A program made the position numbers and the translations under genes. The notes under the pieces were generated by a model. It had not been told where the DNA came from. It saw only the letters and a program-made list of their open reading frames with translations, and did no database searches. From Escherichia phage fDHCT2, in the sequence record OR427838.1: a stretch of 64,000 nt of DNA; one strand, 5' to 3'. Below, piece by piece: positions 1-64,000 of this stretch. How positions within the stretch are numbered: the stretch's first letter is position 1; every line of letters begins with the position of its first letter.

Positions 1-255
1 GCCTGGCCCGAAGTCACGGCATACAAAACGAGGGTCCAGTTTACCAGGAACCTGTACTTTCCAACGTTCTTTATTACCATTCAGAATATGAGCATCAATC
101 ATGTTGGTAATTAGTTCACGAACTACAGCACGCACCTTATTACTATAAAGGTCTGATGAAAGAATTTTAAAGACCTTAGGCGAGGCCTGGATAGTAAAGC
201 CTGTGGACTTAGCGCCGTTACCAATGATTTGTTCTTTTTCGGTTTCAATAATCAT
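1..255 (-). CDS. rIIA: rIIA, N-terminal fragment (gene continues beyond window start)
   Basis: minus ATG at 255; translation [17 protein letters not shown]...CRDFGPG matches remembered T4 rIIA N-terminus; runs off window. Confidence 0.8.
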
Positions 256-262
256 ATTTTTC

Positions 263-466
263 TCAATTCAGGTTACGTTTAAAAAGGTCTGCTACTTCAA
301 GGAGCTCGTCCTTAGTAGCGATGTCGTTGAGTATTTTATATCTGATTTCTTTAAAGCGTTCTTTAAAATCCTCAGCTGCATTGATATCAAAAAATCGTTG
401 GATTAACCGGAATTCTTTATGGACGGCTTTATCGAACAAATCAATATTCACTTTAAAGTTTGTCAT
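263..466 (-). CDS. hypothetical small protein (rIIA.1 position)
   Basis: 67-aa ORF directly upstream of rIIA. Confidence 0.5.
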
Positions 467-776
467 TTTTAACTACCTCATGTTGAACATATTCTCTGGT
501 AGAACCGAGTTCAGCCAGAATTCTTCTCATAGAACCCATTGTACTTTTGTGCTCTCTGTGGCGATACAATATCTCCAGAACCTTTTCCTGGACAACAGGA
601 GAGAGCGCCTGGTTATCTTTAATCTTTAAGGCAATAGATTTTACAGCCTTAAGATATTCTAGCCCCTTACCGCTTGTAATCACTACTCCTTCATCTTTAC
701 AGTTACGAATAGCGGTTTCCATAAAGGATAAAGCCAGGTTGTCAGTGTTCACTATACTGTTATCTTGCATAATCAT
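453..776 (-). CDS. hypothetical protein
   Basis: ORF track start 803 is GTG inside promoter; ATG at 776 preceded by GAGGTGAGAAT. Confidence 0.5.
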   Translation of the reverse strand: MIMQDNSIVNTDNLALSFMETAIRNCKDEGVVITSGKGLEYLKAVKSIALKIKDNQALSPVVQEKVLEILYRHREHKSTMGSMRRILAELGSTREYVQHEVVKNDKL

Positions 777-793
777 ATTCTCACCTCTAGATA

Positions 794-823
794 ATCCTAT
801 CACAGTTTTGTTATGTTGTAAAC
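794..823 (-). promoter_or_regulatory. T4-type early promoter
   Basis: minus GTTTAC (818-823), 18 nt, TAGGAT (794-799); upstream of ORF 453-776. Confidence 0.55.
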
Positions 824-826
824 CCC

Positions 827-847
827 GAAAAGGGCCTTGCGGCCCTT
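827..847 (-). terminator. intrinsic terminator downstream of gp39
   Basis: minus AAGGGCC-GCAA-GGCCCTTTTC hairpin plus U-tract. Confidence 0.65.
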
Positions 848-1045
848 AATTATTCAATTTTGTAGACTTGTCCTCGAACTTGATAAAATTCGCCTTCCCA
901 GGTTTCTACCATAATGGTCACATACTCTGCGAACAAAGGTCTCTTCTCGGCCCAGAGATATCCAAATTCACCGGTGGCTAGCGTTATCCAGTACTTTCTC
1001 ATAAAGTCTCCTAATTGTATGGCACTCATGTACCATACATATTTA

Positions 1046-2863
1046 TTACGACATCCAGGCCTTACGGAGTTGAGGGTCGTTCCCGAGGAGCATTTCGAAC
1101 TGTTCTTTCCAATCTTCAGGCAATTGAACTACATCAAATTTAGGGTCTTGAATCATTCGACGGTATTCAGCCTTCTCAAGAGAACCTAGTCCTTTGATAT
1201 AACGAATAGAATGTTTTGGTAGAGAGTCCTTAGCTTTGGTATAACTAGGGACATCATAGAACCATTCTTGTTCTTTACCAATCTGAGCAATAATTACAGG
1301 AGTTTTACAGAATCGTACTCGGCCTTGTTCGAATAATTCAGGCCATTGACTAAAGAAGGCTAACAATGACGGATAAATCGAGCCTGTACCATCCACATCG
1401 GCATCAGTCATAATAGCGATATTACGATAGTTAGTTTTATCTGCAGGTTCGCCAATAACCAGTCCAGTGATTGCACAGATATCAAACAATTCTTTGTTCT
1501 TCATGATATCAACTGCAGGCATACCCCAGGTATTCATAACCTTACCACGTAATGGATAACCGCCTTGAAGGTCTTTATTACGTACTTCAATGAAAGGACC
1601 CATTGCTGAATCACCTTCAGTCAAGAACAGAGTTGTATCGGCATCTTTACCATACATATTGGCTTTAATATGCTTATGGACTTTAGCTTTCAAAGCTTTC
1701 TTAGCGGCTTTTGTTTCTGCTGCTTTTTCGGCTGCTAATTTACGTGCTAAAGCAGCTTCGACGATAGGCATAATCAACCCATCGACCTTAAGAATCATCG
1801 ATGCAATTTTCTTAGCATCAATTTGGATATGGCTACGAATCTCGCCAAACGGGGAGGTCAAACGCTCTTTAGTCTGGGAATCAAAACGCATATTACTCAT
1901 ATCACGAATGAACATTACCATCGTAAGGCATTCTTTAACACGAGCCTTAGTTACTTCAATTCCACGATATTTCTTTTTAATACCAGGCAGAAGGTGCTCA
2001 CAAATGTCATCGAATACACATTCAACGTGGTGTCCACCATTCTTGGTATGGATATTATTTACATACGTCAGTTGACGGAACCCATCCGGAGAAGGAGTAA
2101 ATGCCATCGAAACATTATCAGTTTCTTGGATTACAAAGTCATCACCAAATTGCTTAGCATACTTTTTAAAGTTGCCATCTACTTTTTTACCATTAAAAGT
2201 AAATTGGATATCAGGATAAATTACAGCTAGGGTTTTAAGACGATCTAAAGTAATATCCAGATAAATTTGGGTCAAACTATTTTCTTCGAAATGGTTAAAG
2301 TCTGGAGTGAATATAACCGAAGTGCCTTTATCTTTGGATTTCTTAGTAGTCCAACCTTTGTTTTCCATTCCGTTAGAACAGTTAACAGTAATCTCATTCT
2401 CGCCATCAGAGGTGATGCCTGTGAACAAAACAGAGAAGATATTAGTTAAACTACTACCGACACCATTCATGCCGCCTGTCTTACGCTCAGCGTCATCTCC
2501 AAAGTTACCACCAGCCTTTGGAATAGTCCATGCAGCTACAGGACCCGGAATTTGTTCCCTGTTTTGGTCAGTAACCATTGCTTGTGGAATACCACGGCCA
2601 TTATCGGAAACTGAAACCTGATTATTCTTAATTCGGACATCAATTTTGTTTGCGAATTTAAAATTAGTACGAATAGCTTCATCGACAGAGTTATCAATGA
2701 TTTCGTCAATTAATTTAACTAGCCCTGGAACATAGTTCACCTGGGTAAAATTACCAAACAGGAATCGACCGTGAGCTTCATTAGCACTTGAGCCAATATA
2801 CATCCCACTACGTTTTTTGATATGTTCAATGTCGGACAGTACTTTAATTTCATTCTTAATCAT
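1046..2863 (-). CDS. 39: DNA topoisomerase II large subunit, contiguous gp39+gp60
   Basis: 605 aa; MIKNEIKVLSDIEHIKKRSGMYIGS..., C-terminal ...IMTDADVDGTGSIYPSLL...LRKAWMS matches T4 gp39 and gp60 without interruption. Confidence 0.95.
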   Translation of the reverse strand: MIKNEIKVLSDIEHIKKRSGMYIGSSANEAHGRFLFGNFTQVNYVPGLVKLIDEIIDNSVDEAIRTNFKFANKIDVRIKNNQVSVSDNGRGIPQAMVTDQNREQIPGPVAAWTIPKAGGNFGDDAERKTGGMNGVGSSLTNIFSVLFTGITSDGENEITVNCSNGMENKGWTTKKSKDKGTSVIFTPDFNHFEENSLTQIYLDITLDRLKTLAVIYPDIQFTFNGKKVDGNFKKYAKQFGDDFVIQETDNVSMAFTPSPDGFRQLTYVNNIHTKNGGHHVECVFDDICEHLLPGIKKKYRGIEVTKARVKECLTMVMFIRDMSNMRFDSQTKERLTSPFGEIRSHIQIDAKKIASMILKVDGLIMPIVEAALARKLAAEKAAETKAAKKALKAKVHKHIKANMYGKDADTTLFLTEGDSAMGPFIEVRNKDLQGGYPLRGKVMNTWGMPAVDIMKNKELFDICAITGLVIGEPADKTNYRNIAIMTDADVDGTGSIYPSLLAFFSQWPELFEQGRVRFCKTPVIIAQIGKEQEWFYDVPSYTKAKDSLPKHSIRYIKGLGSLEKAEYRRMIQDPKFDVVQLPEDWKEQFEMLLGNDPQLRKAWMS

Positions 2864-2887
2864 GTTATTTCCTCATGTAGTAGGAGA

Positions 2888-2913
2888 ATATTATCCCATT
2901 TCACTTAAAGCAT
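2888..2913 (-). promoter_or_regulatory. putative MotA-dependent middle promoter for gene 39
   Basis: minus aTGCTTTAAg MotA-box-like (2905-2913), 11 nt, TAATAT (2888-2893); about 25 nt upstream of ATG. Confidence 0.45.
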
Positions 2914-2917
2914 AAAA

Positions 2918-2929
2918 GGGCCGAGGCCC
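2918..2929 (-). terminator. short GC hairpin plus U-tract after lipoprotein gene
   Basis: minus GGGCC-tc-GGCCC followed by TTTTAT, directly after stop at 2930. Confidence 0.45.
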
Positions 2930-3190
2930 TTAATCAAATCGAATGGTCGACTTTTTAAAGAATAACCCAGAACAAACTGTTCCTTCAACCCTTTTACCTG
3001 TCGGCCCTACAGCAATAAAGCCTGTACGCTGGAAATCATCTTCAGAACAGCCGAATAAGTTGTATCCTGTGATTTGGATTTGTTCGTAGCCATTTGCATC
3101 CAATACACGGGTAGCATTATCGGCATCAGTACAACCAACCAACGAAACTGCTAGTACAAGAGCCGCAATAGAACGATTAACATATTTCAT
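2930..3190 (-). CDS. small lipoprotein
   Basis: 86 aa; signal peptide with lipobox LAVSLVGC. Confidence 0.6.
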   Translation of the reverse strand: MKYVNRSIAALVLAVSLVGCTDADNATRVLDANGYEQIQITGYNLFGCSEDDFQRTGFIAVGPTGKRVEGTVCSGLFFKKSTIRFD

Positions 3191-3196
3191 AATTTC

Positions 3197-3373
3197 TCAC
3201 TTAGTTAGCAGGTCATAGAACCCGCCGTTAACATGTTTAGGAGCTGAAACTAACCGAACAGCCAGCCGATGGCAATCAGGGCAAACATCATTATCTCTTT
3301 CAGAGATTTTCTTGATTTTTTCGTATTCTTTTGCACAGTCTTCGGATTGGCATTTGTAATCATAAAGTGGCAT
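3197..3373 (-). CDS. FmdB-family zinc-ribbon protein (58 aa, below ORF-track cutoff)
   Basis: hand translation MPLYDYKCQSEDCAKEYEKIKKISERDNDVCPDCHRLAVRLVSAPKH...; RBS AAGGAA. Confidence 0.55.
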   Translation of the reverse strand: MPLYDYKCQSEDCAKEYEKIKKISERDNDVCPDCHRLAVRLVSAPKHVNGGFYDLLTK

Positions 3374-3374
3374 A

Positions 3375-3761
3375 TTATTCCTTAAAGTGGGCTTTCAACA
3401 TCTGGTAAACGGTCCAGGCTTCAGAATTATTGGAGATAGTGATTTTGGTCAAAGGGAATTCGCTTGGCTCAGATGGAGCTGCGTCTTCAGACTGGTCTTC
3501 GTCTTCACTGTCAACTTCAACCATTTCTGTAAAGAATTTACGCTCACTAGCGTATATAACCATATCTTTATTATCGCCGTAAACCAGGTCGAAGTTGATT
3601 ACGCATCCGTTTGAAATTTTAACCGGGGAAAAACCTTCACCTTCAATAATAACATCGGCTACAATATTATTGATATCTCTACGACGGAATTCAGCTTCTG
3701 CCGCATCATCTTTAAAATAGTACCATTTACCTTTTTCAAATTCGAGTTCTTGATTAAGCAT
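3375..3761 (-). CDS. hypothetical acidic protein
   Basis: track ORF 3375-3854 trimmed to internal ATG 3761 (RBS GGAAGGAAA) to remove overlap. Confidence 0.5.
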   Translation of the reverse strand: MLNQELEFEKGKWYYFKDDAAEAEFRRRDINNIVADVIIEGEGFSPVKISNGCVINFDLVYGDNKDMVIYASERKFFTEMVEVDSEDEDQSEDAAPSEPSEFPLTKITISNNSEAWTVYQMLKAHFKE

Positions 3762-3972
3762 TGTAAGTTTCCTTCCAGAAGTCAGTACCTTCAGCAGTGA
3801 TTTCACGGAACACTGCATAGATAGGGTTTTTATCACCTTGATTTTCGTATACATAAACCGACGTTAAATGAGAAAACGTATCAGAATGTTCCTTTTGAAC
3901 CACGATTAAATCAGGGTTGAACAGAACATCTTCAAATTCTTCACGAGTAGAGTTCACAGTAACTTTAGCCAT
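3754..3972 (-). CDS. hypothetical protein (cef position)
   Basis: 72-aa ORF, RBS GAGAGGAAA, early promoter upstream. Confidence 0.5.
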   Translation of the reverse strand: MAKVTVNSTREEFEDVLFNPDLIVVQKEHSDTFSHLTSVYVYENQGDKNPIYAVFREITAEGTDFWKETYNA

Positions 3973-4002
3973 TTTATTTTCCTCTCGTTTGTTGATAGGG
4001 CA

Positions 4003-4032
4003 ATAATATCACTACCCTACCATAGTGTATAC
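4003..4032 (-). promoter_or_regulatory. T4-type early promoter
   Basis: minus GTATAC (4027-4032), 18 nt, TATTAT (4003-4008), then CCCTATCAAC. Confidence 0.55.
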
Positions 4033-4046
4033 TGTTTTTTTAAACT

Positions 4047-4613
4047 TTATGCAAAATGAATATCAGCGTACTCAACGATAAAGCTCTCAGGAACAACCTT
4101 AAAAGTTCCAAGGAACACGATATTATACAATTTGACACCTTCTTCAACCCACTGGTCGGTGATGTAACCGGACATACTAGTGGTTTCATAAGTCGGACCG
4201 TACTTGCATTTGTATTCAAACGGTTTAGGTGAAACGAAAAAGACACCTTTACCTAATTTCCATTTGAAATCAACGCCGACATGAGATTGGTCAATAGTTT
4301 CAACGTCTTGAGCTACTACGCCACGGATATCATTGCTTTCACATACATACCCATCATGGGATTCAACTTCTTCAACTACAGGAGCGATGTATCCGGTAAA
4401 TTCAGTCGATTCCAAGAATTTAGCACGCACATAACCGAATTGAGTTTCAGTCTGGGGATTTTTAGGAATGATACGAACTTTTACTTCATAATTTTCTTCA
4501 CTGACACCTTCTTTAAGTTGGATGCTAACAACTTCAACTAAACTGCCCGCAGCTTTTGAACGAGACTTTTTGGATACACGAACGATACTGCCGATATCGG
4601 AAATAGTAATCAT
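4047..4613 (-). CDS. hypothetical protein, paralog of 4687-5238
   Basis: 188 aa; shared C-terminal ...TDQW(V/I)E(E/D)GV(K/E)L(Y/L)N(I/V)V...VVP(E/R)S... Confidence 0.6.
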   Translation of the reverse strand: MITISDIGSIVRVSKKSRSKAAGSLVEVVSIQLKEGVSEENYEVKVRIIPKNPQTETQFGYVRAKFLESTEFTGYIAPVVEEVESHDGYVCESNDIRGVVAQDVETIDQSHVGVDFKWKLGKGVFFVSPKPFEYKCKYGPTYETTSMSGYITDQWVEEGVKLYNIVFLGTFKVVPESFIVEYADIHFA

Positions 4614-4655
4614 AATTTTTCTCTCTTGGTTAAAGGTTTATAATCCATGAGAGCC

Positions 4656-4684
4656 ATTATAACATGGCTCTCGATAAAGTAAAC
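4656..4684 (-). promoter_or_regulatory. T4-type early promoter
   Basis: minus GTTTAC (4679-4684), 17 nt, TATAAT (4656-4661); -10 in loop of GAGAGCCA/TGGCTCTC repeat. Confidence 0.65.
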
Positions 4685-4686
4685 TA

Positions 4687-5238
4687 TTAATTCAATACAT
4701 TAACCACTGCACTACGAGGTACTACGCTAAAATCACCAGCATGTACAACGTTCAGGAGTTCAACACCATCTTCAATCCACTGGTCTGTTACCCAACCACA
4801 GATAGGATTATCAAAAGGACGACGGATAGCCACTGCAGCACACAGAAGGTCGGTAGGGTCTTGTTCGACTTCGACTTCACGGAAAAGCCCAAATTCAGCT
4901 TCATAGACTAGGATTTTCTCTACTTTGTTATTATCTAACCGGCGGCCATGTATTACGTAAGATTTAGTAAACCAGTCACTTTTGGCGAATTCTTCAACAA
5001 TAAATTCGCCTTCGCCAAAAACATCAGTCAGAGTTTTATAACCGGAAATCAAGGCCTTAGTTTTAATTTCAGGTTCAACCAGTTTGTAGGTTTTGCCGAT
5101 TTCGATAGTCTGAGTAGTCATAGCGGTTTCCTTAATTTCCAGTGGTTTAACAGGGCATACATAAGTGCTTAAAACATCAAAATCAATCAGTTTAGCTGCC
5201 GGATTCGGGGTGTATTTAGGGTTGTAATTAAATTTCAT
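4687..5238 (-). CDS. hypothetical protein, paralog of 4047-4613
   Basis: 183-aa ORF; see paralog. Confidence 0.6.
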   Translation of the reverse strand: MKFNYNPKYTPNPAAKLIDFDVLSTYVCPVKPLEIKETAMTTQTIEIGKTYKLVEPEIKTKALISGYKTLTDVFGEGEFIVEEFAKSDWFTKSYVIHGRRLDNNKVEKILVYEAEFGLFREVEVEQDPTDLLCAAVAIRRPFDNPICGWVTDQWIEDGVELLNVVHAGDFSVVPRSAVVNVLN

Positions 5239-5744
5239 ATTGTTCTCAATTCAATAAAATCTACGAGTTCGGCATAGGATTTGCGGAACATTACTTGGCG
5301 GTCACCAATGACAACCTCATCTTCAGGTATTTCGTAAACAGCAAGATAGAATCCTTTAGAAGATAATTCTTCACGCTCTTCACGAGTGAACCAGCGCATC
5401 ATATCATACTCGCTGGCAAAAGCAAAATGGTAGAGATTAACAAACCAACCTGGAATATAATCATCACAGCCTTCATAATCAGGCTGGTTCCACTTAGTTC
5501 TAATGCTTTTATTAGAATTTTCCACCAACAAATTGTCTTGACCGGGTAGCGGAATATTTTTATTATTGGTATGGTGGTGCCTAAAATTGGGTCTGTCGAA
5601 ACCTACTTCCAATAACCAGCCTTCACTCCATTCGTCAAATGAGCCTCTATACGGTGTTAATTGGCGGCACTGTAGGTGGGTGATTGCTATGACATCGCTG
5701 TTATCTAAGATACTAAACGATGACTCAACTCGATAAATTTTCAT
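5235..5744 (-). CDS. hypothetical protein
   Basis: 169-aa ORF, RBS GAGGAG. Confidence 0.55.
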   Translation of the reverse strand: MKIYRVESSFSILDNSDVIAITHLQCRQLTPYRGSFDEWSEGWLLEVGFDRPNFRHHHTNNKNIPLPGQDNLLVENSNKSIRTKWNQPDYEGCDDYIPGWFVNLYHFAFASEYDMMRWFTREEREELSSKGFYLAVYEIPEDEVVIGDRQVMFRKSYAELVDFIELRTI

Positions 5745-5771
5745 TTTGTTCTCCTCATGTTGATAGGGTAG

Positions 5772-5800
5772 ATAATATCATGTCATGAGGAGAAGTAAAC
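5772..5800 (-). promoter_or_regulatory. T4-type early promoter
   Basis: minus GTTTAC (5795-5800), 17 nt, TATTAT (5772-5777), CTATCAAC; flanked by CTCCTCATG/CATGAGGAG repeat. Confidence 0.65.
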
Positions 5801-5804
5801 ACTT

Positions 5805-6479
5805 TTATCGATTTTTTACACTTAACGGGTCAGGATTCTCAGGGACATCTTCCAGGCCCAAGGCATAACGTTGAGCATATTTCAGCATCAAGATGTCCTT
5901 GGCACAGTCATGGATAGAGTCATGAGCAACAAAGCCATTCAATGTTCCGTTAGGCAGAGGACACATGCTCAATCCGCGAGTCAGTGAATAGGCTTCGATA
6001 GCCGTACGGATATCACGTTGGTTCCAGAATTTAACCGGTTCTAATTTACTGGTATCAATTTCATTCTCAGGAACACCTTCAGAACGATAAGCATCGCGAA
6101 TAAGGTCGACTAAGATAGGAAAGTCAAATGACATTCCACGACACCACATCTGTGATTTCCACTGGTCTACATCATTTTTACGGCAATATTCTAAGAAGTT
6201 GCCGATGCCGATAGAAGTGCTCACATCCATTTCGGACGGCGCCAGGTTTTTACGTGCTTCGGGCCCTTGTTCTTTCCACCACTGTAAAGTGCTTTTAGAA
6301 AACAGTCGTTTATCACGTTGAGAAGCTAGGTCAAATTTAATACGAAGGCCTCGTTGAGTAAGCTCTTCAAACGTTTCTACTACCTCTGGATTTGGGTCGT
6401 AAGCAATTACGGCTAGGTCAATAACCGCCGCATTTTGGGTAGTGGCAAAGGTTTCGAAGTCAATAATTACATCTTTCAT
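5805..6479 (-). CDS. dexA: exonuclease A (DEDD 3'-5' exonuclease)
   Basis: 224 aa; MKDVIIDFETF... exonuclease motif; T4 position upstream of dda. Confidence 0.85.
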   Translation of the reverse strand: MKDVIIDFETFATTQNAAVIDLAVIAYDPNPEVVETFEELTQRGLRIKFDLASQRDKRLFSKSTLQWWKEQGPEARKNLAPSEMDVSTSIGIGNFLEYCRKNDVDQWKSQMWCRGMSFDFPILVDLIRDAYRSEGVPENEIDTSKLEPVKFWNQRDIRTAIEAYSLTRGLSMCPLPNGTLNGFVAHDSIHDCAKDILMLKYAQRYALGLEDVPENPDPLSVKNR

Positions 6480-6715
6480 TTAACGTACCTCATAAGGTCA
6501 CGGATTTGACCAACGGTGTAGTCTTCAATATAAACTGAAGAGATATTGTCGTCCATTAGACGCTGTATTGCGATAAAATCACTTTCAATCTCTTTAAGAG
6601 AATGCAAGACCTTATGAGCCTTGCCACGGATATTTGTATCGTCTTGGTTGACCTTAATAATATATTCTGTTTCAAATTTCAACTTATAAAATTGGTCTTT
6701 AGTTACTTTAATCAT
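6476..6715 (-). CDS. hypothetical small protein
   Basis: track ORF trimmed to ATG 6715 (RBS GAGGAAAAT) to avoid overlap with dda. Confidence 0.45.
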   Translation of the reverse strand: MIKVTKDQFYKLKFETEYIIKVNQDDTNIRGKAHKVLHSLKEIESDFIAIQRLMDDNISSVYIEDYTVGQIRDLMRYVK

Positions 6716-6722
6716 ATTTTCC

Positions 6723-8054
6723 TCAAACATAGTAGGCATCAGTACGAGCACGAGTAATACTAACATAAGCTAGCTGTGAAGCTAAATTCGCATCAGCCAT
6801 GTGCATACATGGGGTATAGATGAAACTGTTCTGGACAGTAAGACCCTGTGATTTATGGACGGTACTCACCGGAAGAGCCCGAACCTTAGTGAACATTCGC
6901 TTGGCTTTCCAGAAATCAGCCCACTTAGGTTTCTTACCTGTTCCACGCATAGCTTTGTACTCTGTAGCAACCTTAGCCAAGAAATAATGGAACTTCTCAA
7001 CTGAAGCCTCATCGATAACCTTTAAATGCTCTACATAGTACTCGTCGTCTTCATCAACAGATTCTACTTGTAGGTCCCAGTAATTAATCATTTGACGAGT
7101 GCCTACGTCCTTAGCAGACAAGAACAATGAGGTATGATTCACATCCAGAATACGAACCATTTGCCCGTTATTAAAAATGGTTTCAGAGAATTTCTTACCG
7201 TCGTATTCGAGCTCCTTCATAAAAGGCTCTTGCATCACGAGGATTTCACCCTTGATATAAGGTGCATCAGTTTCATAAAGCTTTTTACGAATAATGCTAT
7301 TCAGCTTTTCAACCGATTTATTTGTATAAGCAAACATCCTATTTTCAAATAAGGCATCCGCGTCTTTTACGATGGAAAAATAATTCATCATAAAATCTTT
7401 TAAAGCCGTTTGAGATTTAAAACCATGGACCCCGTGACCTTCGAATATACAATCTCGGAACCATCCACCATTACGGATTTCAGTAGCAACCTCAATGATA
7501 GGGGCATTACTACGCATTACTTCAGTAAGGTGCAGCTGTTTAATTTTAGGATGGGTAAAGAATGGAGACAACTGAGGACTACCATCACTTCCTGGTTCTA
7601 CAGGTTGTAACTGTGCTCGGTCGCCAATCCCTAGTACAGTGCACCATGGTGGAACCGACGCTTCGATAATCTTAAACAACTTGCCGTCAATCATCGAGCC
7701 TTCGTCGACCACAAGAACATTACATTTGCTCAAATCAGGAGCTTCACGCTGTTCAAAAATATCCTGGTCTTCGTATGTAGTCGGGTTAATCTTTAAGATT
7801 CGGTGGATTGTTGATGCTTCTTGGCCTGCGAGTTTCGACAATACCTTCTTGGCCGCGTGTGTAGGTGCGGTCAAAATAACTCCGAGTTCGCCATTCTTGA
7901 CTAAGTGGTCAAGAATAAATTTAGTAAGGGTCGTTTTACCTGTACCCGCAGGACCATTCAATGTAATCCATTCACCCTTACGTCGTTTAATAGCTTCAAT
8001 GATTTCTTTAAAGGCCGTCCGTTGCCCAATATTCAAGTCTTCAAATGTAATCAT
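6723..8054 (-). CDS. dda: Dda DNA helicase
   Basis: 443 aa; ...ITLNGPAGTGKTTLTKFI... near-collinear with remembered T4 Dda. Confidence 0.95.
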   Translation of the reverse strand: MITFEDLNIGQRTAFKEIIEAIKRRKGEWITLNGPAGTGKTTLTKFILDHLVKNGELGVILTAPTHAAKKVLSKLAGQEASTIHRILKINPTTYEDQDIFEQREAPDLSKCNVLVVDEGSMIDGKLFKIIEASVPPWCTVLGIGDRAQLQPVEPGSDGSPQLSPFFTHPKIKQLHLTEVMRSNAPIIEVATEIRNGGWFRDCIFEGHGVHGFKSQTALKDFMMNYFSIVKDADALFENRMFAYTNKSVEKLNSIIRKKLYETDAPYIKGEILVMQEPFMKELEYDGKKFSETIFNNGQMVRILDVNHTSLFLSAKDVGTRQMINYWDLQVESVDEDDEYYVEHLKVIDEASVEKFHYFLAKVATEYKAMRGTGKKPKWADFWKAKRMFTKVRALPVSTVHKSQGLTVQNSFIYTPCMHMADANLASQLAYVSITRARTDAYYV

Positions 8055-8350
8055 GCCAATTTTACTCGCTTAACATATAAAGTGTCTAAAACTAATTTCA
8101 ATTCTCGAGCTCGTTCTTCGGTAGGATATACTGTTTTAGTTTCCCACTTATCAAACCACCATTTTCTAGGTGTGCACACCGTTTCAAGGCGTCCAAGCCG
8201 AAGATACCTTTTTGTTGCCATTTCATAAACGGATAGAGCGGTGTCGGCTCCAATCTTTGTCGAATACAAAGTCACTTCACCGGCCTCTTCCAATGGAATT
8301 TCGTACCCGTCTTTGTCCTTGTGAACTAATACGTATGCATAGTACATCAC
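8051..8350 (-). CDS. hypothetical protein (dda.1 position)
   Basis: 99-aa ORF. Confidence 0.5.
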   Translation of the reverse strand: MMYYAYVLVHKDKDGYEIPLEEAGEVTLYSTKIGADTALSVYEMATKRYLRLGRLETVCTPRKWWFDKWETKTVYPTEERARELKLVLDTLYVKRVKLA

Positions 8351-8351
8351 G

Positions 8352-9086
8352 TTAACCTCTAATCAGTGAAAAAATTGAAGCATTCAGCGGAAGACCTTTT
8401 TTCAACTTCATTTTGTCAATAAAAGAAAGGTGTTCTAAACGCTCCAGACCTTGGATAATTTTATCATACATATCGTAACGCGTTTCTGCTTCAGACAATT
8501 TAAACTTGACGCGCCAATCGGGCCCACCAATTAAAGATTTAAGGCCTTTTTCCATAGTACCGATTGAAGCGTTAGAACCGTGGATACGAGCCTTAACCGC
8601 GATGACAGAAGGGGTCTTATCAGTAGCTCCTGATTTAATAAGGTCCTTAAGACGTTTTTCACGCTTTTTAAGGCCTCTTTGAGTATCTTTAATATTTTTA
8701 ACTATTTTACGAATTTTATAATAGTTATCGGGGGTGACTTTAAAACTATTAGGCATTTTAGAACTACCTGAAATACGGACCGCTAAACGGGTTTGTGCAC
8801 GTTTCAATTCGTCTAGAGACAAATCAGCACGTAAGCTGTTGTACTTAACTTTAACCGGGATTACATTACCTTCAATATAACCGATATCATTATTAAAACG
8901 TTCAAATGAAATCTTATCACTAACTGAATTCTCATCAAAGCGCTCGCCTGAATAAGCACACACCTTTTGTTCGAGAAGTCTACGAACATACTTACTAGAC
9001 AGGTTGAAGTCCTTACCACGTTTTTTGGCGGAAGCTTTAGTGTGTTCGCGACGTTTATAAACCTTTAATTCAAATTCAGGGGTCAT
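8352..9086 (-). CDS. hypothetical protein (srd position) with degenerate HNH-like motif
   Basis: 244 aa; CAYSGERF...ISFERFNNDIGYIEGNVIPV. Confidence 0.55.
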   Translation of the reverse strand: MTPEFELKVYKRREHTKASAKKRGKDFNLSSKYVRRLLEQKVCAYSGERFDENSVSDKISFERFNNDIGYIEGNVIPVKVKYNSLRADLSLDELKRAQTRLAVRISGSSKMPNSFKVTPDNYYKIRKIVKNIKDTQRGLKKREKRLKDLIKSGATDKTPSVIAVKARIHGSNASIGTMEKGLKSLIGGPDWRVKFKLSEAETRYDMYDKIIQGLERLEHLSFIDKMKLKKGLPLNASIFSLIRG

Positions 9087-9126
9087 GATATTTTTCTCAT
9101 CTTACGGACGATTAGTTGATATGTCT

Positions 9127-9155
9127 ATAGTATCACGGTACTCGATAAAGTAAAC
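9127..9155 (-). promoter_or_regulatory. T4-type early promoter
   Basis: minus GTTTAC (9150-9155), 17 nt, TGATACTAT, then AGACATATCAAC. Confidence 0.65.
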
Positions 9156-9224
9156 ACTTTTTTGCTTTAAATTTTCGACGGTATAATGAATCAAGGACTT
9201 TGCCTTTCAATTAAACCGGGTGGT

Positions 9225-9839
9225 TCAGTAAGAAAGAACGGAAAGATTCCAAATGGTGTAATTATTCCATTTAGGATTTCTCTCAATAGAGTCTACGCGC
9301 AGCGTAGTTCCCGCAGGGAACATCATCTCATCTTCATCATTGATTAATTGTAAGTTTGCTACACGGGTAGATTCAGGAAATGCGCCTGGGAACTCTTCAG
9401 GGGGCGCAGCACATAACATTTTAAAGATTTCTTCCTGATAATTGTATACAAATGGTGCATCATTAATACAAAAGATATTAAATGTTCCATAGAAGTTATA
9501 AGATGCAAAATTCCTTGCCACGTTGAAGTCTTTAGAGAAGCTCATTACTCGGTCGAATTCAATTACGGCACCTACACACATTGTGGACTCTAGATACTTC
9601 ATAGTCTTTTTAGATATGCCGCGATAGAGCTTATCAGGCACTACAGAAGTCAGGTTCTTACGGATAATTTTGTTCAGGGTTTCTTGGATGCAATCCGGTT
9701 TATTTTCCATACACTGCCAGAGGGTACTCTGTTCTAAATCAGAATACACCTCATCAATTTCTATCTGAGTATTCTCACGGAAATCATCGCATTTAGCGTT
9801 GTTGATAAATTCTGCTAATTTATGGCTTGGATATAACAT
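9225..9839 (-). CDS. Mod-family ADP-ribosyltransferase (modA/modB-like)
   Basis: 204 aa; R (LYRGIS), S-x-S (SFSKD) and E-x-E (EDEMMF) motifs; T4 modA/modB position. Confidence 0.75.
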   Translation of the reverse strand: MLYPSHKLAEFINNAKCDDFRENTQIEIDEVYSDLEQSTLWQCMENKPDCIQETLNKIIRKNLTSVVPDKLYRGISKKTMKYLESTMCVGAVIEFDRVMSFSKDFNVARNFASYNFYGTFNIFCINDAPFVYNYQEEIFKMLCAAPPEEFPGAFPESTRVANLQLINDEDEMMFPAGTTLRVDSIERNPKWNNYTIWNLSVLSY

Positions 9840-9864
9840 ATTATTCTCCTCAGTCGATAGAAAG

Positions 9865-9894
9865 ATAGTACCACAAGCTTCCTTGCCTGTAAAC
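9865..9894 (-). promoter_or_regulatory. T4-type early promoter
   Basis: minus GTTTAC (9889-9894), 18 nt, TACTAT (9865-9870), CTATCGAC. Confidence 0.6.
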
Positions 9895-10463
9895 TAAAAA
9901 TCCAACATTTTTAAATGAATTGTTTTATACTCGATTTCATACGGGTCTCTTTTGACGGTTTCGATTGCAACAATCTCAAATCGCGATTGGCTGGAGACCA
10001 TGAACTCACATTCAGTTTCAACCATATCATAGAGGTCAATACGAGTTTCATCAATTTCAAGTTCATCTACATTCCCTGCAAGAACAAGGTCGATAGCATG
10101 ATTGTAGTAGTCGAAAATGAACGGTGCATTCCTGAGACTTAAAATGGTTTTGGTTCCATATTCCCATGCCCCTGCGAACTGACGAGCCTGAGAGTATTGT
10201 GTACTAAAAGAAGTAACGCGACCAGGAGACCATTGACAACCTACTGAAAGGAGCTCTAATTGCTCAAGTTCTCTGGTGGTAATCCCGCGATAAAGCTCTA
10301 CAGGAACGGCCGAAGTAACATGCTTACGAACCAGTTTATCGAGGTCGTAATGAAAGTTAGGGTCCTTTTTAGCATCCAGACATTTCTCTAACAAGGCTTG
10401 TTCAGATTTTGAAAATTTGGAATTGATTCGGTCTTGATAAAGACATTTTCGTTCGATATTCAT
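9894..10463 (-). CDS. Mod-family ADP-ribosyltransferase (modA/modB-like)
   Basis: 189 aa; LYRGIT, SFSTQ, ECEFMV motifs. Confidence 0.75.
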   Translation of the reverse strand: MNIERKCLYQDRINSKFSKSEQALLEKCLDAKKDPNFHYDLDKLVRKHVTSAVPVELYRGITTRELEQLELLSVGCQWSPGRVTSFSTQYSQARQFAGAWEYGTKTILSLRNAPFIFDYYNHAIDLVLAGNVDELEIDETRIDLYDMVETECEFMVSSQSRFEIVAIETVKRDPYEIEYKTIHLKMLDF

Positions 10464-10487
10464 ATGACCTCCAGTGATTTAGAGGTC

Positions 10488-10516
10488 ATTATAACATGAA
10501 GGGAGGAGGTGTAAAA
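10488..10516 (-). promoter_or_regulatory. T4-type early promoter with RBS-sequestering repeat
   Basis: minus TTTTAC (10511-10516), 17 nt, TATAAT (10488-10493); repeat ATGACCTC/GAGGTCAT (10464-10489) covers the SD. Confidence 0.6.
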
Positions 10517-10518
10517 CT

Positions 10519-10707
10519 TTATTTTACCCAAGGAGCCCAAGGTGGAGGGTCTAAGTAATAAGAAGCTAGGTCACTAAGGACCTCTTTAGGCAACTTAAAA
10601 CCATGCTTCTGTATAATCATATCAAGCTCATTGACGAGGTCAACAGGCGGCTCCTGAGTTGTTTCAGGCTCAGGATCCGGAATGACGAACATATCAAATA
10701 AGTCCAT
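10519..10707 (-). CDS. hypothetical small protein
   Basis: 62-aa ORF. Confidence 0.4.
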   Translation of the reverse strand: MDLFDMFVIPDPEPETTQEPPVDLVNELDMIIQKHGFKLPKEVLSDLASYYLDPPPWAPWVK

Positions 10708-11198
10708 TAGTAACCACCGATAGGGCCGTACTCGTACATACGAGCTCGCACCTTAGCATCACGAATAGCGTCTTCAGTCATGGTAAAGCGCAATCCAATA
10801 TCAAAGTGCTTCCAAATCTGACGTTCAACTTCAGTAAGGTCTTCGATAGTAGAAATCAAATACGTACGGCCTTTAAGACGTTCATTGGACATTCTATCAG
10901 TATCTTTATAGAAAATATCCATGGTTCCTTCGGCATACGGGTCTGCCGGATAACGATAACCCTTGATATGCAATGCTTCAGCCAGGCTAAAAGGACAATC
11001 TTCAGCAACATCAACATTTTTGTTATGGTAAGCCTTCATCATAATATTTTCAGGCAGCTTAATATCTTTTAATCGTGTTTCTAACTGGGTTATAGAATTC
11101 ATACCATTGTCAACAAAGATAAGACACACTGTAGCATCATAAGGACGCGTTTGTCCGGCAGAATCACGAACAAAGAATTCTAGTTCATAAACTTTCAT
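10707..11198 (-). CDS. hypothetical protein (mrh position)
   Basis: 163-aa ORF; position only. Confidence 0.55.
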
Positions 11199-11352
11199 TA
11201 TGTTTTCCTCTTCTTAGTTTACCTACTAAAGGACCATCCGGAATATTATTTTCTCGGATGTATTTCTCGTTTTCTTCCATCATTTTACTACCAATTTTAA
11301 GAAGCAAATCCAATGCCTCTTTAGCTTGTTTTTCGGCCTCTTCAGTAGTCAT
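11185..11352 (-). CDS. hypothetical small protein (55 aa, hand-called)
   Basis: ATG overlaps upstream stop (ATGA); [35 protein letters not shown]... Confidence 0.35.
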
Positions 11353-11549
11353 GATTTATCCCCATAGATGTCACGCATAATTCTAAGAGCTTCGCGTTCT
11401 AATTTCTTTTCGCGTTCTTCACGGATACCTTTAAGAATCCATTCTTCGGAGTCGCGTTTCATTTCTGCATTGGCTTGGTCTAACCACCCGTCATCAAGAT
11501 AATCGCCAGGACGGTCTAGCCAATCTTTAAGCCATGATAAAGGTTTCAT
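11349..11549 (-). CDS. hypothetical small protein
   Basis: 66-aa ORF. Confidence 0.45.
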
Positions 11550-11884
11550 TAATCACACGAGCCGGACGATGAGTCACAGCTTCCTGAGTCATAAGACGAA
11601 TAAGAAGAATCACCAGTCCAAGAACTGACAGCCGCCGCAACCATAATAGGAGTGGTATCAATATGGCTTGTGCGACGAGCTTCTAGATGTTCTTTTAACT
11701 TTTTAGAATTCAATGGAAGAGCGCCAGGCCCCACATTACCTGCTTTTTCAGGTTGACGGATAACTTCTTCCATCATACCATCGCCCACATAAACATATTC
11801 CCTTAACTTAACGTCTGATGGACTAATAGGAACCGGACCTTCGCCTGGGGTAATTTTGAATAAATTCTTAAGCCACTGAATCAT
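11549..11884 (-). CDS. hypothetical protein
   Basis: 111-aa ORF. Confidence 0.5.
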   Translation of the reverse strand: MIQWLKNLFKITPGEGPVPISPSDVKLREYVYVGDGMMEEVIRQPEKAGNVGPGALPLNSKKLKEHLEARRTSHIDTTPIMVAAAVSSWTGDSSYSSYDSGSCDSSSGSCD

Positions 11885-12078
11885 AGGAAACCTCTCACAA
11901 ATTTTACATCGCCATTGTCTAAGCGGATTTCTGCATTAAATTCTACAGAATTATCTTCATACATCATAAAAGAATGCGTAATAACATCGTCATGATACCC
12001 TAACCCGTATTTAAGCGAAACTTCTTGAGCAATCAAAGCACCTACTGCATTATTAGGTTTAATCCAACGATTTAACAT
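11881..12078 (-). CDS. hypothetical small protein
   Basis: track ORF trimmed to ATG 12078 (RBS GAGGAG), downstream of promoter at 12105-12134. Confidence 0.45.
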   Translation of the reverse strand: MLNRWIKPNNAVGALIAQEVSLKYGLGYHDDVITHSFMMYEDNSVEFNAEIRLDNGDVKFVRGFL

Positions 12079-12104
12079 AGTGTTCTCCTCTATAAGATAA
12101 GACC

Positions 12105-12134
12105 ATCTTAACACGGCCTTCCTAGAAAGTAAAC
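12105..12134 (-). promoter_or_regulatory. T4-type early promoter
   Basis: minus GTTTAC (12129-12134), 18 nt, TAAGAT (12105-12110). Confidence 0.5.
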
Positions 12135-12143
12135 CCTTAAAAA

Positions 12144-12170
12144 CCAAAAAAGGAACCCGAAGGTTCCTTA
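12144..12170 (-). terminator. intrinsic terminator downstream of soc
   Basis: minus AAGGAACC-TTCG-GGTTCCTTTTTTGG. Confidence 0.7.
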
Positions 12171-12173
12171 TAA

Positions 12174-12407
12174 TTAAACTACTGGGGTCGGTGTGAACAT
12201 TGCTGCGTTCTTGGTCTTCCAGTCAGCAGCATCAGTCACTACAGTAGTATAGGCTGCAACGGCCGAAGGGAAAGTCTGATAATGAGAATCTGCAATACGG
12301 TGCTCGTTTGAATAAATCTCAAACGGGACAGACACTTCAACACCTTTAACTTCTTTACCTTCACCAGCTGGATGCGTAAAGGTTTTGATATTAACGAAAC
12401 CACCCAT
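12174..12407 (-). CDS. soc: small outer capsid protein Soc
   Basis: 77 aa; ...YVNIKTF...HYQTFPS... resembles remembered T4 Soc; late promoter upstream. Confidence 0.85.
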   Translation of the reverse strand: MGGFVNIKTFTHPAGEGKEVKGVEVSVPFEIYSNEHRIADSHYQTFPSAVAAYTTVVTDAADWKTKNAAMFTPTPVV

Positions 12408-12438
12408 AATAAACTCCTTTGTTGTTTAATTACAGGTG

Positions 12439-12446
12439 TATTTATA
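12439..12446 (-). promoter_or_regulatory. late promoter TATAAATA (soc)
   Basis: minus TATAAATA about 30 nt upstream of soc ATG, then RBS AAGGAG. Confidence 0.65.
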
Positions 12447-12448
12447 AC

Positions 12449-12970
12449 TTAATAACCTCGGTCTTGACGAGCAAAGTTCTCGGCATTTTTCAGATAATAC
12501 AGTTTAAAGATTTCTTCAGCAGTCAGACCAAGACCTTGGAACATATTCAGAACAAAGTGCAGAATATCAATCATTTCGAATTTAATTTCGAGCTGGTCTT
12601 CAGGAGAGAGTTCGTCAATACGACGATTACGGAATTCGGCATGTTGTGCCTTCCACGGCTTCCACACACTGGATGCGGCTTTCTCACCATTACTCATACC
12701 GCCAAGAGAAGTCAGAAGTTCACGGAATTCATCATCAATATAATCTTTCTGGTTGCGAAGCCAATCAACAACTTGACCTGCTGTAGCTAGTTCATCAGGA
12801 TTGGTGTTGAATTCTGATTTTTCAGTAGCCAAACGAACCTGTAATGATTTCTGCATATCAAGCATAACCTGCAGAGGGTCTTTATCTTCGTGAATCAGAG
12901 CATTAAAATAAGCTTCTTCAGCTTTATCAACACCTGCAATAAGTTGTGAGCATTCGTTAAAGTGTGCCAT
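12449..12970 (-). CDS. 56: dCTP pyrophosphatase gp56
   Basis: start at MAHFNEC (12970, RBS AAGGAAAAA); near-collinear with remembered T4 gp56 (...PLQVMLDMQ...DEFRELLTSLG...). Confidence 0.95.
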   Translation of the reverse strand: MAHFNECSQLIAGVDKAEEAYFNALIHEDKDPLQVMLDMQKSLQVRLATEKSEFNTNPDELATAGQVVDWLRNQKDYIDDEFRELLTSLGGMSNGEKAASSVWKPWKAQHAEFRNRRIDELSPEDQLEIKFEMIDILHFVLNMFQGLGLTAEEIFKLYYLKNAENFARQDRGY

Positions 12971-13060
12971 TATATTTTTCCTTTTCAATTCATTAGTAAG
13001 TTAGATAATTATAAACTGTTAGATTAAAGCGAATAAATATTAATTTAACAGGAGGATAAC

Positions 13061-13261
13061 ATGGGTAGTATTTTTTACCAAATCTGGAAATTGTCCGAAA
13101 AGAAAGACAAGAAAATGATGTTAGGTTTTCTTGCGCTAGACGTGTTCCTTTGGAATCTTCTAGTAGTCCCTGTAGCCGCTAGCCAAGGGATAATTTTACC
13201 AGCGGTTACAATGGAACACGTATTAAGCATAATTGGATTCTTTAGCGGAGTTCCTGCCTAA
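13061..13261 (+). CDS. small hydrophobic protein, plus strand
   Basis: 66 aa; canonical RBS ACAGGAGGATAAC-ATG; no convincing minus ORF in this gap. Confidence 0.45.
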   Translation: MGSIFYQIWKLSEKKDKKMMLGFLALDVFLWNLLVVPVAASQGIILPAVTMEHVLSIIGFFSGVPA

Positions 13262-14286
13262 ATTTTGGAATATTTAGAAAGTCTCATTTTGGCCATTAGA
13301 CCTTGGGCTATATTAGCTTTCATATATGTCAGTACATCATTTATATCAGCTTTATCTTTCATAATCATATCATTTATATCTTTAGAAGGCCATGGAGCCT
13401 TGTCCCAGAATAGAACCCTTTCGCCAGCATCAACTAATCGTTGCATACGCTTAATTGTGTCAGGATGGCGGGGTTCATTGTCCATTACCCAGGCACGAGT
13501 TTCTTTACATGGAACTATAGCCAAATCTAACGACCCACCAGTAATTGCTATTGCATTCGGTACGAATAATGAATCGATAGGACCTTCCATTACCCAGACC
13601 AATTGACGTTCGTCGACTGTATCCATTCCATATATTTTTGTAGCTTGGTCATGAGCTTTTATTGTAATATATTTTTGTGGAGCATCTTTACGCAAGGCTC
13701 GACCCTGAAAACTTTCTATTTGTTTATCCTTATTGAAAATAGGAATAACCAAACGAGGCTCAGGCATTTCTTTAGAATAGGTCCCTGGATTCACAGAGTT
13801 CACCAATGCCGGCCATTCTTTAGTAAACCACAGCCGGTTCCATTTGTTTTCAGGAATGCAACGTAGTGTTACATATTTGATAATAGGATGGTCCTTCGGC
13901 ATTCTATCTAATCGTTCACAGAAATTAAGCTTTTCGATGACAGGCATCTTAGCTTTAATTTTTTCAGATATCTCCACCTTAGGTGCAGCTTGTCTCCCGA
14001 ACGATTGCTCTTTATGTTTCTCAAGAATATATTCTCGATATAAATCCGGCTCATATTCGTATAGATACTTCTTAATTCCTGCTGAATAGTCGCAGTTAAA
14101 ACAGTGCAGCATTACGGAGCCATCATTAGCCGGATAGGCCCAAAAACGAGCTTTGTTCTCATCTTTTTGGGAGTCGCCACATACACGACAACGACAGTTT
14201 AATTTAAAATCACTACCAGTTACTTGTCTGAATTTAGGTTGGTAATTCAAGGCACGTACAGCAAATTCTCTATCGACATATGACAT
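13258..14286 (-). CDS. 61: DNA primase gp61
   Basis: 342 aa; zinc ribbon CRCRVCGD...HCFNC; matches remembered T4 gp61 length and motifs. Confidence 0.95.
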   Translation of the reverse strand: MSYVDREFAVRALNYQPKFRQVTGSDFKLNCRCRVCGDSQKDENKARFWAYPANDGSVMLHCFNCDYSAGIKKYLYEYEPDLYREYILEKHKEQSFGRQAAPKVEISEKIKAKMPVIEKLNFCERLDRMPKDHPIIKYVTLRCIPENKWNRLWFTKEWPALVNSVNPGTYSKEMPEPRLVIPIFNKDKQIESFQGRALRKDAPQKYITIKAHDQATKIYGMDTVDERQLVWVMEGPIDSLFVPNAIAITGGSLDLAIVPCKETRAWVMDNEPRHPDTIKRMQRLVDAGERVLFWDKAPWPSKDINDMIMKDKADINDVLTYMKANIAQGLMAKMRLSKYSKI

Positions 14287-14324
14287 TATTTTTCCTTGGG
14301 CTCTAAATTAATAGAGCCATTATA

Positions 14325-14486
14325 TCATTCGTTTTCGGATTTTTCTTTACGCTTTTTAGATGGGATTTGTTCAGGCCCTTTATTGACGACTGCGCCTGAG
14401 GTAGTTCCGGAGGCAATAGCAGTAGGATTACCACCTGCATCGCCTGCGACCATATCTTCGTTCATAACTTCTTTAAAAGATTTCAT
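14325..14486 (-). CDS. small lysine-rich protein (53 aa, hand-called) behind a late promoter
   Basis: MKSFKEVMNEDMVAGDAGGNPTAIASG...KKRKEKSENE; RBS GGAG. Confidence 0.45.
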   Translation of the reverse strand: MKSFKEVMNEDMVAGDAGGNPTAIASGTTSGAVVNKGPEQIPSKKRKEKSENE

Positions 14487-14499
14487 AGGCTCCTGGCCT

Positions 14500-14507
14500 T
14501 ATTTATA
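14500..14507 (-). promoter_or_regulatory. late promoter TATAAATA
   Basis: minus TATAAATA 13 nt upstream of ATG 14486. Confidence 0.5.
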
Positions 14508-14712
14508 TTACGAAAATAGCTTTATCACCATTTGCATCAGTGACTTCATAGGTATCTTCGTGGTAAAGTGGAATAATCCAAGTCACACCATCATCAGCAA
14601 TAATATGGATAGCTTCTTGGTCTTTTGATATGATTTCATATTCTTCGAATAACTCGAATACAGAAATCTTAGAGCCCGTACACATTGCACTCATATTGTT
14701 CCCTTCTTTCAA
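14503..14712 (-). CDS. hypothetical small protein
   Basis: 69-aa ORF. Confidence 0.45.
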   Translation of the reverse strand: MKEGNNMSAMCTGSKISVFELFEEYEIISKDQEAIHIIADDGVTWIIPLYHEDTYEVTDANGDKAIFVI

Positions 14713-14890
14713 TCAGTTGGCGATGGGCCTTTTTAAGTTTACGAAGCTGGCGCTTAGTCGGCCGTGCAACATAAGCTTGAGTAGTTACTCGCCCAAAAAC
14801 ACCGTACTTAGGTGAAGGAGAATCGATAAAGACTTCCCACTGGCAGGAGTAACCATATACCGCTTTAGAGAATTGAGTTAAAACAAACAT
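14669..14890 (-). CDS. small basic protein, PTKRQ-motif family
   Basis: 73 aa; ...RPTKRQLRKLKKAHRQL...; RBS GAGG. Confidence 0.5.
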   Translation of the reverse strand: MFVLTQFSKAVYGYSCQWEVFIDSPSPKYGVFGRVTTQAYVARPTKRQLRKLKKAHRQLIERREQYECNVYGL

Positions 14891-14891
14891 A

Positions 14892-15326
14892 TTAACCTCG
14901 ATTCATAAAGGCATTAAAAATCTGGTCGTCAATTGAATAAACCGGAGCTTCCAGAATTTTCAACAGACTGTTTTTGATATACTTGCTAGGGATATCCATA
15001 TTAACGCGGCCGTTCAATTCGTTGTCCGGGTGGATATCTTTAAATTCAAACCCATCAAACTCAACCTTGTCCGGAAACCCGTCAGCGAAAAAATAAACCA
15101 ATTGGTGCATTGCATTGAGCGAAAATAATTTAGACTTAACAGCAATAAGTTCTTGCCAATGGTTTAATTCTCTGTTAAGAAGTTTATGAGCCATTGTAAT
15201 TCGATCATCGCTATCAACAAGAAAATAACCTAGGTATTGGTGGTCGTCGCTCCAAAACATCCTGTATGCTTGTGCATTCGGATTTTTACAACGAAGCTTT
15301 TTAATAACCAAAGTTCTGTTAATCAT
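14892..15326 (-). CDS. hypothetical protein
   Basis: track ORF trimmed to ATG 15326 (MINRTLV...) to remove overlap with sp. Confidence 0.5.
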   Translation of the reverse strand: MINRTLVIKKLRCKNPNAQAYRMFWSDDHQYLGYFLVDSDDRITMAHKLLNRELNHWQELIAVKSKLFSLNAMHQLVYFFADGFPDKVEFDGFEFKDIHPDNELNGRVNMDIPSKYIKNSLLKILEAPVYSIDDQIFNAFMNRG

Positions 15327-15327
15327 T

Positions 15328-15621
15328 TTACTCACCTGTAACCTCTTTAACGATGTTTTTGTTATCGAAATTAGCGTCACAATACAAAACATAGTTGTAC
15401 TGCATAACACCTGTTGAAGCTAATTGGTCGGACACTTCTTTAACCATGTCAGGACGGTCACGTTTAGTGATGTTCATGATATCGGCATAAATCTGATGTT
15501 CAACATCAGTTTGGTCGGCAGTCATAGACCACTCACAAAGGTCTTTATCCAATCCGGCCGTTACTGGAGCTGTACCACATGATGCTACGGTAAGAATTGC
15601 TGCGATTAATAACTTTTTCAT
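15328..15621 (-). CDS. sp: spackle-like periplasmic protein
   Basis: 97 aa with signal peptide; T4 sp position between 61 and 41. Confidence 0.7.
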   Translation of the reverse strand: MKKLLIAAILTVASCGTAPVTAGLDKDLCEWSMTADQTDVEHQIYADIMNITKRDRPDMVKEVSDQLASTGVMQYNYVLYCDANFDNKNIVKEVTGE

Positions 15622-15649
15622 TTCAATCTCCTCGTTAGTTGATAGGTCT

Positions 15650-15679
15650 ATAGTATCACCACCATAGACCGTTGTAAAC
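15650..15679 (-). promoter_or_regulatory. T4-type early promoter (sp)
   Basis: minus GTTTAC (15674-15679), 18 nt, TGATACTAT, AGACCTATCAAC. Confidence 0.65.
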
Positions 15680-15680
15680 T

Positions 15681-15920
15681 TTATTTTAACGAATCTTCCA
15701 AATAAATTTTACGGAATTTACGTTTTGTCTGACGAATCTGACGTTTAGTAGGCTTCACAGGAAATTCGAAGAACTCCACGTATTCCTGTTCATAATCATT
15801 ATGACCTACTGAAAGAACTAGTTCCCAGCTGCTTACGGTGCGTTGGATAAACATATTATGCTTACCAAAAGATTTATTCCAAAAAGAACTAGGAGTTGGC
15901 TTCATTAGTACAATATTCAT
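15681..15920 (-). CDS. small basic protein, PTKRQ-motif family
   Basis: 79 aa; ...KPTKRQIRQTKRKFRKIY... Confidence 0.5.
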   Translation of the reverse strand: MNIVLMKPTPSSFWNKSFGKHNMFIQRTVSSWELVLSVGHNDYEQEYVEFFEFPVKPTKRQIRQTKRKFRKIYLEDSLK

Positions 15921-16061
15921 TTATTCCTCGCCTTCATGTTTATGAGCAATTTCTTCGAATTCGTTGTCACAGTCTATACAGGTTGCATTGTCCCAAGCAT
16001 CAAATACTGCTTGGTCTTCGCGGACCGAACAACCACATACTACACATTCTACTTCTTCCAT
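15921..16061 (-). CDS. small zinc-ribbon protein (46 aa, hand-called)
   Basis: MEEVECVVCGCSVREDQAVFDAWDNATCIDCDNEFEE...; stop abuts next ATG. Confidence 0.45.
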   Translation of the reverse strand: MEEVECVVCGCSVREDQAVFDAWDNATCIDCDNEFEEIAHKHEGEE

Positions 16062-16265
16062 TTAGATTTCCTCAATGCGGGCATCATATTCAAAAACTTT
16101 ATTGTCATTAACAAAGGCTTTCACCAGTGCATTATTCACTTCTGCATACTGCACTGTAACCCATTCAATCATTTTTTGGTCACTAACATCCAGCGCAGTT
16201 TCTTTGGTAAACATATTACCGTTTTCAAACCAACCAATAAATACTACGATCTCTAATTTAAACAT
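16062..16265 (-). CDS. Dmd-like small protein, copy 1 (tentative)
   Basis: 67 aa; ...FIGWFENGNMFTKE...WVTVQYAEVNNALVKAF...; T4 dmd position; RBS GAGGAAATCTAA-ATG. Confidence 0.6.
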   Translation of the reverse strand: MFKLEIVVFIGWFENGNMFTKETALDVSDQKMIEWVTVQYAEVNNALVKAFVNDNKVFEYDARIEEI

Positions 16266-16460
16266 TTAGATTTCCTCAATACGTGCATCATGTTCATAAA
16301 CTTCTACGTCATCAACATAGGCCTTAACCAAAATACTATTGACTTCGGCGAATTGGGTAGTCACCCACACAATATCATTTTCACGTACTGAAGCTTCTTT
16401 GGTAGTGGTATCACCGTTATTAAAACAGCATACAAATTTTACCTTAACCAATTTAGACAT
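16266..16460 (-). CDS. Dmd-like small protein, copy 2 (tentative)
   Basis: 64 aa; same ...ARIEEI C-terminus; identical RBS/start junction. Confidence 0.55.
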   Translation of the reverse strand: MSKLVKVKFVCCFNNGDTTTKEASVRENDIVWVTTQFAEVNSILVKAYVDDVEVYEHDARIEEI

Positions 16461-16778
16461 TTAGATTTCCTCGCAGAAGGCCCATTCAGCATGATAAACC
16501 GTAGCGCCTTTAGTATCATTTAAACAAACCACATCCACCGGAGCAATTACACGATAAAGACGAGGTTCTCCTCCCACCGAACGAGCAGCTCGTCCAGCAT
16601 AAATCTTAGCCAAACCAATGTCCTCAGTAAAGAACACACGATTCAAGTTTTTCTTACGACCCGTTTCAGACAGAACTCCTGTTTCCTCAGGAGGACAAAG
16701 CATATTACCAATATTAGCAACACTACAACTTCCATGGTAATACACTTTATATTCCGCTTTACAGTCGATGGTTTTCAT
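16461..16778 (-). CDS. hypothetical protein
   Basis: track start 16790 is TTG; ATG 16778 with RBS GGAGAACAAA; motifs YYHGS and RLYRV. Confidence 0.5.
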   Translation of the reverse strand: MKTIDCKAEYKVYYHGSCSVANIGNMLCPPEETGVLSETGRKKNLNRVFFTEDIGLAKIYAGRAARSVGGEPRLYRVIAPVDVVCLNDTKGATVYHAEWAFCEEI

Positions 16779-16802
16779 TTTGTTCTCCAAGTTGATAGGT
16801 CC

Positions 16803-16831
16803 ATAGTATCATGCCTACAGGAGAAGTAAAC
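16803..16831 (-). promoter_or_regulatory. T4-type early promoter
   Basis: minus GTTTAC (16826-16831), 17 nt, TGATACTAT, GGACCTATCAAC. Confidence 0.65.
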
Positions 16832-16840
16832 CATTAAAAC

Positions 16841-16862
16841 AAAAAAGGAGCCGAAGCTCCTT
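16841..16862 (-). terminator. intrinsic terminator downstream of gene 41
   Basis: minus AGGAGC-TTCG-GCTCCTTTTTTG; overlaps gp41 stop. Confidence 0.7.
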
Positions 16863-18300
16863 AAAATTTGATAGATGCTGCTAAATCATCTAAATCGCTT
16901 CTATTAACACGCGACTGGCGATTGACCTCTGCTTGGCGGTTCATTTCACCTGTGGCCTCACGAACGGTGTTCACTGGGCCTGGGTTGGAATCGTCTTCAA
17001 CTTCGTACCAACGTTGATTTCCTTTCTTAACACCAATCTTAAATTTGTTGTAGTAGCTCTTATCACCATAACGAGATTTAAGCTGCTTAACCATCTGCAT
17101 ACCCATCTGAGCAAATTCTTCTGTCTCGACCACACCCAACATGAAGTCTGCGGTATGTGCAATACCAAAGGATTCAGCAATATCAGCCATATCGATTTCG
17201 GCTGCAACGTTCGCGCCACGAGTAGTCTGGGCTGCAGTCCACAGCAATAATTTCTTCTCTACTGCAAGTCCACGTAGTTCTTCAGCAACCATCTTAATCA
17301 ATCCGTAACTGTTTTCAGAGAAAACTTTCGTACGAGACGATGCACAGATGGCCAAGTAGTCAACGATAACGACCTGTGGGACAAAGTTTTGTTTGAGCTT
17401 GTATTCGTTTAATAATGCACGGAATGTATCGGCATTCGCACCGCCGGTAGGATACTGTTTAATCTTTAAACGACCTAAGGTAGCAGTTGAACGCCATTTA
17501 TCCATCTTAGCTTTATATTCAGGCCACGAGACATGACCATCATCGATATCATCCAGTGATACATCCAGAAGGTTGGCATCGATACGCTTAGCACATACTT
17601 CCTCTGCCATCTCCATGGAGATATAAAGAACATCGTAACCCGATTGAAGGTAATCAGCAGCCAATGAACAAAGACCAAGAGACTTACCTACGTTTGTTCC
17701 TGCTAACAATACGTTTTCAGTACCAAACTCGGCGCCGCCCTTGGTAATCTTATTCAGAATATTAAGACGGAATGGAACCTTACGTGCTTTATCGGAATAA
17801 CTTTTGAATCGTTCTTCATAGTCATCCATCCAGTCATGACCTAATTCAGAATCGAAACAAATCGATAATGCATCACGCATGATATCTGGAATAGCACCAA
17901 TACCTGGAAGTTTTCTATTTTGTTGCTCAACCGGAAGGTCGGCATTAGTTTGGATTTCAATGATTTTTGAAGTTGCATTATACATCGCTGCTTTCTGAAC
18001 GTATTTCTCCGTCTCTTTAACCAACCATTCTTGGTCTTCAGGTCCGGCATTCAGCGAACTTAAAAGCTCTTTAGCGCCTTGGTGTTCAACTTCTGAAAGC
18101 GTACTGTTATCTAATGCAATGCTCAGCGCGTTCTTAGAAGGCACTGCATTATATTCATTGACATGTTTTTTAATTTCTTTGAAAAGGGTCTTTGCAGGAC
18201 CCTGGTCAAAATAAGAATCATTCATATAAGGCCAGACCTTAGTGAAATAATCACTATTGCCTAACAGTTGAGCCAAAATAGTTTCTACCACTTCCACCAC
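16861..18300 (-). CDS. 41: replicative DNA helicase gp41
   Basis: 479 aa; Walker A GTNVGKS; DnaB-like; T4 synteny. Confidence 0.95.
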   Translation of the reverse strand: MVEVVETILAQLLGNSDYFTKVWPYMNDSYFDQGPAKTLFKEIKKHVNEYNAVPSKNALSIALDNSTLSEVEHQGAKELLSSLNAGPEDQEWLVKETEKYVQKAAMYNATSKIIEIQTNADLPVEQQNRKLPGIGAIPDIMRDALSICFDSELGHDWMDDYEERFKSYSDKARKVPFRLNILNKITKGGAEFGTENVLLAGTNVGKSLGLCSLAADYLQSGYDVLYISMEMAEEVCAKRIDANLLDVSLDDIDDGHVSWPEYKAKMDKWRSTATLGRLKIKQYPTGGANADTFRALLNEYKLKQNFVPQVVIVDYLAICASSRTKVFSENSYGLIKMVAEELRGLAVEKKLLLWTAAQTTRGANVAAEIDMADIAESFGIAHTADFMLGVVETEEFAQMGMQMVKQLKSRYGDKSYYNKFKIGVKKGNQRWYEVEDDSNPGPVNTVREATGEMNRQAEVNRQSRVNRSDLDDLAASIKF

Positions 18301-18614
18301 CTCTTAGATTTAATTTTATCCAGTTCTTCTTGTATTTGCATTGTAACACATTTTTCTACATGAAGCGCTAGCTCTTCTTTTCGGTCTTCGGAAGGTGTTC
18401 CGAAATCAACCGACACTTTTCCATCTTTCTCAATAACAATATTCATCACATAAACGATGTGAGCAGTGCCATCGGGTAAAGTAAGCATAATTTCCTGCTT
18501 AACCGAACCCATTGACTTACGGATTATATCTAATGATTTCTCATAATAACGAGGGTCACTAGGACCCTCTTCGGTATCTTTAACAAAATTATCTAAATCA
18601 GATAAATCAGTCAT
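18285..18614 (-). CDS. hypothetical protein at gene 40 position
   Basis: 109-aa ORF between uvsX and 41. Confidence 0.55.
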   Translation of the reverse strand: MTDLSDLDNFVKDTEEGPSDPRYYEKSLDIIRKSMGSVKQEIMLTLPDGTAHIVYVMNIVIEKDGKVSVDFGTPSEDRKEELALHVEKCVTMQIQEELDKIKSKRWWKW

Positions 18615-19788
18615 GATCGCTCACAAAATTCATATTTTCTAAATCGTTTTCTATATCAGCGGCGCTTTGGGTATTTCCACCTAATTTAACAGCAACGTTC
18701 TTAGAGACACGAGAGTTAATAAGGTCGTTCACCGCATCGTCAACTTCTTTAATAGAATTAATTGCACCGAGCTTATACTTATTCTCGATTGCTTCACGGA
18801 ACGGAGCATGTTTAAACAGCGGTCCCCAGAACTCGACACAATCGGTAGCTTTAGCACGCCATGATTTTTCTTCTTGAACCATTTCACCTGTGGTTTCGTC
18901 AAGGAATGCACGATTATACCAACCAGCTTTAGGTTTCACAACAAAGCCAATATCAGTAGCCATTTCAAGCAATCCACTGAATGGGTCGATACCACCTTCA
19001 AAGTTCACAGTAATTGGGAACGTTGATTTCTCTTTAACAGTACGAGATTTTTCGGCCTTCAGGGTGAAGTCATAACCAGTGAGCTCGGTGCCATCTTTAA
19101 CCTGACGTTTAGAGATAAAGAATACGGTAGAAGCAGAGTACAGAATACCGGTACCGCCACCCATAATCTCTTTAGGATACATTCCACCAATTTCCATAGC
19201 CGTATGGTTAATTGCTACACAAGGGATATCCTTGATGGTCAGATAAGGTGTTACGATACGGAACAGAGATTTCAGTGACTTAGCACGGGTCATATCACCT
19301 ACAACTTTCTCGTTCAAAGCATCTTCGGTTTCTTTCTTAGAAGCGGTGTTACCGATGGAGTCGATAAAGATAATAACCTTTTCACCACGAGTAATTTCTT
19401 CTAATTGGTTGGTCATGTCAACCTTCAGTTGTTCAACTGACTGGATTGGCGTATGAACCACACGTTCCAGGTCAACACCCATTGAACGGAAATAAGATTC
19501 TGAAGCACCGAACTCAGAGTCATAGAACAAGCAAATTGCGTCTGGATATTTCTTCATATATGCTGCAACCATGGTAAGTCCAAACAATGTTTTAAAGTGT
19601 TTAGATGGAGCAGCAAAGATTGTCAAACCTGATTGTAAGCCTGCATTCAACGCACCACCCAATGCAATATTCAGCATAGGGATACGAGTAGGAACTTCGT
19701 CACGACCATTAAACAATTTGGATTTGGTCAGGTCGGCAGTCATTTTAGAAGTAGAAGCTTTAATCAAACGGGATTTTAAATCAGACAT
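18607..19788 (-). CDS. uvsX: UvsX RecA-like recombinase
   Basis: 393 aa; MSDLKSRLIKASTSK... near-identical to remembered T4 UvsX N-terminus. Confidence 0.95.
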   Translation of the reverse strand: MSDLKSRLIKASTSKMTADLTKSKLFNGRDEVPTRIPMLNIALGGALNAGLQSGLTIFAAPSKHFKTLFGLTMVAAYMKKYPDAICLFYDSEFGASESYFRSMGVDLERVVHTPIQSVEQLKVDMTNQLEEITRGEKVIIFIDSIGNTASKKETEDALNEKVVGDMTRAKSLKSLFRIVTPYLTIKDIPCVAINHTAMEIGGMYPKEIMGGGTGILYSASTVFFISKRQVKDGTELTGYDFTLKAEKSRTVKEKSTFPITVNFEGGIDPFSGLLEMATDIGFVVKPKAGWYNRAFLDETTGEMVQEEKSWRAKATDCVEFWGPLFKHAPFREAIENKYKLGAINSIKEVDDAVNDLINSRVSKNVAVKLGGNTQSAADIENDLENMNFVSDHD

Positions 19789-19840
19789 TATATTTTTCCA
19801 TAGGCATCATTATATTTTACTCACGTTTTAAGATAGGGTA

Positions 19841-19870
19841 ATTATATCACTTCACATTTACAGCGTTAAA
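19841..19870 (-). promoter_or_regulatory. possible weak promoter upstream of uvsX
   Basis: minus GTGATATAAT then TACCCTATCTTAA; -35 only CTTTAA-like. Confidence 0.3.
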
Positions 19871-20759
19871 GGACCACGTCCTCATAACTTGGCATTTCGT
19901 GCTCAGAATGGATATGGGCGCCGAAATAAATGAATTCAGCTAGACCAGGATGGAATACTAAACCTGGGTTCTCATGATAAATGATATGAGGTCTTGATTT
20001 CAGAATCTGATAATATTCAACCTTACTTGGTTTGAATTTAATAATCTCTACATCAGGACGATAGTCTTCACGCTTAAATGAATCATTCGGGTCGGTGATA
20101 TAAAGACGAGCACCTTCAGCCGCAGCTTGGTCTACAACTCTTTCGAATTGATAACACTTATCCGAAATACGGAATGGGTGGAAAATACCATCAATTTTAA
20201 TAGGCGCTAGACCTTCAGAGTAACGCTCAATTACTGCCGGATTAATTACCTTTTGGTCTACAAAAATCTTATCAGAGGACGCACCTCGTGACACCAGGAC
20301 GTCTTTCTGACATTGGTTCAAGACTGTAGTATAAATCGAACGTTCAACTGAAGACACGTCGGTATCAATAAACTCATCGATGTAATAACGAGGAACTTCA
20401 GGGTCCATTGTAATGTTAAAGTTGAATTGTACAGTCTGAGCACCATCATAACCAGTGATATCGGTTACTAATCCCGAGCAGTCATAGTATTCGATTAACG
20501 AATCAACGACAAACTCATTTTCGGACCAAAAATGTTTACGGGTCTCATAAGCATTTTCTTTATACCAAAGCGGCACGAAATTCAGTTCAGGAAATAATTC
20601 AATACATTCTTTGATATCGCTCGAATTTCTAGGATAAGCCAGATAATCACCTGGGCAAGCACGGTTTAAATGGAGTTGGAAATTACCGTCCTTAAGGACG
20701 GCATATTCACCTGTTTCGTAACTACGCATACTGAAAATAGGAACGATAAACAAACTCAT
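19866..20759 (-). CDS. hypothetical protein at the T4 bgt position (candidate transferase)
   Basis: 297 aa; no resemblance to remembered T4 beta-glucosyltransferase; function inferred from context only. Confidence 0.6.
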   Translation of the reverse strand: MSLFIVPIFSMRSYETGEYAVLKDGNFQLHLNRACPGDYLAYPRNSSDIKECIELFPELNFVPLWYKENAYETRKHFWSENEFVVDSLIEYYDCSGLVTDITGYDGAQTVQFNFNITMDPEVPRYYIDEFIDTDVSSVERSIYTTVLNQCQKDVLVSRGASSDKIFVDQKVINPAVIERYSEGLAPIKIDGIFHPFRISDKCYQFERVVDQAAAEGARLYITDPNDSFKREDYRPDVEIIKFKPSKVEYYQILKSRPHIIYHENPGLVFHPGLAEFIYFGAHIHSEHEMPSYEDVVL

Positions 20760-21454
20760 TTCAGGAATCCTCGAACGTAGTCAAAATCACGTTCAAATAC
20801 GTGTGCACTAACCATAGTATGGGAATACGTACCCAGACCAACACCACACTGTTCAGCAATAAAGGCCATCAGTTTACCCTGCAGATAGAAATCCAGCTGC
20901 ATAACGATAGCACAGTTCTGTGAACGCATATGAGTATGTGCATACAGACGTCCATCACGAATATAATATGTTACCGAATCGGTACATGGATATTCTAGGG
21001 ATTCGTCAGAATCAAGGAGGGCTTGGTCTTGTTCTTGGAGAATTTGGAACACAACTCGTCTCGAGTTAGGCTTTTCTTTAAGCTCTTTAAGTAGGGCTGG
21101 GAGTTGGGCCACAATTCGAGGTCCATAGAAAGTGTTGAAGTTTGCAGGCAATACGTCACTTTTCGGCTTATCAATGAACTTAGCAACATTAGGGTATTCC
21201 TTAAATGCTTCGGCAGCGTCAGTACCACCAGAAATCATAAATTTCCAAAAGGATTCGGCATATTCATAACTGATACGATTGATACGTGGGTCGGTGAATT
21301 TATAGGTGCTGGCATCCAGTACTTCTATAGAAGCAGAACCAATTTCATAACAACGTCCGATACGAGAATCAACTGCAAACTGTGGAGCTTCCAGGATTTC
21401 TTCGTTCATTTGTTTAAATGCATTTTCAAAACTAACAGCGGTAATGTGTTTCAT
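20756..21454 (-). CDS. 42: pyrimidine hydroxymethylase, thymidylate-synthase fold (gp42-like)
   Basis: 232 aa; ...PCTDSVTYYIRDGRLYAHTHMRSQN... aligns with T4 gp42 ...MCTNTVQYLIRD...NMRSND... Confidence 0.8.
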   Translation of the reverse strand: MKHITAVSFENAFKQMNEEILEAPQFAVDSRIGRCYEIGSASIEVLDASTYKFTDPRINRISYEYAESFWKFMISGGTDAAEAFKEYPNVAKFIDKPKSDVLPANFNTFYGPRIVAQLPALLKELKEKPNSRRVVFQILQEQDQALLDSDESLEYPCTDSVTYYIRDGRLYAHTHMRSQNCAIVMQLDFYLQGKLMAFIAEQCGVGLGTYSHTMVSAHVFERDFDYVRGFLK

Positions 21455-21987
21455 TTATTCACCTTATTTTCAATATATTCGTTCAGACGTTTTAATTCTA
21501 CCATATCAACATTAAGCAAATTATTATGGCCGTCATGATTTAAGATTTTAAACACGTTTTCAAAACATGTTTCGTATTGCTGGATAGTTAGGTTGAACTC
21601 ATCTTTGGTTAATTTAATAAGGTCATCTTCGAAGTCTTCATCTAATGGATTACGGGTTAAAATAACCTCGATAACGTTAAATTCGGATTTAAACCCTTTC
21701 CAATCTTCCAGTTCTACATAAGGGTCCATTTCACCACGAAGGAATCCTGAGTAAACAATATTACTTGGATAACCACGGTCAAGGATGTAAACGAAATTAG
21801 GGTCTAAAAACTTATACAACGTCTCGACTAAAGCCTTATCATTATCAGTTCCTAATGAAATACACTTGCCATTAATCTTTTTAGGAAAATCAATAAGGCG
21901 GTATTTCTTATTGGATAACAGATTTTTAATTAAAGTGGACTTCCCGGAATTATCTGGGCCGTCTATAACAATGATTTTTGGATTCAT
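21451..21987 (-). CDS. P-loop kinase (thymidylate-kinase-like)
   Basis: 178 aa; Walker A IVIDGPDNSGKSTL. Confidence 0.7.
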   Translation of the reverse strand: MNPKIIVIDGPDNSGKSTLIKNLLSNKKYRLIDFPKKINGKCISLGTDNDKALVETLYKFLDPNFVYILDRGYPSNIVYSGFLRGEMDPYVELEDWKGFKSEFNVIEVILTRNPLDEDFEDDLIKLTKDEFNLTIQQYETCFENVFKILNHDGHNNLLNVDMVELKRLNEYIENKVNK

Positions 21988-22382
21988 GGATGATAGGCCT
22001 TATAACTATCAAGAGTTCCTTCACGAACCAATTCTTTAAAGTGGTCTGGACGGATTGCTCGGTCATCGATGATAAAAGTATAACTCGGCTTGTGTGTAAG
22101 CAAATTGTGATATTTCAATCCAATTTTTTCAAGGTTCTTAACCAATGCAGGAACTACTTCAACCAAGATTCGACCTGGGCCACATGAAGTCATGCCACGG
22201 GCAGTGAATAATGTAATCTCGTACCCTTCATCATAAAGCTTATTAATCATGGACACCATTTCGGTGTCCGGTTTAAAGTTCTCATAATCACGGTCATGGT
22301 TCCAAATCGTGATTGTGTTATCGATATCAAAACATAAATGTGGTTTATTTTCTACTCGATGCGACATTAAATTTTCTTCCAT
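21984..22382 (-). CDS. small HAD-superfamily phosphatase
   Basis: 132 aa; motif I FDIDNTIT. Confidence 0.65.
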   Translation of the reverse strand: MEENLMSHRVENKPHLCFDIDNTITIWNHDRDYENFKPDTEMVSMINKLYDEGYEITLFTARGMTSCGPGRILVEVVPALVKNLEKIGLKYHNLLTHKPSYTFIIDDRAIRPDHFKELVREGTLDSYKAYHP

Positions 22383-24040
22383 TGTTTGTGGAGTTCAGTA
22401 GAACCTGTAGGTTTATATTTTACACCAGTTTCCTGGTCAAGCAAAACCCACTTATCAGGACAACGAGTAATAATTTGAGCCGTGATAGGGTCACGAACTT
22501 CATCGACAAATTCACCAGTAATAAGCTTACGCTTACGAGGATGCCGCTTCAGCAGCACACTCAGTTGGTACAAACCGTTATAATAAGCACCCAGAGCTTT
22601 CAGAGGGTTATTCTTAAAGTAACCTGCCAGCGCCATCCAAATAACAGCAATCCAGAGCTTGTGCTTAAATGTGCACATAGGAATATCGTCTAAAGGCATA
22701 ACCTTTTCAATATCAACGAATACACGAGTTCCATTACGAGTTAATCCACCCCATAGAGGGTCTGAGTTAAATTTGTCATAGCCATCGATAGAATAAAGCA
22801 CCTTAGCTTCATCATAAATCGCAGGGCCTTTAGAACTATTACCGAAATAACCACGTGGGTCGATGATTTTAATATCACCTTCGTCCGACAGCATAATATT
22901 ACTGTAGTGCGGGTCACCATGAATAAGTTGGTACGGTTCTTTATGTTCAGACAGAATTTCTAATGCATGGCGGAGAAGTTTTTCAGGGTCGCCTACTTTG
23001 AAATCGTTGACATGGGTAATGCCCTGTGGAGCAAAGCCTTCAATCAATCCGGCAATAGAAGCATTACGAATAAGGACCTTGTCCAATACTTCTTTCTTAA
23101 CATCGGAATACCATTGTTCATCGGACGGATTATCAATAGTTCCACCAAATGAACGTAATGCACTAATGACCTTATAAACCATGAGGACTTTAGTTTCTTT
23201 GGACATAAACCGGTAGGCATCTGCCATGGTCCGACCAAAGATACGTTCCATTTTAATGAATTCGCCTGGAGAAAAGTCTACAATGCTAGGAACGAATTCA
23301 GAATCAATAGAATTATACCAATTGATTTCTTTAGATTGAATTTCTTTACCTAAATCGTTAGTTGGTACTTTAATAGCCAGATTCTCAGTGAACTCTAATT
23401 TATTAAATTCACGGTTAATTTCAGAATCTTCATGGGCCTTAGCCAGTTTCAATTTGTCACCGACATCAACCACAAAGTCCAGCTTACGTTCAGTCAAATG
23501 GACCATCGAATCCAGGTTGTCTGCAAGGTCTTCGCCATAATTAGAACGGTCGAAACCTGTCCAATTAGCCACCTGATACAAACCAACCACACCACCGCCA
23601 GTACCAATTTCACGCAAGTACGGTTCTTCAAATGTAAAACGACAGTCGGTCCCATAGGTATAACAGTAGTCGTTATCCCACTCAACTTTATGACCTTCAG
23701 GAATAATATCACACCAGTTAAACAAGACATTATGCCCAATGATATCTTCAGCAATGCAATCGATAGCATGAGCTGAACCATTAGCAACATCAACGTTACG
23801 AATAGTGAATTTAGGCTTATCACCAGTAATCATGTTAATGGATTTGATATAGCCTTTAACGAGGTCGTTAAATTTGCTGTGAATAACCAGAATAATTTCA
23901 TCTGATTGGTTACTATACAAATCATACAAATGCTTTAATACCGTATGTTGTTTGTAGTTAACCAATACCTTCGGGATTTCGTTAGTAATTGGATACAACC
24001 GTGAGCCAAGACCCGCGCCTAAAATAACAACCTTTTTCAT
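22367..24040 (-). CDS. bifunctional sugar-1-phosphate nucleotidyltransferase / kinase
   Basis: start at MKKVVILGAGLGSRLYPIT (RBS GAGGAA); C-terminal LIHGDPHYSNIML...IIDPRGY kinase motifs. Confidence 0.8.
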   Translation of the reverse strand: MKKVVILGAGLGSRLYPITNEIPKVLVNYKQHTVLKHLYDLYSNQSDEIILVIHSKFNDLVKGYIKSINMITGDKPKFTIRNVDVANGSAHAIDCIAEDIIGHNVLFNWCDIIPEGHKVEWDNDYCYTYGTDCRFTFEEPYLREIGTGGGVVGLYQVANWTGFDRSNYGEDLADNLDSMVHLTERKLDFVVDVGDKLKLAKAHEDSEINREFNKLEFTENLAIKVPTNDLGKEIQSKEINWYNSIDSEFVPSIVDFSPGEFIKMERIFGRTMADAYRFMSKETKVLMVYKVISALRSFGGTIDNPSDEQWYSDVKKEVLDKVLIRNASIAGLIEGFAPQGITHVNDFKVGDPEKLLRHALEILSEHKEPYQLIHGDPHYSNIMLSDEGDIKIIDPRGYFGNSSKGPAIYDEAKVLYSIDGYDKFNSDPLWGGLTRNGTRVFVDIEKVMPLDDIPMCTFKHKLWIAVIWMALAGYFKNNPLKALGAYYNGLYQLSVLLKRHPRKRKLITGEFVDEVRDPITAQIITRCPDKWVLLDQETGVKYKPTGSTELHKQWKKI

Positions 24041-24100
24041 TATCTGTTCCTCAAGTGAATGTAGGTACATTATACACTATTTTTAATAAATTGGTATTGC

Positions 24101-24601
24101 TTAAATCTTATCTTTACCGATTTCAATACACTGTTCTATTGCCGCCGGTACTTTGGTCTTGAGCTTATCGATTTGTTTCTTATAATCACGAGCTTTACCG
24201 AAGCTCTCGGTTTCGAGCATTTCGTAATAACGAGCCTCGTGGATGGAAATCTGTAGATTGATATGGTTTACGCACATCGCATACAGTTTCTGCTTTTTGT
24301 ACAAATCATCTTGACGCTTCATTTCTGCCTGGTGTTTGGCTAGTACCGCTTCACGCTTAGACTCTTGTTCACGTTGGAATTCGATTTCCCTTTGAGCATA
24401 TTTTGCACAGTTATTACCGCATTGATTATTAGCTCGGGTATACACAAGTCCGGAACCAGCACGGAATTTCATTTCGCCATCGAATTGTTTCTGTTCAGCT
24501 GCGATACGAGCTTTACCAACTTCATCAGCCGAAACTGCATCGCCATATTGGACCGCGCAACCTGATAGGAGCATACTCATTGCGATAATTAACTTTTTCA
24601 T
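24101..24601 (-). CDS. lipoprotein
   Basis: 166 aa; MKKLIIAMSMLLSGC lipobox. Confidence 0.6.
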   Translation of the reverse strand: MKKLIIAMSMLLSGCAVQYGDAVSADEVGKARIAAEQKQFDGEMKFRAGSGLVYTRANNQCGNNCAKYAQREIEFQREQESKREAVLAKHQAEMKRQDDLYKKQKLYAMCVNHINLQISIHEARYYEMLETESFGKARDYKKQIDKLKTKVPAAIEQCIEIGKDKI

Positions 24602-24608
24602 AATATCC

Positions 24609-24746
24609 TCAATTAAAACAGTTATACTTAATTTGTGCTATAAGAATAATCCATCCAATGATGAGTGTCGGAATCATTGGTGGAATTGCCACTGCCCAAT
24701 AAACGGTAAAGGCAGCCATTATAAGAAATAAAATAATTATCTTCAT
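24609..24746 (-). CDS. small membrane peptide (45 aa, hand-called)
   Basis: MKIIILFLIMAAFTVYWAVAIPPMIPTLIIGWIILIAQ...; ATG overlaps imm stop. Confidence 0.4.
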   Translation of the reverse strand: MKIIILFLIMAAFTVYWAVAIPPMIPTLIIGWIILIAQIKYNCFN

Positions 24747-24979
24747 TGTTTAACGATAATGATTTGTGCGTTTGATTTACGTTCAGCGACGATAGCCCAG
24801 ATTAAAGCCACTACCCAACCAATCATCGTCCACCCTAACAGGAGATTAAGGAAGAAAATTCCTACATTACTACGAGTGCCTCGCAGAAGGGCTAAAATCC
24901 ATGGTAAAAAGTAACCGATGAACATAATAACCAGAGAACCAAATCCTAAAACACCAGCACTAACGATTAAAGCTTCCAT
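24743..24979 (-). CDS. imm: superinfection immunity protein Imm
   Basis: 78 aa, two TM helices, ...LLLGWTMIGWVVALIWA...; T4 position before gene 43. Confidence 0.7.
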   Translation of the reverse strand: MEALIVSAGVLGFGSLVIMFIGYFLPWILALLRGTRSNVGIFFLNLLLGWTMIGWVVALIWAIVAERKSNAQIIIVKQ

Positions 24980-25009
24980 TGTAATTTCCTCATGTAGTTG
25001 ATAGGAAGG

Positions 25010-25039
25010 ATACTACCACGTTCCTTGTGGTATGTAAAC
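25010..25039 (-). promoter_or_regulatory. T4-type early promoter (imm)
   Basis: minus GTTTAC (25034-25039), 18 nt, TAGTAT, CTATCAAC. Confidence 0.6.
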
Positions 25040-25041
25040 AC

Positions 25042-27753
25042 TTAAAAGTCGAACATATCAAATAATGTTGCTTTTTTCTCGTAGTCGATTTTAGCAGACT
25101 CAGTAAAACCAGTCAGAGGCTTGATAAAGGTCTTTTGGAACAGTACGTTGTAGTCCATCCAACGGAGGACTTGGTCACGAATCTGAATCGGAAGTTCAAT
25201 ACCTGACGGCCACGCCATACAAGCTTCACCAAAAGGGTTGCCTTCTTTAAGCGGCAGCACATATACCTTTTCACCATCAACGATACGAGGCATGGTCAAA
25301 TCACCTGCAGAAGCACGCATGTAAGCTAAGCAACCTTTGATGTGATACGGACATTTAGAACCAGGGAAACCGCCTTCATTATATTTCTCGATGTTGTTAG
25401 CACTGGATACTGCAGCAATGCTTACATAGTTTAGTTCGTTAAATTCCTTATTAAACTGTTTGAAATACTCTTGCAAAGAGGCCTCGCCTTCTTGAAGCAT
25501 ACGACGGATACATTCTTTCAGTGCTTTCTGAACTGCTTTAGGTGTACTTGATTTCTGGGTTTCGAGGCCCATGATTTTCAAGTGTGGTTCGGCATAACGA
25601 GTACCTTCCATGTCCCAAACGTTCAGTGCATAACGTTTCTTGCCTGTCCAGAATCCACCAAGACCTTTAGAACCAAGTGGAGGACCAGCGATAGCTTCTC
25701 GGTCCATGAACATCAAGTGCTGTTTATTGTTCATGTATTCGCACATCTCACGGAAGCCTGCATCAATAGCCGGTTCCATACGTTCACGTGCAAATTTATC
25801 TAAGAAATCAACCCAGTGGTTAGTATCACGGAATTTATCTTCGCCTACTTTATTGATGATTGCGTCAGCCTTAACATAAATGGAGTCAGTATCACCATAG
25901 AGCACGAACTTCTGGTTTTCAGTCTTGCACACACCATTCAGATATTCGTTAACCTTACGTTCAATCCATTGGAGGGCCATTTGACCAAACAATGTGATTG
26001 CAGTCGCGTTCCTGAGGTCATAGTAACGGAACCATACGTTACCAAGTGCACCATAAAGGGAGTTGATAAGCAACTTACGGTTAATCTGAGCAGTCATACC
26101 TGCGACTTCAGTACGTTCGGCTTTGAACAACATTTCTTTTAAAGAAGATGCTGACAATTTTTTAATCTGAGCTTTGATTTCGTCAGAGAAGTCGAAACGA
26201 TAATCGATATCCAGTGGGCTATCAACAGACGGATTAGGATTTTCTAATGCTTCCTTAATTAACTCACCATTACGTTGAGCTGCAAGCATATAACCTTTAT
26301 GTTCTTTACGCTGTAAGAACACCTTCGTGATTTCTGTAGGAATCACGCCATCACGGTCTTTATAGTACATCATGCCGTTAGGAGAGCAACTGTAGGTGTC
26401 GCTAGGACGCGGAGCAGTTCCGGCAATATATTCATGTATCGGTGCGTTAGCGAATGTCCCTGCGATGGTCTCTGGGCTTATATTCACTTGTCGAATGATA
26501 CTCGGGTACAGAGATGTAAGGTCGAAACTCATTACATATTTGTACGCGTTAGGAATAGGTTCCTTAACGAAAGCACCTGGATAAGGTTGAACCGCATGCG
26601 ATTTGGCCTGAGGAATAACTTTACCCTGTTCTTTAAGGCTATTAAAGATAATAGCGTCCCAAGTCTTAATTGGACTGAACACCGACTGAATCTGCATCTT
26701 GGCATAGTAACCCATGTCCAGACTAAGAAGAATGAACTGGCGTTTCATATCAATCTGCACAACACGATATACGTCGATAATGTTATAGGAAATATATCGT
26801 TGGTGGTTCGTCTCACGTAACTTGGAGATAGGACCATCATATTTCAACTTACCTACTTTCAATTCATATTCAGAAACATAATCCAGAGAATAAGAAGGCT
26901 GGTTGGTAAAGCTGAATTTTTTATAAAGGTCGATATAATCCAGAACAGAGATACCGAACAGTGTAATAATTTCACGAACACCGTACATATTCTCGATAAC
27001 TTTAACACGAGTCTTACGATGCGGGCTTAATCGCTTAGCAGTGTTCTCACCAAACAGATTTTTCAGACGGTTATAAACGTATGGCACGTCAAATGATTCA
27101 ACGTTCCATCCAGTCAAAATCACAGGAGTTTTCTGTTGCCAGAAATTCAGATACTCAAGCATCATTTCTTCTTCAGAATTAAACGGAAGATAAACGATTT
27201 TGTCAATGATTTCTTGTGGAACTTCGTCACCACCTTCGTCTTGGAGTTTCTCAGCGATTTTAATCGACCACTCTTCGACCGTACCATAAGGTGAAACTAA
27301 AAGGTCAAATACATAGAATTTATCATCAATCGAGTCGTAGTGAGTAATGGCATCGATAGGATGTTTAGCCTGAGCAGGTTCAGGGAATCCATCAGGGGAT
27401 GTTACCTCGATGTCGAAGTTAGCAATACGAATCTTGGAAGAATCATACTTGATTTCTTTACGATAGGTATCAGACAAATAGGCTAATTTATAGTCGTCCA
27501 TACCAAGGGCTTCGAGACCCATATCGTCCATGCGCTTCATCCACTGAGAAGCATCGCGCATTGAATTGAATTCTTTCTTAACACAGCCCTTACCGTAGAT
27601 GTCAATATATTTTACGGCTTGCTCTGGGTTAGCATGCATAAACATTGTAGGCTTGTATGGAACTTCACGACTACGTTCGTTACCATTTTTATCGATGTAA
27701 CGTTCGAGAATATTATCACCGATTTGTTCGACTGTCAAATAGAATTCTTGCAT
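25042..27753 (-). CDS. 43: DNA polymerase gp43
   Basis: start at MQEFYLTVEQ (27753, RBS AAGGAAA); collinear with remembered T4 gp43 to ...LFDMFDF. Confidence 0.97.
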   Translation of the reverse strand: MQEFYLTVEQIGDNILERYIDKNGNERSREVPYKPTMFMHANPEQAVKYIDIYGKGCVKKEFNSMRDASQWMKRMDDMGLEALGMDDYKLAYLSDTYRKEIKYDSSKIRIANFDIEVTSPDGFPEPAQAKHPIDAITHYDSIDDKFYVFDLLVSPYGTVEEWSIKIAEKLQDEGGDEVPQEIIDKIVYLPFNSEEEMMLEYLNFWQQKTPVILTGWNVESFDVPYVYNRLKNLFGENTAKRLSPHRKTRVKVIENMYGVREIITLFGISVLDYIDLYKKFSFTNQPSYSLDYVSEYELKVGKLKYDGPISKLRETNHQRYISYNIIDVYRVVQIDMKRQFILLSLDMGYYAKMQIQSVFSPIKTWDAIIFNSLKEQGKVIPQAKSHAVQPYPGAFVKEPIPNAYKYVMSFDLTSLYPSIIRQVNISPETIAGTFANAPIHEYIAGTAPRPSDTYSCSPNGMMYYKDRDGVIPTEITKVFLQRKEHKGYMLAAQRNGELIKEALENPNPSVDSPLDIDYRFDFSDEIKAQIKKLSASSLKEMLFKAERTEVAGMTAQINRKLLINSLYGALGNVWFRYYDLRNATAITLFGQMALQWIERKVNEYLNGVCKTENQKFVLYGDTDSIYVKADAIINKVGEDKFRDTNHWVDFLDKFARERMEPAIDAGFREMCEYMNNKQHLMFMDREAIAGPPLGSKGLGGFWTGKKRYALNVWDMEGTRYAEPHLKIMGLETQKSSTPKAVQKALKECIRRMLQEGEASLQEYFKQFNKEFNELNYVSIAAVSSANNIEKYNEGGFPGSKCPYHIKGCLAYMRASAGDLTMPRIVDGEKVYVLPLKEGNPFGEACMAWPSGIELPIQIRDQVLRWMDYNVLFQKTFIKPLTGFTESAKIDYEKKATLFDMFDF

Positions 27754-27811
27754 TTCATTTCCTTTATAGACGAGTGATTGTCTTTTGTTTGTTGATGAAT
27801 CATTATACTCC

Positions 27812-27833
27812 AAAAAGGGACCGAAGTCCCTTT
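27812..27833 (-). terminator. hairpin terminator upstream of gene 43
   Basis: minus AAAGGGAC-TTCG-GTCCCTTTTT, followed by GGAGTATAATG. Confidence 0.6.
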
Positions 27834-27835
27834 GC

Positions 27836-28051
27836 TTAAATTTCTATTGTTTGACGTTTAATGGTTGAATTACCATCTTCGTCTTTAGTTTTAATCATAG
27901 CCTGGAAGACTTTCTGACCTGGATGTAGCAACTTATGGAGTTCTTTTTGAAATTCTATTTGGAGCTCTTCGGAAAGGTCAAAAACAGTTTGAGTTGGTGA
28001 AAGTCCGTATACCTCTTTAAGACGTTCACACATTTCAATTTCAAGAATCAT
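27836..28051 (-). CDS. hypothetical small protein
   Basis: track ORF trimmed to ATG 28051 to avoid overlap with regA; weak RBS. Confidence 0.4.
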   Translation of the reverse strand: MILEIEMCERLKEVYGLSPTQTVFDLSEELQIEFQKELHKLLHPGQKVFQAMIKTKDEDGNSTIKRQTIEI

Positions 28052-28052
28052 A

Positions 28053-28415
28053 TTAATTACCGATGGTATACTTAGACAGTAGTTCCCAGTCATTTTTCTG
28101 CTTAAAGGAAATGACACGGAAATTATTAGTGATTTCGAACAGCTCAGAGTCGTCTACGATATCAATCAGTCCCCAGTCCTTAAGAAGCTGGGCGATAGAA
28201 TCACGGCGTTGGTAGTCTTCACCATCGATATCTACCTGGCGACCGTCCATACGCAACATCTCTTTAAAGTGGACAATATAATACCGTCCTTGCTTTTGCA
28301 AAATGTGGCAGGATTGATATAGTTTCTTTTCTTTATTATTAGCGATACCCATACGAGTCAGGGTCTCTTTCACTTTTAGGAAGTCTTCAGGTTGCTTCAG
28401 AGTAATTTCAATCAT
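28053..28415 (-). CDS. regA: translational repressor RegA
   Basis: 120 aa; MIEITLKQPEDFLKVKETLTRMGIANNKEK... near-identical to remembered T4 RegA. Confidence 0.95.
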   Translation of the reverse strand: MIEITLKQPEDFLKVKETLTRMGIANNKEKKLYQSCHILQKQGRYYIVHFKEMLRMDGRQVDIDGEDYQRRDSIAQLLKDWGLIDIVDDSELFEITNNFRVISFKQKNDWELLSKYTIGN

Positions 28416-28421
28416 TTTAAT

Positions 28422-28994
28422 TTACCATTCCAATGCTTTCTTTTTCAAGTCTTTTTGTTCTTTCACATTTTTAGTTACGGATTTCAGGAACTCGTCCGTA
28501 ACCAACCCTTTCATCTTCTTAAGCATCGCCGGAAGATGGCCTTTAATTTTATAAGTCTCGAGATAACGATAAGCGTCATCATTATTAATTGAATGGTATT
28601 TCATCAATAAACGAGTAATAAAAACTACACTAACTTCATCATCATGGGCCTTAGCCCATTTACCAAATCTCTTACCCTTAGGAACAGCATGTAAAAGATA
28701 GTTGAAGTGACTTTGGTCGTCAAGTTTAAGACAGTTAACCATCGCGGCTTGCATAATGCAATCTACGTGTTGGCTCAAACTATTATCTAGCCAAAATTGA
28801 TTATAGTTTTCTGATTGAGCCAAGTTACGTTGGTTCTTACCATACGTGATGTCGTTCATAATGGCAAACAGTTCGTTTTCAGCCTTTTCTTTAAATGAAT
28901 CGGCTAAGGCTTGAATAGCAGCGTCGTTACGTTGTTTCCAAGCAACTTCATGTTCATTCAGTTCAACGTCATCATCAAAAAGACTTATAGCCAT
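28422..28994 (-). CDS. 62: clamp loader small subunit gp62
   Basis: 190 aa; T4 synteny regA-62-44-45. Confidence 0.9.
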   Translation of the reverse strand: MAISLFDDDVELNEHEVAWKQRNDAAIQALADSFKEKAENELFAIMNDITYGKNQRNLAQSENYNQFWLDNSLSQHVDCIMQAAMVNCLKLDDQSHFNYLLHAVPKGKRFGKWAKAHDDEVSVVFITRLLMKYHSINNDDAYRYLETYKIKGHLPAMLKKMKGLVTDEFLKSVTKNVKEQKDLKKKALEW

Positions 28995-29944
28995 TGGAGC
29001 TCCAGAGCAAGTTGGATAAACAGATAAGTCAGGTGAATTTCTGGGTTAGCAGCAATACCGTGGTATTGGTTATTTTCACCGACAATTTCGTACATTCTAA
29101 CAATGCTTGGCCCAGGCAATTTACCATAGAGTTCGTTAGCCAGCGACATAATAAAGTTGGAATAATCATTGACATGACGTGGAGCTAATGCACGGAGTTC
29201 TTTAAAGTTTTTATCTTTCAGTGCGGCCACTACTTCATCAATAGGCGAATTGGTATTCATTACAATACTCAAAATGCCTGTATCGATTTTACCACTTGAG
29301 GAATAACGGTCTAGTTGGTTAATTGTTTTACGGAAGTCAGGGAAGTTTTGTTTAACTAAAGCAGCAATAACTTTAAGGTCTTCGACTTCGATATTTTCGT
29401 TTTTACAAATTGCTACTGCACGATGAATCATTTCTTTCATCATGGCAGTTTGGTCAGCTGGAGTGGCTTCACCAAATTTAATTACACGGCAACGAGATTG
29501 AAGTGGACCGATAATACCATCAATATTGTTTGCTGTAATAATTACAGAACAGTTTGAGGAATAGGCCTCTAAGAATGAACGAAGGTGGCGTTGAGCTTCA
29601 GCAACACCAGCACGGTCGAATTCGTCAATAACAATTACCTTACGTTTACCTTCGATAGATTTAGAAGATGCAAAACGAGTAAGTTCGTTACGAACGAAAT
29701 CAATACGGCAGTCAGAACCGTTAACAAACAACATGTCTGAATTTGTATCAGCACACAATGCTTTAGCTACGGTAGTTTTACCTGTGCCTGGTGAAGCAGA
29801 GACTAGGATAATGTTAGGGATTAGGCCCTTATTAACAATTGCTTGGAGAGTTTCTTTATCATGAGCAGGCAGAATACATTCAGATAAAGTACCTGGACGA
29901 TATTTCTGTTCGAACATGAATTCATTATTATTTACTGTAAGCAT
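28985..29944 (-). CDS. 44: clamp loader ATPase gp44
   Basis: 319 aa; Walker A SASPGTGKTT, Walker B VIVIDEFD. Confidence 0.95.
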   Translation of the reverse strand: MLTVNNNEFMFEQKYRPGTLSECILPAHDKETLQAIVNKGLIPNIILVSASPGTGKTTVAKALCADTNSDMLFVNGSDCRIDFVRNELTRFASSKSIEGKRKVIVIDEFDRAGVAEAQRHLRSFLEAYSSNCSVIITANNIDGIIGPLQSRCRVIKFGEATPADQTAMMKEMIHRAVAICKNENIEVEDLKVIAALVKQNFPDFRKTINQLDRYSSSGKIDTGILSIVMNTNSPIDEVVAALKDKNFKELRALAPRHVNDYSNFIMSLANELYGKLPGPSIVRMYEIVGENNQYHGIAANPEIHLTYLFIQLALELQWL

Positions 29945-29981
29945 ATTAATTTCCTCAGGTTTGTTTTTACATTATACTCCA

Positions 29982-30000
29982 AGGGAGGAATATCCTCCCT
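29982..30000 (-). promoter_or_regulatory. stem-loop between genes 45 and 44
   Basis: AGGGAGGA-ata-TCCTCCCT 8-bp stem; minus strand continues TTGGAGTATAATG. Confidence 0.4.
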
Positions 30001-30005
30001 ATGCT

Positions 30006-30704
30006 TTAGAACGAGTGGCTTGAGCCTGCTTCCATGGCCAATACATAAGAAGCTTGTGAACCTTCAAACTTAGCTGCAAAACGAGCATCCTGACCTTCAC
30101 CGCGGGCCCATAACAACACATGATAATCGGCTGGCATCATTTTCATATTGGTTTTGTTAATGATGAACTTAAAGTCAGGACCATCATGGTCAGCTACTAC
30201 CAAAGAATACAGTGGACGAGTTAATTCTTTATCGTCGACTTGTTTATAACCGTTGATAACAATTTTACCATCGTCTACAGTGATTGCAAATGTATCAATA
30301 CTCAGACCAGAGGACACTCGCATCAGCTGCTGGTAATCTTCGGCTTTAAGGTCGAAAATAACTTCAGCCACAGGGAACGGGATAGCTTTGCTTGGGAATG
30401 CGATTGTGCTTGGGTCAGCAATAGGCCACTTAATTGTTGAACGTTGGTCTTTAATAATTAATGTGGTTTGGTCTTCACTTACCGAAACTTCAGCACTTTC
30501 CGATACCAAAGACAGAATACTTAAGAAGCCATTCAAATCATAGATTGCTGCTTCGATATCGAAGGTGTCGCTTACAGTGGCTTCACCATAACTTGCACCG
30601 GTAACAGATCGGGTCAGAATGGTGTTACCTGGTTTAAGCATAATGCCTGGGTTAATACCGGAGAAGTTTTTAAGAATGTTCAGGGTTTCTTTAGAGAATT
30701 TCAT
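30006..30704 (-). CDS. 45: sliding clamp gp45
   Basis: 232 aa; collinear with remembered T4 gp45. Confidence 0.95.
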   Translation of the reverse strand: MKFSKETLNILKNFSGINPGIMLKPGNTILTRSVTGASYGEATVSDTFDIEAAIYDLNGFLSILSLVSESAEVSVSEDQTTLIIKDQRSTIKWPIADPSTIAFPSKAIPFPVAEVIFDLKAEDYQQLMRVSSGLSIDTFAITVDDGKIVINGYKQVDDKELTRPLYSLVVADHDGPDFKFIINKTNMKMMPADYHVLLWARGEGQDARFAAKFEGSQASYVLAMEAGSSHSF

Positions 30705-30728
30705 AATGTTTCCTTATCAAGTCAAAAA

Positions 30729-31142
30729 TTAAGCAATAACGATCATTTGTTTACGGATTGATTCAGGCAGAGATTCAATATACTCTGGAATCTGGGAAGC
30801 AACAATAGCGCCGGCTTCAAGCAACTGCTCATCAGGGTCGACGCAATAATCATCTTCTAAACGTTCAGAACCGTCGCGGTCGATAACAAGTTTAGCACCT
30901 GCAGCCAGTGAATCATTATAATGGCGACGCATAATTTCTACCCACTTATCAGATACGTCGTTATCAATAATACCGTAGAGCATGAACTTAGTTTCTTGTG
31001 GAAGAGACTGCAATCGACGTGCGGAGTTGGTATCAATATTCAGTACCCATGATTTACGGATACGGTTCTGATTATGTGGGTTGGAATCAGTACGGATTGT
31101 TTTAACTTGGATATCTTTAACGGTAATAGCGTTAGCAAACAT
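30729..31142 (-). CDS. rpbA: RNA polymerase binding protein RpbA (by position)
   Basis: start chosen at MFANAITV (31142); T4 synteny 45-rpbA-46. Confidence 0.6.
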   Translation of the reverse strand: MFANAITVKDIQVKTIRTDSNPHNQNRIRKSWVLNIDTNSARRLQSLPQETKFMLYGIIDNDVSDKWVEIMRRHYNDSLAAGAKLVIDRDGSERLEDDYCVDPDEQLLEAGAIVASQIPEYIESLPESIRKQMIVIA

Positions 31143-31172
31143 AATATTTTCTCTCATTTGGTTGGTAGATGT

Positions 31173-31196
31173 ATTATAAATCAATATTTTAAAGCA
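31173..31196 (-). promoter_or_regulatory. putative MotA-dependent middle promoter
   Basis: minus gTGCTTTAa (31190-31196), 11 nt, TATAAT (31173-31178). Confidence 0.5.
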
Positions 31197-31202
31197 CTTA
31201 AT

Positions 31203-31394
31203 TTAATCAAAGTATTCATAAACGAACCAGGCAGGGTTCCTGTTCGACATGATTCTATCATACTCTGACTTGAAAGCATTTCGGAGATAATCTTCAGTAA
31301 CAAGATGTTCGTCACCAGAGAAGTTATTAACTAAAACATACCGCTTTAGTTCAGGAACGGCCAACAAATGCTGGCCTGTTATAAAATCACTCAT
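31203..31394 (-). CDS. hypothetical small protein (45.2 position)
   Basis: 63-aa ORF. Confidence 0.45.
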   Translation of the reverse strand: MSDFITGQHLLAVPELKRYVLVNNFSGDEHLVTEDYLRNAFKSEYDRIMSNRNPAWFVYEYFD

Positions 31395-33073
31395 TCCATC
31401 ACCGTGAATCGTCCAACTTTCTTCATTTGAAGATGCTGGCCATAAGCTTGTGGGTCATGGTCTCGGTGAGAGATAATGAACACGTTCGTATCCTCAAGGC
31501 TATTCAAGATGGTTGCAATGGTCTTAACGCCTTCAGCGTCAGTAGCGCTGTCAAAAACTTCATCAAGAATTAACGTGCTGATATTAACACCTGATACCTT
31601 AGAAGCAATATCACGCCATGTAAAAAGTAGTGCGATATCAATACGTGCTTTCTCACCCTGTGAAAATGAAGCATAACTAAAGTCTTCACGTCCACGTGAT
31701 TTAATCGTCTCATTGAACTCTTCGTCTAGGGTAAAGACGTAGTCGGCTTCCATAATCTTCAAATAAGAATTTATTTGCTTATTAAAGATAGGAATGTATT
31801 TCTTAATAATGGAACCTTTAATACCTGTATCCTTCAACATTTCTGTCAGAATTCCACGATGATATTTTTCCATTACCAATGACGATTTAGTAGAGACGAT
31901 TTTATCAAGCTCTGCTTGAAGCGCGGCAATCTCTTCGGCATTACTTACGAACTCAGCAGCGGCTTGGTCGATTAATACTTTAACCTTTTTAGCTTTCTCT
32001 ACGGCAGTAATGGCTTGCTGCTTATGAGTAGCTATCTGAGATTTAATACTCAATGCTTTATTACGTTGTTCGGTTACTTGGTCCTTAATGAGCTTGAGTT
32101 CTTGGTACTGCTCGTTAATCTTATCTAAAGATTTTTGAAGCTCAAAGTTCTTATCCTTAATTTTAGTAAGGATATTTCCGTGCTCTTCTAGCCCTTGCAT
32201 ACATGTAGGACAGCTGCCACCAGTTTCGTATAATTTCACGACCTTAGTAAAGGTTGCCATATCATTCTTGATTGCAAATCCTTTATTGCTCAGGTCACTC
32301 ATGGAGTTGCTAGGGTCATCATCGACGACGACATTGAGTAATTCATCAGTTAGTTTTTCTATATTGCCCTTCGCAGTCCTGGCTTCTTTAACGAGCTCGT
32401 CATACATTACTTGTAGTCTTGCTGCGTTCTCGCCAGATAATTTACGTTGACGTTCTTCGTTGTCATTATAAATTTTAATCTGTTGGGTAATAGAATCCTG
32501 TTTAACGTCTATCACCTGGATTTGGCTATTAGTCTCACGAATCAGAGATTTGTTCAACTTATCCATATCCGCTAGTACAGAAACCTCTAAAAGGTCTTCC
32601 ACCAGCTTTCGACGCGCTGGGGTTGACAAACCCATGAAGGGGGTATACCCTGCCGTGCCAAGAACGACAATCTGTTTGAAGCTTGCATAGGACATTCCGA
32701 TAAGCTGTTCAAATTCTGCTTGGAAGTCTTTACTGCTGGCAGATTCATCAAGACGTTCACCGCCACAAGAGATTTCAAAAACGTTCGGTTTTTGCCCACG
32801 TTTGATGTAGTATTCTTTGCCATCATATTCCATCCACAGTTCGACCAAAAGGTCTTTCTTGTTACTTGAATTAATCAACTGCCCTTTCTTAACATCGCGA
32901 AAAGGCTTACCAAACAGAGCAAATGTTACGGCTTCAAGGAATGTTGATTTCCCTGCACCATTTTTACCAGTGACTAAGGTCTTTTGGACCTTATCAAGTT
33001 GGATTGTAATAGGTTGCTGGCCTACCGACATAATATTTTTATACGTTACTTTCTTTAACTTAAACGTTTTCAT
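31391..33073 (-). CDS. 46: recombination nuclease subunit gp46 (Rad50/SbcC-like)
   Basis: 560 aa; Walker A TGKNGAGKST; coiled-coil middle. Confidence 0.95.
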   Translation of the reverse strand: MKTFKLKKVTYKNIMSVGQQPITIQLDKVQKTLVTGKNGAGKSTFLEAVTFALFGKPFRDVKKGQLINSSNKKDLLVELWMEYDGKEYYIKRGQKPNVFEISCGGERLDESASSKDFQAEFEQLIGMSYASFKQIVVLGTAGYTPFMGLSTPARRKLVEDLLEVSVLADMDKLNKSLIRETNSQIQVIDVKQDSITQQIKIYNDNEERQRKLSGENAARLQVMYDELVKEARTAKGNIEKLTDELLNVVVDDDPSNSMSDLSNKGFAIKNDMATFTKVVKLYETGGSCPTCMQGLEEHGNILTKIKDKNFELQKSLDKINEQYQELKLIKDQVTEQRNKALSIKSQIATHKQQAITAVEKAKKVKVLIDQAAAEFVSNAEEIAALQAELDKIVSTKSSLVMEKYHRGILTEMLKDTGIKGSIIKKYIPIFNKQINSYLKIMEADYVFTLDEEFNETIKSRGREDFSYASFSQGEKARIDIALLFTWRDIASKVSGVNISTLILDEVFDSATDAEGVKTIATILNSLEDTNVFIISHRDHDPQAYGQHLQMKKVGRFTVME

Positions 33074-33294
33074 GTATTGTTCTCACGAATTGTTTGTTCA
33101 GCATATTCTAGCATTTCTTCGGAAGAAGCAAACACGTCGTCAAGTTCCATGGCCCATGAAACACCTTCAGAATATTCAGAAGTGACATACATAGTTCCGG
33201 TATACCAAGAACCATCCACGTCCCATTCTACATTACCGAACCAGCCATCGCCAATATGAAAATCATGTTTATACATTTTCATCATTATAAGCAT
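33070..33294 (-). CDS. hypothetical small protein
   Basis: 74-aa ORF. Confidence 0.5.
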   Translation of the reverse strand: MLIMMKMYKHDFHIGDGWFGNVEWDVDGSWYTGTMYVTSEYSEGVSWAMELDDVFASSEEMLEYAEQTIRENNT

Positions 33295-33532
33295 CCTTGA
33301 TGCATGATTCAGCCATATGGATTAATGTTTCTGGAGTATCATCTACCATTACATTAAAGCTAAATTCCACAGCCCAATCGGTAGCAACATAAACTTTAAT
33401 AAGCTCGTTGGTATCACGAGTGCTCACCGCTTCAAACCAGAACTTAATTGTATTCGGTTCGTTATCATCATCTAGAACCAGGCAGTCATGCTCAAGCTCA
33501 AGACCCGATTTTTTGAATTCATCTAATGTCAT
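33269..33532 (-). CDS. hypothetical small protein
   Basis: 87-aa ORF. Confidence 0.5.
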   Translation of the reverse strand: MTLDEFKKSGLELEHDCLVLDDDNEPNTIKFWFEAVSTRDTNELIKVYVATDWAVEFSFNVMVDDTPETLIHMAESCIKDAYNDENV

Positions 33533-34551
33533 CGCGTAACCTCATTATAAAGTTGTGCAGCCATGGTTTTGAGGGCCTTAACGTCATCTTCGGTATGTCC
33601 ATCTGGTAAAGCATCGATATAATCATACATCATATCCAAGAGGGACTTAACTTCATCTTCCTCTTCAGAATCATCGATATCAACGCTGTTATCTACCTTA
33701 GACACAATACGTAAAGAGTGAACAACCTTTTCAAGCTCTGATTCGAACTTAGTAAGACCGTCATCGATTTTATCGACTATAACACGAACTGCGATATTTG
33801 TAAAATCTTTGTAATCGATAGTCGCGTTAGGATAATGAATCTTACGATGCCAACAGGTTTCATTAATGATGAAATCCATTTTATGAGTTTCGGTATCGAA
33901 AATCCAGAAACCACGAGGGTCGTTCTCATCACCTGCAGTCAGGGTCCATGGAGTACCAATGTACTTAACGTTTGCTGCATCAGAAATAGTGTGGAAGTGG
34001 CCTGACCAAACTTGCTTATACTTTTTAAGGAAATCAGGTTCTAAACCATGGGATTTCATTCCTTTATAGAAATAGAAACCATTTAATTCCCAATGCCCAA
34101 TACAGAAATCTGCTGTGGTATTTTTGATATGGTCCATGATATCGGTCGTGTTTTCTTCACACATCCATGGAATCAAATCAATTTCGGTGCCATCAAAGTT
34201 AACCGTAGTAGGTTTTTCAATAACCTTGATATGGTCATATTTACCCAGAACTTCAGAAGCAGCATTAGGAGTCAAGGTATTTTTGTAGTGCATATCATGA
34301 TTACCAACAACGGTATACATGGTAATGCCATTAGCTTTAAGCAAATCAGAGATTTCGCGAGCGAATTCCATGCACTTGTGGGTAATTGCTTTACGAACAT
34401 CAAAGATATCACCGTATTGAATCCATACAGTAATGCCATTTGCTTTAGAATAATCAATAGCGTCTTGGATACCTTGACGTTGGATATTTTGTACCCACAC
34501 ATCATCAGCCTTAACTCCAAGGTGCCAGTCACCGGTGTTTAATATTTTCAT
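33529..34551 (-). CDS. 47: recombination nuclease subunit gp47 (Mre11/SbcD-like)
   Basis: start at MKILNTGDWHLG (34551); phosphoesterase motifs; collinear with remembered T4 gp47. Confidence 0.95.
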   Translation of the reverse strand: MKILNTGDWHLGVKADDVWVQNIQRQGIQDAIDYSKANGITVWIQYGDIFDVRKAITHKCMEFAREISDLLKANGITMYTVVGNHDMHYKNTLTPNAASEVLGKYDHIKVIEKPTTVNFDGTEIDLIPWMCEENTTDIMDHIKNTTADFCIGHWELNGFYFYKGMKSHGLEPDFLKKYKQVWSGHFHTISDAANVKYIGTPWTLTAGDENDPRGFWIFDTETHKMDFIINETCWHRKIHYPNATIDYKDFTNIAVRVIVDKIDDGLTKFESELEKVVHSLRIVSKVDNSVDIDDSEEEDEVKSLLDMMYDYIDALPDGHTEDDVKALKTMAAQLYNEVTR

Positions 34552-34691
34552 AAGCCAAGCGCCGTTATCGAAATACAAAATAAAATTATTGAAATGAACC
34601 CGTCAGAAGTGGAAAAGAATCCTATCCAACAAGCTCTTGTGAATGTGTAGAATGCCATGAATAACACGACATATCCTAAAAATAATTCCAT
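34548..34691 (-). CDS. small membrane peptide (47 aa, hand-called), coupled to gene 47
   Basis: MELFLGYVVLFMAFYTFTRACWIGFFSTSDGFISIILFCISITALGL; RBS GAGGAGAACAT; stop overlaps gp47 ATG. Confidence 0.45.
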   Translation of the reverse strand: MELFLGYVVLFMAFYTFTRACWIGFFSTSDGFISIILFCISITALGL

Positions 34692-34734
34692 ATGTTCTCC
34701 TCAGTTGGTTCATTTTATCATCCGAATATAAAGC

Positions 34735-34757
34735 AAAAAAGGAGCCTAAGCTCCTTT
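34735..34757 (-). terminator. intrinsic terminator
   Basis: minus AAAGGAGC-TTAG-GCTCCTTTTTTGC. Confidence 0.65.
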
Positions 34758-34977
34758 ACCAATTAATACACCGTACAGAGGTTCGTGATTAGACCTGAAC
34801 TTGATAGGCTTATAGGTAATAGTACCTTCATTTTCCGCTTTAATACGAGCAGCTTCAAATTTAAGTATCATCTCATTTTTGTCAGATTTAATCTTATCAA
34901 AATCCGTCGAATTCGTCATTCATAAAACCTCTTAAACTTTTTCGTATTCGTCATTCATTAGCCTGCAGTCCATGTTA

Positions 34978-35178
34978 TCATCGCTGCCACCATTTCTTAA
35001 GTTGATGAGAATCTACCCAAACCTTGGCTACAGGTTCAATCTGAAAAATTCCATCAGAATACTGACCAACCATTTTGTATTCGGTTTCGGACTGCTTAAT
35101 ACAGATATTACCGTATGAGCGAAGTCTGAAAGCGGCTCCAACAAGAAGCCGTTTAAAGGGTTTATTTACTAAGGCCAT
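34978..35178 (-). CDS. hypothetical small protein
   Basis: 66-aa ORF. Confidence 0.45.
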   Translation of the reverse strand: MALVNKPFKRLLVGAAFRLRSYGNICIKQSETEYKMVGQYSDGIFQIEPVAKVWVDSHQLKKWWQR

Positions 35179-35473
35179 TGACGATTTCCCAAATTTGTTT
35201 GCGGGTAGATTCCCACATCAATTGAACAAGTTCATCAGTAACAGGTTGACGGTAAATACCGCGTAATTTAATTAAAGCGTACTTATATGCTTCAAAGTTG
35301 TTTTCAAGTACAGCGCCTTGGGCATGGAGATTTAAACGACGGATTTCACGAGCATTCTTCTTAAGAATCTTAGCCGCTTGCGAATTAGCTTCTTTAATAT
35401 TGTGCTCTTCTAAACGTTGCTGGGCTTCTTCAATTTGCTCATCAGTCAATTGAGAAATGTCATGGCTTTGCAT
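35162..35473 (-). CDS. hypothetical protein
   Basis: 103-aa ORF. Confidence 0.5.
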   Translation of the reverse strand: MQSHDISQLTDEQIEEAQQRLEEHNIKEANSQAAKILKKNAREIRRLNLHAQGAVLENNFEAYKYALIKLRGIYRQPVTDELVQLMWESTRKQIWEIVNGLSK

Positions 35474-35474
35474 A

Positions 35475-35741
35475 TTAATCCTTTGGAGTCAATTCGATAG
35501 TGAAGTAGAAATTAGCGTTCTCAACATGATAACGATAATCTACGTTATTGTCAGGAGAAGTGAATTCAATATTCCTGACGTTAAGTGGGTCAATATCAAT
35601 AGGAAGGCCTTTAACATCCCGTAATATCAATTTAATAAAATAAGGGAGTGCTTCGAAGTCTTCCATTCCATCTAAAAGTGGAGTGATATTAATCTGATGT
35701 TCCATATAAAAAATCCAGTTCGCCAACTTTAGGTTCGGCAC
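35475..35741 (-). CDS. hypothetical protein
   Basis: 88-aa ORF. Confidence 0.5.
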
Positions 35742-36246
35742 TCTTATCAGACCCTGGTGCTTTAGTTAAAGAGGTTTCATACTGTGTCATTTTATCGTAG
35801 ATATCTTGGATAAAGGTTTCATCTGCAATACCTACCATATCGTCATCATTACTGTCATAGACATTATGGACGAAGTAGCTGTATTTCTTTGCCATTTCTT
35901 TACGTTCTTTCTTGATACGCTGAACAAAGGCATTAAAACAAGCCATAGTGATATATGCATGTGGGTTGTCGTATTTTGTTTCGTCGAAGTTGTGAAGACC
36001 TTTAATAGAAGCTTCGATTCCATCAGCAATCATTTCTTGCTTCCAGGATTGGGTATACCCGGAGAAGTTGAAACGCTTAGAAAGGCCTTCAGCAATGAGC
36101 ATAATAGCCAAGCCGATAACATCGTTCTGACGAACTATTTTATTAGGATCGGTATTTTCTCGGAGCTCTGTTTTCCACTGGGTAATGGCTTTCAGAAGCT
36201 CCTTATTATTTACATAGTTATTTTTAGTCAGTTTAATTTCGGTCAT
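35689..36246 (-). CDS. 55: late sigma factor gp55
   Basis: 185 aa; ...YVNNKELL...KTEL...[56 protein letters not shown]... near-identical to remembered T4 gp55. Confidence 0.95.
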
Positions 36247-36277
36247 TGTTACCTCAGATAACTCAAATCATAGGTCT

Positions 36278-36312
36278 ATTATATCATAGTATTTGAAGAC
36301 CCGTTTAAAGCA
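36278..36312 (-). promoter_or_regulatory. putative promoter region upstream of gene 55
   Basis: minus aTGCTTTAa (36306-36312), 14 nt, TACTAT; overlapping TATAAT (36278-36283) then AGACCTATGATT. Confidence 0.4.
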
Positions 36313-36576
36313 TCAACGGAGTAAGCAATAAGCCTGAAATACTGTTTCAAGAATTTTTTTGAACTCTTCAAAGGAAGGGGCCCCTTCAAACCCTTGGCTT
36401 TGAATGTAAAGGCAGAATTGTTGGTAAAGAACCAAATATTCGGATTGATTATATTTGGAAATATGAGACTTCCACACTTCAGAAGTCTCTCCGCAAATAA
36501 ACTCAACATTCATATAGTTATCTATTAAGAAAAATCCTAAGCCTTCATAAGCTAATGTTATGGATACAGGCGTCAT
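36313..36576 (-). CDS. hypothetical protein
   Basis: 87-aa ORF. Confidence 0.45.
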   Translation of the reverse strand: MTPVSITLAYEGLGFFLIDNYMNVEFICGETSEVWKSHISKYNQSEYLVLYQQFCLYIQSQGFEGAPSFEEFKKILETVFQAYCLLR

Positions 36577-36839
36577 TGTAGGAATCTGGCTCCTTCTAGT
36601 GCATCATCAAGATTATCAAACTCATCAACGTAATCAATACCGCCGACCTCATCTTTAGCGTATAGCCAGTACTGTTTAAATTCATATTCAATAATAAAGT
36701 GGTCACCCTCAATCTGGAGAACCCCATCACTATTAAATTGAACTGCATAACCGGTAAAGCGGACATCATTCAAGAGTTCTTCTTTCATAGCAATCATTTC
36801 CAAGTTTTTATCGTAATTAGAGAGTTTTATTTTAATCAT
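36573..36839 (-). CDS. hypothetical protein
   Basis: 88-aa ORF. Confidence 0.5.
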   Translation of the reverse strand: MIKIKLSNYDKNLEMIAMKEELLNDVRFTGYAVQFNSDGVLQIEGDHFIIEYEFKQYWLYAKDEVGGIDYVDEFDNLDDALEGARFLQ

Positions 36840-37080
36840 TTAAATAATCCTCAAATTCATTTAATGTCATGCCTTCGTCCCAAGCTATTTTAGGATCGGG
36901 CATTTTCATATAAGTGGTCTTAGAGCTTATAGGAAATATCCTGAAATCGCGATGACTTCCACTTAACATATTAGCCGCTTTTATAATAGTTTCACTATTA
37001 TTCATCATAGGGGTACGTTGGAAACCGGCTAAAGCTTTAAGGACTATTATAACCGATACATCTTCAGGCAAATTACTCAT
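36832..37080 (-). CDS. hypothetical protein
   Basis: 82-aa ORF. Confidence 0.5.
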   Translation of the reverse strand: MSNLPEDVSVIIVLKALAGFQRTPMMNNSETIIKAANMLSGSHRDFRIFPISSKTTYMKMPDPKIAWDEGMTLNEFEDYLND

Positions 37081-37406
37081 TTCGCAGCCTTAACAATTTT
37101 CAGGTCAACGAATTTTTTCTTACGTTGATTCTTCATACGACGGATGGTTTTGTCTGTGATTTCACCTGGCTGCCAAGCTTTAGATTCAACACCAAAGGCG
37201 GCCACATCAAACTCGTCGAGAATATATTGAACCAGGATTTCACGAATACCGTTCTTACCAATTTTTTGGTCTTTAGAGTGCATGATTGGTAACAGTTCAG
37301 CAACCCATTGGTCAAGAACCTGAGGAGTTACAAAGCCGGTTTTCATCAGTTCGTTAACTTTATCGAAAGCGAAAGAGTTCAGTACGTTTTTAATAGCTTG
37401 TGACAT
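37077..37406 (-). CDS. hypothetical protein
   Basis: 109-aa ORF behind early promoter. Confidence 0.5.
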   Translation of the reverse strand: MSQAIKNVLNSFAFDKVNELMKTGFVTPQVLDQWVAELLPIMHSKDQKIGKNGIREILVQYILDEFDVAAFGVESKAWQPGEITDKTIRRMKNQRKKKFVDLKIVKAAK

Positions 37407-37445
37407 AATAATTTCCTCAGTTTAAAATTTATAATCCATGGGACC

Positions 37446-37475
37446 ATTATACTCGGGTCCCAAGAGTTTGTAAAC
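37446..37475 (-). promoter_or_regulatory. T4-type early promoter
   Basis: minus GTTTAC (37470-37475), 18 nt, GAGTATAAT; -10 in loop of GGGACC/GGTCCC repeat. Confidence 0.6.
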
Positions 37476-37675
37476 TATTTTTGTGCTAATGCGCCTTTCC
37501 AACCTTCATACATCATTGCGGCCGATATTAATATTGCTCCTGAGCATTTTGAATATTTGTTATTCCAAAACCAGTTTAGAAAAACTTCATCATCAATACC
37601 TTGGGCTATCATATTTTCAAAGAACTGACGTCGAGATTCAGCAATTCGCTGTGATAATTTAGATTCAGGATTCAT
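37475..37675 (-). CDS. hypothetical small protein
   Basis: 66-aa ORF. Confidence 0.45.
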   Translation of the reverse strand: MNPESKLSQRIAESRRQFFENMIAQGIDDEVFLNWFWNNKYSKCSGAILISAAMMYEGWKGALAQK

Positions 37676-37807
37676 TTAAATTTTCCAGTTACCGTGTTTA
37701 TCAATGAATTTAATCCAGTCATTTACTGACCACGTGGTTGTATCGCCCTTTGGACTGACATTTAAAGTGTATAGTCCTTGCTTAAAAAGCATCCGTTTGA
37801 TATTCAT
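37676..37807 (-). CDS. hypothetical small protein
   Basis: track ORF trimmed to ATG 37807 (RBS GAGGAAAAT). Confidence 0.35.
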   Translation of the reverse strand: MNIKRMLFKQGLYTLNVSPKGDTTTWSVNDWIKFIDKHGNWKI

Positions 37808-37814
37808 ATTTTCC

Positions 37815-38108
37815 TCAGCTGTAACGATAGCATTCGTTTGATTTACGTTTTGCAACTTGATGAGAAGTATTGTAATCAGGTTCATCGTCGTTGTAAACAT
37901 CTTTTTTCAGCTTTCTCACTTCTTTACGAAGCTGGCGATTCATTTCATTCTTAACTTCAGAATCAACACCGCGCATACGTTTCCACTTGTCGGAACGGAA
38001 GATATTTTCTTCAACTCGTTCCTGACTTACGCCGTCTGGTGCTTTACGGCGTCCGGAATAATAAAAATCTTTTACAGACAATTCTTTACGACGGATAGTT
38101 TTACCCAT
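37815..38108 (-). CDS. hypothetical basic protein
   Basis: 97-aa ORF. Confidence 0.45.
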   Translation of the reverse strand: MGKTIRRKELSVKDFYYSGRRKAPDGVSQERVEENIFRSDKWKRMRGVDSEVKNEMNRQLRKEVRKLKKDVYNDDEPDYNTSHQVAKRKSNECYRYS

Positions 38109-38110
38109 AG

Positions 38111-38365
38111 TTACCTCAACAGTTTGTATCCAATAAGATTTTTAATGTACTGGATGTCTTTGACATCCAAATCCAACTTAATATCTTTCAAGCGCTCAGC
38201 CAGAGTAAGAAATGTTACTCGCTTCCAATTCTTAACCGGACAGCAATAAGTTTTCGGCCCGTTAGCGATTTCAATATTTTTATCTGTGGCGGTGATAAAA
38301 ATCAAACGTTCATCATCAAGATTAAGGGTGATGACATTTTTCATTGAATGTAATTTCAGGCTCAT
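38111..38365 (-). CDS. hypothetical protein
   Basis: 84-aa ORF. Confidence 0.5.
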   Translation of the reverse strand: MSLKLHSMKNVITLNLDDERLIFITATDKNIEIANGPKTYCCPVKNWKRVTFLTLAERLKDIKLDLDVKDIQYIKNLIGYKLLR

Positions 38366-38544
38366 AATTTAATTTCCTTGGCTATCGAACAAAACAAACT
38401 ACGGTCACATACCATCATTGGAATATTTCTATGGTCCAGTACACGATACCATACGTCTGAATCGCTAGCAGCAATTACACGAACCGCACGCCCGTTTACC
38501 AAATAATACTGGTCGGCTTTAATTTCTTTATCTTGGATAGTCAT
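38362..38544 (-). CDS. hypothetical small protein
   Basis: 60-aa ORF behind early promoter. Confidence 0.45.
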   Translation of the reverse strand: MTIQDKEIKADQYYLVNGRAVRVIAASDSDVWYRVLDHRNIPMMVCDRSLFCSIAKEIKL

Positions 38545-38573
38545 AATGTTCTCCTCATGTGTTGATAGGATAG

Positions 38574-38602
38574 ACTATAACACGTGAGGAGAGGAAGTAA
38601 AC
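38574..38602 (-). promoter_or_regulatory. T4-type early promoter
   Basis: minus GTTTAC (38597-38602), 17 nt, TATAGT, CTATCCTATCAAC; flanked by CTCCTCATGTG/CACGTGAGGAG repeat. Confidence 0.6.
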
Positions 38603-38603
38603 A

Positions 38604-38921
38604 CTAATCTTCAATTAAATCTCGGTCATAACCAAGTTCAATCAAAAGTGCTTTAAAAGCAGGAATATTTTCTATTTTCTTATTATCAACAAAGATGACA
38701 GGATAGCGTATAGCTAAGCTCTTGAAGCCGGCCCGTTTGGCCAATGATACTATAAGAGGCTTGTCATATACTGCGCCTGACAGCGTCCGGTTAATCACAG
38801 GATAGAAAGTATGTGGGATAGAAAGGGAATTTAGGAGCGATAGAACAGCAATGCACCCTGGACAGCGCATGACTGTCTCAGGGATACCGTAAATCTCAAT
38901 TTTAGTTAACTTTTGGTCCAC
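38604..38921 (-). CDS. thioredoxin/glutaredoxin-fold protein
   Basis: 105 aa; CPGC redox motif. Confidence 0.55.
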   Translation of the reverse strand: MDQKLTKIEIYGIPETVMRCPGCIAVLSLLNSLSIPHTFYPVINRTLSGAVYDKPLIVSLAKRAGFKSLAIRYPVIFVDNKKIENIPAFKALLIELGYDRDLIED

Positions 38922-39198
38922 AGGAAATAACTCCTTGGTAGTCCCAAGTTTTTAGAACTTCGTCTTCATTAGTTCCATATGGGACGTAAATCTGGATAAG
39001 GAACCCAGTATCATCAAAAGAGAAGTAGACAGTAGGTTTAATACCATGAATCTCTGACAGAGCATAGATGTCCTTGAGGTCGTCTTCCTTACCTTTAAAG
39101 AATTCAGGGTTCAGGTCACAGTCATGGAAGTACCAATCATCACCAAACTTGTCCCATGCGGTCCAATTCAAAGCTACATATTCTTCAAAACGTTTCAT
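38902..39198 (-). CDS. hypothetical protein
   Basis: 98-aa ORF. Confidence 0.5.
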   Translation of the reverse strand: MKRFEEYVALNWTAWDKFGDDWYFHDCDLNPEFFKGKEDDLKDIYALSEIHGIKPTVYFSFDDTGFLIQIYVPYGTNEDEVLKTWDYQGVISCGPKVN

Positions 39199-39410
39199 TC
39201 TTTCACCTTCATCATTTTTGCTATAACACTATGAACAGCCTGGATTCGTTTGTTGAACTCAGACCCTTCAAGACCTTTTTCAGTACTCAGCGCACCAATA
39301 ATAACGAACAGCAATCCAAATGGGATGGCCAGGATTAAAAGGCACACGATAAACAGAACTAATGTAATATTGGCCAGGATATCAGAAACAGCATTACGAA
39401 ATTTATTCAT
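39195..39410 (-). CDS. small membrane protein
   Basis: track start 39422 is GTG; ATG 39410 (MNKFRNAVSD...); one TM segment. Confidence 0.5.
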   Translation of the reverse strand: MNKFRNAVSDILANITLVLFIVCLLILAIPFGLLFVIIGALSTEKGLEGSEFNKRIQAVHSVIAKMMKVKE

Positions 39411-39535
39411 TAAAGAACCCACATATTAGTTACAACAAATAACCATTGAGCAGGATACTCAACACCCATAATACGCACTGCATCGTTCAGAGATTCAGCT
39501 AGAGCATAGAATGTGTAGCCATAAAAATTAATCAT
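39410..39535 (-). CDS. hypothetical small protein (41 aa, hand-called)
   Basis: MINFYGYTFYALAESLNDAVRIMGVEYPAQWLFVVTNMWVL; ATG overlaps gp49 stop. Confidence 0.35.
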   Translation of the reverse strand: MINFYGYTFYALAESLNDAVRIMGVEYPAQWLFVVTNMWVL

Positions 39536-40005
39536 TTAAGCGATTTCCTCAGTTGTTTTTTAAATGAATCGACCATTTGTTTCTTTGTGTCAGATTCATT
39601 ATAAGTCATTCCATGTGAAAGCATTTCAGCAATCATTTCTTCCTTACCTAATCTACTGAACTCTTTGGTTTTATCAGGAACGAAATTAGGATGGATATTG
39701 TTTTCAGTGTAATCAGATTTCAGATAGACCAGCAAATTCTCTAACCATTCGAGGTAGTCAACGTTTTGACCTTTAAGACCAGAACGGTTGAACTTATGCT
39801 TCATTTGTCCTTCTGCAGCATTGCACAGGTTACATAGTAAACCACGAACCTTACCGGCTTTCGGCCCATTCAATTCATGGTCGTGGTCAAGGTGGTTACT
39901 TTGAACATCAGGGTTTAATTCACGTTTACAAATCAAACACTTACCATGTTGTACATCATAAAGTTTTTGTTTTTCTTCTTTGTATAGTTTGCCAGTCAAC
40001 AACAT
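39532..40005 (-). CDS. 49: endonuclease VII gp49 (Holliday junction resolvase)
   Basis: 157 aa; MLLTGKLYKEEKQK...CLICKRELNPDVQSNHLDHDHELNGPKAGKVRGLLCNLCN... near-identical to remembered T4 gp49. Confidence 0.95.
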   Translation of the reverse strand: MLLTGKLYKEEKQKLYDVQHGKCLICKRELNPDVQSNHLDHDHELNGPKAGKVRGLLCNLCNAAEGQMKHKFNRSGLKGQNVDYLEWLENLLVYLKSDYTENNIHPNFVPDKTKEFSRLGKEEMIAEMLSHGMTYNESDTKKQMVDSFKKQLRKSLK

Positions 40006-40006
40006 A

Positions 40007-40040
40007 ATAAACCCTTACCATTATTAGATAAGGGTATTTA
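40007..40040 (-). promoter_or_regulatory. hairpin at gene 49 start, possibly with late-promoter-like AATAAATA
   Basis: imperfect repeat AAACCCTTA / TAAGGGTATTT immediately upstream of ATG. Confidence 0.35.
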
Positions 40041-40134
40041 TTAATATCCTAATAGTTTAGCAGTGCAACTTAGCACTAACAACAATCCGAATAAAACGAC
40101 TCCGACCCAAAATACCGTAATAAGATCATCCATA

Positions 40135-40311
40135 TCAGACCCCGTAGAACGAGCGATGTAACCGTTTAAATTGACGAATCATCTTTTTGGTAGGACGGGT
40201 GTATAACCCTACACAGGTGGCCATAAACTGGTCAGTAGGACTTCCTTTGATAAGAAGTTTCCAGACCTTGTCACCATTTAACTTTTCAGTATAGACTAAT
40301 ACAGTTTTCAT
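40135..40311 (-). CDS. small basic protein, PTKRQ-motif family (58 aa, hand-called)
   Basis: MKTVLVYTEKLNGDKVWKLL...YTRPTKKMIRQFKRLHRSFYGV. Confidence 0.4.
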   Translation of the reverse strand: MKTVLVYTEKLNGDKVWKLLIKGSPTDQFMATCVGLYTRPTKKMIRQFKRLHRSFYGV

Positions 40312-40484
40312 CAGAACGCCTTATCAGCAAAGCGAAGTTGGGCTTCAAGCCAATGGATATAATCCGCTGCAGCAGAAATCAAAGCAGATTCTTCATCAGG
40401 TAACTTACGAGAATCCGACAACTCGTAAAGCGAATGTTCAATCAGACGGCCTTTATGACGGCCGATTTCAATTTTGGTACTCAT
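40311..40484 (-). CDS. hypothetical small protein (57 aa, hand-called)
   Basis: MSTKIEIGRHKGRLIEHSLYELSD...; early promoter upstream. Confidence 0.4.
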   Translation of the reverse strand: MSTKIEIGRHKGRLIEHSLYELSDSRKLPDEESALISAAADYIHWLEAQLRFADKAF

Positions 40485-40524
40485 ATCCAAACCCCATATC
40501 GATTAAATCATTGTTTGAAGGTTC

Positions 40525-40554
40525 ATTATACTCTATTTCGGAATCGTTGTAAAC
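40525..40554 (-). promoter_or_regulatory. T4-type early promoter
   Basis: minus GTTTAC (40549-40554), 18 nt, GAGTATAAT (40525-40530). Confidence 0.6.
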
Positions 40555-40600
40555 CGGTTCCTCTGGCTCGGTAGTTTTCCACCGAGCGACATACCATGGC

Positions 40601-40978
40601 TTAACGGTCACACCACCAACTACTTACTTCAAAATCAGGTTCACCGTGTTCCCAGTACCAAGGGCCGACTGGGTGCCAATCGCCATGTTCATCTTCTTCA
40701 AATTCTTCAGATTCAAGCCCAACATATTGCCATTGGACTTCATAAGCAGTACCACCGATTACAACGGTGTTCTCGCCATATGGGTGAGCTACAGCAAAGT
40801 CTATACCTTCTGCTTTAGCCAGCCAAACCATATATTCGTATAGTTTATATTCCAGGTCATCTTCGATGCCATCACCTAGAAAAATGGTTTGTTCGTTTAA
40901 TTCAATCATTTGAAGTTCCAGAATGAAGCACCAACCAGAAATAAAGGCCAACAAATCATAGACGTCAGCCACCAACAA
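40601..40978 (-). CDS. hypothetical protein
   Basis: 125-aa ORF. Confidence 0.5.
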   Translation of the reverse strand: MLVADVYDLLAFISGWCFILELQMIELNEQTIFLGDGIEDDLEYKLYEYMVWLAKAEGIDFAVAHPYGENTVVIGGTAYEVQWQYVGLESEEFEEDEHGDWHPVGPWYWEHGEPDFEVSSWWCDR

Positions 40979-41063
40979 AAATCACCGGAATCATCTAATT
41001 TAGCTAGGGTCTTAGCATAACCAATACCGATGATAAGATATAAAACAACCAACATTAATTCAA

Positions 41064-41327
41064 TCATTTGAAATAAGCTCGCAGTTGGTCAAAGCCACCA
41101 ATATGACTTCCATCCGGAGCAAATACCTGAGGCATAGTCAAACCCACCTGAGATTCGCGACCAAGAGCAGTCAAGAGTTCAGCAATCTTCTCATCATCAA
41201 ATACACCTTTTTCAGGCATCACGTTAATGAATTCGTAAGGTTGTTTCTTAACATCAAGCAGACGTTTGGCATTATCACAGAAAACACAGCGGTGAATATT
41301 TGAATCGTAACCATAAACTTTAAACAT
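41064..41327 (-). CDS. nrdC: thioredoxin NrdC
   Basis: 87 aa; MFKVYGYDSNIHRCVFCDNAKRLL... near-identical to remembered T4 NrdC. Confidence 0.9.
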   Translation of the reverse strand: MFKVYGYDSNIHRCVFCDNAKRLLDVKKQPYEFINVMPEKGVFDDEKIAELLTALGRESQVGLTMPQVFAPDGSHIGGFDQLRAYFK

Positions 41328-41328
41328 T

Positions 41329-41580
41329 TTAAATTCCTAATATTTGTTTGAATGCTTCAGAACGGTCGAGTTCTGTTCCATATTTTTCCATGTGCTCATA
41401 TTTTAAATCATACACATCAGACAGTATATTATTATACGAACGAGTTAAAGCAGATTTTAAAACTGAATAACTGTCCGGAAATTTACCATGCTCTTTATAA
41501 TAAGCTAGAGTAAGTTCGCGGACTGCCTTATCGGCAGCCTCTACATATTCTTTACGCTTTGCCATTTTCGTCTCGCTCAA
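41329..41580 (-). CDS. hypothetical protein
   Basis: 83-aa ORF. Confidence 0.5.
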
Positions 41581-41773
41581 ATCGGTGTTTACAATGACGG
41601 CATTTGTACTGAAGCGGATTGTGTCGCCAACAAGTCAATTGGACCTGTTCAGTTCCACATTCAGGACAGTTTGGAACATTCTTAGAAGCTCGTTCGCGAC
41701 GTTCTACAATTTTAATAATTTGATTCCAATCAGGAATAGTTTGGTCGATATCATCGGCTAATTGGTATTTCAT
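41552..41773 (-). CDS. small zinc-ribbon protein
   Basis: 73 aa; CPECG...CRHCKH. Confidence 0.5.
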
Positions 41774-42780
41774 TTCAACAGCTCCAGAGCTTGTTCAAGA
41801 CGGTCTAAACGATTGGTAGACTCTTCCCAAAGTTTCTTGGCGGCGGTATATTGCCCGGTCAGTTTTTTGTTAATAGCAAGGGCATCTTTATATGCTTTTT
41901 CTAAGGCAACGACTTCCGGTAACTTGGATTTAGTAATTGGTGTAGGGGCCATGATAGGGCTGTTCAAGTCGTTAATCAAGTCTTCTAATGTAGCAGGCTC
42001 TTTATCAGTGTTCACAATTTCCTCACATTTTTCTTGGTAAATTTCAGCATCAGTTTTTGGAACGGGGCATTTGATTTCGCGAACTGTTACCAAAACTTCA
42101 TATCCTTTCCAGCCTAAGTGGTGTTTAACTTCTTGGGTCTCATATTTCTCTACTGTATCCATCAAAGCTAAGGCTTGTTCGATAGTATTCAAGGTATCGT
42201 AAGCAATATCTTGATACTTTACAACTTCCGCATCATCTTTAGGTTTCCTATTAGGTGACCAAATAACAGAAATAATAGCTTTTCCTTTATAACTATTTGT
42301 TTTAATCATGCAATTAGCCATCGGGTGAATAGTACGACAATCACCGGAAACTATAGTTTTAGAGGCCGCTTTGAGAATTAATGCAGAGTTAGCCTTGAAT
42401 TCGGTAACCCAACGTTGCGGAAATAAACTACTAGGGTCCATACCTTTAATTTTGATATAACTTTTTATGGTATCACCAAACCATTTGTAGCTAACAGCAT
42501 GGCTAGAACCCGGATATTTCTCTTTACCGAACTCAGAAAGGATGTCCTTATTGACCAGTCGAGAAAGCAGTCGAGAACCTTTAAATGTATCTACGATATC
42601 AGGAATAAACAAACGACCCGCTATCTTTTCGATTTCAGCTTTGAAACAGCGCGATAATGCATCATCAATTTGGTCGACCCATTTATTGATATTAGAAACT
42701 ATTACCACATATGGGGTTAATGGAGGGGTATTGGCAGTGATATACGTAGTAAAGGCATTGATGTATTCAGTACGGGTCAT
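41770..42780 (-). CDS. hypothetical protein
   Basis: track ORF trimmed to ATG 42780 (RBS GAGGAG) because early promoter occupies 42809-42838. Confidence 0.55.
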   Translation of the reverse strand: MTRTEYINAFTTYITANTPPLTPYVVIVSNINKWVDQIDDALSRCFKAEIEKIAGRLFIPDIVDTFKGSRLLSRLVNKDILSEFGKEKYPGSSHAVSYKWFGDTIKSYIKIKGMDPSSLFPQRWVTEFKANSALILKAASKTIVSGDCRTIHPMANCMIKTNSYKGKAIISVIWSPNRKPKDDAEVVKYQDIAYDTLNTIEQALALMDTVEKYETQEVKHHLGWKGYEVLVTVREIKCPVPKTDAEIYQEKCEEIVNTDKEPATLEDLINDLNSPIMAPTPITKSKLPEVVALEKAYKDALAINKKLTGQYTAAKKLWEESTNRLDRLEQALELLK

Positions 42781-42808
42781 GATATTCTCCTCAGCAGTTG
42801 ATAAAAGG

Positions 42809-42838
42809 ATTATACTCCATCCGTCCTTGGATGTAAAC
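42809..42838 (-). promoter_or_regulatory. T4-type early promoter
   Basis: minus GTTTAC (42833-42838), 18 nt, GGAGTATAAT, CCTTTTATCAAC. Confidence 0.65.
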
Positions 42839-42839
42839 A

Positions 42840-43733
42840 TTATTTTAGAGCTAATACTGCCGCGCGAAGCTTGTCACGCTGGATTTCCATATTCTTGATG
42901 CGAATCAATACGTCTTGAATACTCTTTTTCTCATCTTCGATCTGACCATTTAAACGGTGGATTGATTCCTGGAGGTGGTCCTCATGATACTTCTCGATAG
43001 GTTTCATCGTAGGGTTAGTAACAACCAAAGAATTATCAGGTTTAATTTTCCAATGATACGGTTCTGAATTGAATGGACTCGGCACAGCCGTGGTTTTGAA
43101 TTTGTCATAAGTAGCATACTGGCCTACAGGCCCATATGACGCGGTGGAGATTCGACGTTCCATTTGTGGGTCCTTTTGTTGTGGTTGATAAGGCGCATAA
43201 GACAAAAGATATTCACGAGTTAGTTTAACATTAAAATACACTGCATCAGGCCGCCCGGAACAATCAGCATATTCATCTGTTGTAACCTTATATGATTCTA
43301 CTGCCTTAATACGAGTCATTGCCTCTCTGAATAAGGTTTCGAATGCTTCACGAAGGGCCTTATTGCCTTTTGAGGTGGGACGGAAACGAACTTGAATACC
43401 GTCAGGCAGAATATTAATGACCAGGTTACGAGCCGTAAAATTAATATTTTTGATATTAACAGGAACCGTAGAAATACGTCCTGCAGTAGCCAAGAGGTCT
43501 TTAATATTAGCTCGTAATGTCGCGCCAAATAAATGAGCTGGGCTACGGCAATAATCGTTCAAAGAACTAATATAAGTTCCTTTACGGCCTACGCCGTAAG
43601 TGTAGTTACCATTACGAATCTGACCAAAGTCTGCTAACCGGTCAATAGCGATACGACGAGTAGTGTCATGGTCGTATATAGAGTATTCTTTACGCGTTTT
43701 AATGTTCATATTAAAGTCCAAATAATTTTTCAT
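42840..43733 (-). CDS. hypothetical protein
   Basis: 297-aa ORF. Confidence 0.55.
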   Translation of the reverse strand: MKNYLDFNMNIKTRKEYSIYDHDTTRRIAIDRLADFGQIRNGNYTYGVGRKGTYISSLNDYCRSPAHLFGATLRANIKDLLATAGRISTVPVNIKNINFTARNLVINILPDGIQVRFRPTSKGNKALREAFETLFREAMTRIKAVESYKVTTDEYADCSGRPDAVYFNVKLTREYLLSYAPYQPQQKDPQMERRISTASYGPVGQYATYDKFKTTAVPSPFNSEPYHWKIKPDNSLVVTNPTMKPIEKYHEDHLQESIHRLNGQIEDEKKSIQDVLIRIKNMEIQRDKLRAAVLALK

Positions 43734-43911
43734 AGAGTTTAGCTAAAGGCCAAGTCACAATAGAAACTATTCCAAATAAAGCAAGCACCGGCCAAATAAA
43801 GGTAGCGAATACTGCTTCGCCACCTGAGCTAATTTCCATATGTTTGCGGCCAATCAGAACAGTAATGAATCCTAATGCAAGGTACAGAAGAATAAAACCT
43901 GCGATTTCCAT
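43711..43911 (-). CDS. small membrane protein
   Basis: 66 aa, two hydrophobic segments. Confidence 0.45.
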   Translation of the reverse strand: MEIAGFILLYLALGFITVLIGRKHMEISSGGEAVFATFIWPVLALFGIVSIVTWPLAKLYEKLFGL

Positions 43912-43913
43912 AA

Positions 43914-44753
43914 TTAATCCTTAAGAAGATTTAGGATATCGATATATTTCTGACGTTCGGCCTTAGCTTTAGCATTCAGACCAGAGAGTCGGAAAATCTC
44001 ATCATCTTGTTGCTGAATTGTAACATTCAAGCAAGTAAGCAAATTGCTAAAATACTCGATTTGAGCTTGATGTTTCTCATTGCTGCGCACTGGTACAGGT
44101 TCTGGTTTAGGAGCTTCTGGGTGCTCTTCAGCCAGGTCTTTAATTTTATAAAGTTTAATACGCTGACCTGCTCCAGTTTCGGCATCACCAAAACTAAGAA
44201 CACCGCGGCATTCCAGTACAGACAACGCCAAACGAAGATGGAATTTCCAGTTTTCGTATTGACATCCACTAAAAGAAGAAATACTGTATTCACCTTCATT
44301 TTGACCTTTAATAACATTAAATAGTTTATAATCTAAAGAATTATTGGTTTTAAATGTCATTTGTTTATCAAGACCTTTTGCAAGTCGAGCACCAAGAGCC
44401 AGTAGACGTCGTTGGTTGGCATGAAGGTCTTGAACAACTTCGTCAAATGACATCACCGGGATTAAACGACCATAAAGGTCGTAGCCTTTGTTATAATTTT
44501 TAAGAATAATTTTGGCATTAGCACGAGACAACATACCCGTTTTACGAAGAGTTTTCATGACTCGGTCTTCTAACGTAAACGAACCTTTAGTCTTGTCAAA
44601 GATTTTAGTGAAGTCATCTTTAACAGTACAAACGTTGAACTTGTCCCACATCATATATAGAACCTTTTCAACTACTTCTTTAGAACTCGGAATACGACCA
44701 AATTTAACAACTTTTTTAACTTCAGAACGAATTTGATTAATTGCCTGTGACAT
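43914..44753 (-). CDS. hypothetical protein
   Basis: 279-aa ORF; RBS GAGGAAA. Confidence 0.55.
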   Translation of the reverse strand: MSQAINQIRSEVKKVVKFGRIPSSKEVVEKVLYMMWDKFNVCTVKDDFTKIFDKTKGSFTLEDRVMKTLRKTGMLSRANAKIILKNYNKGYDLYGRLIPVMSFDEVVQDLHANQRRLLALGARLAKGLDKQMTFKTNNSLDYKLFNVIKGQNEGEYSISSFSGCQYENWKFHLRLALSVLECRGVLSFGDAETGAGQRIKLYKIKDLAEEHPEAPKPEPVPVRSNEKHQAQIEYFSNLLTCLNVTIQQQDDEIFRLSGLNAKAKAERQKYIDILNLLKD

Positions 44754-44790
44754 AATAATTTCCTCAGTAAGTAATTAAGAACCTAGAACC

Positions 44791-44812
44791 ATTATACCAT
44801 CCTTGGTATAAA
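44791..44812 (-). promoter_or_regulatory. possible promoter: -10 inside TTATACCA/TGGTATAA repeat
   Basis: minus GGTATAATGG; no GTTTAC -35. Confidence 0.3.
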
Positions 44813-44816
44813 GCGT

Positions 44817-45341
44817 TTATGCGAGAACCGTCTTTAAACGCTCTTCAAATTTCTGAAGCAGAGCTTGGCGTTCAGCTCGTTGTGATTTGTACTGCTCGAT
44901 ACGACCTGAAGTGAGGGCGTACTGTTCGTTTACTGATTCCCGCATGAATTCAGGAATCTCTTTACAAGCTTTGATTTCGTCAAACTTATCAATAACAGCT
45001 TGTTGTTCAGCAATCAGATTATCGAAATAAGCGATATCAGATTTAACGTTTGCCAGGTCGGATTCAGTAGGCATTAAACGTTTGTTACGTTCAGCTTGAT
45101 AAGCTTGATTGTTTTCACGACTCCAGTGAAGAGTACGTTTTTTGTTAGTGTTTTTATAGAGCTCTACAATACCAACTGAATCGATGACTGCAATCCAGTT
45201 CCAATGGCTTTTGTAAATCTCTCCTCCAGATACGGTAATCTCATTACCACAAGCAACATCGTTAAAGAACTTGCTTTGTTTTTCAGATTTGAAATTACCG
45301 TTGTTGAAATTAATCAGTGAAAAAATATCTTTAGCGTTCAT
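44817..45341 (-). CDS. hypothetical protein
   Basis: 174-aa ORF. Confidence 0.55.
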   Translation of the reverse strand: MNAKDIFSLINFNNGNFKSEKQSKFFNDVACGNEITVSGGEIYKSHWNWIAVIDSVGIVELYKNTNKKRTLHWSRENNQAYQAERNKRLMPTESDLANVKSDIAYFDNLIAEQQAVIDKFDEIKACKEIPEFMRESVNEQYALTSGRIEQYKSQRAERQALLQKFEERLKTVLA

Positions 45342-45367
45342 GATAACCTCCAGTAGTTGATAGGTCT

Positions 45368-45396
45368 ATAGTATCATTTCTACTGGAGATGTAAAC
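45368..45396 (-). promoter_or_regulatory. T4-type early promoter
   Basis: minus GTTTAC (45391-45396), 17 nt, TGATACTAT, AGACCTATCAAC; flanked by CCTCCAGTAG/CTACTGGAG repeat. Confidence 0.65.
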
Positions 45397-45398
45397 AA

Positions 45399-45740
45399 CT
45401 AATAAAAACTTTTTTCACCTGCTTGCCCACTAAACCATGCGGATTGAGTGTTCTCTTTCCGTTGGTGTTTAATACGAATAAGGTATTCGTTCCTGATGGC
45501 GCAGAGTTCATCTCTGAAGTCGACTGCCAACTTAACCTGCTTACGGTCTAGATTTATTAAGGCCTGGGTCTTCGCGGCCAAGGCCAGTCTCTTGTAGTCT
45601 CCTTCTTCACAATCGGTTTTGTAAACCTTCTCGGCGAATTGGTGTTTAAATTCATTATCATAGTCTTCAATAGACTGTTTCATGGCATTAGAGTATTTCA
45701 ACTCTGCTTTTATAAGGTCATAACTAAATTGTTCGAACAT
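45399..45740 (-). CDS. hypothetical protein
   Basis: 113-aa ORF. Confidence 0.5.
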   Translation of the reverse strand: MFEQFSYDLIKAELKYSNAMKQSIEDYDNEFKHQFAEKVYKTDCEEGDYKRLALAAKTQALINLDRKQVKLAVDFRDELCAIRNEYLIRIKHQRKENTQSAWFSGQAGEKSFY

Positions 45741-45750
45741 AATTTCACCT

Positions 45751-46731
45751 TTATTTCAGAAGTGTAACTTCAGCGATTTCGCTCCAGTCATTTTTATCGG
45801 TGGCAATGAAGTCCGCCAGATAAAGAGCCGTACGTAATGATACGTTACGAAGACGAGATACATTGGCCTTCATCCATGCTAGAGCTTGATAAGTCTCAGC
45901 ATCAGTCAGACCTCGGTTTTGCATCATATCAGTGGACAGGATAACGTCTTCAACACGAACCATAATCTCTTCATTCGAGTGAACTCCGAGGTCTAAGTAA
46001 ACTGAACGAGATACTAAAGCCTGGAGGTGTGGAGCAAGTTTAGTGCCACGTTCTAATTCACGGTCAATATCAACGTTGGTGATGAACACGATGGTGCCTT
46101 CATATTCGAATTCTTTATCGATATTTTTATCATCGAGGTAAGAACTTGAAGTGCTCCAGCACACCTTACGTTTTTCACCGGTATCCAATGCCGCTTTTAA
46201 CAGGTTCAGGATATCCATATCAGAGAATACATCGACATCATCGATAAGAAGAACACTATTAGGGCCGCGGTTATTCCAAAGCTGCTCGTAAAGACCGATT
46301 CCACTAATCTTTCCGTTGATTGATTTATATTCGATAGTTTCATTTTCGTGGGCATTCTGTAATGCTTTATCCAAAGAATACGTTTTACCAATACCTGCGG
46401 CACCAGAGATGATAAGGGAACGAATTTTACCATCGATGATTCCGTTAGTCATCATGTTCATTACTTTAAAACGTTTGTTGATGCGGTGTTTCATTTCTTC
46501 AGCGGATTCAGTAACCACTACAGGAGCTTCAGCACCTTCCATTTCAACATCACATTTGAACACCCATATACCACGTTCAACACCATCAATCTGTACGAAT
46601 ACCTTACCATCACCGAGGTGAGCTTCGGATTCATGAATTTTGTTAGGGAACCAGGTTTTACCTGAACTCATGAACGTACCAGAGATTTCATTACCGCGAT
46701 AGATACCTTTGTTGATTTTGATAGTTAACAT
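45751..46731 (-). CDS. P-loop ATPase
   Basis: start ATG 46731 (RBS GGAG); Walker A SGAAGIGKTY, Walker B LLIDDVD. Confidence 0.6.
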   Translation of the reverse strand: MLTIKINKGIYRGNEISGTFMSSGKTWFPNKIHESEAHLGDGKVFVQIDGVERGIWVFKCDVEMEGAEAPVVVTESAEEMKHRINKRFKVMNMMTNGIIDGKIRSLIISGAAGIGKTYSLDKALQNAHENETIEYKSINGKISGIGLYEQLWNNRGPNSVLLIDDVDVFSDMDILNLLKAALDTGEKRKVCWSTSSSYLDDKNIDKEFEYEGTIVFITNVDIDRELERGTKLAPHLQALVSRSVYLDLGVHSNEEIMVRVEDVILSTDMMQNRGLTDAETYQALAWMKANVSRLRNVSLRTALYLADFIATDKNDWSEIAEVTLLK

Positions 46732-46768
46732 TATATTCTCCGTTTCACTCAGTAGATTTGATAGGTCC

Positions 46769-46797
46769 ATAATAACATGCTCTACGAGGTTGTAAAC
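46769..46797 (-). promoter_or_regulatory. T4-type early promoter
   Basis: minus GTTTAC (46792-46797), 17 nt, TATTAT, GGACCTATCAAA. Confidence 0.65.
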
Positions 46798-46812
46798 ACT
46801 TTTTTGCACTAA

Positions 46813-46840
46813 ACCCAAAAAAGGACCCCGAAGGGTCCTA
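46813..46840 (-). terminator. intrinsic terminator
   Basis: minus AGGACCC-TTCG-GGGTCCTTTTTTGGG. Confidence 0.65.
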
Positions 46841-47062
46841 AATTGCGCTCCAATAATTATGGAAGCGGATATTATTGATAGCCCAGTTAATACAACGTCT
46901 TATCTGCTTAGTCGTAGGCTTGCATACGTACTTGAAATTGATTCTTCTACCGGTTTCTCTACAAACTACTTCAAGATACCAACGACAGGTTTTATGAGGT
47001 CTTCCATATGACAGGAAAACCTTGATTTCTTCTTTAACGGTAATAAGAGTTGTGGTTGTCAA
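46838..47062 (-). CDS. hypothetical small protein
   Basis: 74-aa ORF. Confidence 0.45.
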   Translation of the reverse strand: MTTTTLITVKEEIKVFLSYGRPHKTCRWYLEVVCRETGRRINFKYVCKPTTKQIRRCINWAINNIRFHNYWSAI

Positions 47063-48074
47063 GATACACCTCTTCGACGAACTTGTCCCAGAACTTCATG
47101 TCCACCTTCGCAGGCATACCGTTCTTAGCAGCCCAGATGGCATTAGTTTCGACTTCATCAACTATAGCTTCAAGTTCAGCCTGCACATCTTTAAAAGCAT
47201 GTAACCCCTGTTTGATTTCAAGGATAAATGGCGCAGTACGTAAAGGGTATTGAAGGTCACCAGTTTGATAGATTTCCTTCAACTGGTATCCGGCCCTATA
47301 AGCATGACTCAGAGCTTTCCAGTCAATACCTTCATTGGCTTCTGCCTTACGAGCACGTTCACCATATTCGGCGTCAAGCTTATTCAGAGATTGCTTGAGC
47401 TCGATTAATGACAAAGTAGTCTGATATTTACGTCCGAGAACAGTATAGAACGTTTGTGGGCCTGTTTTCTCATGGTTATGGAATACCCATTCACAGAATT
47501 CGTTTTCAGGGAGTCGATGTTTGATATCTTCTACCTTAGTGCGACGTTGTTTAGTGGAACCATCTTCTTGATAATCGACCCACTGTTCAGGAATCTGGTT
47601 AACAATTGCCAGTACACCACGTAAAGCGGCCAGACGAGAACCTTTAACACCATATTTAGAAGCTTGCTTACGGACGTACCCTAAATAGGCTTTCATGTTG
47701 GTTGTATAGAAACGCGAACGGTTGTCTTGGATAAATTTCCATACGTCAGGTAAATCAGATTTAACCACCATTTCAGGTGGGGTGTGGAGCATATCCAGAG
47801 CAACGGTTTCGCCATCAGCAGCCAGTTTAAAGAAATATTTCAGGCTATAAAGCTCATGGTCAACATCATCTTTAGTGTTTTTGGAAGCAGTGTTATTCGT
47901 GTTCAGGTTGGTATGGTTCATAGCCGTACCTAACAGAATATCACGCGGATGTGGAACAAAGATTTCTTTAAAATCGATATCAGATTCCGGAGTACTTGTT
48001 CCATAAAGGTGGCTACCGAAGTAGCCTTTCATAACTGTTCTCATTCTTTGTTCTCGAAGTGGATTACAGGACAC
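47034..48074 (-). CDS. nucleotidyltransferase-fold protein
   Basis: 346 aa; GSHLYGTSTPESDIDF (G-S...D-x-D NTase signature); start uncertain. Confidence 0.6.
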   Translation of the reverse strand: MSCNPLREQRMRTVMKGYFGSHLYGTSTPESDIDFKEIFVPHPRDILLGTAMNHTNLNTNNTASKNTKDDVDHELYSLKYFFKLAADGETVALDMLHTPPEMVVKSDLPDVWKFIQDNRSRFYTTNMKAYLGYVRKQASKYGVKGSRLAALRGVLAIVNQIPEQWVDYQEDGSTKQRRTKVEDIKHRLPENEFCEWVFHNHEKTGPQTFYTVLGRKYQTTLSLIELKQSLNKLDAEYGERARKAEANEGIDWKALSHAYRAGYQLKEIYQTGDLQYPLRTAPFILEIKQGLHAFKDVQAELEAIVDEVETNAIWAAKNGMPAKVDMKFWDKFVEEVYLDNHNSYYR

Positions 48075-48493
48075 ATCTTAGATTTACGAGCTTTAATGTA
48101 TTGAATAACGATATTTTCTTTAGTTTCTCGGCCTTCACGCTCAGCTTGAATACGTTGCCATTCCTTTTCTTCTCTACGGGCATCATACCATGCGTGTAAA
48201 TTCATCGCACCAAATGCCAAACCAATGGATAGCGCAATAATAAGAGCTATTGCAATCAACCCTAAAACAAACCCTAGACTCAACAGAACAGGAGTACTTA
48301 ATACAAAGAAATGCTCTAATACACCAGCTCCTGCAACAGTTAATCCAAAAAGCGTACTACCTGCAACAACAGCACAAGCAAAACAAGCCCAAATCATTTT
48401 CCAGAAATATGCACATAAAGAGTGTGGTCGAGAATGGCTGTCATAAAAATGGTCGTGTAATTTAACGTGCCAAGAGTTTGAATTGATAATCAT
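48041..48493 (-). CDS. membrane protein
   Basis: 150 aa, multiple hydrophobic segments. Confidence 0.5.
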   Translation of the reverse strand: MIINSNSWHVKLHDHFYDSHSRPHSLCAYFWKMIWACFACAVVAGSTLFGLTVAGAGVLEHFFVLSTPVLLSLGFVLGLIAIALIIALSIGLAFGAMNLHAWYDARREEKEWQRIQAEREGRETKENIVIQYIKARKSKMCPVIHFENKE

Positions 48494-48503
48494 AATATTT
48501 TCC

Positions 48504-49064
48504 TTAAGAGTTCATAGTTGGGATAACAGAGTTCAGATAAGAGACTAAAACTTTTAGCTCGTCTTTAGTAAATACAACTTCACTTTCACCGTCATGTCTT
48601 TGGACAATGGACAACAAATCACGACCCTGATGTTGATACACGGATAATTCGGTATCATAATCCAGTTCTTCTTCATCACCTTCAAATGTTTCACTAGAAC
48701 GAATTACAGCATCTTGTCCAGGGACTTTCCATTCAACTTCTGGCTTGCATTCTTCCTGGAAGAGTTTGAAAATACATTTAAAGAAATTACTAGAATCGCT
48801 AATGCTTAGGCATTCCGTATCAGTTTCGATATTAAACCCGTTGTCATGGTTATAAATCTGGGCCCACATATCATCATTAATATCAAATACACCTCTAAAA
48901 CTACCATTAAGATATTCGTGTTTGTCCAAAACCTTTAAATCGTAAAGTGGTTTGATATCTTGGATAGTCAGTACGATTTTATCGTCTTCTTGTGAAAGCA
49001 CAATTGCATTATCAACTACTTCAGCGGTCAGGTCACCAAACAGCCCAGATGTTTCAATAATCAT
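48504..49064 (-). CDS. hypothetical acidic protein
   Basis: 186-aa ORF. Confidence 0.55.
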   Translation of the reverse strand: MIIETSGLFGDLTAEVVDNAIVLSQEDDKIVLTIQDIKPLYDLKVLDKHEYLNGSFRGVFDINDDMWAQIYNHDNGFNIETDTECLSISDSSNFFKCIFKLFQEECKPEVEWKVPGQDAVIRSSETFEGDEEELDYDTELSVYQHQGRDLLSIVQRHDGESEVVFTKDELKVLVSYLNSVIPTMNS

Positions 49065-49074
49065 TTTCCGTTCC

Positions 49075-49257
49075 TCATTTCACATTTTGTTTAATAAAAT
49101 TTAACAACTCTTTAAGAGCTTCATCTTCTTCTTTAGAAAGCCTGCTGCATTCACTAGCTGGGTAATCATTGCAAAACGCAGTTTCAAATCTAGCAACTGT
49201 ACCTGCATAGGCCTCGATAAGCTCTTCAAGCTTTAAATGTTTTTCTTCGGTTTTCAT
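49075..49257 (-). CDS. hypothetical small protein
   Basis: 60-aa ORF. Confidence 0.45.
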   Translation of the reverse strand: MKTEEKHLKLEELIEAYAGTVARFETAFCNDYPASECSRLSKEEDEALKELLNFIKQNVK

Positions 49258-49260
49258 AAA

Positions 49261-49458
49261 TCACCGGTTATGTTTTAAAATACTATAAAGCTCTTCGACC
49301 TGGCTCGCATTCAGACAAATCATATCATTTTCTTGTTGGAGCGTAATTCCACCTTTTTCTTCCCAATCTTTAACAAAGATGTCATCGTCAGATTCTTCAA
49401 CATCTGCCAAGAGGACAATAATACCGTCTTCAGAATTACCACTTGGGTCGTATAACAT
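49261..49458 (-). CDS. hypothetical small protein
   Basis: track ORF trimmed to ATG 49458 (RBS GAGGAAA). Confidence 0.45.
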   Translation of the reverse strand: MLYDPSGNSEDGIIVLLADVEESDDDIFVKDWEEKGGITLQQENDMICLNASQVEELYSILKHNR

Positions 49459-49577
49459 TACAGTTTCCTCGCTAACCATGAAAAGAATAAACCAATTAAA
49501 ACAGGCCCTATAAGCATTGTTAACCAAGCCCAGGGTTCTAAGTAATAAATCATCTCATACTCCTGTGCCATCAGCCA

Positions 49578-49760
49578 TTATGCTTTCAACTCATTAAGAT
49601 ACTCAACCAATGCAGCTTTAGAATTAGCCAAATCTCGTTTACACTGCTCTATTCCGGAATATGAATAGCCTTCACAATATTCAACGGCCAGGTCATTGGA
49701 TGCGTTTTCAATGTGCTGGGCGAGTTTAAGGATTTGTTCAATCTGTTCAGTAGTTAACAT
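49578..49760 (-). CDS. hypothetical small protein
   Basis: 60-aa ORF. Confidence 0.45.
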   Translation of the reverse strand: MLTTEQIEQILKLAQHIENASNDLAVEYCEGYSYSGIEQCKRDLANSKAALVEYLNELKA

Positions 49761-49764
49761 AATA

Positions 49765-50001
49765 TCACCAGTATTTGTTGATAGTAGAAATTAATTCTTG
49801 GGCTTGGGTGGTTTTCAGTTTACATCCACAACCCTTTAATGTGTCTTTAAGGAGCCACGGTTCCTTGAGCTCGCCCTTTTCTAGACGAATTCTGTATCCT
49901 CGATAATCAGCGAAGATACTTCGGTCGTCGAATATCTTAATCTCAAGGATACGACCGTTGATTTCATATTCTAATGAAACCGTAGTACTTGTAAGTTTCA
50001 C
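49765..50001 (-). CDS. hypothetical small protein (GTG start)
   Basis: 78 aa; GTG 5 nt after GAGGAG; early promoter upstream. Confidence 0.45.
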   Translation of the reverse strand: MKLTSTTVSLEYEINGRILEIKIFDDRSIFADYRGYRIRLEKGELKEPWLLKDTLKGCGCKLKTTQAQELISTINKYW

Positions 50002-50029
50002 ACCGTTCTCCTCATTAGTTGATAGGTCT

Positions 50030-50058
50030 ATAGTATCACGTTCCTAGAGGATGTAAAT
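50030..50058 (-). promoter_or_regulatory. T4-type early promoter
   Basis: minus ATTTAC (50053-50058), 17 nt, TGATACTAT, AGACCTATCAAC. Confidence 0.6.
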
Positions 50059-50065
50059 ACCTAAA

Positions 50066-50096
50066 CGAAAAAAGGTCCCACCGAAGTGAGACCTTT
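50066..50096 (-). terminator. intrinsic terminator
   Basis: minus GGTCTCAC-TTCG-GTGGGACC (one G-U pair) then TTTTTTCG. Confidence 0.7.
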
Positions 50097-50098
50097 GA

Positions 50099-50482
50099 TT
50101 ATTCTAACGTTAACAAATATTTAGTCTGGTAAAAGACCCCAGTGATATCGTCCAAAGTCGACTGGATGGCCTTAGGAAGGGTAACATAGATTTTATCAGA
50201 TGCTTTAAGAAGCTCGTCAAGGAAATCTACAGGGTCCTTAGGCAAGTCTGAAGCAGACGGTAATGATGCTTTATATTCTTTGCCACTGAATCCAAGATAT
50301 TGCTCACTAAATTGGTCCAGCGGTCCTTGAACTTCTACATAATAGAAGTCATACGCTTTGTGTCTTGCATAGCTTTTGGTTTCTAAATGGGCTGACTTAA
50401 AATAGGCTAAAGAAACCAGTAGCCAACCAATATAAGAATCCACTTCAGACCCTCGACCGGGTACGAAATCATTGAACTTCAT
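50099..50482 (-). CDS. hypothetical protein
   Basis: 127-aa ORF. Confidence 0.5.
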   Translation of the reverse strand: MKFNDFVPGRGSEVDSYIGWLLVSLAYFKSAHLETKSYARHKAYDFYYVEVQGPLDQFSEQYLGFSGKEYKASLPSASDLPKDPVDFLDELLKASDKIYVTLPKAIQSTLDDITGVFYQTKYLLTLE

Positions 50483-50762
50483 CTTCCACCTTCATTAGTT
50501 TTGCATAACGCTCTCCGATGGCACGACCCTCAATTGAGCACGCTTCTATAGTCCGACAACTTGATATCTTCCAAGAAGCCGTAACATAGGCCCAATAGTC
50601 TTCGGAGGCCTTTATGCTAGGTCTACTCATTTGCGCATAAACAGGCATCGCACTACTAGCAAATGCATCCATCAATTTATCGTGAGTATTATTTGCTAGT
50701 GAAACTGTAGGGCTTAAACATCCTGCCATAAGGATACAAGCCGCTGTACGGAAAATATCCAT
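50469..50762 (-). CDS. putative lipoprotein
   Basis: 97 aa; ...ILMAGC lipobox-like. Confidence 0.5.
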   Translation of the reverse strand: MDIFRTAACILMAGCLSPTVSLANNTHDKLMDAFASSAMPVYAQMSRPSIKASEDYWAYVTASWKISSCRTIEACSIEGRAIGERYAKLMKVEDEVQ

Positions 50763-50854
50763 ACAAAAGTCCTTTGTTGTTTTATACTATTTGCCTTTCG
50801 GCCTTAACCGATAGCGATTACCAAAAGCTAAAGCTCTACGGTTAGTATTATTAT

Positions 50855-51133
50855 TTATAGCTTTTTAAGCTTACGACAATAAGAATAGAACACGTCGTTA
50901 AAATTATGCTCAACCCAATTCCTCTGTATAGGCGAGGTAATGGAAAGCATATAATGGGCTTTAATTAAATCCATCCCATTTTTATTAGGACATTCTTTAT
51001 TATTAGCATTATACGTCGCCGCTACAACCTCTATCTCTCTTTTGTAAGCCACATCATCCATGATAGGCGAAAGAACAATATAAGAAATAGCCACAGCGAA
51101 CGCTAGAATTAAAATCTTTGAATTTAGGTCCAT
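50855..51133 (-). CDS. small membrane protein
   Basis: 92 aa, N-terminal TM. Confidence 0.5.
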   Translation of the reverse strand: MDLNSKILILAFAVAISYIVLSPIMDDVAYKREIEVVAATYNANNKECPNKNGMDLIKAHYMLSITSPIQRNWVEHNFNDVFYSYCRKLKKL

Positions 51134-51140
51134 AGTACCC

Positions 51141-51713
51141 TCAACTCGTTATTTCTATCCAGTGCTTCCTGCACAATGACACGTAAGAATCGTTGCCACC
51201 TATAGAAACTTGGGCTCCGTCCTTAATTGCGACACCATCTTGGACCCTAGCAGTCATAGTAGCTTTACGGCCGCAATGGCACACACCTTTGTACTCAACG
51301 AGTTTATCTGCCGTAGCGAGTAATTCAGCAGAACCAGGAAACAGTTTACCCTGAAAATCAGTTCTTAGCCCATAGCACATAACTGGAACATTATAATTGT
51401 CTACTATCTTTGCCAGTTGTTTTATCTGTGCAGGTTCTAAGAACTGCGCTTCATCCACAAATACACAGTGGATATCTTTTTGAGATTCAGCCCAACGATA
51501 GAACTCGTATAGGTCCATATCCGGAGTCACTGCATTAGCCTCTTGACTAATCCCTATACGAGACGAAATGGTATGGCTTGATTCTCTATTGTCTATCGCA
51601 GGCTTTAAAAGGAGCACGCCCATACCACGTTCTTTGTAGTTATGAGCTGCCGTTAGCAATGAAGCGGTCTTACCTGAGTTCATTGCCGCATAGTGAAACA
51701 TCAAACTTGCCAT
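51141..51713 (-). CDS. tk: thymidine kinase
   Basis: 190 aa; MASLMFHYAAMNSGKTASLL... near-identical to remembered T4 Tk. Confidence 0.95.
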   Translation of the reverse strand: MASLMFHYAAMNSGKTASLLTAAHNYKERGMGVLLLKPAIDNRESSHTISSRIGISQEANAVTPDMDLYEFYRWAESQKDIHCVFVDEAQFLEPAQIKQLAKIVDNYNVPVMCYGLRTDFQGKLFPGSAELLATADKLVEYKGVCHCGRKATMTARVQDGVAIKDGAQVSIGGNDSYVSLCRKHWIEITS

Positions 51714-51722
51714 ATCACCTTC

Positions 51723-51929
51723 TTAAAGCGTATTCACATAAGCAATTAATTCGTTTTCTTTCTCATCAAATCTATTAGCAAATTCTTCCAGATGTTCGGC
51801 ATCTATCGGGCCATATTCATCGTAAAAAGCGTTTGCTTCTGTATGCTCATCCAAAAGCTCATGGATAAGCTCAAACAATTTATCTTTCTGTTCTTTACTC
51901 AGACTCATAACCATTGCACCTTTAAGCAA
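51723..51929 (-). CDS. hypothetical small protein
   Basis: 68-aa ORF. Confidence 0.45.
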   Translation of the reverse strand: MLKGAMVMSLSKEQKDKLFELIHELLDEHTEANAFYDEYGPIDAEHLEEFANRFDEKENELIAYVNTL

Positions 51930-52117
51930 TATTCTTCTACATGCTGTTTACGTTTATTTTTATCTATAAAAGTATATTCAACATATTCACCGATATACCA
52001 TTTATCAGTGTTGTGTTGACTTTTTATAGGGCATTTAGTTACTCGGGTTTCGGTCCAGCGCCGAATAATTTCAGCTTTATTTTTAGGGTCAAATGGATGC
52101 GGGTAATGTGCTTTCAT
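51905..52117 (-). CDS. hypothetical small protein
   Basis: 70-aa ORF. Confidence 0.45.
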   Translation of the reverse strand: MKAHYPHPFDPKNKAEIIRRWTETRVTKCPIKSQHNTDKWYIGEYVEYTFIDKNKRKQHVEEYCLKVQWL

Positions 52118-52568
52118 AATCCACCACTATTAAATCAATATCAGGAGTAAACATGTCGATTAATTTAGAAACCTTGTCCCAATCGCCGCCAGCAATACCA
52201 CAACCTATGCGCGGAATATAAATTCTTGGTTTAAACAAAAGGGTTTCTGCTTGTAGATTTAATTCTATCATACAGTTTACTAAAGCACCGTAATCAAGAT
52301 TAGGGCCTGGTTCGTATTGTGTGTATAAATTATAGCACATTGCAAATCCATTAGGCTTATGTTTAAAAGCAATAGACATATCACCCAATTTATCTCGAGA
52401 GCCGTATTCGGTAGTAGTCTTATCAATTTCTAAAATTTTAGGATAAGCCTTAGCCAATTGTCCAGCTACACCTGAACCCATAGTGTGAAAACAATTACAC
52501 CCATGTGCAATAATATTACCTTGGAGAAACAGGGCGACGATATCGCCCTTAATATAATCAATAATCAT
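52089..52568 (-). CDS. macro-domain (ADP-ribose binding/processing) protein
   Basis: 159 aa; ...NIIAHGCNCFHTMGSGVAGQLAKAYP... typical macro signature. Confidence 0.7.
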   Translation of the reverse strand: MIIDYIKGDIVALFLQGNIIAHGCNCFHTMGSGVAGQLAKAYPKILEIDKTTTEYGSRDKLGDMSIAFKHKPNGFAMCYNLYTQYEPGPNLDYGALVNCMIELNLQAETLLFKPRIYIPRIGCGIAGGDWDKVSKLIDMFTPDIDLIVVDYESTLPASI

Positions 52569-52921
52569 TTAGAGTTTAGCCCTCGATTGTAAGAGTCAAC
52601 GAGTCTGTCTACCATAGACGCGCACATTTCTTTGTACTTTTTATCAGACGGAACACATTCAGTAACGTTTAGACGTTGCTCGTATCTTTTAGAAAGAGTT
52701 TTCTCTTTCATTCGGCGATGCTCGACGTCGTTCTGTCCATCTTTAAAAGCAGCTGTTATTTTTGAACTGAATTCAATAATACATTCAGTATTACTAGGAT
52801 GACAATAATCTTTTGCTGTACGGGTAGCATACTCGACAATTGAATTATTGCTATCATCAACTTGTGACGCTAATACTCCCGGAGCGATCAACATAAGCGC
52901 TATAGTCATCTGTTTAATCAT
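52565..52921 (-). CDS. secreted hypothetical protein
   Basis: 118 aa; signal peptide. Confidence 0.5.
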   Translation of the reverse strand: MIKQMTIALMLIAPGVLASQVDDSNNSIVEYATRTAKDYCHPSNTECIIEFSSKITAAFKDGQNDVEHRRMKEKTLSKRYEQRLNVTECVPSDKKYKEMCASMVDRLVDSYNRGLNSK

Positions 52922-53461
52922 TTAATATACCGCCTCAAACATCTTTTTAGATTTTAGGTAATTGGCCTTTTCTAGAACTTCAGAAGCATATTTACTGCCT
53001 GCTTTGACGTCCCAGCCCGCATTATAAGAAGCAATCGCTTTTCTCAGGTCACCTTTGTGAACACCAATCCAATAAGACAGTTCAATGTAGGCCCAAGAGG
53101 CACTGTTCTGTCGTTTTTGGACCATACGGATTATTTCTTTATCAGACATCTTCCAACCTACCTGTTGAACACGACTTCTTAACGTAGGCAAGTAATTTTG
53201 GAACATGCCATAAGCATGGTGCTTATCTTTATTTAAACCCTGATTAATTCCGGCGGATGATTCCTGCCATAGTAATCCGGCCATGATATATCCTAATCCT
53301 TTTTGATTAGGGTTTTCTTTGAACTTTCCCGACTTTTGGTATTGTTCACCGAAAGCATACGCATAATGTAAATTATCGAGTTGTTCATTACTGAAAGTAG
53401 GCTCTACGCTATGGGCAGACATACTAACTGTCAATAGTAAAGTGGCTAATACTTTTTTCAT
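52922..53461 (-). CDS. lytic-transglycosylase-domain protein with signal peptide
   Basis: 179 aa; WQESSAG, GMFQ and ASYNAGW motifs. Confidence 0.65.
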   Translation of the reverse strand: MKKVLATLLLTVSMSAHSVEPTFSNEQLDNLHYAYAFGEQYQKSGKFKENPNQKGLGYIMAGLLWQESSAGINQGLNKDKHHAYGMFQNYLPTLRSRVQQVGWKMSDKEIIRMVQKRQNSASWAYIELSYWIGVHKGDLRKAIASYNAGWDVKAGSKYASEVLEKANYLKSKKMFEAVY

Positions 53462-53473
53462 GAGACCTCATTA

Positions 53474-53932
53474 TTAAAGATAGATTACTTTCGTGCTGGT
53501 TTTACCTTCTAAACGTTTAGAGTTAACAAATGCCATACGACATTTTAATGAATATCCTTTATCAGGATGTTTACGATCTACGGTCATACCTAGCCATAAG
53601 GTTTTATCGGTAATTTCGAGACGCAATGGACGATACACTTTACCAGGGACAATTTCGGATTCTACATCAGGCAGAGGTTCCTGGATTAAGAATTCATGGA
53701 TTTCTTTAACATGGTTATGGAGTTGCTTGAATAAAGCAAAAACGTATTTTTCGTCGATTTCACGTTGGATAGCACGGTCCAACAAGTGATTAGAGTACTT
53801 AATAAAGAAAGCTGGGACACCGCTCTTGATGGCGGCTTTTTTGATGGACGCGTTAAGTTCACGAAATTCGGTTTCGAACTGACGACGTAATTTGTTGCGG
53901 CGGATGAATACTTCTGAATTAATTTCTGACAT
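53474..53932 (-). CDS. regB: endoribonuclease RegB
   Basis: start at MSEINSEVFIRRNKLRR (53932, RBS AGGAGA); collinear with remembered T4 RegB. Confidence 0.9.
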   Translation of the reverse strand: MSEINSEVFIRRNKLRRQFETEFRELNASIKKAAIKSGVPAFFIKYSNHLLDRAIQREIDEKYVFALFKQLHNHVKEIHEFLIQEPLPDVESEIVPGKVYRPLRLEITDKTLWLGMTVDRKHPDKGYSLKCRMAFVNSKRLEGKTSTKVIYL

Positions 53933-53960
53933 TTTGTAATCTCCTGTAGTTGATAGGTTT

Positions 53961-53989
53961 ATAGTATCATGTCTACAGGAGATGTAAAC
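53961..53989 (-). promoter_or_regulatory. T4-type early promoter (regB) with RBS-sequestering repeat
   Basis: minus GTTTAC (53984-53989), 17 nt, TGATACTAT, AAACCTATCAAC; perfect 11-bp repeat ATCTCCTGTAG (53939-53949) / CTACAGGAGAT (53973-53983). Confidence 0.7.
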
Positions 53990-53993
53990 AGCT

Positions 53994-54272
53994 TTAGTAC
54001 TTTTCTTCCGGTTGGAACACGGAACGACAAGCCCACATACTAGCTTCTTTAAGACGGTCAATTGCATTACGAATCTGGGTAATGCGTTCATGAGCCTGGT
54101 CTAGTTCTTGTTCAGAAACCTCTTCGGTATCTAAGTTCATATAATAGGTAACATGTTCTTCTTCTAGAGCTTTAAACATCAGCCCTAACCGAACTTCAGC
54201 ATCTTTAATGGCATTCACTTTACCGATTTTATCGTCGGTATGTGGCTTGTAACCTTTGATATCTTCAATCAT
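53994..54272 (-). CDS. hypothetical protein
   Basis: 92-aa ORF. Confidence 0.5.
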   Translation of the reverse strand: MIEDIKGYKPHTDDKIGKVNAIKDAEVRLGLMFKALEEEHVTYYMNLDTEEVSEQELDQAHERITQIRNAIDRLKEASMWACRSVFQPEEKY

Positions 54273-54487
54273 TTCACTTCCTCATCAGATGCAATATCAT
54301 ATTCTACAAAACGAAGGCCATCGTATCCACCACTAACAGAGATATACGTAGTCGGGTAAACAATTTCTTTACCATTCCATTGGCCGCCGTCCCAACATTC
54401 CAAAAAGCCTTGTTCGCCTTGTTCGTGGAACCAATCAACAAACATCTTCAGAGCTTCATCAGAGCCTTCAATTGCCAATTTAGACAT
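54269..54487 (-). CDS. hypothetical small protein
   Basis: 72-aa ORF. Confidence 0.45.
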   Translation of the reverse strand: MSKLAIEGSDEALKMFVDWFHEQGEQGFLECWDGGQWNGKEIVYPTTYISVSGGYDGLRFVEYDIASDEEVK

Positions 54488-54776
54488 ATTTCTTCCAGCC
54501 AGAAATCATATGAATCTCTTGGTCGTATGTCAAGAGACTACGAGTTATAATACCCTTACAAGGCCCTGAGATGAACTCGAGAGTGAAGTAAGGAACCTGT
54601 TTCATTAATCGGATACTAGGAGCATGACATCTAAAACGAGAGCCCTTAAAGGGCCCTGACATGAATACATATTCTAATGGATAGAAATAAGCATATTCGA
54701 AATTTGCAGTAAGGTCCTCTCTTCGAACCTTACGTGAGAAATAACAGAACTCAAAAAGTTCTTCATCAGTCATCAT
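54480..54776 (-). CDS. hypothetical protein
   Basis: 98-aa ORF. Confidence 0.5.
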   Translation of the reverse strand: MMTDEELFEFCYFSRKVRREDLTANFEYAYFYPLEYVFMSGPFKGSRFRCHAPSIRLMKQVPYFTLEFISGPCKGIITRSLLTYDQEIHMISGWKKYV

Positions 54777-55300
54777 TGCATTCCTATCACAAAGAACAGC
54801 GGCAGAGGTTTAGAACCCTGGCACATAAATTTGTTAATCATTACCTGGTAAGCTTCATAGAACTTATCCATCGATGGAAGGCGCATTGGCTCTTCGATAA
54901 TAATCAATAATCGAGTAACTGATAGACCACGATACTTATGGAAGTTATCTTCGTCTAAAAATGATCGCACGGTATCATATACAATAAACCCAGGACCTTC
55001 TACTTGAAGATGTGGATGAGCCTTAGAAACCCTTTTTATTACATTACAGATTTCGCGTGACCGGTGCGAAGAACTCGACATAACAATCACATCATTACCC
55101 TTGGAAACCCAATCAGCTGCGAACTGGGCAAGGGCACTTGTTTTACCTGTTTGGCGCCCGCCGTCAAGTCGAAGAGTACCAAACTCTTGCATTCTTGAAG
55201 TAGGTTCGTACCAGGTGTATTGGTTTGAGTCTAAACGTTCAATGGCGCGTTCAGCGAAGGCGTGCATTAAGGTTAGATAAATGGGAGTTAAAAATTTCAT
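54773..55300 (-). CDS. hypothetical protein with P-loop-like motif
   Basis: 175 aa; GGRQTGKTS. Confidence 0.55.
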   Translation of the reverse strand: MKFLTPIYLTLMHAFAERAIERLDSNQYTWYEPTSRMQEFGTLRLDGGRQTGKTSALAQFAADWVSKGNDVIVMSSSSHRSREICNVIKRVSKAHPHLQVEGPGFIVYDTVRSFLDEDNFHKYRGLSVTRLLIIIEEPMRLPSMDKFYEAYQVMINKFMCQGSKPLPLFFVIGMQ

Positions 55301-55460
55301 AGTGGTCTCTTAGTTGTGGGGCCATTCCTTGGCACATAATTCATCCATGTATCCGTATGTAAACCCTTTACCGCACTTGGGCTCGACCTTATTACAGGTA
55401 GGGAAAGGTCCATCACTCAGAGGACGCGACGTTCATGAGGAGAGGGCCGGCTTGCCTTTA

Positions 55461-55760
55461 TTAGAAAGAACCAGAACCTCTAATTGTGTTCTGGCGACCT
55501 TTATTTTCCAATTCGGAATGGTCGATTTCGTAGGCTTGTGCTACACCAAAAGCCTTTTTAACTTTAGCTAAAGAGCCTTTAGATGTAACAATATTAAAAG
55601 TATTACCTTTGGTAAAATCAACCAAATCCACTTGTACACCTTGTTTACCGAGGCTTGCTACAATAGCATCAACATATTCTTGGTCTAAGGTGCCTTGGAC
55701 GCCTATTTGGAATGCTTTAGGAGCTTTGGCTTCTGTAATAAATTCTTGATAAGTTTTCAT
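55461..55760 (-). CDS. internal protein with capsid-targeting N-terminus
   Basis: 99 aa; N-terminal MKTYQEFITEA shared with the two IP genes below. Confidence 0.6.
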   Translation of the reverse strand: MKTYQEFITEAKAPKAFQIGVQGTLDQEYVDAIVASLGKQGVQVDLVDFTKGNTFNIVTSKGSLAKVKKAFGVAQAYEIDHSELENKGRQNTIRGSGSF

Positions 55761-55784
55761 ATTATTCCTTAAGTTGATAGAAGT

Positions 55785-55814
55785 ATTCTACCACGGATTT
55801 AATTAAGCGTAAAT
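55785..55814 (-). promoter_or_regulatory. T4-type early promoter
   Basis: minus ATTTAC (55809-55814), 18 nt, TAGAAT, ACTTCTATCAAC. Confidence 0.55.
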
Positions 55815-56219
55815 AGCCTTGCCATAGTGTTTGTACCAGGTAGGACGTTGTGCAATTTTTTCATCCAAACGGGCTTGTGAAATAGCGATAGAAGCTTCGT
55901 GAGGAACATAATCACCACGGAATTCCTGAGGAATATCACTAATGTCCTGGACTGTAGTATCCTTGATATTAAAGCCACGTTTTAAACATTCGGTTATAAG
56001 CTCGATTTGACGCTTACGTAAAAATTCAAGCTTATCGTAAAAGAATGTAACATGGCCTGTACCAAGGATAAAAGTAGGGCTGATTTTAAAATCACGAACG
56101 CGTTTACCGTTAGCAACATGCTTACGAACTGCACCGAAAACACGTGGTAATTCACGATATTCAGCCATTAAGTGTTGGTCAGCCAATTCAGATACTAAGG
56201 TAAGGTTGATACGAGTCAT
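55803..56219 (-). CDS. denV: endonuclease V (pyrimidine dimer glycosylase) DenV
   Basis: 138 aa; [34 protein letters not shown]... near-identical to remembered T4 DenV. Confidence 0.97.
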
Positions 56220-56248
56220 TTTAGTGTTCTCCGTGTTTGTATGAGAAC

Positions 56249-56277
56249 ACTATATCACAGCTATCGTAAAAGTAAAC
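56249..56277 (-). promoter_or_regulatory. T4-type early promoter (denV)
   Basis: minus GTTTAC (56272-56277), 17 nt, TGATATAGT; GTTCTC/GAGAAC repeat covers SD GGAGAAC. Confidence 0.6.
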
Positions 56278-56279
56278 TA

Positions 56280-56582
56280 TTATTTACCTTTAATTGCTTT
56301 AGCTGCTTCGGTAGCCGCTTGCTGAAGGTCATCCATAGTCATGCCGAACTTAGAAGCAAAGTTATCAATTTTCTTTTCGACAGAATTCAAAGGCTTGGCC
56401 TGTTTACCTTCATTAGCGCCAGGAAGAGCGAGAATACGCTCTTTGTCAATATAAAGGCTTACAAGTTTCTTACGGTCTTTATCGGACAAATCATGAAATG
56501 AATGAGCCTTTTTATTTATAGCGGCTTCTAATTTACCCGCAGTTACGCGGGCTTCAGTGATAAATTCTTGATAGGTTTTCAT
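56280..56582 (-). CDS. internal protein (IPII-like) with capsid-targeting N-terminus
   Basis: 100 aa; MKTYQEFITEARV...; T4 ipII position. Confidence 0.7.
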   Translation of the reverse strand: MKTYQEFITEARVTAGKLEAAINKKAHSFHDLSDKDRKKLVSLYIDKERILALPGANEGKQAKPLNSVEKKIDNFASKFGMTMDDLQQAATEAAKAIKGK

Positions 56583-56623
56583 ATGTTTCCTTTAAATGTA
56601 AATAGGCCTAAGTATCGGCCTTA

Positions 56624-57220
56624 TTAATTACCACGGGCTGCATTAGCAACGGCGTAAGCGTACTGAATATTAGCGTCTTTAAACGTACCTTTAGAGGTAT
56701 CTATTTCTGCCTTAAAGCCGCCTTTAGCCATAACATCGGCAAATTCTTTACGGAAAGCCATTGCATCAAGACCTTTCCATGATGATTTGTGCTTGGCAAA
56801 TTCAAGACCAGCGAAGTTGACAGCCTTAGCCAATTTATTATCAATAGTCCATTTACCTGCTTTAGGTACAACTACCGGGCCTTTTTGTTTAGAGAACAGT
56901 TTTAAATTCCAGCGACGAAGGTCGCCGTCAGCTTTAACAAAAGCTGCGTCCAAGTTACTAGCAACAACATCCTGAATATGGCCAAATTTAAGCCCATCAG
57001 CTTCAATATTTAGGTCGTTACGCCAGCGAAGTCCTTCCCAGGCGAAAGCTTTAAAGTCAGAAGCTTTTGTAGCTAAATACCGTTCAATAGGAGCTGTTTT
57101 AGCGTCAAAACCATTTCCTGGGTTGTCAACGCCGTTTCCTCGGTAGGTCCACTCATCTTTATTAATGCCTTGGACCTTTCCTACAGAAGCTTCGGCGATA
57201 AATTCTTTATACGTTTTCAT
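56624..57220 (-). CDS. ipIII: internal protein IPIII-like
   Basis: 198 aa; MKTYKEFIAEA...; size and position match T4 IPIII. Confidence 0.75.
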   Translation of the reverse strand: MKTYKEFIAEASVGKVQGINKDEWTYRGNGVDNPGNGFDAKTAPIERYLATKASDFKAFAWEGLRWRNDLNIEADGLKFGHIQDVVASNLDAAFVKADGDLRRWNLKLFSKQKGPVVVPKAGKWTIDNKLAKAVNFAGLEFAKHKSSWKGLDAMAFRKEFADVMAKGGFKAEIDTSKGTFKDANIQYAYAVANAARGN

Positions 57221-57273
57221 ACGGGTTCCTTAAAGGTAAATATTTTAATTAGTCTGTTCAAGTAACTGTATAT

Positions 57274-57302
57274 ATACTATCACAATTCTAGGAGATGTAA
57301 AC
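57274..57302 (-). promoter_or_regulatory. T4-type early promoter (IPIII)
   Basis: minus GTTTAC (57297-57302), 17 nt, TGATAGTAT. Confidence 0.6.
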
Positions 57303-57306
57303 TGCT

Positions 57307-57795
57307 TTATCTATAAGCAGCCCAAGTACCTGTTTTAAATGTTGAAATCACGCGCTTAGCACGATTAGGAGTTTGTTTATACCAACGGGATTGAGCCAGG
57401 TTAACTGCGGCATCATCCCAACGTTTCTGTTGGAGCATACGCAGAGAGTTGGTAAATCCTGCTACACCAGCTTCGCCCATTTGGAAGACCATGTTAATTA
57501 AAGCACAACGACGAACTTCGTCCAGCACATCATAAACAGGTTTCAATTTAGGATTACGCAGAATAGCTCTACGAGCATTATCAACCGACCGGTTAAAGAG
57601 TTGTTCTGCTTCAGCCATAGTAATACGACCATTACAAACTCGACCCATAAGCTTATCAAGTTCAGCGCGGGCAACATCTTTAGATGGGTTCTTGGTAACT
57701 AACTGGCCAATACCAATAGTCCAATAACCTTCAGTGTCTTTATAAAGATTTAAATCAAGACCTTCGTCTTGACGTAACATATCAAAAATATCCAT
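57307..57795 (-). CDS. e: lysozyme (endolysin) e
   Basis: 162 aa; ...DEGL(D/R)[13 protein letters not shown]...; catalytic Glu/Asp/Thr context conserved with remembered T4 lysozyme. Confidence 0.97.
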
Positions 57796-57797
57796 AA

Positions 57798-57825
57798 TAC
57801 CTCCTGAGTATAGGAGGTATTTATA
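57798..57825 (-). promoter_or_regulatory. late promoter TATAAATA plus RBS-sequestering hairpin of gene e
   Basis: minus TATAAATA (57818-57825); repeat TACCTCCT/AGGAGGTA (57798-57819) pairs SD in transcripts from upstream. Confidence 0.7.
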
Positions 57826-58275
57826 TCAAAAGAGCGAATCTAAAACCTTAAACATCGACGGGCCCATGACATATTTCCATTGTGGACGTTTAATCAAGGC
57901 AAAAGCATCGAATTCAGGAATCGTACGACCATCAGGGAACGTATGGTAAGCTGTACATTTGCAATCCTTGAACTGCTCGTGTTCGACAGGCACAGTATAT
58001 AAGAACAGGTGTAGATTCTTATTGCTAGAATATTTGAACTCACCTAGGTCTTTCAGGAATGCAGGATCGTATGCCGTGAATCCAATCTCTTCTTCGGTTT
58101 CACGCATTGCGGCTTGAATAGGCTCTTCGCCTGGTTCTACATGACCTTTAGGAATGTCCCATTTATGACGCATGTTCTCTGGATTACGAGAGCCTGTTAC
58201 ACGACCCATAACTAGTTCTTTATCAACGGTCATGAACAAAATACCGGCAGATAGTTCTTTCACTTTCTTACTCAT
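57826..58275 (-). CDS. nudE: Nudix hydrolase NudE
   Basis: start at MSKKVKELSAG (58275); Nudix box GHVEPGEEPIQAAMRETEEEIG. Confidence 0.85.
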   Translation of the reverse strand: MSKKVKELSAGILFMTVDKELVMGRVTGSRNPENMRHKWDIPKGHVEPGEEPIQAAMRETEEEIGFTAYDPAFLKDLGEFKYSSNKNLHLFLYTVPVEHEQFKDCKCTAYHTFPDGRTIPEFDAFALIKRPQWKYVMGPSMFKVLDSLF

Positions 58276-58504
58276 CGTCTCGTTTCCATGATTGGTTAAA
58301 AATATCTTGCATAATAATTTGAAGTCTATTTTCTGATGATGGACTTTCACTATCAGACACTTGAAGCATATAGTCACCAATAGGACAGAACATATCCATA
58401 TCGCTTTCTAAGTCTTCTTTAATTTTCTCTTCTGATGTTCCGGTGTCATAGGAATACAGATAAGAATCACATGACTCAGATTTAATATAAATTGCAATAC
58501 TCAT
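58268..58504 (-). CDS. hypothetical small protein
   Basis: 78-aa ORF. Confidence 0.45.
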   Translation of the reverse strand: MSIAIYIKSESCDSYLYSYDTGTSEEKIKEDLESDMDMFCPIGDYMLQVSDSESPSSENRLQIIMQDIFNQSWKRDDE

Positions 58505-59094
58505 TTACGGCATTCCTTAATAAACTCATTTAAATTATGTTTGTTTTTACCTTCGTCGTAAAGACGTTGTTGACGACGTAAACGCCATGGCATTTCAATA
58601 GCCAAGCACCAAATACTTAAAGCAGCGCCAGCTGTGAAAAGATTCATTAATCCGGCGCCAATAATAGTTCGTTCTAGCGCATCATTCCAGTTAGCATCGA
58701 TTAAAAATGAACTCAACACTAACATTGGAAGTAAAGTAATAAAATACGCTACAACATATCGTCCGAACGTAAGCCATTCAGTATCGATGAGCTTAGCCTT
58801 TCCATCTTGGAGACAAATATACTTATCGTCAGTGCGGGTGATTTTCTTTACCGGTTGCCAACCATTTACGATATAACCCATTCTGAACTCCTCAATTAAA
58901 AGCTGTTTCATTTCGGCAGTACAACCTGACCAATCTATTGTACTGGCTGAAATTCCTTCATCACCGTCATCGATATTTCGCCAGGACTTTTTAATAATCA
59001 TAGTCTCACCACTTGGGATAATAATTCCGGCATTTTCCGACCGACGGATGAAGTTTGTATCAATACCCATACAACCAGGTTCATAAAGGGCCAT
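58501..59094 (-). CDS. membrane protein
   Basis: 197 aa; TM segments. Confidence 0.5.
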   Translation of the reverse strand: MALYEPGCMGIDTNFIRRSENAGIIIPSGETMIIKKSWRNIDDGDEGISASTIDWSGCTAEMKQLLIEEFRMGYIVNGWQPVKKITRTDDKYICLQDGKAKLIDTEWLTFGRYVVAYFITLLPMLVLSSFLIDANWNDALERTIIGAGLMNLFTAGAALSIWCLAIEMPWRLRRQQRLYDEGKNKHNLNEFIKECRK

Positions 59095-59780
59095 TACCAG
59101 CCCTCCATAGGAAATTCCAGATATACTTGAGCATTAACGCGGATTTCATTTGTAATCTTTTTAACACGGTCGGTATTACGAGACACACGACCAAACCAGC
59201 GCCACCCGTTACTTACTGCACGAGAACCTGTATGCCATGTTTGCCAATCAAACTGGAGTAACGTGCGGTCAGGAGCATCCCACTTGGTTAATTCATTGGA
59301 CTCAATTTTTTCCAGAACTTCTTTATGCCACTGGCGATAGATAAGTTCGCCTTCAGGAATCTGACTGAACTGTGCAGTTCCGGTTGCAAAATGAGTAGGA
59401 CACACATCAGCATTAACAAGACCAAGAATATGTTCAGAATGGTATCGAGGATTATCATAATCAGGTTGCCCTGCGGTAATAAAGTGTTGACCCACCGGAA
59501 TATCTGGACGTGGTACATCATCATGGTGGAAGCCTGGAATTGCAGGGTACCAGCCGGGCATTAACATGTGTACACGGGAATCAAATACGCATTCAACGGC
59601 TTTCCACTCATCAGGGAGATTAGTAATAAAGCTACGAGTAATAGGACCACCATTTTGTGCAGCAAAATTCAAATCACAGTTAAAGAACATAGGCTCGTTT
59701 TTAATATCATCATTAGAAATATGACCTGCAAAACCACCTACTGCACGAGCTTTAGAATTAAAAGTTTTTGGACCGTTCAT
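59094..59780 (-). CDS. hypothetical protein
   Basis: 228-aa ORF. Confidence 0.55.
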   Translation of the reverse strand: MNGPKTFNSKARAVGGFAGHISNDDIKNEPMFFNCDLNFAAQNGGPITRSFITNLPDEWKAVECVFDSRVHMLMPGWYPAIPGFHHDDVPRPDIPVGQHFITAGQPDYDNPRYHSEHILGLVNADVCPTHFATGTAQFSQIPEGELIYRQWHKEVLEKIESNELTKWDAPDRTLLQFDWQTWHTGSRAVSNGWRWFGRVSRNTDRVKKITNEIRVNAQVYLEFPMEGW

Positions 59781-59794
59781 AATATTTTCCTCAC

Positions 59795-60007
59795 TTACTT
59801 TTTATTGAAAAAGTACATTTTACCTTTAGGAGATAAGGATACACGAAGGGCGTTACCAATACCAACTGAACATTTAACCAGGTCAGCAGATTTCAATTCA
59901 CCAAATGCTTGACGAAGGTCTCCATCACGAGTGTTAACCATCAGGCATTTAGCACCAGCTGCACGAACTTCGTTTAACATGTTGATTGCTTGGTTAGAAA
60001 GTTTCAT
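59795..60007 (-). CDS. hypothetical small protein
   Basis: track ORF trimmed to ATG 60007 (RBS GGAG), downstream of promoter 60045-60073. Confidence 0.45.
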   Translation of the reverse strand: MKLSNQAINMLNEVRAAGAKCLMVNTRDGDLRQAFGELKSADLVKCSVGIGNALRVSLSPKGKMYFFNKK

Positions 60008-60044
60008 TTTATTCTCCATTTCACTCTGTTGTTTTGATAGGTCT

Positions 60045-60073
60045 ATAGTATCACACCTATAGACCTTGTACAC
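60045..60073 (-). promoter_or_regulatory. T4-type early promoter; -10 inside a 10-bp palindrome
   Basis: minus GTGTAC (60068-60073), 17 nt, TGATACTAT; AGGTCTATAG/CTATAGACCT (60039-60066). Confidence 0.55.
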
Positions 60074-60085
60074 TGTTTTGTGCAA

Positions 60086-61045
60086 TTATTTTTCGAAAGG
60101 ACGAATTAAATGATGGTTATCTTGGAAACGCTTGATGTAGTCGTTTTCACCTAAAGTCTTATACATATTCACTACAGCTTGGTAGTTTTCCCAGGCGTAC
60201 TCGCGGAACCAACCTGAAGTGATTGAGGTACACACTTTCTCAAGAGCCATATAAAAACTTAATGATGGTGAAATATTGAAGTCATTAGGAACCTGTGAAC
60301 GTTCTAGTGCCAGGACACAAGTTTCTTCATATACACCAGCCAGTTTAATAGCTTCAGGCAAAGCCTCGAACTTCTCACGAGAGGTCATGACTTCAGAACC
60401 TTCCTTCATATAAAAGGTATATGCAGGGCGTCCAGCCAATGCTACTGCTTCATGAATAGAGTCATGGTCCAGCGTATAAATGGTATCATTAAAGAACGAT
60501 GATTTGTTTACGTCCAATTTAGGGTGAGAATAGCTCAACGTTTCTTTTTGACGTTGCAACATAATTTCCCGGAGTTCTTCGTTCAGGGTGATACCTTTAT
60601 TACGAAGGTATTTGATGTGGGACATAGTTTTCAAGAAGAACGGATTATTCTTCAGGAAACGATGAGAGGTTTTGATAGCCAGACAGATATCAGGGGTTGC
60701 CCAATAGAAACCAGTAAGACGGTCCTTTTTAATATGATTTTCAGCATATTTCAGGAGACGATAACTTGAAGTGAAATCTTCGTCTTGAAGCTCGCCAGTA
60801 ATTTCTCGTACGTTAGTCAGAGCACGGACAATATAAGCTTCAAAATAGGTTTCTTTACCATTGTACATACATTTAAAGGCCTGGACATCAGGGTTATCCA
60901 CAGGAACATGAGCGCCGAACATCCGGGCTTTAAAGTGATTCCATGAGCCTTGGTCGGCAATGAAATCCCAATCAGAATTTTCGATATGCTTACTTTCAAT
61001 CAGACCAGCGTGGTGCAGTGCACGAGAACCAATAACTAGCATCAT
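60086..61045 (-). CDS. hypothetical protein
   Basis: 319-aa ORF; RBS GAGGAAAAT. Confidence 0.55.
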   Translation of the reverse strand: MMLVIGSRALHHAGLIESKHIENSDWDFIADQGSWNHFKARMFGAHVPVDNPDVQAFKCMYNGKETYFEAYIVRALTNVREITGELQDEDFTSSYRLLKYAENHIKKDRLTGFYWATPDICLAIKTSHRFLKNNPFFLKTMSHIKYLRNKGITLNEELREIMLQRQKETLSYSHPKLDVNKSSFFNDTIYTLDHDSIHEAVALAGRPAYTFYMKEGSEVMTSREKFEALPEAIKLAGVYEETCVLALERSQVPNDFNISPSLSFYMALEKVCTSITSGWFREYAWENYQAVVNMYKTLGENDYIKRFQDNHHLIRPFEK

Positions 61046-61058
61046 AATATTTTCCTCA

Positions 61059-61226
61059 TTAATAAAGACGAGTTACTTCATATTTACCCAGTTCAGATTT
61101 TTTTGCTTCAATACGCGTTGCGGCTAGATTAGCAGCCTCTAGTGAAGAAAATTGGACCACTTGGGAAGTATTCTGCCTTACGCCACCTTGTGGGTGAGTA
61201 ACAAAAACAATAAGAACATTATACAT
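61059..61226 (-). CDS. hypothetical small protein (55 aa, hand-called)
   Basis: MYNVLIVFVTHPQGGVRQNTSQVVQFSS...; RBS GAGGAAAA. Confidence 0.4.
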   Translation of the reverse strand: MYNVLIVFVTHPQGGVRQNTSQVVQFSSLEAANLAATRIEAKKSELGKYEVTRLY

Positions 61227-61247
61227 AATATTTTCCTCAGAGTAAAC

Positions 61248-61487
61248 TTAAATTTCAGCAACGTAATCGTTATGCAATTCCCACATATCATCAGAATTAT
61301 TCTTAATGATAGGAATTATCTCATTAGAGATTTCTTCTGCATAAGGGTCATTGATACAGTGGGCATCTTCAAAACGAACACCGTAATCAGACTTCTTATA
61401 GGCAAAGCCATAAATCTTTTTAAACTTGGCACGACTAATTCGTACCGGCTCATCAGACTTATCAGACAATGGAGAGTAATACCACAT
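61248..61487 (-). CDS. hypothetical small protein
   Basis: 79-aa ORF; RBS GAGGAG. Confidence 0.5.
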   Translation of the reverse strand: MWYYSPLSDKSDEPVRISRAKFKKIYGFAYKKSDYGVRFEDAHCINDPYAEEISNEIIPIIKNNSDDMWELHNDYVAEI

Positions 61488-61514
61488 ATGTTCTCCTCAT
61501 GTTTGTGTAGGGTA

Positions 61515-61544
61515 ATAGTAACACAAGTTTTTAGAGTTGTACAT
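61515..61544 (-). promoter_or_regulatory. T4-type early promoter
   Basis: minus ATGTAC (61539-61544), 18 nt, TACTAT (61515-61520). Confidence 0.5.
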
Positions 61545-61860
61545 CACTTCTGCAATATTCTAAAAATAATTTATCGTTGTCTACGGTATCCCAACGACGC
61601 CAAGATGGGTTCCAGACCAAAGCGTTGTCACCACAATCATTGAGCTTAAAATGGTCGTAGTACATAGCTATGCGTCTAGTCTCGTCACCGGAGAACCCTA
61701 GTATAGGCTCGCCGTGGGTATGATACATATGATGGTGCATTGAGAGGTCACATTTATAAAACATCTCACGTTTACCACGGACGAACAAGAAAGCTTGCCC
61801 ATTCATATAGAATTCTTTATCCGTTTTCAAAAGATATTTGAATACCGAATCTTTGTGCAT
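61531..61860 (-). CDS. hypothetical protein
   Basis: track ORF trimmed to ATG 61860 (RBS AGGAGG). Confidence 0.5.
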   Translation of the reverse strand: MHKDSVFKYLLKTDKEFYMNGQAFLFVRGKREMFYKCDLSMHHHMYHTHGEPILGFSGDETRRIAMYYDHFKLNDCGDNALVWNPSWRRWDTVDNDKLFLEYCRSDVQL

Positions 61861-61890
61861 AAGTCCTCCTACCACATCCATGTGATTAAA

Positions 61891-62118
61891 TTATTTTCCT
61901 AACGAAATACGGGTAGGTTTTTTACCAAAATAGTCTTCATAAGAACCATCTAAACGACCTGCTTTAGACCGACAATATGAATCGTACTTTTTGTAATAAG
62001 TCATCTCAGTATTATAACGCGGGTGTCTATCAGCCATAATAATACTTAATGGCCAACCTTTGGCATAATCGCGAAGACTGTTTATTTTACGAATGTATCT
62101 TTTCTTTAATTTTAGCAT
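61891..62118 (-). CDS. hypothetical small basic protein
   Basis: 75-aa ORF. Confidence 0.45.
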   Translation of the reverse strand: MLKLKKRYIRKINSLRDYAKGWPLSIIMADRHPRYNTEMTYYKKYDSYCRSKAGRLDGSYEDYFGKKPTRISLGK

Positions 62119-62336
62119 GAGCTCGGATACCAGATTTTACCATCAGAACGAGCAACGAAGGTTCTGCCGGCTTCTTCGCCGTAACAAGAGCTATTCAGCC
62201 AATCTTCAAGACGAACTTCACCATCATAATCATCAAGCTCAACACCAAAATCTTGTGCAGAAGCCATATCTTTTACTTTCTTATACAGCGCAGCCAGTTC
62301 AAGAGCAGCTTTTTCTAATTCATTAATATCAGACAT
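62112..62336 (-). CDS. tandem small-protein family member 5 (C-terminal ...WYPSSC)
   Basis: 74 aa; RBS AAGGAAA. Confidence 0.55.
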   Translation of the reverse strand: MSDINELEKAALELAALYKKVKDMASAQDFGVELDDYDGEVRLEDWLNSSCYGEEAGRTFVARSDGKIWYPSSC

Positions 62337-62345
62337 TTTATTTCC

Positions 62346-62576
62346 TTAGCAAGACATAGAGGAGTTAAACCAGAAACCCTGGCCATCATTGATACCGTAA
62401 TCACTGCGAATCCAGTCATATTCTTCGTATTCTTCGCTAGAAGCCGGAATATAACGCTGGAAACGGTCTGCGGCGTGTAAATTAAAAATTTCGCCGGTTT
62501 TATCGGCCAGCTGCTCACCTTCACAGATTAGTGCACGGATTTGGTCTTCGATTTCTTTAACAGTTTTAGAAGTCAT
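62346..62576 (-). CDS. tandem small-protein family member 4 (C-terminal ...WFNSSMSC)
   Basis: 76-aa ORF. Confidence 0.55.
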   Translation of the reverse strand: MTSKTVKEIEDQIRALICEGEQLADKTGEIFNLHAADRFQRYIPASSEEYEEYDWIRSDYGINDGQGFWFNSSMSC

Positions 62577-62585
62577 TTTATTACC

Positions 62586-62783
62586 TTAGCATTCGTAAGA
62601 GGAGGACACCCAAGAGGTACCACTAATTGTAATACAACCATTATAAAGCGTGATATGACGTTCCAGGTCACGAACACCGTCGATATAGATATCAGCTTCT
62701 TCGCGTTCTTCTTTACAAATCTGGATAACGTTTTCAATAGCTGCGGCTGCAGTACGGATTGCACAATCTAGTTCACGAGACAT
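62586..62783 (-). CDS. tandem small-protein family member 3 (C-terminal ...WVSSSYEC)
   Basis: 65-aa ORF. Confidence 0.55.
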   Translation of the reverse strand: MSRELDCAIRTAAAAIENVIQICKEEREEADIYIDGVRDLERHITLYNGCITISGTSWVSSSYEC

Positions 62784-62792
62784 AATAATTCC

Positions 62793-63074
62793 TTAACATT
62801 CAGAAGAAGAGGATACCCATCCACCATTTTCTAGGCTGGTAGTGTAATCATGTTGGTTTACAATAGCGTACTGAGCTTCACCGTATTCTTCCCAGTGGGC
62901 CAGGTCAGCTTTCAAGGCGCCAGGAGAATAATAGTCACCGCCCATACCGCGAGCAGGGTATATATTAAAATGAGTCTCATATTTGTTGGCAATTTCCTCG
63001 GCACGACGAATAGCTTTATGGATATCATTTACTGCAGCAGCCAGCTCTTTATTTTTACGGTAATCATTCATCAT
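62793..63074 (-). CDS. tandem small-protein family member 2 (C-terminal ...WVSSSSEC)
   Basis: 93-aa ORF. Confidence 0.55.
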   Translation of the reverse strand: MMNDYRKNKELAAAVNDIHKAIRRAEEIANKYETHFNIYPARGMGGDYYSPGALKADLAHWEEYGEAQYAIVNQHDYTTSLENGGWVSSSSEC

Positions 63075-63083
63075 AGCGTTTCC

Positions 63084-63374
63084 TTAGCACATTGCCGAAG
63101 AGGAGACCCAAGCACCAACTGTAACGACGCCATTTTCAACTTCACCACCATTGTTTTCAATTTCATCTTTAAACCACTGGGAGCATTCATAACCAACAGG
63201 GTAGTATGTACGTCCTGAGCCATAATCACCTGTTCCGAATTGAATACCGTACTTATCGGCAATAGCTTCACATTTGGATTCGATGGTATCCACTTTATTC
63301 AGAAGAGCATAGATAGCCTTTTCTGCAGATTTCTCGTCATTGTATTCAGGGATTTCAATTTCAATTTTATTCAT
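63084..63374 (-). CDS. tandem small-protein family member 1 (C-terminal ...WVSSSAMC)
   Basis: 96-aa ORF. Confidence 0.55.
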   Translation of the reverse strand: MNKIEIEIPEYNDEKSAEKAIYALLNKVDTIESKCEAIADKYGIQFGTGDYGSGRTYYPVGYECSQWFKDEIENNGGEVENGVVTVGAWVSSSAMC

Positions 63375-63757
63375 GATTTACATTCCTTAATAAAGGTTTC
63401 AAGGTCATTACGTTTGGTTTGTTTTACATACTCATTATAATTAGCCATCTCTAAAGCATATCTCTTTTTACGTGGCTTGTTTATCCTATTGGTGTTGATA
63501 ATATCCAAGACCAGAGGGATAAAGTATCCTATTAAAGCTGGAACCCAAATCCAGGCAAGGTTCAATTCAAATAGGTTTTGTGTCGTATCATTAACGACTC
63601 CACCAGCAATTAGTCCAACAAATCCGGCAATCGTACCAGTGACAAGTCCAGCGAATAAAGAAATAGCGATATCATAATCTGCTAATGCGTAACCAGGGTC
63701 GGTTTTACTAGGCTTATACATTTTGGACCTCTTTGGCGTATTCGCGGCATTCAGCAA
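63371..63757 (-). CDS. membrane protein
   Basis: 128 aa; TM segments. Confidence 0.5.
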   Translation of the reverse strand: MLNAANTPKRSKMYKPSKTDPGYALADYDIAISLFAGLVTGTIAGFVGLIAGGVVNDTTQNLFELNLAWIWVPALIGYFIPLVLDIINTNRINKPRKKRYALEMANYNEYVKQTKRNDLETFIKECKS

Positions 63758-63953
63758 TAAAACGATTAAGCTTACGTTGTTGTTTACGACTTTCTAATGT
63801 GTATTCGTTGGCTAAAATAATAAGCTCATCTTTATCGTAGTTTTTGATATCCGAATAACTCGGACGGCGGTCGACCATTCCAAATACATCACCATTTTCT
63901 AAAGCTACATAGCATACTAAATGGTAATCATCGTCTGCCATATTAAGAAGCAC
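63714..63953 (-). CDS. hypothetical small protein
   Basis: 79-aa ORF. Confidence 0.45.
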   Translation of the reverse strand: MLLNMADDDYHLVCYVALENGDVFGMVDRRPSYSDIKNYDKDELIILANEYTLESRKQQRKLNRFIAECREYAKEVQNV

Positions 63954-64000
63954 ACAATCAGCGCTCTCGTTTAAAGAATATACTGAATAACGTAGTCCGG

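Follow-up and report, generated by a model that had tools for sequence, protein, structure and literature searches.

Three small basic proteins encoded at dispersed sites among the early genes of a T4-like phage carry the same short motif, (R/K)PTK(R/K)x(I/L)R, which raises the question of whether they form one family and what such a family does. The DNA analyzed here (hereafter the window) is a 64-kb stretch, the early-gene region of a JS98-like Dhakavirus, sharing 93% DNA identity with phage JS98 and its relatives at 14300-16900 and ~95% DNA identity with IME08, IME341 and JS98 at 39500-41000. The three ORFs, termed A, B and C below, were found on the minus strand with the positions and sequences given in a preliminary description of this DNA (Table 1), and a six-frame translation of the window contained three matches to the motif, compared with 0 in 300 shuffles. 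The charge layout had also been described correctly, the net charge being -2 to +2 ahead of the motif and +7 to +8 over the 22 residues that begin with it.

Table 1. Positions of the four TifA-family genes, their motifs and the neighboring features in the 64-kb window.
Feature	Position	Strand	Details
Paralog A	14669-14890	-	73 aa, ...ARPTKRQLRKLKKAHRQ...; ORF call, PF23945 67.5 bits
Paralog B	15681-15920	-	79 aa, ...VKPTKRQIRQTKRKFRKIY...; ORF call, PF23945 70.8 bits
Paralog C	40135-40311	-	58 aa, ...TRPTKKMIRQFKRLHRSFY...; ORF call, PF23945 60.2 bits
Paralog D	46838-47062	-	74 aa, TTG start; six-frame HMM match, PF23945 45.7 bits
Motif RPTKRQLR of A	14741-14764	-	Pro-Thr helix cap and basic residues, equivalent to TifA R52-R59
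Motif KPTKRQIR of B	15732-15755	-	Motif scan
Motif RPTKKMIR of C	40174-40197	-	Motif scan
Motif KPTTKQIR of D	46898-46921	-	Thr at K55-equivalent position
Two tandem Dmd paralogs	16062-16265 and 16266-16460	-	PF17587, 72 and 58 bits
Spackle	15328-15621		PF25676, 145 bits
Promoter-like site	40553-40525	-	TTTACA-17-TATAAT, 11/12 sigma-70-like match
Short Pin (Lon-inhibitor C-terminal domain)	40311-40490	-	Directly upstream of C
Terminator-like hairpin	46822-46839	-	AGGACCC-TTCG-GGGTCCT and T-run, overlaps D stop codon
RlaP-family nucleotidyltransferase	47034-48074		Homolog of T4 nrdC.11; D downstream of RlaP gene

Profile comparisons showed that A, B and C are true paralogs, as their shared motif had suggested. 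All three matched the Pfam family PF23945 (DUF7279) with 60-71 bits and with alignments covering 51-53 of its 53 positions, and together with a fourth protein, D, introduced below, they exceeded the Pfam gathering threshold of 24.5 bits by 21-46 bits. The same profile recognized T4 TifA (72.7 bits), RB69 TifA (63.0 bits) and six other homologs of the published TifA panel (57-71 bits), so that DUF7279 and TifA are one family. The best PHROG matches were phrog_3272 for A and C (E 1e-24 and 1.5e-33, respectively), phrog_2375 for B (E 2e-35) and phrog_8921 for D (E 2e-35), with A, B and C cross-matching families 3272, 2375 and 12748; NCBIfam contained no model for the TifA/DUF7279 family, and none of A-D matched the Dmd profile (PF17587). 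A word-index protein search gave 12 matches with a three-sequence profile, 2 with D and 5 with C, which is too shallow for family statistics, and 1.84 billion representative proteins were therefore searched exhaustively; only 53 clusters reached E<=1e-3, indicating a small family, and almost all were 58-103 aa long. From the published survey and from tblastn against phage records, in which near full-length matches numbered 597, 651, 340 and 211 for A, B, C and D queries, respectively, the family is largely confined to phages.

TifA (ToxN inhibitory factor A) is the product of T4 gene 61.4 (...FAVRPTKRQIRQCKRYFRKIV...) (Srikant et al. [quoted passage not shown] The earlier statement that the function is unknown is thus outdated at the family level, since the family is that of a ToxN inhibitor (PMC9391042), while the accompanying suggestion that the basic tail binds nucleic acid agrees with RNA binding by the equivalent helix of RB69 and T4 TifA (PMC10853763). 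Each residue of the motif (R/K)-P-T-K-(R/K)-x-(I/L)-R has its counterpart in TifA positions 52-59, with the Pro-Thr helix cap and basic cluster present in A (RPTKRQLRKLKK), B (KPTKRQIRQTKRK) and C (RPTKKMIRQFKR), and a PT motif with a basic cluster is the conserved hallmark of 57 homologs (PMC10853763). In vitro, TifA binds RNA, ssDNA and dsDNA with little sequence preference, and RNA is bound without ToxN; the KD of RB69 TifA for RNA decreased from 2.3 uM to 0.36 uM for RNAs of 15-45 nt (PMC10853763). The substitutions P53A/T54A and K55A/R56A/R59A each abolished RNA co-purification, ToxN rescue and ToxN co-precipitation (PMC10853763), and the corresponding residues of RB69 TifA (P53, T54, K55, R56 and R59) are found in A, B and C.

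The preliminary description had itself named chance similarity confined to low-complexity basic residues as the finding that would overturn it. Full-length Smith-Waterman comparisons of A, B and C in pairs gave scores of 50-56 (z 6.4-8.0, with 0/2000 shuffles as high). The pairwise signal lies mostly in ~20 motif-adjacent residues: the N-terminal halves showed no similarity above shuffles (z -1.0 to 0.8), and local alignments among the window paralogs spanned just 9-36 columns, so that on pairwise evidence alone the objection would be hard to dismiss. Homology beyond the basic patch is settled by profile evidence. An N-terminal-only profile built from 36 family representatives, with the three query classes excluded, recognized A (23.7 bits) and B (25.7 bits), each with 0/1000 shuffles as high, and gave 4.5 bits for C (6/1000 shuffles as high); the N-terminal half of D was not recognized by this profile. 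Bridging intermediates linked A to T4 TifA (36% identity over 59 columns), B to T4 TifA (51% over 67 columns) and D to TifA_PM2 (35% over 54 columns), and the second-strand Trp, the Pro-Thr pair and one Arg were invariant in the alignment of all classes. Chance resemblance between K/R-rich tails of unrelated ORFs, to which the dissimilar N-terminal halves and short local alignments would point, is thus refuted by near-full profile coverage far above threshold, a motif that does not arise in shuffles, significant N-terminal-only matches for A and B, intermediates spanning 54-67 columns and a common predicted topology, which leave it virtually no probability.

The three proteins first described are all real, but a fourth member, D (46838-47062, KPTTKQIRRC), had been missed; the initial observation was therefore real though incomplete, and its interpretation is partly supported. 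D was found by a six-frame HMM scan of the window in which the next-best candidate, at 37818-38141, had an E value of 0.89 and was rejected as noise. A match of D to antitermination protein Q (PF06323) was likewise rejected as noise (12.9 bits, E 0.091, against a 25-bit threshold). The helix of D (KPTTKQIRRCINWAINNIRF) is less basic than those of its paralogs, keeping the Pro, the Thr, the R56 equivalent (as Lys) and R59; with Thr at the K55 position and just 5 K/R in the 22-residue motif window, in which A, B and C have 7-10 Lys/Arg, so that roughly half of the helix's basic residues are gone, the basic-helix feature is weakened in D. Homologs of D occur in phage CLB_P2 (97% identity) and in Pectobacterium phage PM2 as gp104 (61%), the PM2 homolog retaining the canonical KPTKKQIRKFKR. 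D lies between the RlaP-family nucleotidyltransferase gene and an AAA ATPase gene (homolog of T4 nrdC.10), and it closes its transcription unit, with a clean terminator hairpin after it. The gene is often left unannotated, as in SP18 and ABTNLS3.

The predicted structures of the two more divergent copies agree with this assignment. In AlphaFold2 models made from a shallow 18-sequence alignment, C (pLDDT 82) was predicted to form strands at residues 2-9, 15-22 and 31-36 and a helix at 42-56 starting after P40-T41, and D (pLDDT 69, moderate) to form strands at 2-15, 21-32 and 39-44 and a helix at 50-72. Both predicted folds have the three-strand-plus-helix topology published for TifA (PMC10853763). 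A fold search of the PDB with the C model gave nothing meaningful (best E 0.29), a sequence-profile search of the PDB gave no match, and a BFVD fold search with the C model retrieved only uncharacterized small proteins of T4-like phages (best E 1e-3). No related solved structure was thus recovered by sequence or by fold, and the results do not allow these proteins to be likened to any known RNA-binding fold. Strand 1 is joined to the Trp strand by a short connection in A and C, by ~13 residues in D and by ~22 residues in B, T4 TifA and RB69 TifA. The loop before strand 3 differs in each paralog; in T4 TifA this loop carries F41, a residue that tunes ToxN inhibition, and the loop varies between clusters (PMC10853763).

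Selection and gene structure were considered for all four copies, each of which is preceded by a Shine-Dalgarno sequence of the GAGG or AAGG type (GAGG before the ATG of A). The dN/dS ratios (Nei-Gojobori) were 0.05-0.06 (A, against JS98 and SP18), 0-0.16 (B), 0.10-0.19 (C) and 0.11-0.18 (D); dS reached 1.4, its range for C and D being 0.56-1.4. Purifying selection thus acts on all four paralogs. This bears directly on whether C and D might be decaying remnants of a tifA duplication or spurious ORFs, as could be suspected from the gaps in their annotation, the hand-called status of C and the TTG start and degenerate basic helix of D. Besides their low dN/dS, however, full-length ORFs were intact across genera in 335/340 records for C and 210/211 records for D (the latter mostly Klebsiella phages), the TTG start of D is conserved with GAGG ahead of it, C is stop-start coupled to pin behind a promoter match, and D is followed by its terminator hairpin, so that non-functionality of these two copies appears very improbable.

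In genomic terms, A and B stand in an anti-toxin island, and C and D in two other accessory-gene regions. A and B are 790 nt apart in the 61-41 island, at the location of T4 adfA (61.2). B has spackle (sp) on one side and a 46-aa ORF followed by dmd on the other, and is the positional orthologue of T4 tifA (61.4), which likewise lies between sp and dmd; synteny identifies the tifA orthologue, not family membership. The JS98 annotation also labels the B orthologue as gene 61.4. The two copies had been said to flank spackle, which holds for B, 59 nt upstream of it, and is only loosely correct for A, which lies downstream beyond one further ORF (14892-15410). A match of that ORF to AdfA was rejected, being weak, limited to the last 15 AdfA residues and below threshold (16 bits). 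The two Dmd paralogs of the window, which lie upstream of B, are 56% identical to each other, and JS98 has one copy. C, the minimal form of the family and the same gene as JS98 orf76, lies between the short pin gene and gene 49; its start overlaps the pin stop codon, indicating translational coupling, and a terminator-like hairpin is present downstream, before gene 49. In some phage records C carries no annotation. C-type genes adjoin pin in many Tequatroviruses other than T4 (188 records at 60-80% identity). C thus follows the gene for Pin, a Lon inhibitor, in the 49-nrdC region, in which T4 also encodes gp49.2, which counters OLD. Taken together, the Dmd pair, the adfA position, Pin and the 49-nrdC region fit a counter-defense role.

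The copies in the window can be matched to published proteins. A is the equivalent of JS98 orf29 and of the 'TifA_vB_EcoM_005' type, with a C-terminal extension (...EQYECNVYGL) and 70/73 residues identical (96%) to the published TifA_vB_EcoM_005. Between B and the JS98 tifA gene there are 8 synonymous differences and no amino acid change (100% aa identity on translation of the latter); the 'tifA_JS98' text in the supplement shows small discrepancies that look like PDF-extraction errors. Both 'tifA_JS98' and 'tifA_vB_EcoM_005' are listed in Supplementary Table S2 of Guegler et al. 2023, NAR (PMC10853763), in which they are presented as homologs from two phages (PMC10853763); here, in contrast, both types share one genome. 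Types A, B and C also occur together in JS98 and in vB_EcoM_005 (97.5% identity for B and 93% for C in the latter), and PM2 carries both the panel TifA protein and a D-type protein. A scan of the whole T4 genome, in four pieces, for family members found tifA only, in a single copy. Recognizing A, B and their motif here therefore amounts to a rediscovery of TifA, since the family, its motif and both sequences had been published before.

The published assays limit what can be said of function. TifA_JS98 and TifA_vB_EcoM_005 neutralized 0/7 type III toxins (PMC10853763), the seven being ToxN of E. coli, Pectobacterium, Klebsiella, Shigella, Vibrio and Serratia together with E. coli TenpN (PMC10853763). 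In this pairwise screen ToxN was rescued by the T2, T4, T6 and RB69 proteins only (PMC10853763), the rescued ToxN being those of E. coli, Pectobacterium, Klebsiella and Shigella (PMC10853763), and published homologs differ in which toxins they neutralize (PMC10853763). Expression was verified for two inactive homologs, with the _005 and CB4 constructs as FLAG-tagged strains, and was good for the A-type protein (PMC10853763). Given this result, an anti-ToxN role is not supported for the A-type protein and B, and the window proteins are family members by homology, not demonstrated ToxN inhibitors; an anti-toxin role for the A-type protein and B is something we only infer.

The negative screen also keeps alive a reading in which A-D are general small RNA-binding proteins for phage gene expression, without a dedicated host toxin partner. 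Such proteins would bind 16S rRNA or mRNA and modulate translation or RNA stability, and ToxN inhibition would be peculiar to the TifA branch of T4 and RB69. Failure of the A-type protein and B against every toxin in the screen is what such a reading would lead one to expect, and the capacity of TifA to bind nucleic acids with little sequence preference, and RNA even without ToxN, is consistent with it, as is the place of D directly downstream of a nucleotidyltransferase of the RlaP 'RNA repair pathway' type. The family nevertheless resides in accessory, non-core early regions and its copy number varies (one in T4, four here), both of which are typical of counter-defense genes and not of core expression factors; A and B lie among known anti-toxin genes, and variable loops combined with a conserved helix fit target-tuned specificity. 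On balance we regard a general role in gene expression as unlikely.

The explanation that accounts best for these observations, and one we hold with good confidence, is that A-D are four diverged TifA (DUF7279) paralogs with inferred RNA-binding activity and probably with different host RNase-toxin targets. A, B and C would bind RNA via the basic helix, as conservation of the residues mutated in TifA suggests, and D may do so through the same helix, probably more weakly. Choice of the protein partner would fall to the variable surfaces of the sheet and loops, and because these surfaces differ among A-D, each paralog probably neutralizes a different host RNase toxin or ToxN-like variant. In the T4 and RB69 relatives, TifA also makes contact with ToxN, a type III endoribonuclease toxin, and must bind RNA in order to engage and inactivate it; abundant RNA, and 16S rRNA in particular, has been proposed as the place where ToxN is trapped (PMC10853763), and holding the toxin there would spare phage transcripts.

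Comparison with characterized proteins shows how far the window copies resemble them. With T4 TifA they share PF23945 membership, the ...(R/K)PTKRQIRQ.KR.FRK... helix and the predicted three-strand-plus-helix architecture, and B also occupies the equivalent sp-dmd position. They differ from it in number, T4 having one copy per genome compared with four here, in the absence from A and C of the long insertion that separates strand 1 from the Trp strand, and in that ToxN inhibition has been demonstrated for the T4 protein and for no window protein. RB69 TifA, a protein of 68 aa and the most potent ToxN inhibitor known, has no C-terminal extension, as in C, but shares only 35-38% identity with A, B and C over 34-55 columns and neutralizes ToxN of E. 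coli, Pectobacterium, Klebsiella and Shigella. T4 Dmd (gene 61.5) is comparable as a small early protein directed against RNase toxins, encoded in the same island and duplicated in the window, but belongs to the unrelated family PF17587. An antitoxin mimic, Dmd inhibits RnlA and LsoA and binds the toxin directly, RNA not being required. A more distant analogy, drawn by Guegler et al. (PMC10853763), is that of HIV-1 Vif, APOBEC3 and RNA, in which a viral antagonist also needs RNA as 'glue' for engaging and neutralizing an antiviral enzyme of the host, although there is no homology and both a eukaryotic virus and another enzyme class are involved.

A more specific version of the multiple-target explanation can be offered as a tentative proposal, possible but short of probable, namely that A-D form a diversified panel of RNA-tethering inhibitors, each tuned by its variable strand-connecting loops to a different host toxin, that arose from an ancient amplification of the island. 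The targets might then be other ToxN, CptN, TenpN or AbiQ-type toxins, or unrelated RNA-targeting defense nucleases. The anti-toxin island would have undergone segmental amplification, as observed in real time during evolution of T4 on toxIN+ hosts, before the copies diverged and dispersed, and the tandem Dmd pair near B could be a second trace of the same event. An anti-TA island and target-tuned TifA variants were both proposed by the TifA authors (PMC9391042).

What is added here to the published picture is the fourth copy, D, the presence of four co-resident, diverged paralogs under purifying selection, and the link between DUF7279 and TifA. In the literature collection searched, no report linked DUF7279 to TifA, and the Pfam label is still 'unknown function'; for work at the level of TifA paralogs, the only papers retrieved were the two from the Laub laboratory and one of 2026 on amplification driven by SegB, and the word 'paralog' is absent from both TifA papers (PMC9391042, PMC10853763). 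Genome annotations give A-D as hypothetical or omit them, and re-annotation is warranted. The two 'inactive' homologs of the published panel share genomes with two more paralogs and are not alternative versions of one gene; this co-residence argues for distinct targets, not for weak ToxN inhibition. A phage with four diverged copies offers a convenient system for studying the retargeting of a small RNA-dependent inhibitor scaffold.

The TifA-family (DUF7279) paralog D, which was absent from the list of small basic proteins in the preliminary description (paralogs A, B and C), starts with a TTG codon, carries a less basic helix (KPTTKQIRRCINWAINNIRF) and has a terminator hairpin at its stop; several related genomes have no annotation for it. 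D is flanked by an RlaP-family nucleotidyltransferase and an AAA/STAND-like ATPase (see table), homologs of T4 nrdC.11 and nrdC.10, respectively, whereas in T4 the equivalent nrdC.10/nrdC.11 intergenic gap is only 114 nt long and gene-free.

Features of the TifA-family neighborhoods in the window
Feature	Coordinates	Strand	Remarks
ORF at the place of T4 61.2 (adfA, anti-DarT factor A)	14892-15410	-	phrog_8539
46-aa ORF between dmd and tifA (paralog B)	15921-16061	-	
Two Dmd (anti-RnlA/LsoA antitoxin) paralogs in tandem	16062-16265 and 16266-16460	-	PF17587, 72 and 58 bits
Strongly hydrophobic ORF, 30 aa	40041-40133	-	MDDLITVFWVGVVLFGLLLVLSCTAKLLGY
Very short Pin, 59 aa	40311-40490	-	PF10465, 29.4 bits; phrog_9092, E 5e-41
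AAA/STAND-like ATPase with C-terminal HTH	45751-46818	-	T4 nrdC.10 homolog
Paralog D, TifA family (DUF7279)	46838-47062	-	
RlaP-family "RNA repair pathway" nucleotidyltransferase	47034-48074	-	T4 nrdC.11 homolog; PF10127, 44 bits

In many TifA-family proteins the basic helix is followed by a second conserved C-terminal module (such as ...SWEGIHCDIIGL, ...DCIIDRLGWDV and ...EEIHISVLGM); the C-termini concerned are those of the representatives P0015, P0018, P0020, P0021, P0026, P0054 and P0055 and of paralog A (14669-14700). The ends of paralog A (...YECNVYGL) and of T4 TifA (...FVTCDYAEILK) look like versions of this module, which is missing from RB69 TifA and from paralogs B, C and D.

Paralog C is translationally coupled with a short Pin whose match to the PinA Lon-inhibitor domain is confined to the last 49 residues of that domain, the T4 Pin being 161 aa long as compared with 59 aa in the window. 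The hydrophobic ORF directly following paralog C and preceding a terminator-like hairpin (40035-40011) may encode a small membrane peptide; its only PHROG match is a weak one (E 0.039).

The ORF at the position of T4 adfA belongs to a different family, with only its last 15 residues resembling the AdfA C-terminus at a sub-threshold score (PF23813, 16 bits); the ORF perhaps represents an anti-defense cassette that has undergone replacement or recombination. The 46-aa ORF upstream of paralog B, the positional orthologue of T4 tifA, contains two CxxC pairs (CVVCGC...CIDC) in a zinc-ribbon-like arrangement and gave no matches in a Pfam search; in JS98 its equivalent is unannotated, leaving a 141-nt gap in that position. 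The two adjacent Dmd paralogs share 56% identity, whereas JS98 and most relatives have a single dmd, the extra gene in the window being 195 nt long. The tandem has the appearance of a naturally occurring equivalent to the segmental amplifications of dmd-tifA that arise in laboratory evolution.

Follow-up and report, generated by a model that had tools for sequence, protein, structure and literature searches.

Organization of the dmd locus

We analysed a 64,000-nucleotide stretch of the genome of Escherichia phage fDHCT2 (OR427838.1), referred to here as the window. The window belongs to the genus Dhakavirus (JS98-like T4-type coliphages), and a 1.6-kb region was 88-93% identical to many such phages. 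All genes in the part of the window from gene 41 to the spackle gene (sp) are on the minus strand (Table 1). An earlier note, made from the letters of the sequence, had described two adjoining ORFs of 64 and 67 amino acids between sp and gene 41. Both were present, on the minus strand and in this position, and we refer to them as dmd-B and dmd-A. They are the second and third genes of a block of five ORFs, in the order ART-like gene, dmd-B, dmd-A, orf46, and gp61.4/tifA-like gene, which runs from 16778 to 15681 with zero intergenic bases, each stop codon adjoining the next ATG. The last of these ORFs is named gp61.4 in the annotation of relatives, and T4 gp61.4 is TifA, the ToxN inhibitor. The two dmd genes were thus found in an early unit between gene 41 and sp/gene 61, beside a gp61.4/tifA-type gene, and the same gene order was found in JS98, RB69, and HY01.

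Table 1. Features of the gene 41 to gene 61 part of the window (positions are those of the window)
Feature	Position	Strand	Basis
Gene 41 (helicase)	16861-18300	-	
Terminator-like intrinsic hairpin 3' of gene 41, AAGGAGCTTCGGCTCCTT then a T run	16845-16862	-	
Putative T4-type early promoter of the operon: GTTTAC (16831-16826), 17-nt spacer, TACTAT (16808-16803)	16803-16831	-	By-eye reading
105-aa ADP-ribosyltransferase-like (ART-like) ORF (JS98 orf34 / RB69 ORF040c family)	16461-16778	-	
Linker copy 1, GAGGAAATCTAA followed by ATG, from ART-like gene end to dmd-B start	16458-16472	-	
dmd-B, 64-aa divergent Dmd-family protein	16266-16460	-	
Linker copy 2, from dmd-B end to dmd-A start	16263-16277	-	
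dmd-A, 67-aa canonical Dhakavirus/Gaprivervirus-type Dmd	16062-16265	-	
Linker copy 3, from dmd-A end to start of the 46-aa ORF	16059-16073	-	
46-aa Cys-rich ORF (orf46, phrog_13952)	15921-16061	-	
79-aa gp61.4-like ORF (Pfam DUF7279), end of the abutting five-gene block	15681-15920	-	
Early-promoter-like site ahead of sp: TTTACA, 17 nt, TACTAT; downstream limit of the block	15650-15678	-	Promoter scan
Spackle gene (sp)	15328-15621	-	Pfam T4_Spackle, E=1e-42
Primase gene 61	13258-14286		

The putative early promoter of the operon scored under the threshold of the sigma-70 scan. A module made up of the -10 element and the 5' UTR (16772-16811) is repeated upstream of sp (15615-15658), with 95%/77% identity (repeat families D4/D5). 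A search for structured RNA gave no Rfam match in 14000-19000. Two antisense ORFs on the plus strand (16075-16269 and 15936-16256) were taken as shadows of the coding strand, the homology being in the minus-strand ORFs. The sequence has the layout of a single early transcription unit in which translation is coupled from stop to start. The string would be transcribed from one early promoter with its translation coupled, and the expected co-products would be the ART-like protein, Dmd-B, Dmd-A, the orf46 product, and the gp61.4-like protein; both Dmd proteins would therefore be made together immediately after infection.

The three stop/start junctions at the ends of the ART-like gene, dmd-B, and dmd-A carry the same sequence, GAGGAAATCTAAATG, which occurred exactly three times in the 64-kb window (linker copies 1 to 3 in Table 1). 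Shuffled sequences gave an expectation of 0.02 matches, and none of 100 shuffles reached three. These results agree with the earlier note, according to which an identical junction opens both copies and the next gene. The orf46/gp61.4 junction is a fourth variant (GAGGAATAA followed by ATG). The last codons of the ART-like gene, GAG GAA ATC TAA, form both the linker and the Shine-Dalgarno sequence for dmd-B: the Glu-Glu codons GAGGAA place a Shine-Dalgarno sequence, GAGG, at a distance of 8 nt from the ATG that follows, and the GAG codon is that of E103 of the ART-like protein. The closing GAGGAA of each gene in the string serves its downstream neighbour in this way. The linker corresponds to the 3' end (AFCEEI, then stop) of the ART-like gene, an end conserved in Dhakavirus and SP18; in RB69 this gene ends in a near-identical version that overlaps the next gene. 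Judging by its letters, the 15-nt linker originates from the 3' end of the upstream ART-like gene and not from Dmd.

Both dmd genes end in GATGCNCGNATTGAGGAAATCTAA, which gives them the tail DAR-IEEI. In KIT01 and SP18, sp and not orf46 comes after dmd-A, across an intergenic stretch, and the tail changes to DYRSNEK before the stop, indicating that the Dmd tail travels with the downstream module. Dmds of the T4, RB69, and HY01 type end in R-G before the stop (AGAGGATAA), and this end likewise encodes the Shine-Dalgarno sequence for gp61.4. Together with the neighbouring tail codons the linker makes up a repeat of 18-27 nt, and direct repeats of 15-27 nt flank each cassette. The linker gives the next gene its ribosome-binding site and is also a recombination substrate.

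Identity of the two Dmd copies

BLASTP aligned the dmd-A and dmd-B proteins with 36 of 67 residues identical (54%, E=2e-21), or 29 of 57 when the common 7-residue tail was left out. At the DNA level, they were 66% identical over codons 1-60 and matched at 27 of the last 30 nt. The claim of a common C-terminus held, both copies ending in DARIEEI. The proposed common QYAEVN core was found in dmd-A (core QYAEVNNALVKA), and dmd-B (core QFAEVNSILVKA) reads QFAEVN instead.

We compared both proteins with known families and structures. Both matched the Dmd family in Pfam (PF17587; 72 bits for dmd-A and 58.3 bits for dmd-B, cutoff 27) and in PHROG (2102; E 5e-32 and 9e-29, respectively). Among all PDB sequences searched with phmmer, the only significant matches of either copy were RB69 Dmd (5i8j) and T4 Dmd crystallised with LsoA (5hy3_B), with E values of 2e-21 and 1e-16 for dmd-A and of 1e-11 and 4e-13 for dmd-B. 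Direct alignment to T4 Dmd, the check that had been suggested, gave identities of 57% for dmd-A and 48% for dmd-B. The dmd-A protein was also 97% identical to JS98 Dmd, 88-91% to the Dmd of Gaprivervirus SP18, and 67-70% to the Dmds of RB69 and HY01, and dmd-B was 100% identical to the UniRef entry 'Antitoxin, Escherichia phage fDHCT2'. The Dmd family is tiny, with about 7 short clusters at 50% identity in a profile search of 1.84 billion representatives.

The fold was checked on a model of dmd-B, and dmd-A was placed by its 67% identity to 5i8j. The AF2 model of dmd-B (pLDDT 92.4) showed a beta-beta-alpha-beta-beta fold, with low confidence and poor order at residues 61-64 (IEEI). Foldseek superposed it on 5hy3_B with a TM of 0.95 and an rmsd of 0.7 Å and on 5i8j_A with a TM of 0.84; Dmd structures alone were found in the PDB at E<1e-3, and nothing else at E<0.3. 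The two ORFs are thus real and intact genes of the Dmd family, whose products are phage antitoxins of ~60 aa, and the likeness to T4 Dmd, which the earlier note had proposed tentatively, was confirmed. Chance similarity or a spurious ORF was ruled out by the family, PDB, and fold matches together with dN/dS values below 1.

To compare the two copies residue by residue, nine canonical Tevenvirinae Dmds were aligned and numbered as in T4. The invariant residues of these Dmds include F8, G10, W11, F12, M17, F18, T19, K20, D28, W31, Q35, A37-E38-V39-N40, L43-V44-K45-A46-F47, D50, K52, E55, D57, and R59, all of which are kept in dmd-A. Of the 29 invariant columns, the dmd-B protein retains 18, and its differences lie at L3, G10, W11, M17, F18, T33, V39, A42, F47, K52, and V53. 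It retains the helix motif (W31, Q35, AEVN, LVKA, D50, E55, D57, and R59). The changes of the B type are G10-W11 to C-C (G-H in phages that carry B only), M17-F18 to T-T/A, A42 to I/V, F47 to Y, and K52 to E. Since B departs from canonical Dmds at otherwise invariant positions, A and B probably prefer different toxin variants. The B-specific substitutions may also be a repacking of the core rather than changes of the interface.

Distribution and history of the A and B types

We then compared the dmd slot among relatives. The results showed that the Dhakavirus slot is dimorphic and holds A only, B only, or B then A. The A-only state was read directly in the loci of JS98 and Esco_phi_B-01, and JS10 and most other Dhakaviruses were judged from search tables to carry a single A-type copy. 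The B-only state was read directly in IME08 and WG01 and taken from the search table for Bp7, QL01, and others, giving ~13 distinct phages. KIT01, ABTNLsp5, and 04086 carry B then A, as does the window, and no other order was seen among these arrays. In pairwise alignments, A-only genomes lacked exactly the 195-nt B cassette and B-only genomes exactly the 204-nt A cassette, and the flanks of the slot were 90-99% identical.

Among GenBank phages, tblastn found B-type Dmd of at least 80% identity in 22 records, RefSeq duplicates included, all others being below 60%, and A-type Dmd of at least 80% identity in 58 records. The B type has so far been found only in Dhakavirus-type genomes. Two Dmd places were present in 4 of ~795 Dmd-bearing GenBank records (798 places in 794), three of which are KIT01, ABTNLsp5, and 04086. 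A search of IMG/VR for related loci returned 8 isolates, all known single-copy phages. The junction of dmd end, linker, and dmd start gave 0 matches in JGI metagenomes and 0 in IMG/VR with a strict exact pattern, which misses variants. B-type proteins occurred in the metagenomic index (P0136, on 18 contigs, and P0144), and the exact dmd-B protein of the window had no record in the contig index. A literature search on two dmd genes, on KIT01, ABTNLsp5, 04086, or fDHCT2, and on Dmd together with Dhakavirus found nothing relevant. The B-then-A array is therefore rare but already sequenced, and consists of two counter-defence genes of known type; dmd-B is an undescribed divergent subtype, yet one already present and partly annotated in GenBank.

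A neighbour-joining (NJ) tree was used to place the two types. The B clade had 100% bootstrap support and a long branch, its members being 47-56% identical to the A, SP18, HY01, RB69, and T4 Dmds; seven of the matches of dmd-B to dmd-A are the common tail. The A type clustered with the Dmd of Gaprivervirus SP18. In this tree of 60-aa proteins the deep nodes had 0-8% bootstrap, and B fell outside all Tevenvirinae Dmds without bootstrap support. B may be an old paralogue, may have come in from a lineage outside the sample, or may have evolved fast. Within the B clade, copies from tandem phages (FVCCFNN) and from B-only phages (FVGHFAN) formed separate clades with 89% and 98% bootstrap, indicating that the array was not recently made from a sampled B-only lineage.

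Selection was assessed by the Nei-Gojobori method. Pairwise dN/dS ranged over 0.09-0.54 among the A copies, where another pair gave 0 (Nd=0). Among the B copies the range was 0.04-0.65, and a single pair at 1.35 had just 2 synonymous differences behind it. The dS among the B copies of tandem phages was 0.05-0.43. These values indicate that both genes have been kept by selection and that the array is no fresh accident. The divergence of A and B is of inter-genus level and each is found singly in the same slot with the same flanks, so the pair represents two old alleles or paralogues that have been stacked. Of the 'tandem duplication' proposed in the earlier note, two adjoining homologous copies remain; a recent local duplication was ruled out by the 54% protein and 66% DNA identity (codons 1-60) and by the occurrence of each copy alone in relatives.

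Two other histories were weighed against the stacking of old cassettes. In one, which we regard as possible but on balance doubtful, dmd was duplicated in situ in a Dhakavirus ancestor and the upstream copy (B) then diverged fast and asymmetrically. The A-only and B-only phages would be later products of deletion between linker repeats, and the function of the two copies would be the same as in the reading we prefer. The restriction of B to Dhakavirus-type genomes and the B-A order shared by all four arrays are consistent with such an event, and the monophyly of the array B copies (89%) with dS up to 0.43 fits one old array. Loss would be easy, the cassettes being flanked by 15-27-nt direct repeats when T4 recombines at 6-10 bp, and in tandem phages the first 25 nt of the linker plus gene start match at 22 of 25 positions between dmd-B and dmd-A. 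However, without the tail A and B (29/57) stand about as far apart as B and the Dmds of T4 or RB69 (47-50%), and the identities of A to the SP18 and RB69/HY01 Dmds mean that the duplication must predate those genera or have been followed by strong acceleration. The position of B outside all Tevenvirinae Dmds, unsupported by bootstrap as it is, also speaks against it.

The other history, which we consider improbable, takes the array as a near-neutral by-product of frequent linker-mediated recombination between co-infecting A and B phages, useful at most for extra dosage of antitoxins that are equivalent. The array is rare (three of ~795 Dmd-bearing GenBank records, none in IMG/VR or JGI metagenomes), the locus is demonstrably prone to recombination, and one allele is evidently enough for many phages; such rarity is also what a neutral or only slightly useful array would show. 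On the other side, purifying selection acts on each copy in the tandem phages (dN/dS 0.04-0.65), and a dS of 0.05-0.43 points to long co-retention, though flanking repeats should quickly delete a useless copy. Headful packaging, moreover, limits T4-type genomes, in which extra DNA is offset by deletions elsewhere (PMC9391042).

We prefer the reading in which A and B are long-standing alternative cassettes for a single locus and not a fresh local duplication. The B-A array would have arisen by unequal recombination at the common 15-nt linker (18-27 nt with tail codons), and the same repeats would let either copy be lost again. T4 itself tandemly amplifies its dmd-tifA locus by recombination at microhomologies of 6-10 bp (PMC9391042).

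Proposed function and relation to known systems

The ORF upstream of dmd-B was examined as a possible partner. Its protein matched Pfam Arr-ms with E=0.029, below the cutoff. The PDB entries that its model (pLDDT 86) matched best were those of the rifampin ADP-ribosyltransferase Arr, 2hw2 and 9iaf (probability 1.00, TMq 0.62); Tpt1 and ART toxins came next. Among 33 homologues, H15 and Y60 were invariant and E103 nearly so. Judging from this model and these residues, the 105-aa protein is a minimal ADP-ribosyltransferase-fold protein with an H-Y-E set.

Iyer et al. (2022) predicted that an ART of the p0068 family and Dmd form a phage type II toxin-antitoxin module (PMC9503650). One Dmd could accordingly restrain or partner the phage's own upstream ART and leave the other copy free to block host RnlA/LsoA. 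Besides the published prediction, the ART fold with conserved H/Y/E in the upstream ORF speaks for this idea, as does the contact or overlap of the two genes in Dhakavirus, Gaprivervirus SP18, and RB69. Against it, no ART precedes dmd in HY01, gene 41 being followed directly by dmd, and the T4 locus is presumably like that of HY01, with gene 41, then dmd, and no ART between. ART was also found without a Dmd-like neighbour at 3 loci (in Acinetobacter, Proteus-type, and phT4A phages), where hmmsearch with the Dmd profile gave E>0.3, and the ART family comprises more than 120 clusters versus about 7 at 50% identity for Dmd. Obligate adjacency of ART and dmd was not observed: the genes are adjacent in the window, JS98, SP18, and RB69, but HY01 lacks the ART and the three ART loci lack a Dmd-like neighbour. 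Finally, the ART protein was 100% identical in seven Dhakavirus loci where it adjoins Dmd A, B, or both, which is the opposite of partner co-evolution. We therefore regard a role of one Dmd as partner of the ART as very improbable. The identity of ART in seven Dhakaviruses while the neighbouring Dmd varies indicates that Dmd diversification is driven from outside the phage.

Dmd is a textbook case of a phage-encoded antitoxin mimic, and T4 Dmd (structure 5HY3), which is reportedly an antitoxin of RnlA and LsoA, is to our knowledge the only Dmd studied functionally. T4 dmd is conditionally essential on rnlAB hosts. A passage of PMC8266594 cites Otsuka & Yonesaki (2012) and Wan et al. (2016) for the blocking of RnlA/LsoA by Dmd. 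By homology, each Dmd of the window would form a 1:1 complex with an RnlA/LsoA-family RNase toxin, lying in the groove that separates its TBP2/NRD domain from its HEPN/DBD domain. Such toxins would be freed when the labile host antitoxin decays after shut-off, and Dmd binding would stop the degradation of phage mRNA. We found no published data on toxin binding or neutralisation by Dhakavirus Dmds.

From their sequences, the two genes most likely encode co-expressed early antitoxins with different specificities against RnlA/LsoA-family toxins. A and B would differ in target preference, and carrying both would widen the set of permissive hosts; the suggestion in the earlier note that a diverged second copy could extend neutralisation to more toxins is plausible. 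Taken as a whole, the explanation that combines coupled early expression, a block of RnlA/LsoA, specialisation of A and B, and old cassettes stacked at the linker appears to us somewhat probable.

A bolder version, which we put forward tentatively and think rather unlikely, is that B-type Dmd is a specificity-shifted antitoxin for a toxin beyond the reach of canonical Dmd and that the linker is a plug-and-play joint for cassettes. If so, B would act on a divergent member of the RnlA/LsoA family or on some other HEPN RNase, perhaps one common in poultry-associated E. coli and Salmonella, the source of many B-carrying phages. The linker, of the form EEI-stop-ATG and derived from the catalytic-Glu end of ART, would allow cassettes to be swapped, stacked, and dropped with translational coupling kept. 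The array would then parallel, in a stable and natural form, the laboratory dmd-tifA amplifications.

Two deeply diverged Dmd alleles, single or stacked within one genus, offer a natural experiment on antitoxin-toxin specificity and host range. The locus also illustrates how counter-defence genes can be shuffled at joints made of short coding linkers, which have a second role as ribosome-binding sites. The practical relevance is modest: Dhakaviruses are in therapeutic and biocontrol use, with avian pathogenic E. coli as one target, and the anti-TA genes they carry may affect their host range.

The locus was finally compared with known systems. Both copies share with T4 Dmd (gene 61.5, 5HY3 chain B) the Pfam family, the beta-beta-alpha-beta-beta fold, and a similar size, as well as a slot downstream of gene 41 in an early operon beside a gp61.4/tifA-type gene. 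The window differs from T4 in having two genes instead of one, at the identities given above, in the ART-like gene and 46-aa ORF interposed, and in the tail, which is DCRG in T4 and DAR-IEEI in the window; dmd-B also lacks G10-W11 and M17-F18 of canonical Dmds. RB69 Dmd (5I8J) is the closest solved relative of dmd-A (78 bits, 67% identity). The RB69 cluster ORF040c-dmd-61.4 likewise has the ART-like gene immediately upstream of dmd, but it contains a single dmd, and its ART-dmd junction is a 4-nt overlap (ATGA) and not a TAA/ATG linker.

KIT01 (AP019521; KIT01_035/034), ABTNLsp5, and 04086 carry the B-then-A tandem at the same locus, and their copies are 89-97% (B) and ~88-93% (A) identical to those of the window. 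The KIT01 annotation already names both genes 'discriminator of mRNA degradation' (dmd), and the array differs from that of the window in lacking orf46 and tifA and in the A tail DYRSNEK. In ABTNLsp5 B is mis-annotated as 'translational repressor protein', and in 04086 it is unannotated.

The laboratory segmental amplification of dmd-tifA in T4 (Srikant, Guegler & Laub 2022, PMC9391042) resembles the array in its locus, its tandem counter-defence genes, and recombination at short direct repeats, the mechanism proposed here for the array. In that case a two-gene unit was amplified into identical copies under selection for the dosage of tifA, and the result was unstable, whereas the window holds dmd alone, as anciently diverged genes stably retained in nature. 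The predicted ART(p0068)-Dmd pair (Iyer, Burroughs, Anantharaman & Aravind 2022, PMC9503650) shares with the window an H-Y-E ART directly upstream of Dmd in entero-phages, but it has one Dmd per ART, and the co-occurrence seen here is obligate in neither direction. The locus is thus a stack of counter-defence genes of known type and no new kind of system.

ORFs on either side of the dmd pair

We examined the genes around dmd-B and dmd-A, the tandem Dmd antitoxin genes of fDHCT2 (Table). Modelling indicated that the product of the upstream ORF is a minimal ADP-ribosyltransferase-fold (ART-like) protein, Arr-like, in which H15, Y60 and E103 are conserved. Its homologues form more than 120 clusters in T4-like phages with many hosts, and its sequence is 100% identical among seven Dhakavirus loci. 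A near-invariant Glu codon of this gene is included in the Shine-Dalgarno/linker of the next gene. In most Dhakaviruses the Cys-rich 46-aa ORF sits between dmd and gp61.4, while KIT01 and SP18 carry neither this ORF nor gp61.4. The 3' end of the 46-aa ORF, GAGGAATAA followed directly by ATG, forms a further Glu-Glu-stop-start junction.

Table. Features surrounding the dmd pair in the window
Feature	Position	Strand	Family or location
ART-like ORF, 105 aa	16461-16778	-	immediately precedes the dmd pair
46-aa ORF, CxxCxC...CxxC	15921-16061	-	phrog_13952 (function unknown)
gp61.4-like ORF, 79 aa	15681-15920	-	Pfam DUF7279
144-aa ORF	14892-15326	-	beside sp; JS98 orf30 family
73-aa ORF	14669-14890	-	two genes past sp; Pfam DUF7279
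Early-promoter/5'UTR module, ~44 nt, two direct copies	15615-15658 and 16772-16811

Possible TifA and AdfA relatives near sp

The region around the dmd pair contains another pair of distant paralogues, the gp61.4-like and 73-aa ORFs. Both matched DUF7279 (E = 9e-20 and 1e-18, respectively) and have the basic motif PTKRQ(I/L)R in common (BLASTP E = 1e-4), suggesting that fDHCT2 may also encode two proteins of the family of TifA, the ToxN inhibitor gp61.4 of T4. AdfA (anti-DarT factor A) is T4 gp61.2 and has its own Pfam family. The 144-aa ORF beside sp (spackle) weakly matched the C-terminal 14 residues of this family (E = 0.007; 16 bits, below the cutoff of 27); the ORF could be an AdfA relative that has diverged or been truncated, or the match could be due to chance.

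Variability of the gene 41-to-61 interval and phage sources

The stretch separating gene 41 from the ART-like gene varies as well: ABTNLsp5 (L002, 712-1089) and RB69 (L016, 758-1132) both contain an extra 125-aa (~375-nt) ORF in it, and SP18 carries goF and another ORF there (L017, 485-1114); the window has no ORF at this position. Over its full length, the interval from gene 41 to gene 61 acts as a zone of cassette swapping.

Two Dmd matches per record were found by tblastn in four records of the phage collection. Three are KIT01, ABTNLsp5 and 04086, and the fourth may have a different arrangement or belong to another genus. Anecdotally, poultry or duck sources are frequent in the GenBank records of phages with a B-type Dmd: duck faeces (WG01, QL01), poultry farms (vB_EcoM_FB), and chicken-farm manure or soil (ABTNLsp5, KIT01), with Bp7 and LQ5 linked to E. 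coli O78. The A-only phages, whose comparison with B-type phages by source is confounded by isolating laboratories, include the K-12-propagated isolates JS10, dhaeg and dhabil, as well as MN04, propagated on an enterotoxigenic strain, and CLB_P2, propagated on strain 55989.

A repeated promoter module at the ends of the block

Each end of the five-gene block, which runs from the ART-like gene to the gp61.4-like ORF, bears a copy of the early-promoter/5'UTR module. The direct repeats are spaced 1153-1157 nt apart, and their 22-nt core, AGTTGATAGGTC(T/C)ATAGTATCA, is 95% identical between copies. The fDHCT2 repeat resembles the promoter cassettes that Arbiol, Comeau & Krisch 2010 reportedly proposed as mediators of modular shuffling in T4-type genomes.

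Follow-up and report, generated by a model that had tools for sequence, protein, structure and literature searches.

What does a T4-like phage encode between uvsX and imm, where T4 carries b-gt and 42, and which modification of its DNA would such genes serve? The question is raised by a stretch of Escherichia phage fDHCT2 (sequence record OR427838.1), a Dhakavirus and T4-like coliphage, the whole 64,000 nucleotides of which are referred to here as the window. Five minus-strand ORFs lie tightly packed in a row at 19866-24040, flanked by uvsX (18625-19788) and imm (24746-24979), with gp43 at 25045-27753. This arrangement, described in an earlier note on the same DNA, was confirmed; the note was right that the T4 interval contains b-gt and 42, and wrong that it contains only these, as the homing endonuclease segA is also there. 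The features discussed below are the following.

19866..20759, minus strand: GT-B glycosyltransferase of 297 aa, predicted arabinosyltransferase 1 (GT1) from orthology and fold
20756..21454, minus strand: predicted 5-hydroxy-dCMP synthase (cytosine C5 hydroxylase) of 232 aa, thymidylate-synthase superfamily
21451..21987, minus strand: TMK-like P-loop nucleotide kinase of 178 aa, orthologue of RB69 gp45 and DLP3 gp78
21984..22382, minus strand: small AfhF-like HAD phosphatase of 132 aa, with the DxDxT motif FDIDNT
22367..24040, minus strand: AfhE-like bifunctional enzyme of 557 aa, an N-terminal sugar-1-phosphate nucleotidyltransferase fused to a C-terminal APH/choline-kinase-like kinase
24073..24078, minus strand: TATAAT hexamer read off the sequence some 30 nt ahead of where the block's first gene starts, tentatively a possible -10 element
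12452..12970, minus strand: gp56 dCTPase/dUTPase (Pfam dUTPase_2), outside the cluster

The ORFs meet at ATGA, ATGA, ATGA and a 16-nt overlap, and these overlapping stop/start junctions thus make the five genes one translationally coupled block. The pattern is not due to chance, since every ORF has strong homologues (PHROG matches with E about 1e-40 to 1e-269). Of the 19866-24040 region, at least 80% is spanned by each of 51 phage records; its DNA is 96% identical to that of JS98, JS10 and CLB_P2, and the comparison with JS98 is collinear and gap-free. The motifs quoted in the earlier note (PCTDS, RSQN, MQLD, GPDNSGKST, FDIDNT, GAGLGSRLYPIT, HGDPHYSN and IDPRGY) are all found in the translations.

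All five genes are orthologous to genes of the cytosine-arabinosylation cluster of RB69 and HY126, and they probably constitute the Dhakavirus version of the arabinosyl-5-hydroxycytosine (ara-5hoC) DNA hypermodification pathway. The pathway, with its Afh and Aat genes, has been described for Mosigvirus RB69, HY126 and Bas46/47 (Lee et al. NAR 2026, PMC13326640) and, according to papers citing them, by He et al. (Nat Chem Biol 2026) and Mahler et al. (Cell Host Microbe 2025). The system is therefore already known, having been published between 2018 and 2026 with Dhakaviruses named as predicted carriers; one paper predicts from synteny that they, with other Straboviridae groups, produce 5hodC (PMC13326640). 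The earlier observation is thus real and partly misread, and its subject was already known. The literature searched contained no chemical analysis of DNA from a Dhakavirus, and both base and sugar are assigned here by orthology. The present analysis established the orthologies, the active-site signature, the fold, the domains present and the genes missing, while the enzyme activities are those that papers on homologues would predict.

The base is the first point to be settled. The 232-aa ORF matches Pfam Thymidylat_synt (E 4e-14), and its membership of this superfamily, a gp42-like Asp where ThyA has N177 and an acidic residue in place of L143 would all suit a gp42-type dCMP hydroxymethylase, the label that several database records give to the orthologue and the function proposed in the earlier note. 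The pentose would then be carried by 5-hydroxymethylcytosine (ara-hmC), as originally named in RB69 by Thomas et al. 2018 (PMC6024577). The ORF is, however, 25% identical to T4 gp42, as against 79% to RB69 gp48 and 79.7% to the HY126 enzyme, and its PDB matches 9iqu, 9iqc and 9ir2 (E 3e-126) far outrank gp42 itself (1b5e, only E 6e-6). Its aligned active site reads C146, E143, N169 and D177 in E. coli ThyA numbering, with 13 of 13 positions the same as in RB69 gp48; both gp42 and ThyA keep Asp at 169, whereas the ORF has Asn, and the quoted RSQN motif is this D169N signature. D169N marks the flavin- and O2-dependent 5-hydroxy-dCMP synthases, and RB69 gp48 and nine more such homologues produce 5hodC in vivo (PMC13326640). 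The RB69 enzyme yields 5hodCMP with oxygen derived from 18O2 and FMN bound, and the sugar-base bond was shown by NMR to be an ether link (PMC13326640). The "arabinosyl-hmC" of 2018 is accordingly now arabinosyl-5-hydroxycytosine, its sugar ether-linked without a methylene group (PMC13326640, PMC13390438), the hydroxymethyl assignment being called erroneous (PMC13390438). Given N169 and the 25% identity to gp42, the 232-aa ORF is thus not read as a gp42-type hydroxymethylase; for the orthologues the ara-hmC reading has already been largely refuted, and for fDHCT2 it is highly improbable. The 79-80% identity to the RB69/HY126 enzymes, together with D169N, therefore points to 5-hydroxycytosine with an ether-linked sugar. 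The arabinosyl type of modification suggested in the earlier note stands, as the RB69 type, on the five orthologues; its hmC base is revised.

The enzymes of sugar activation occupy the other end of the block. Both Pfam domains of the 557-aa fusion score above their gathering cut-offs: NTP_transferase with 33.9 bits (cut-off 21.2; residues 13-110 in 567-aa numbering) and APH with 25.3 bits (cut-off 23.2; residues 356-427). The motifs GAGLGSRLYPIT, HGDPHYSN and IDPRG are present, and the protein is 42.5% identical to HY126 XAN60479 along its entire length and 41-44% to RB69 gp52/53. The longer, 567-aa reading, from an ATG at 24070, is less likely, because a GAGGAA Shine-Dalgarno sequence 7 nt upstream serves the ATG at 24040 and the alternative start overlaps the TATAAT hexamer. 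For that hexamer no acceptable -35 partner was found, and a consensus scan did not list it. The HAD phosphatase, which would be 127 aa long with the ATG at 22367 as its start, matches PDB entries 9iqw (E 2.8e-54) and 1xpj (E 9e-12) and, under the cut-off, the capsule-biosynthesis phosphatase family TIGR01689 of NCBIfam (E 6e-15); it is 62% identical to RB69 gp51 and 63.2% to the HY126 orthologue. The RefSeq/PHROG label "phosphoheptose isomerase" for this ORF is a misnomer.

The fusion is predicted to be an arabinose-5-phosphate 1-kinase and UDP-arabinofuranose pyrophosphorylase, and its neighbour an arabinofuranose-1,5-bisphosphate 5-phosphatase. AfhE and AfhF convert arabinose-5-phosphate to UDP-arabinofuranose (PMC13326640, summarising He et al. 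2026). In the order reported there, C1 is first phosphorylated by the kinase domain, the HAD enzyme next strips off the 5-phosphate, and UDP-arabinofuranose is then formed by the N-terminal domain. The order given in the earlier note, in which a sugar is phosphorylated and then activated, does not agree with this account, where the substrate enters as the 5-phosphate.

RB69, HY126 and DLP3 carry an arabinose-5-phosphate isomerase, whereas the fDHCT2 cluster has none; tblastn with RB69 gp3, gp50 and gp55 (the second transferase, the U32-family gene and the isomerase) gave no match in the window or in JS98 1678-170523. Across the database, gp3 and gp55 homologues occur together in one set of 137 Escherichia records (Mosigvirus), and GT1 homologues in 176. 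The route is therefore self-contained, as had been supposed, for activation and transfer, but not for the supply of arabinose-5-phosphate. E. coli produces this compound constitutively for Kdo synthesis via KdsD and GutQ, so a phage isomerase is dispensable. Identities of about 42% for the fusion and 38% for the kinase mean that sugar specificity could differ, and the missing isomerase, the divergent fusion and a report on Shewanella phage Thanatos of a "deoxypentose" and a UDP-xylose-forming activity (PMC12838424) would fit xylose, ribose or a deoxypentose on 5-hydroxycytosine. Such a sugar is unlikely, given the host supply, the 62-67% identity of the phosphatase and transferase 1 to proteins of arabinosylating phages, and the treatment of Thanatos as mono-arabinosylated (PMC13326640). 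D-arabinofuranose is thus retained, with host arabinose-5-phosphate as the probable source since the cluster lacks its own isomerase.

The 297-aa ORF gave no match in sequence searches of Pfam, NCBIfam and PDB, but its AF2 model (pLDDT 95.2) has the GT-B fold, in support of the earlier guess that this is the transferase. Its orthologues are RB69 gp46:47 (63-70% identity to gp47/gp46), DLP3 gp79 and HY126 XAN60474 (66.7%), and it is predicted to attach the first arabinofuranose to the 5-OH of 5-hydroxycytosine, activity and acceptor being read from these relatives. Purified DLP3 gp79 did not arabinosylate 5hoC-DNA, whether offered UDP-Araf or UDP-Arap (PMC13326640), and the Thanatos orthologue TH1_063 (50.8% identical) was reported as a UDP-xylose pyrophosphorylase, turning UTP and xylose-1-phosphate into UDP-xylose in vitro (PMC12838424). 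The protein might accordingly make an NDP-pentose, with the real DNA or nucleotide glycosyltransferase elsewhere or unrecognised. This is distinctly improbable: Leloir glycosyltransferases, T4 a-gt among them, have the GT-B fold and sugar-1-phosphate nucleotidyltransferases do not; a canonical nucleotidyltransferase domain is already present in the cluster; and neither the larger unassigned ORFs of the window nor a tblastn search of JS98 yielded a further glycosyltransferase. Homologues of T4 a-gt and b-gt were likewise absent by tblastn from the window and JS98 1678-170523, and the stretch between gp47 (33532-34551) and gp55 (35692-36246) holds about 1.1 kb of small ORFs and, as had been noted, no a-gt-sized gene. 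A very divergent second transferase elsewhere in the genome could escape tblastn.

With the 297-aa protein taken as transferase, the single enzyme predicts mono-arabinosyl-5hoC, where RB69 and DLP3 have di- or tri-arabinosyl forms; mono-arabinosylation of fDHCT2 DNA is what we infer from gene content. Thanatos offers a parallel in this respect, with one GT1-type gene, a 561-aa nucleotidyltransferase-kinase fusion, a 237-aa ThyA homologue and a sugar O-linked straight to cytosine (PMC12838424), and it is regarded as modified by one transferase (PMC13326640). It differs in its host and its distant Straboviridae lineage, and in that its authors regard the GT1 orthologue as a pyrophosphorylase and the sugar as a deoxypentose (PMC12838424).

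The proposed route would begin with gp56 converting dCTP to dCMP. This protein (95% identical to RB69 gp56, 90% to JS98 gp56) is placed functionally upstream of the hydroxylase because it supplies dCMP and removes dCTP. The ThyA-like enzyme, with flavin and O2, would then form 5-hydroxy-dCMP with no one-carbon transfer. Kinases would raise this product to the triphosphate, and the phage polymerase would place it where dC would go. In parallel, D-arabinose-5-phosphate drawn from the host Kdo pathway (KdsD/GutQ) would be phosphorylated at C1 by the C-terminal domain of the fusion, relieved of its 5-phosphate by the HAD enzyme and converted to UDP-arabinofuranose by the N-terminal domain. The GT-B enzyme would transfer one arabinofuranose to the 5-hydroxyl, presumably at this last stage. 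The broader proposal that the set activates an NDP-sugar and transfers it to modified cytosine, in the b-gt/42 slot of T4, is supported. The modification would be expected to shield the phage genome against restriction and CRISPR nucleases, the role reported in RB69, DLP3 and Bas46.

T4 (gp42, a-gt, b-gt and host UDP-glucose) follows the same order of dCTPase, ThyA-superfamily enzyme acting on dCMP, kinases, polymerase and sugar, and shares the genomic neighbourhood. The C5 substituent is predicted to be OH in fDHCT2 and is CH2OH in T4; gp42 keeps Asp169; and the donor would be phage-made, whereas T4, with its a-gt and b-gt, takes a ready-made one from the host. RB69, HY126 and Bas46/47 share the slot between uvsX and gp43, the D169N 5hodCMP synthase, transferase 1, the TMK-like kinase, the HAD phosphatase and the kinase/nucleotidyltransferase fusion, all orthologous. 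Besides lacking gp55, gp3 and gp50, fDHCT2 differs from RB69 in having imm between cluster and gp43, as in T4, in its predicted mono- versus di-arabinosylation and in a kinase and fusion that are only 38-44% identical.

The TMK-like gene lies between hydroxylase and phosphatase in fDHCT2, while that of RB69 adjoins uvsX. Its product matches PHROG 761 "thymidylate kinase" (E 7e-40), with every Pfam and NCBIfam kinase match under the curated cut-offs, and is 38% identical to RB69 gp45 and 37.6% to the HY126 orthologue. It may contribute to triphosphate formation, alongside a dNMP kinase of the T4 gp1 type encoded outside the cluster. Its homologues adjoin the GT1 gene in the distant phage contigs L009, L010 and L011.

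The five consecutive minus-strand genes at 19866-24040, which encode proteins of 297, 232, 178, 132 and 557 aa, read as a cluster for arabinosyl-5-hydroxycytosine (ara-5hoC), both the base and the sugar in the virion DNA being predicted from the gene content. The motifs that the earlier note had quoted all occur in the translations of these ORFs. The first three junctions within the block are ATGA and the fourth is an overlap of 16 nt, which makes the block a single translationally coupled unit. The arrangement is as follows.

18625-19788: uvsX, the flank on one side of the block
19866-20759, minus strand: GT1, 297 aa, predicted GT-B glycosyltransferase
20756-21454, minus strand: ThyA homologue, 232 aa, predicted cytosine hydroxylase
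21451-21987, minus strand: TMK-like kinase, 178 aa
21984-22382, minus strand: HAD phosphatase, 132 aa
22367-24040, minus strand: fusion protein, 557 aa (alternative start at ATG 24070, 567 aa)
Other flank: 166-aa ORF, 45-aa ORF, imm (24746-24979) and the DNA polymerase gene (gp43)

The start of the fusion gene is more likely ATG 24040 than ATG 24070, since the former is preceded, at a distance of 7 nt, by a GAGGAA ribosome-binding site and the latter overlaps a TATAAT hexamer; the 557-aa form is also the one annotated in the Dhakaviruses CLB_P2 and JS98. A promoter and terminator scan of 19500-25200 gave no more sites than shuffled sequence and missed the TATAAT that precedes the block, and no promoter is claimed here beyond the hexamer itself. 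The GC content across the block (0.34-0.42) is unremarkable beside its neighbours. The HAD gene has two candidate starts: ATG 22382 gives the 16-nt overlap with the upstream gene, while ATG 22367 has one base in common with the upstream TAA stop (TAATG) and agrees with the 128-aa proteins annotated in RB69 and HY126.

The 232-aa protein, a member of the thymidylate synthase family (Pfam), indicates the nature of the base. The earlier note had taken it for a gp42-like hydroxymethylase, a view that does not survive comparison: its identity is only 25% to T4 gp42, against 79% to RB69 gp48 and 79.7% to the HY126 protein, and it carries Asn instead of Asp169. A PDB search puts 9iqu, 9iqc and 9ir2 first at E 3e-126, and T4 gp42 (1b5e) far behind at E 6e-6. 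Aligned by MAFFT to E. coli ThyA, T4 gp42 and RB69 gp48, the protein has Cys146, Glu143, Asp177 and Asn169 (E. coli ThyA numbering), Asp169 being present in both T4 gp42 and ThyA, and all 13 of the active-site positions around substrate C5 are the same as in RB69 gp48. The residue numbers of the E. coli ThyA sequence in this alignment agreed with those in PMC13326640 at 13 of 13 positions. The RSQN motif quoted in the earlier note is exactly the D169N signature, which is regarded as diagnostic; nine of nine further D169N homologues made 5-hydroxy-dC (5hodC; PMC13326640). RB69 gp48 and DLP3 gp80 are makers of 5-hydroxy-dCMP (Lee et al., NAR 2026, PMC13326640); the enzyme binds FMN, the hydroxyl oxygen derives from 18O2, and NMR of the RB69 nucleoside shows an ether oxygen linking arabinofuranose to C5 (PMC13326640). 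The ThyA homologue is a predicted cytosine hydroxylase (5hodCMP synthase) rather than a hydroxymethylase, and does not correspond to the gp42-type dCMP hydroxymethylase, which is folate-dependent and keeps Asp169. The reading of the block as a hydroxymethylase pathway to arabinosyl-hydroxymethylcytosine is contradicted by the D169N signature, by the homology of the 232-aa protein to the RB69 and HY126 enzymes and by the GT-B findings for the 297-aa protein; the earlier assignment of this base to RB69 was itself erroneous, according to PMC13390438.

The claim in the earlier note that the T4 uvsX-imm interval holds only b-gt and gene 42 is right as to these two genes, and omits segA, which lies there too. 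As had been observed, no a-gt-sized gene is found between gp47 and gp55 in the window (34551 to 35692), where all ORFs are small; the JS98 interval keeps a-gt.2 to a-gt.5 without a-gt itself. Neither T4 a-gt nor b-gt has a significant tblastn match in the window or in JS98 1678-170523, and the window thus differs from the T4-type glucosyl-hydroxymethylcytosine system, which is marked by one or both of these genes. The gene order also differs from that of RB69, where uvsX is followed by the kinase, GT1, hydroxylase, orf49, U32, HAD, fusion, orf54, isomerase and gp43 genes; the order in the window is uvsX, GT1, hydroxylase, kinase, HAD, fusion, the 166-aa ORF, an orf54-like gene, imm and gp43.

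Sequence searches of Pfam, NCBIfam and the PDB gave nothing meaningful for the 297-aa protein, and its identification came entirely from structure prediction. The leading matches of the predicted structure are GT-B/GT4 glycosyltransferases, and a GT-B fold is found in nearly all of the 60 matches listed. The protein shares 63-70% identity with RB69 gp47/gp46, two pieces of one gene that a sequencing error separates (PMC13326640); with the HY126 orthologue the identity is 66.7%. By its modelled fold the protein is a GT-B glycosyltransferase, and the transferase role proposed earlier holds at that level, its activity and acceptor being putative. In the window, the gene for this predicted arabinosyltransferase 1 adjoins the hydroxylase gene. 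The formation of UDP-xylose in vitro by a GT1 orthologue, according to the Thanatos paper (PMC12838424), would suit a pyrophosphorylase, yet such a role fits poorly with the GT-B fold and with the canonical nucleotidyltransferase already present within the cluster.

That nucleotidyltransferase is part of the fusion protein, whose two domains, NTP_transferase at the N-terminus and APH at the C-terminus, each exceed the Pfam gathering cut-off, an arrangement of the AfhE type; over its full length it aligns with the 562-aa HY126 protein XAN60479 at 42.5% identity. The 132-aa HAD protein is of the AfhF type, with a DxDxT motif, PDB matches to 9iqw (E 2.8e-54) and also to 1xpj, and 62-63% identity to RB69 gp51 and the HY126 orthologue. 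As PMC13326640 summarises He et al. 2026, HY126 AfhE converts arabinose-5-phosphate to the 1,5-bisphosphate, AfhF takes off one phosphate (the 5-phosphate, by its authors' analogy), and AfhE then forms UDP-arabinofuranose. On this summary the homologues start from arabinose-5-phosphate, an order different from that suggested in the earlier note, which begins with phosphorylation of a free sugar. A pentose other than arabinose may be considered, given the lack of an isomerase and the divergence of the fusion enzyme, but it is unlikely; the phosphatase and transferase, being close to the enzymes of arabinosylating phages, speak against it.

The cluster predicted to make ara-5hoC is reduced in comparison with RB69. 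No tblastn match to RB69 gp3 (second transferase), gp50 or gp55 (arabinose-5-phosphate isomerase) is found in the window or in JS98 1678-170523; the window thus lacks both a phage-encoded isomerase (RB69 gp55, DLP3 gp83) and the extra arabinosyltransferases for second or third sugars (RB69 gp3, DLP3 gp76/77), and ten further window ORFs, mostly unassigned, contain no second glycosyltransferase domain. In the phage database, all homologues of gp3 are either at least 95% identical (in Mosigvirus) or less than 60% identical (in Acinetobacter and Tegunavirus phages), and the 137 Escherichia records that have a gp3 homologue are those that have one of gp55 as well. A GT1 homologue is present in 176 Escherichia records; at an identity of at least 95% it is found, across all hosts, in 49 records, which are Dhakaviruses. 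The extra transferases mark poly-arabinosyl subtypes and not the family as such. E. coli makes arabinose-5-phosphate for Kdo synthesis via KdsD and GutQ. The isomerase is presumably an accessory gene, since the host would make this compound, and we infer that the phage draws it from there. One arabinose per base is probable in this phage by analogy with the single-transferase phage Thanatos, for which a single arabinose has been proposed (PMC13326640).

The RB69 gp50 gene (26492-27661 in the RB69 locus), annotated as a peptidase, scores 42 bits against Pfam Peptidase_U32 (cut-off 22.4), and PMC13326640 terms its product a "sugar or heterocycle reductase". In the distant phage contig L011, GT1 has as its neighbour a U32 protein (7049-8125) with 51% identity to gp50. 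In NCBIfam, RB69 gp50 matches only UbiU, at an E value of 9e-4 that is too weak for placement in a U32 subfamily. The U32 family takes in the O2-independent hydroxylases RlhA (5-hydroxycytidine in rRNA), TrhP and UbiU/V, for which reason gp50 could be an anaerobic route to 5-hydroxycytosine. As the five-gene cluster is without this gene, its base synthesis may be entirely O2-dependent; if so throughout, the question arises of how DNA modification would proceed in an anoxic gut.

The TMK-like protein has P-loop and DR motifs, a match to PHROG 761 (E 7e-40) and 38% identity to RB69 gp45, its kinase matches in Pfam and NCBIfam all being under cut-off; it is identified, from these likenesses, as the probable "nucleotide kinase" of the cluster. 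Conversion of 5hodCMP to the diphosphate is already performed by a separate gp1-type dNMP kinase (PMC13326640). Three very distant phage contigs have the GT1 gene next to the gene for the TMK-like kinase. In L009 (383 kb; 4426-7576) they accompany a Flavodoxin_2-like protein, directly upstream of a D169N ThyA homologue with RSQN...QLD, and this protein may serve the hydroxylase as its flavin reductase. In L010 (356 kb; 2110-7682) they stand with AfhE-like and HAD-like proteins and a ThyA homologue with RSNN, and in L011 (26 kb; 5496-9220) a weak TMK-like protein and GT1 are joined by the U32 protein and a GT47-like protein, with no ThyA homologue within the 13 kb read. The pairing is kept even where sugar-activation genes or a ThyA homologue are not nearby, and from these neighbourhoods GT1 and the kinase emerge as the invariant pair. 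Because of this invariance, it may be proposed, though we consider it quite improbable, that the first arabinose is joined to the free nucleotide and not to DNA, GT1 acting on 5-hydroxy-dCMP and the TMK-like kinase being dedicated to glycosyl-5-hydroxy-dCMP. The polymerase would then insert an already arabinosylated dCTP analogue. Transferase 1 had no activity in vitro on 5hoC-DNA, which leaves room for this proposal, and the authors state that their own data do not separate nucleotide-level from DNA-level attachment (PMC13326640).

In megablast, 51 phage records span 80% or more of the region, with identities of 90-99%; EcWhh-1, JS10, JS98, CLB_P2 and other Dhakavirus members head the list. 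The JS98 cluster is collinear with that of the window (96.3% identity, zero gaps), and its annotation likens the five genes to RB69 orf047c, 048c, 045c, 051c and 052c. Across the Dhakavirus matches to 19600-24300, the GenBank and RefSeq labels for the five genes are inconsistent: hypothetical, thymidylate synthase, dCMP hydroxymethylase, deoxycytidylate 5-hydroxymethyltransferase, thymidylate kinase, phosphoheptose isomerase, capsule biosynthesis protein and even capsid and scaffold protein. Such labels would be better replaced by a reading as a 5-hydroxycytosine arabinosylation pathway.

As a discovery, the block adds little. The gene module in RB69 and its relatives was pointed out in 2018 (PMC6024577), its distribution in the Tevenvirinae was surveyed in 2021 (PMC8056088), and production of 5hodC has been predicted, on grounds of synteny, for several groups, the Dhakaviruses named among them (PMC13326640). 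With the chemistry and enzymes settled in 2025-2026, the finding of the earlier note is real, well observed and already known, and its claim of hydroxymethylation is wrong. The nucleoside chemistry of any Dhakavirus DNA was not found in the searchable literature. JS98 and CLB_P2 are Dhakavirus candidates for phage therapy, and it depends on their DNA chemistry which defences of the restriction, CRISPR, type IV and glycosylase kinds they escape or trigger. With one transferase and without an isomerase or U32-like gene, the reduced five-gene form is a natural minimal system, usable to show which genes suffice.

Several smaller features were observed around the block. The gap between uvsX and GT1 (19789-19865) is 77 bp in the window and about 200 bp in JS98, a difference which splits the megablast alignment in two pieces; CLB_P2 annotates a 43-aa ORF inside it. 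A promoter-like site at 19869-19841 (TTAACG, 17 nt, TATAAT with an upstream TG) is directed towards uvsX. The 166-aa ORF between the block and imm (24101-24601) has a lipoprotein-like N-terminus (MKKLIIAMSMLLSGC), matches PHROG 1754 (unknown function), and corresponds to JS98 orf43, without a counterpart in the RB69 cluster. A second 297-aa ORF, at 42840-43733 (JS98 orf86), matches DUF7235 over its full length (Pfam E 2e-117); it has the length of the glycosyltransferase but no relationship to it.
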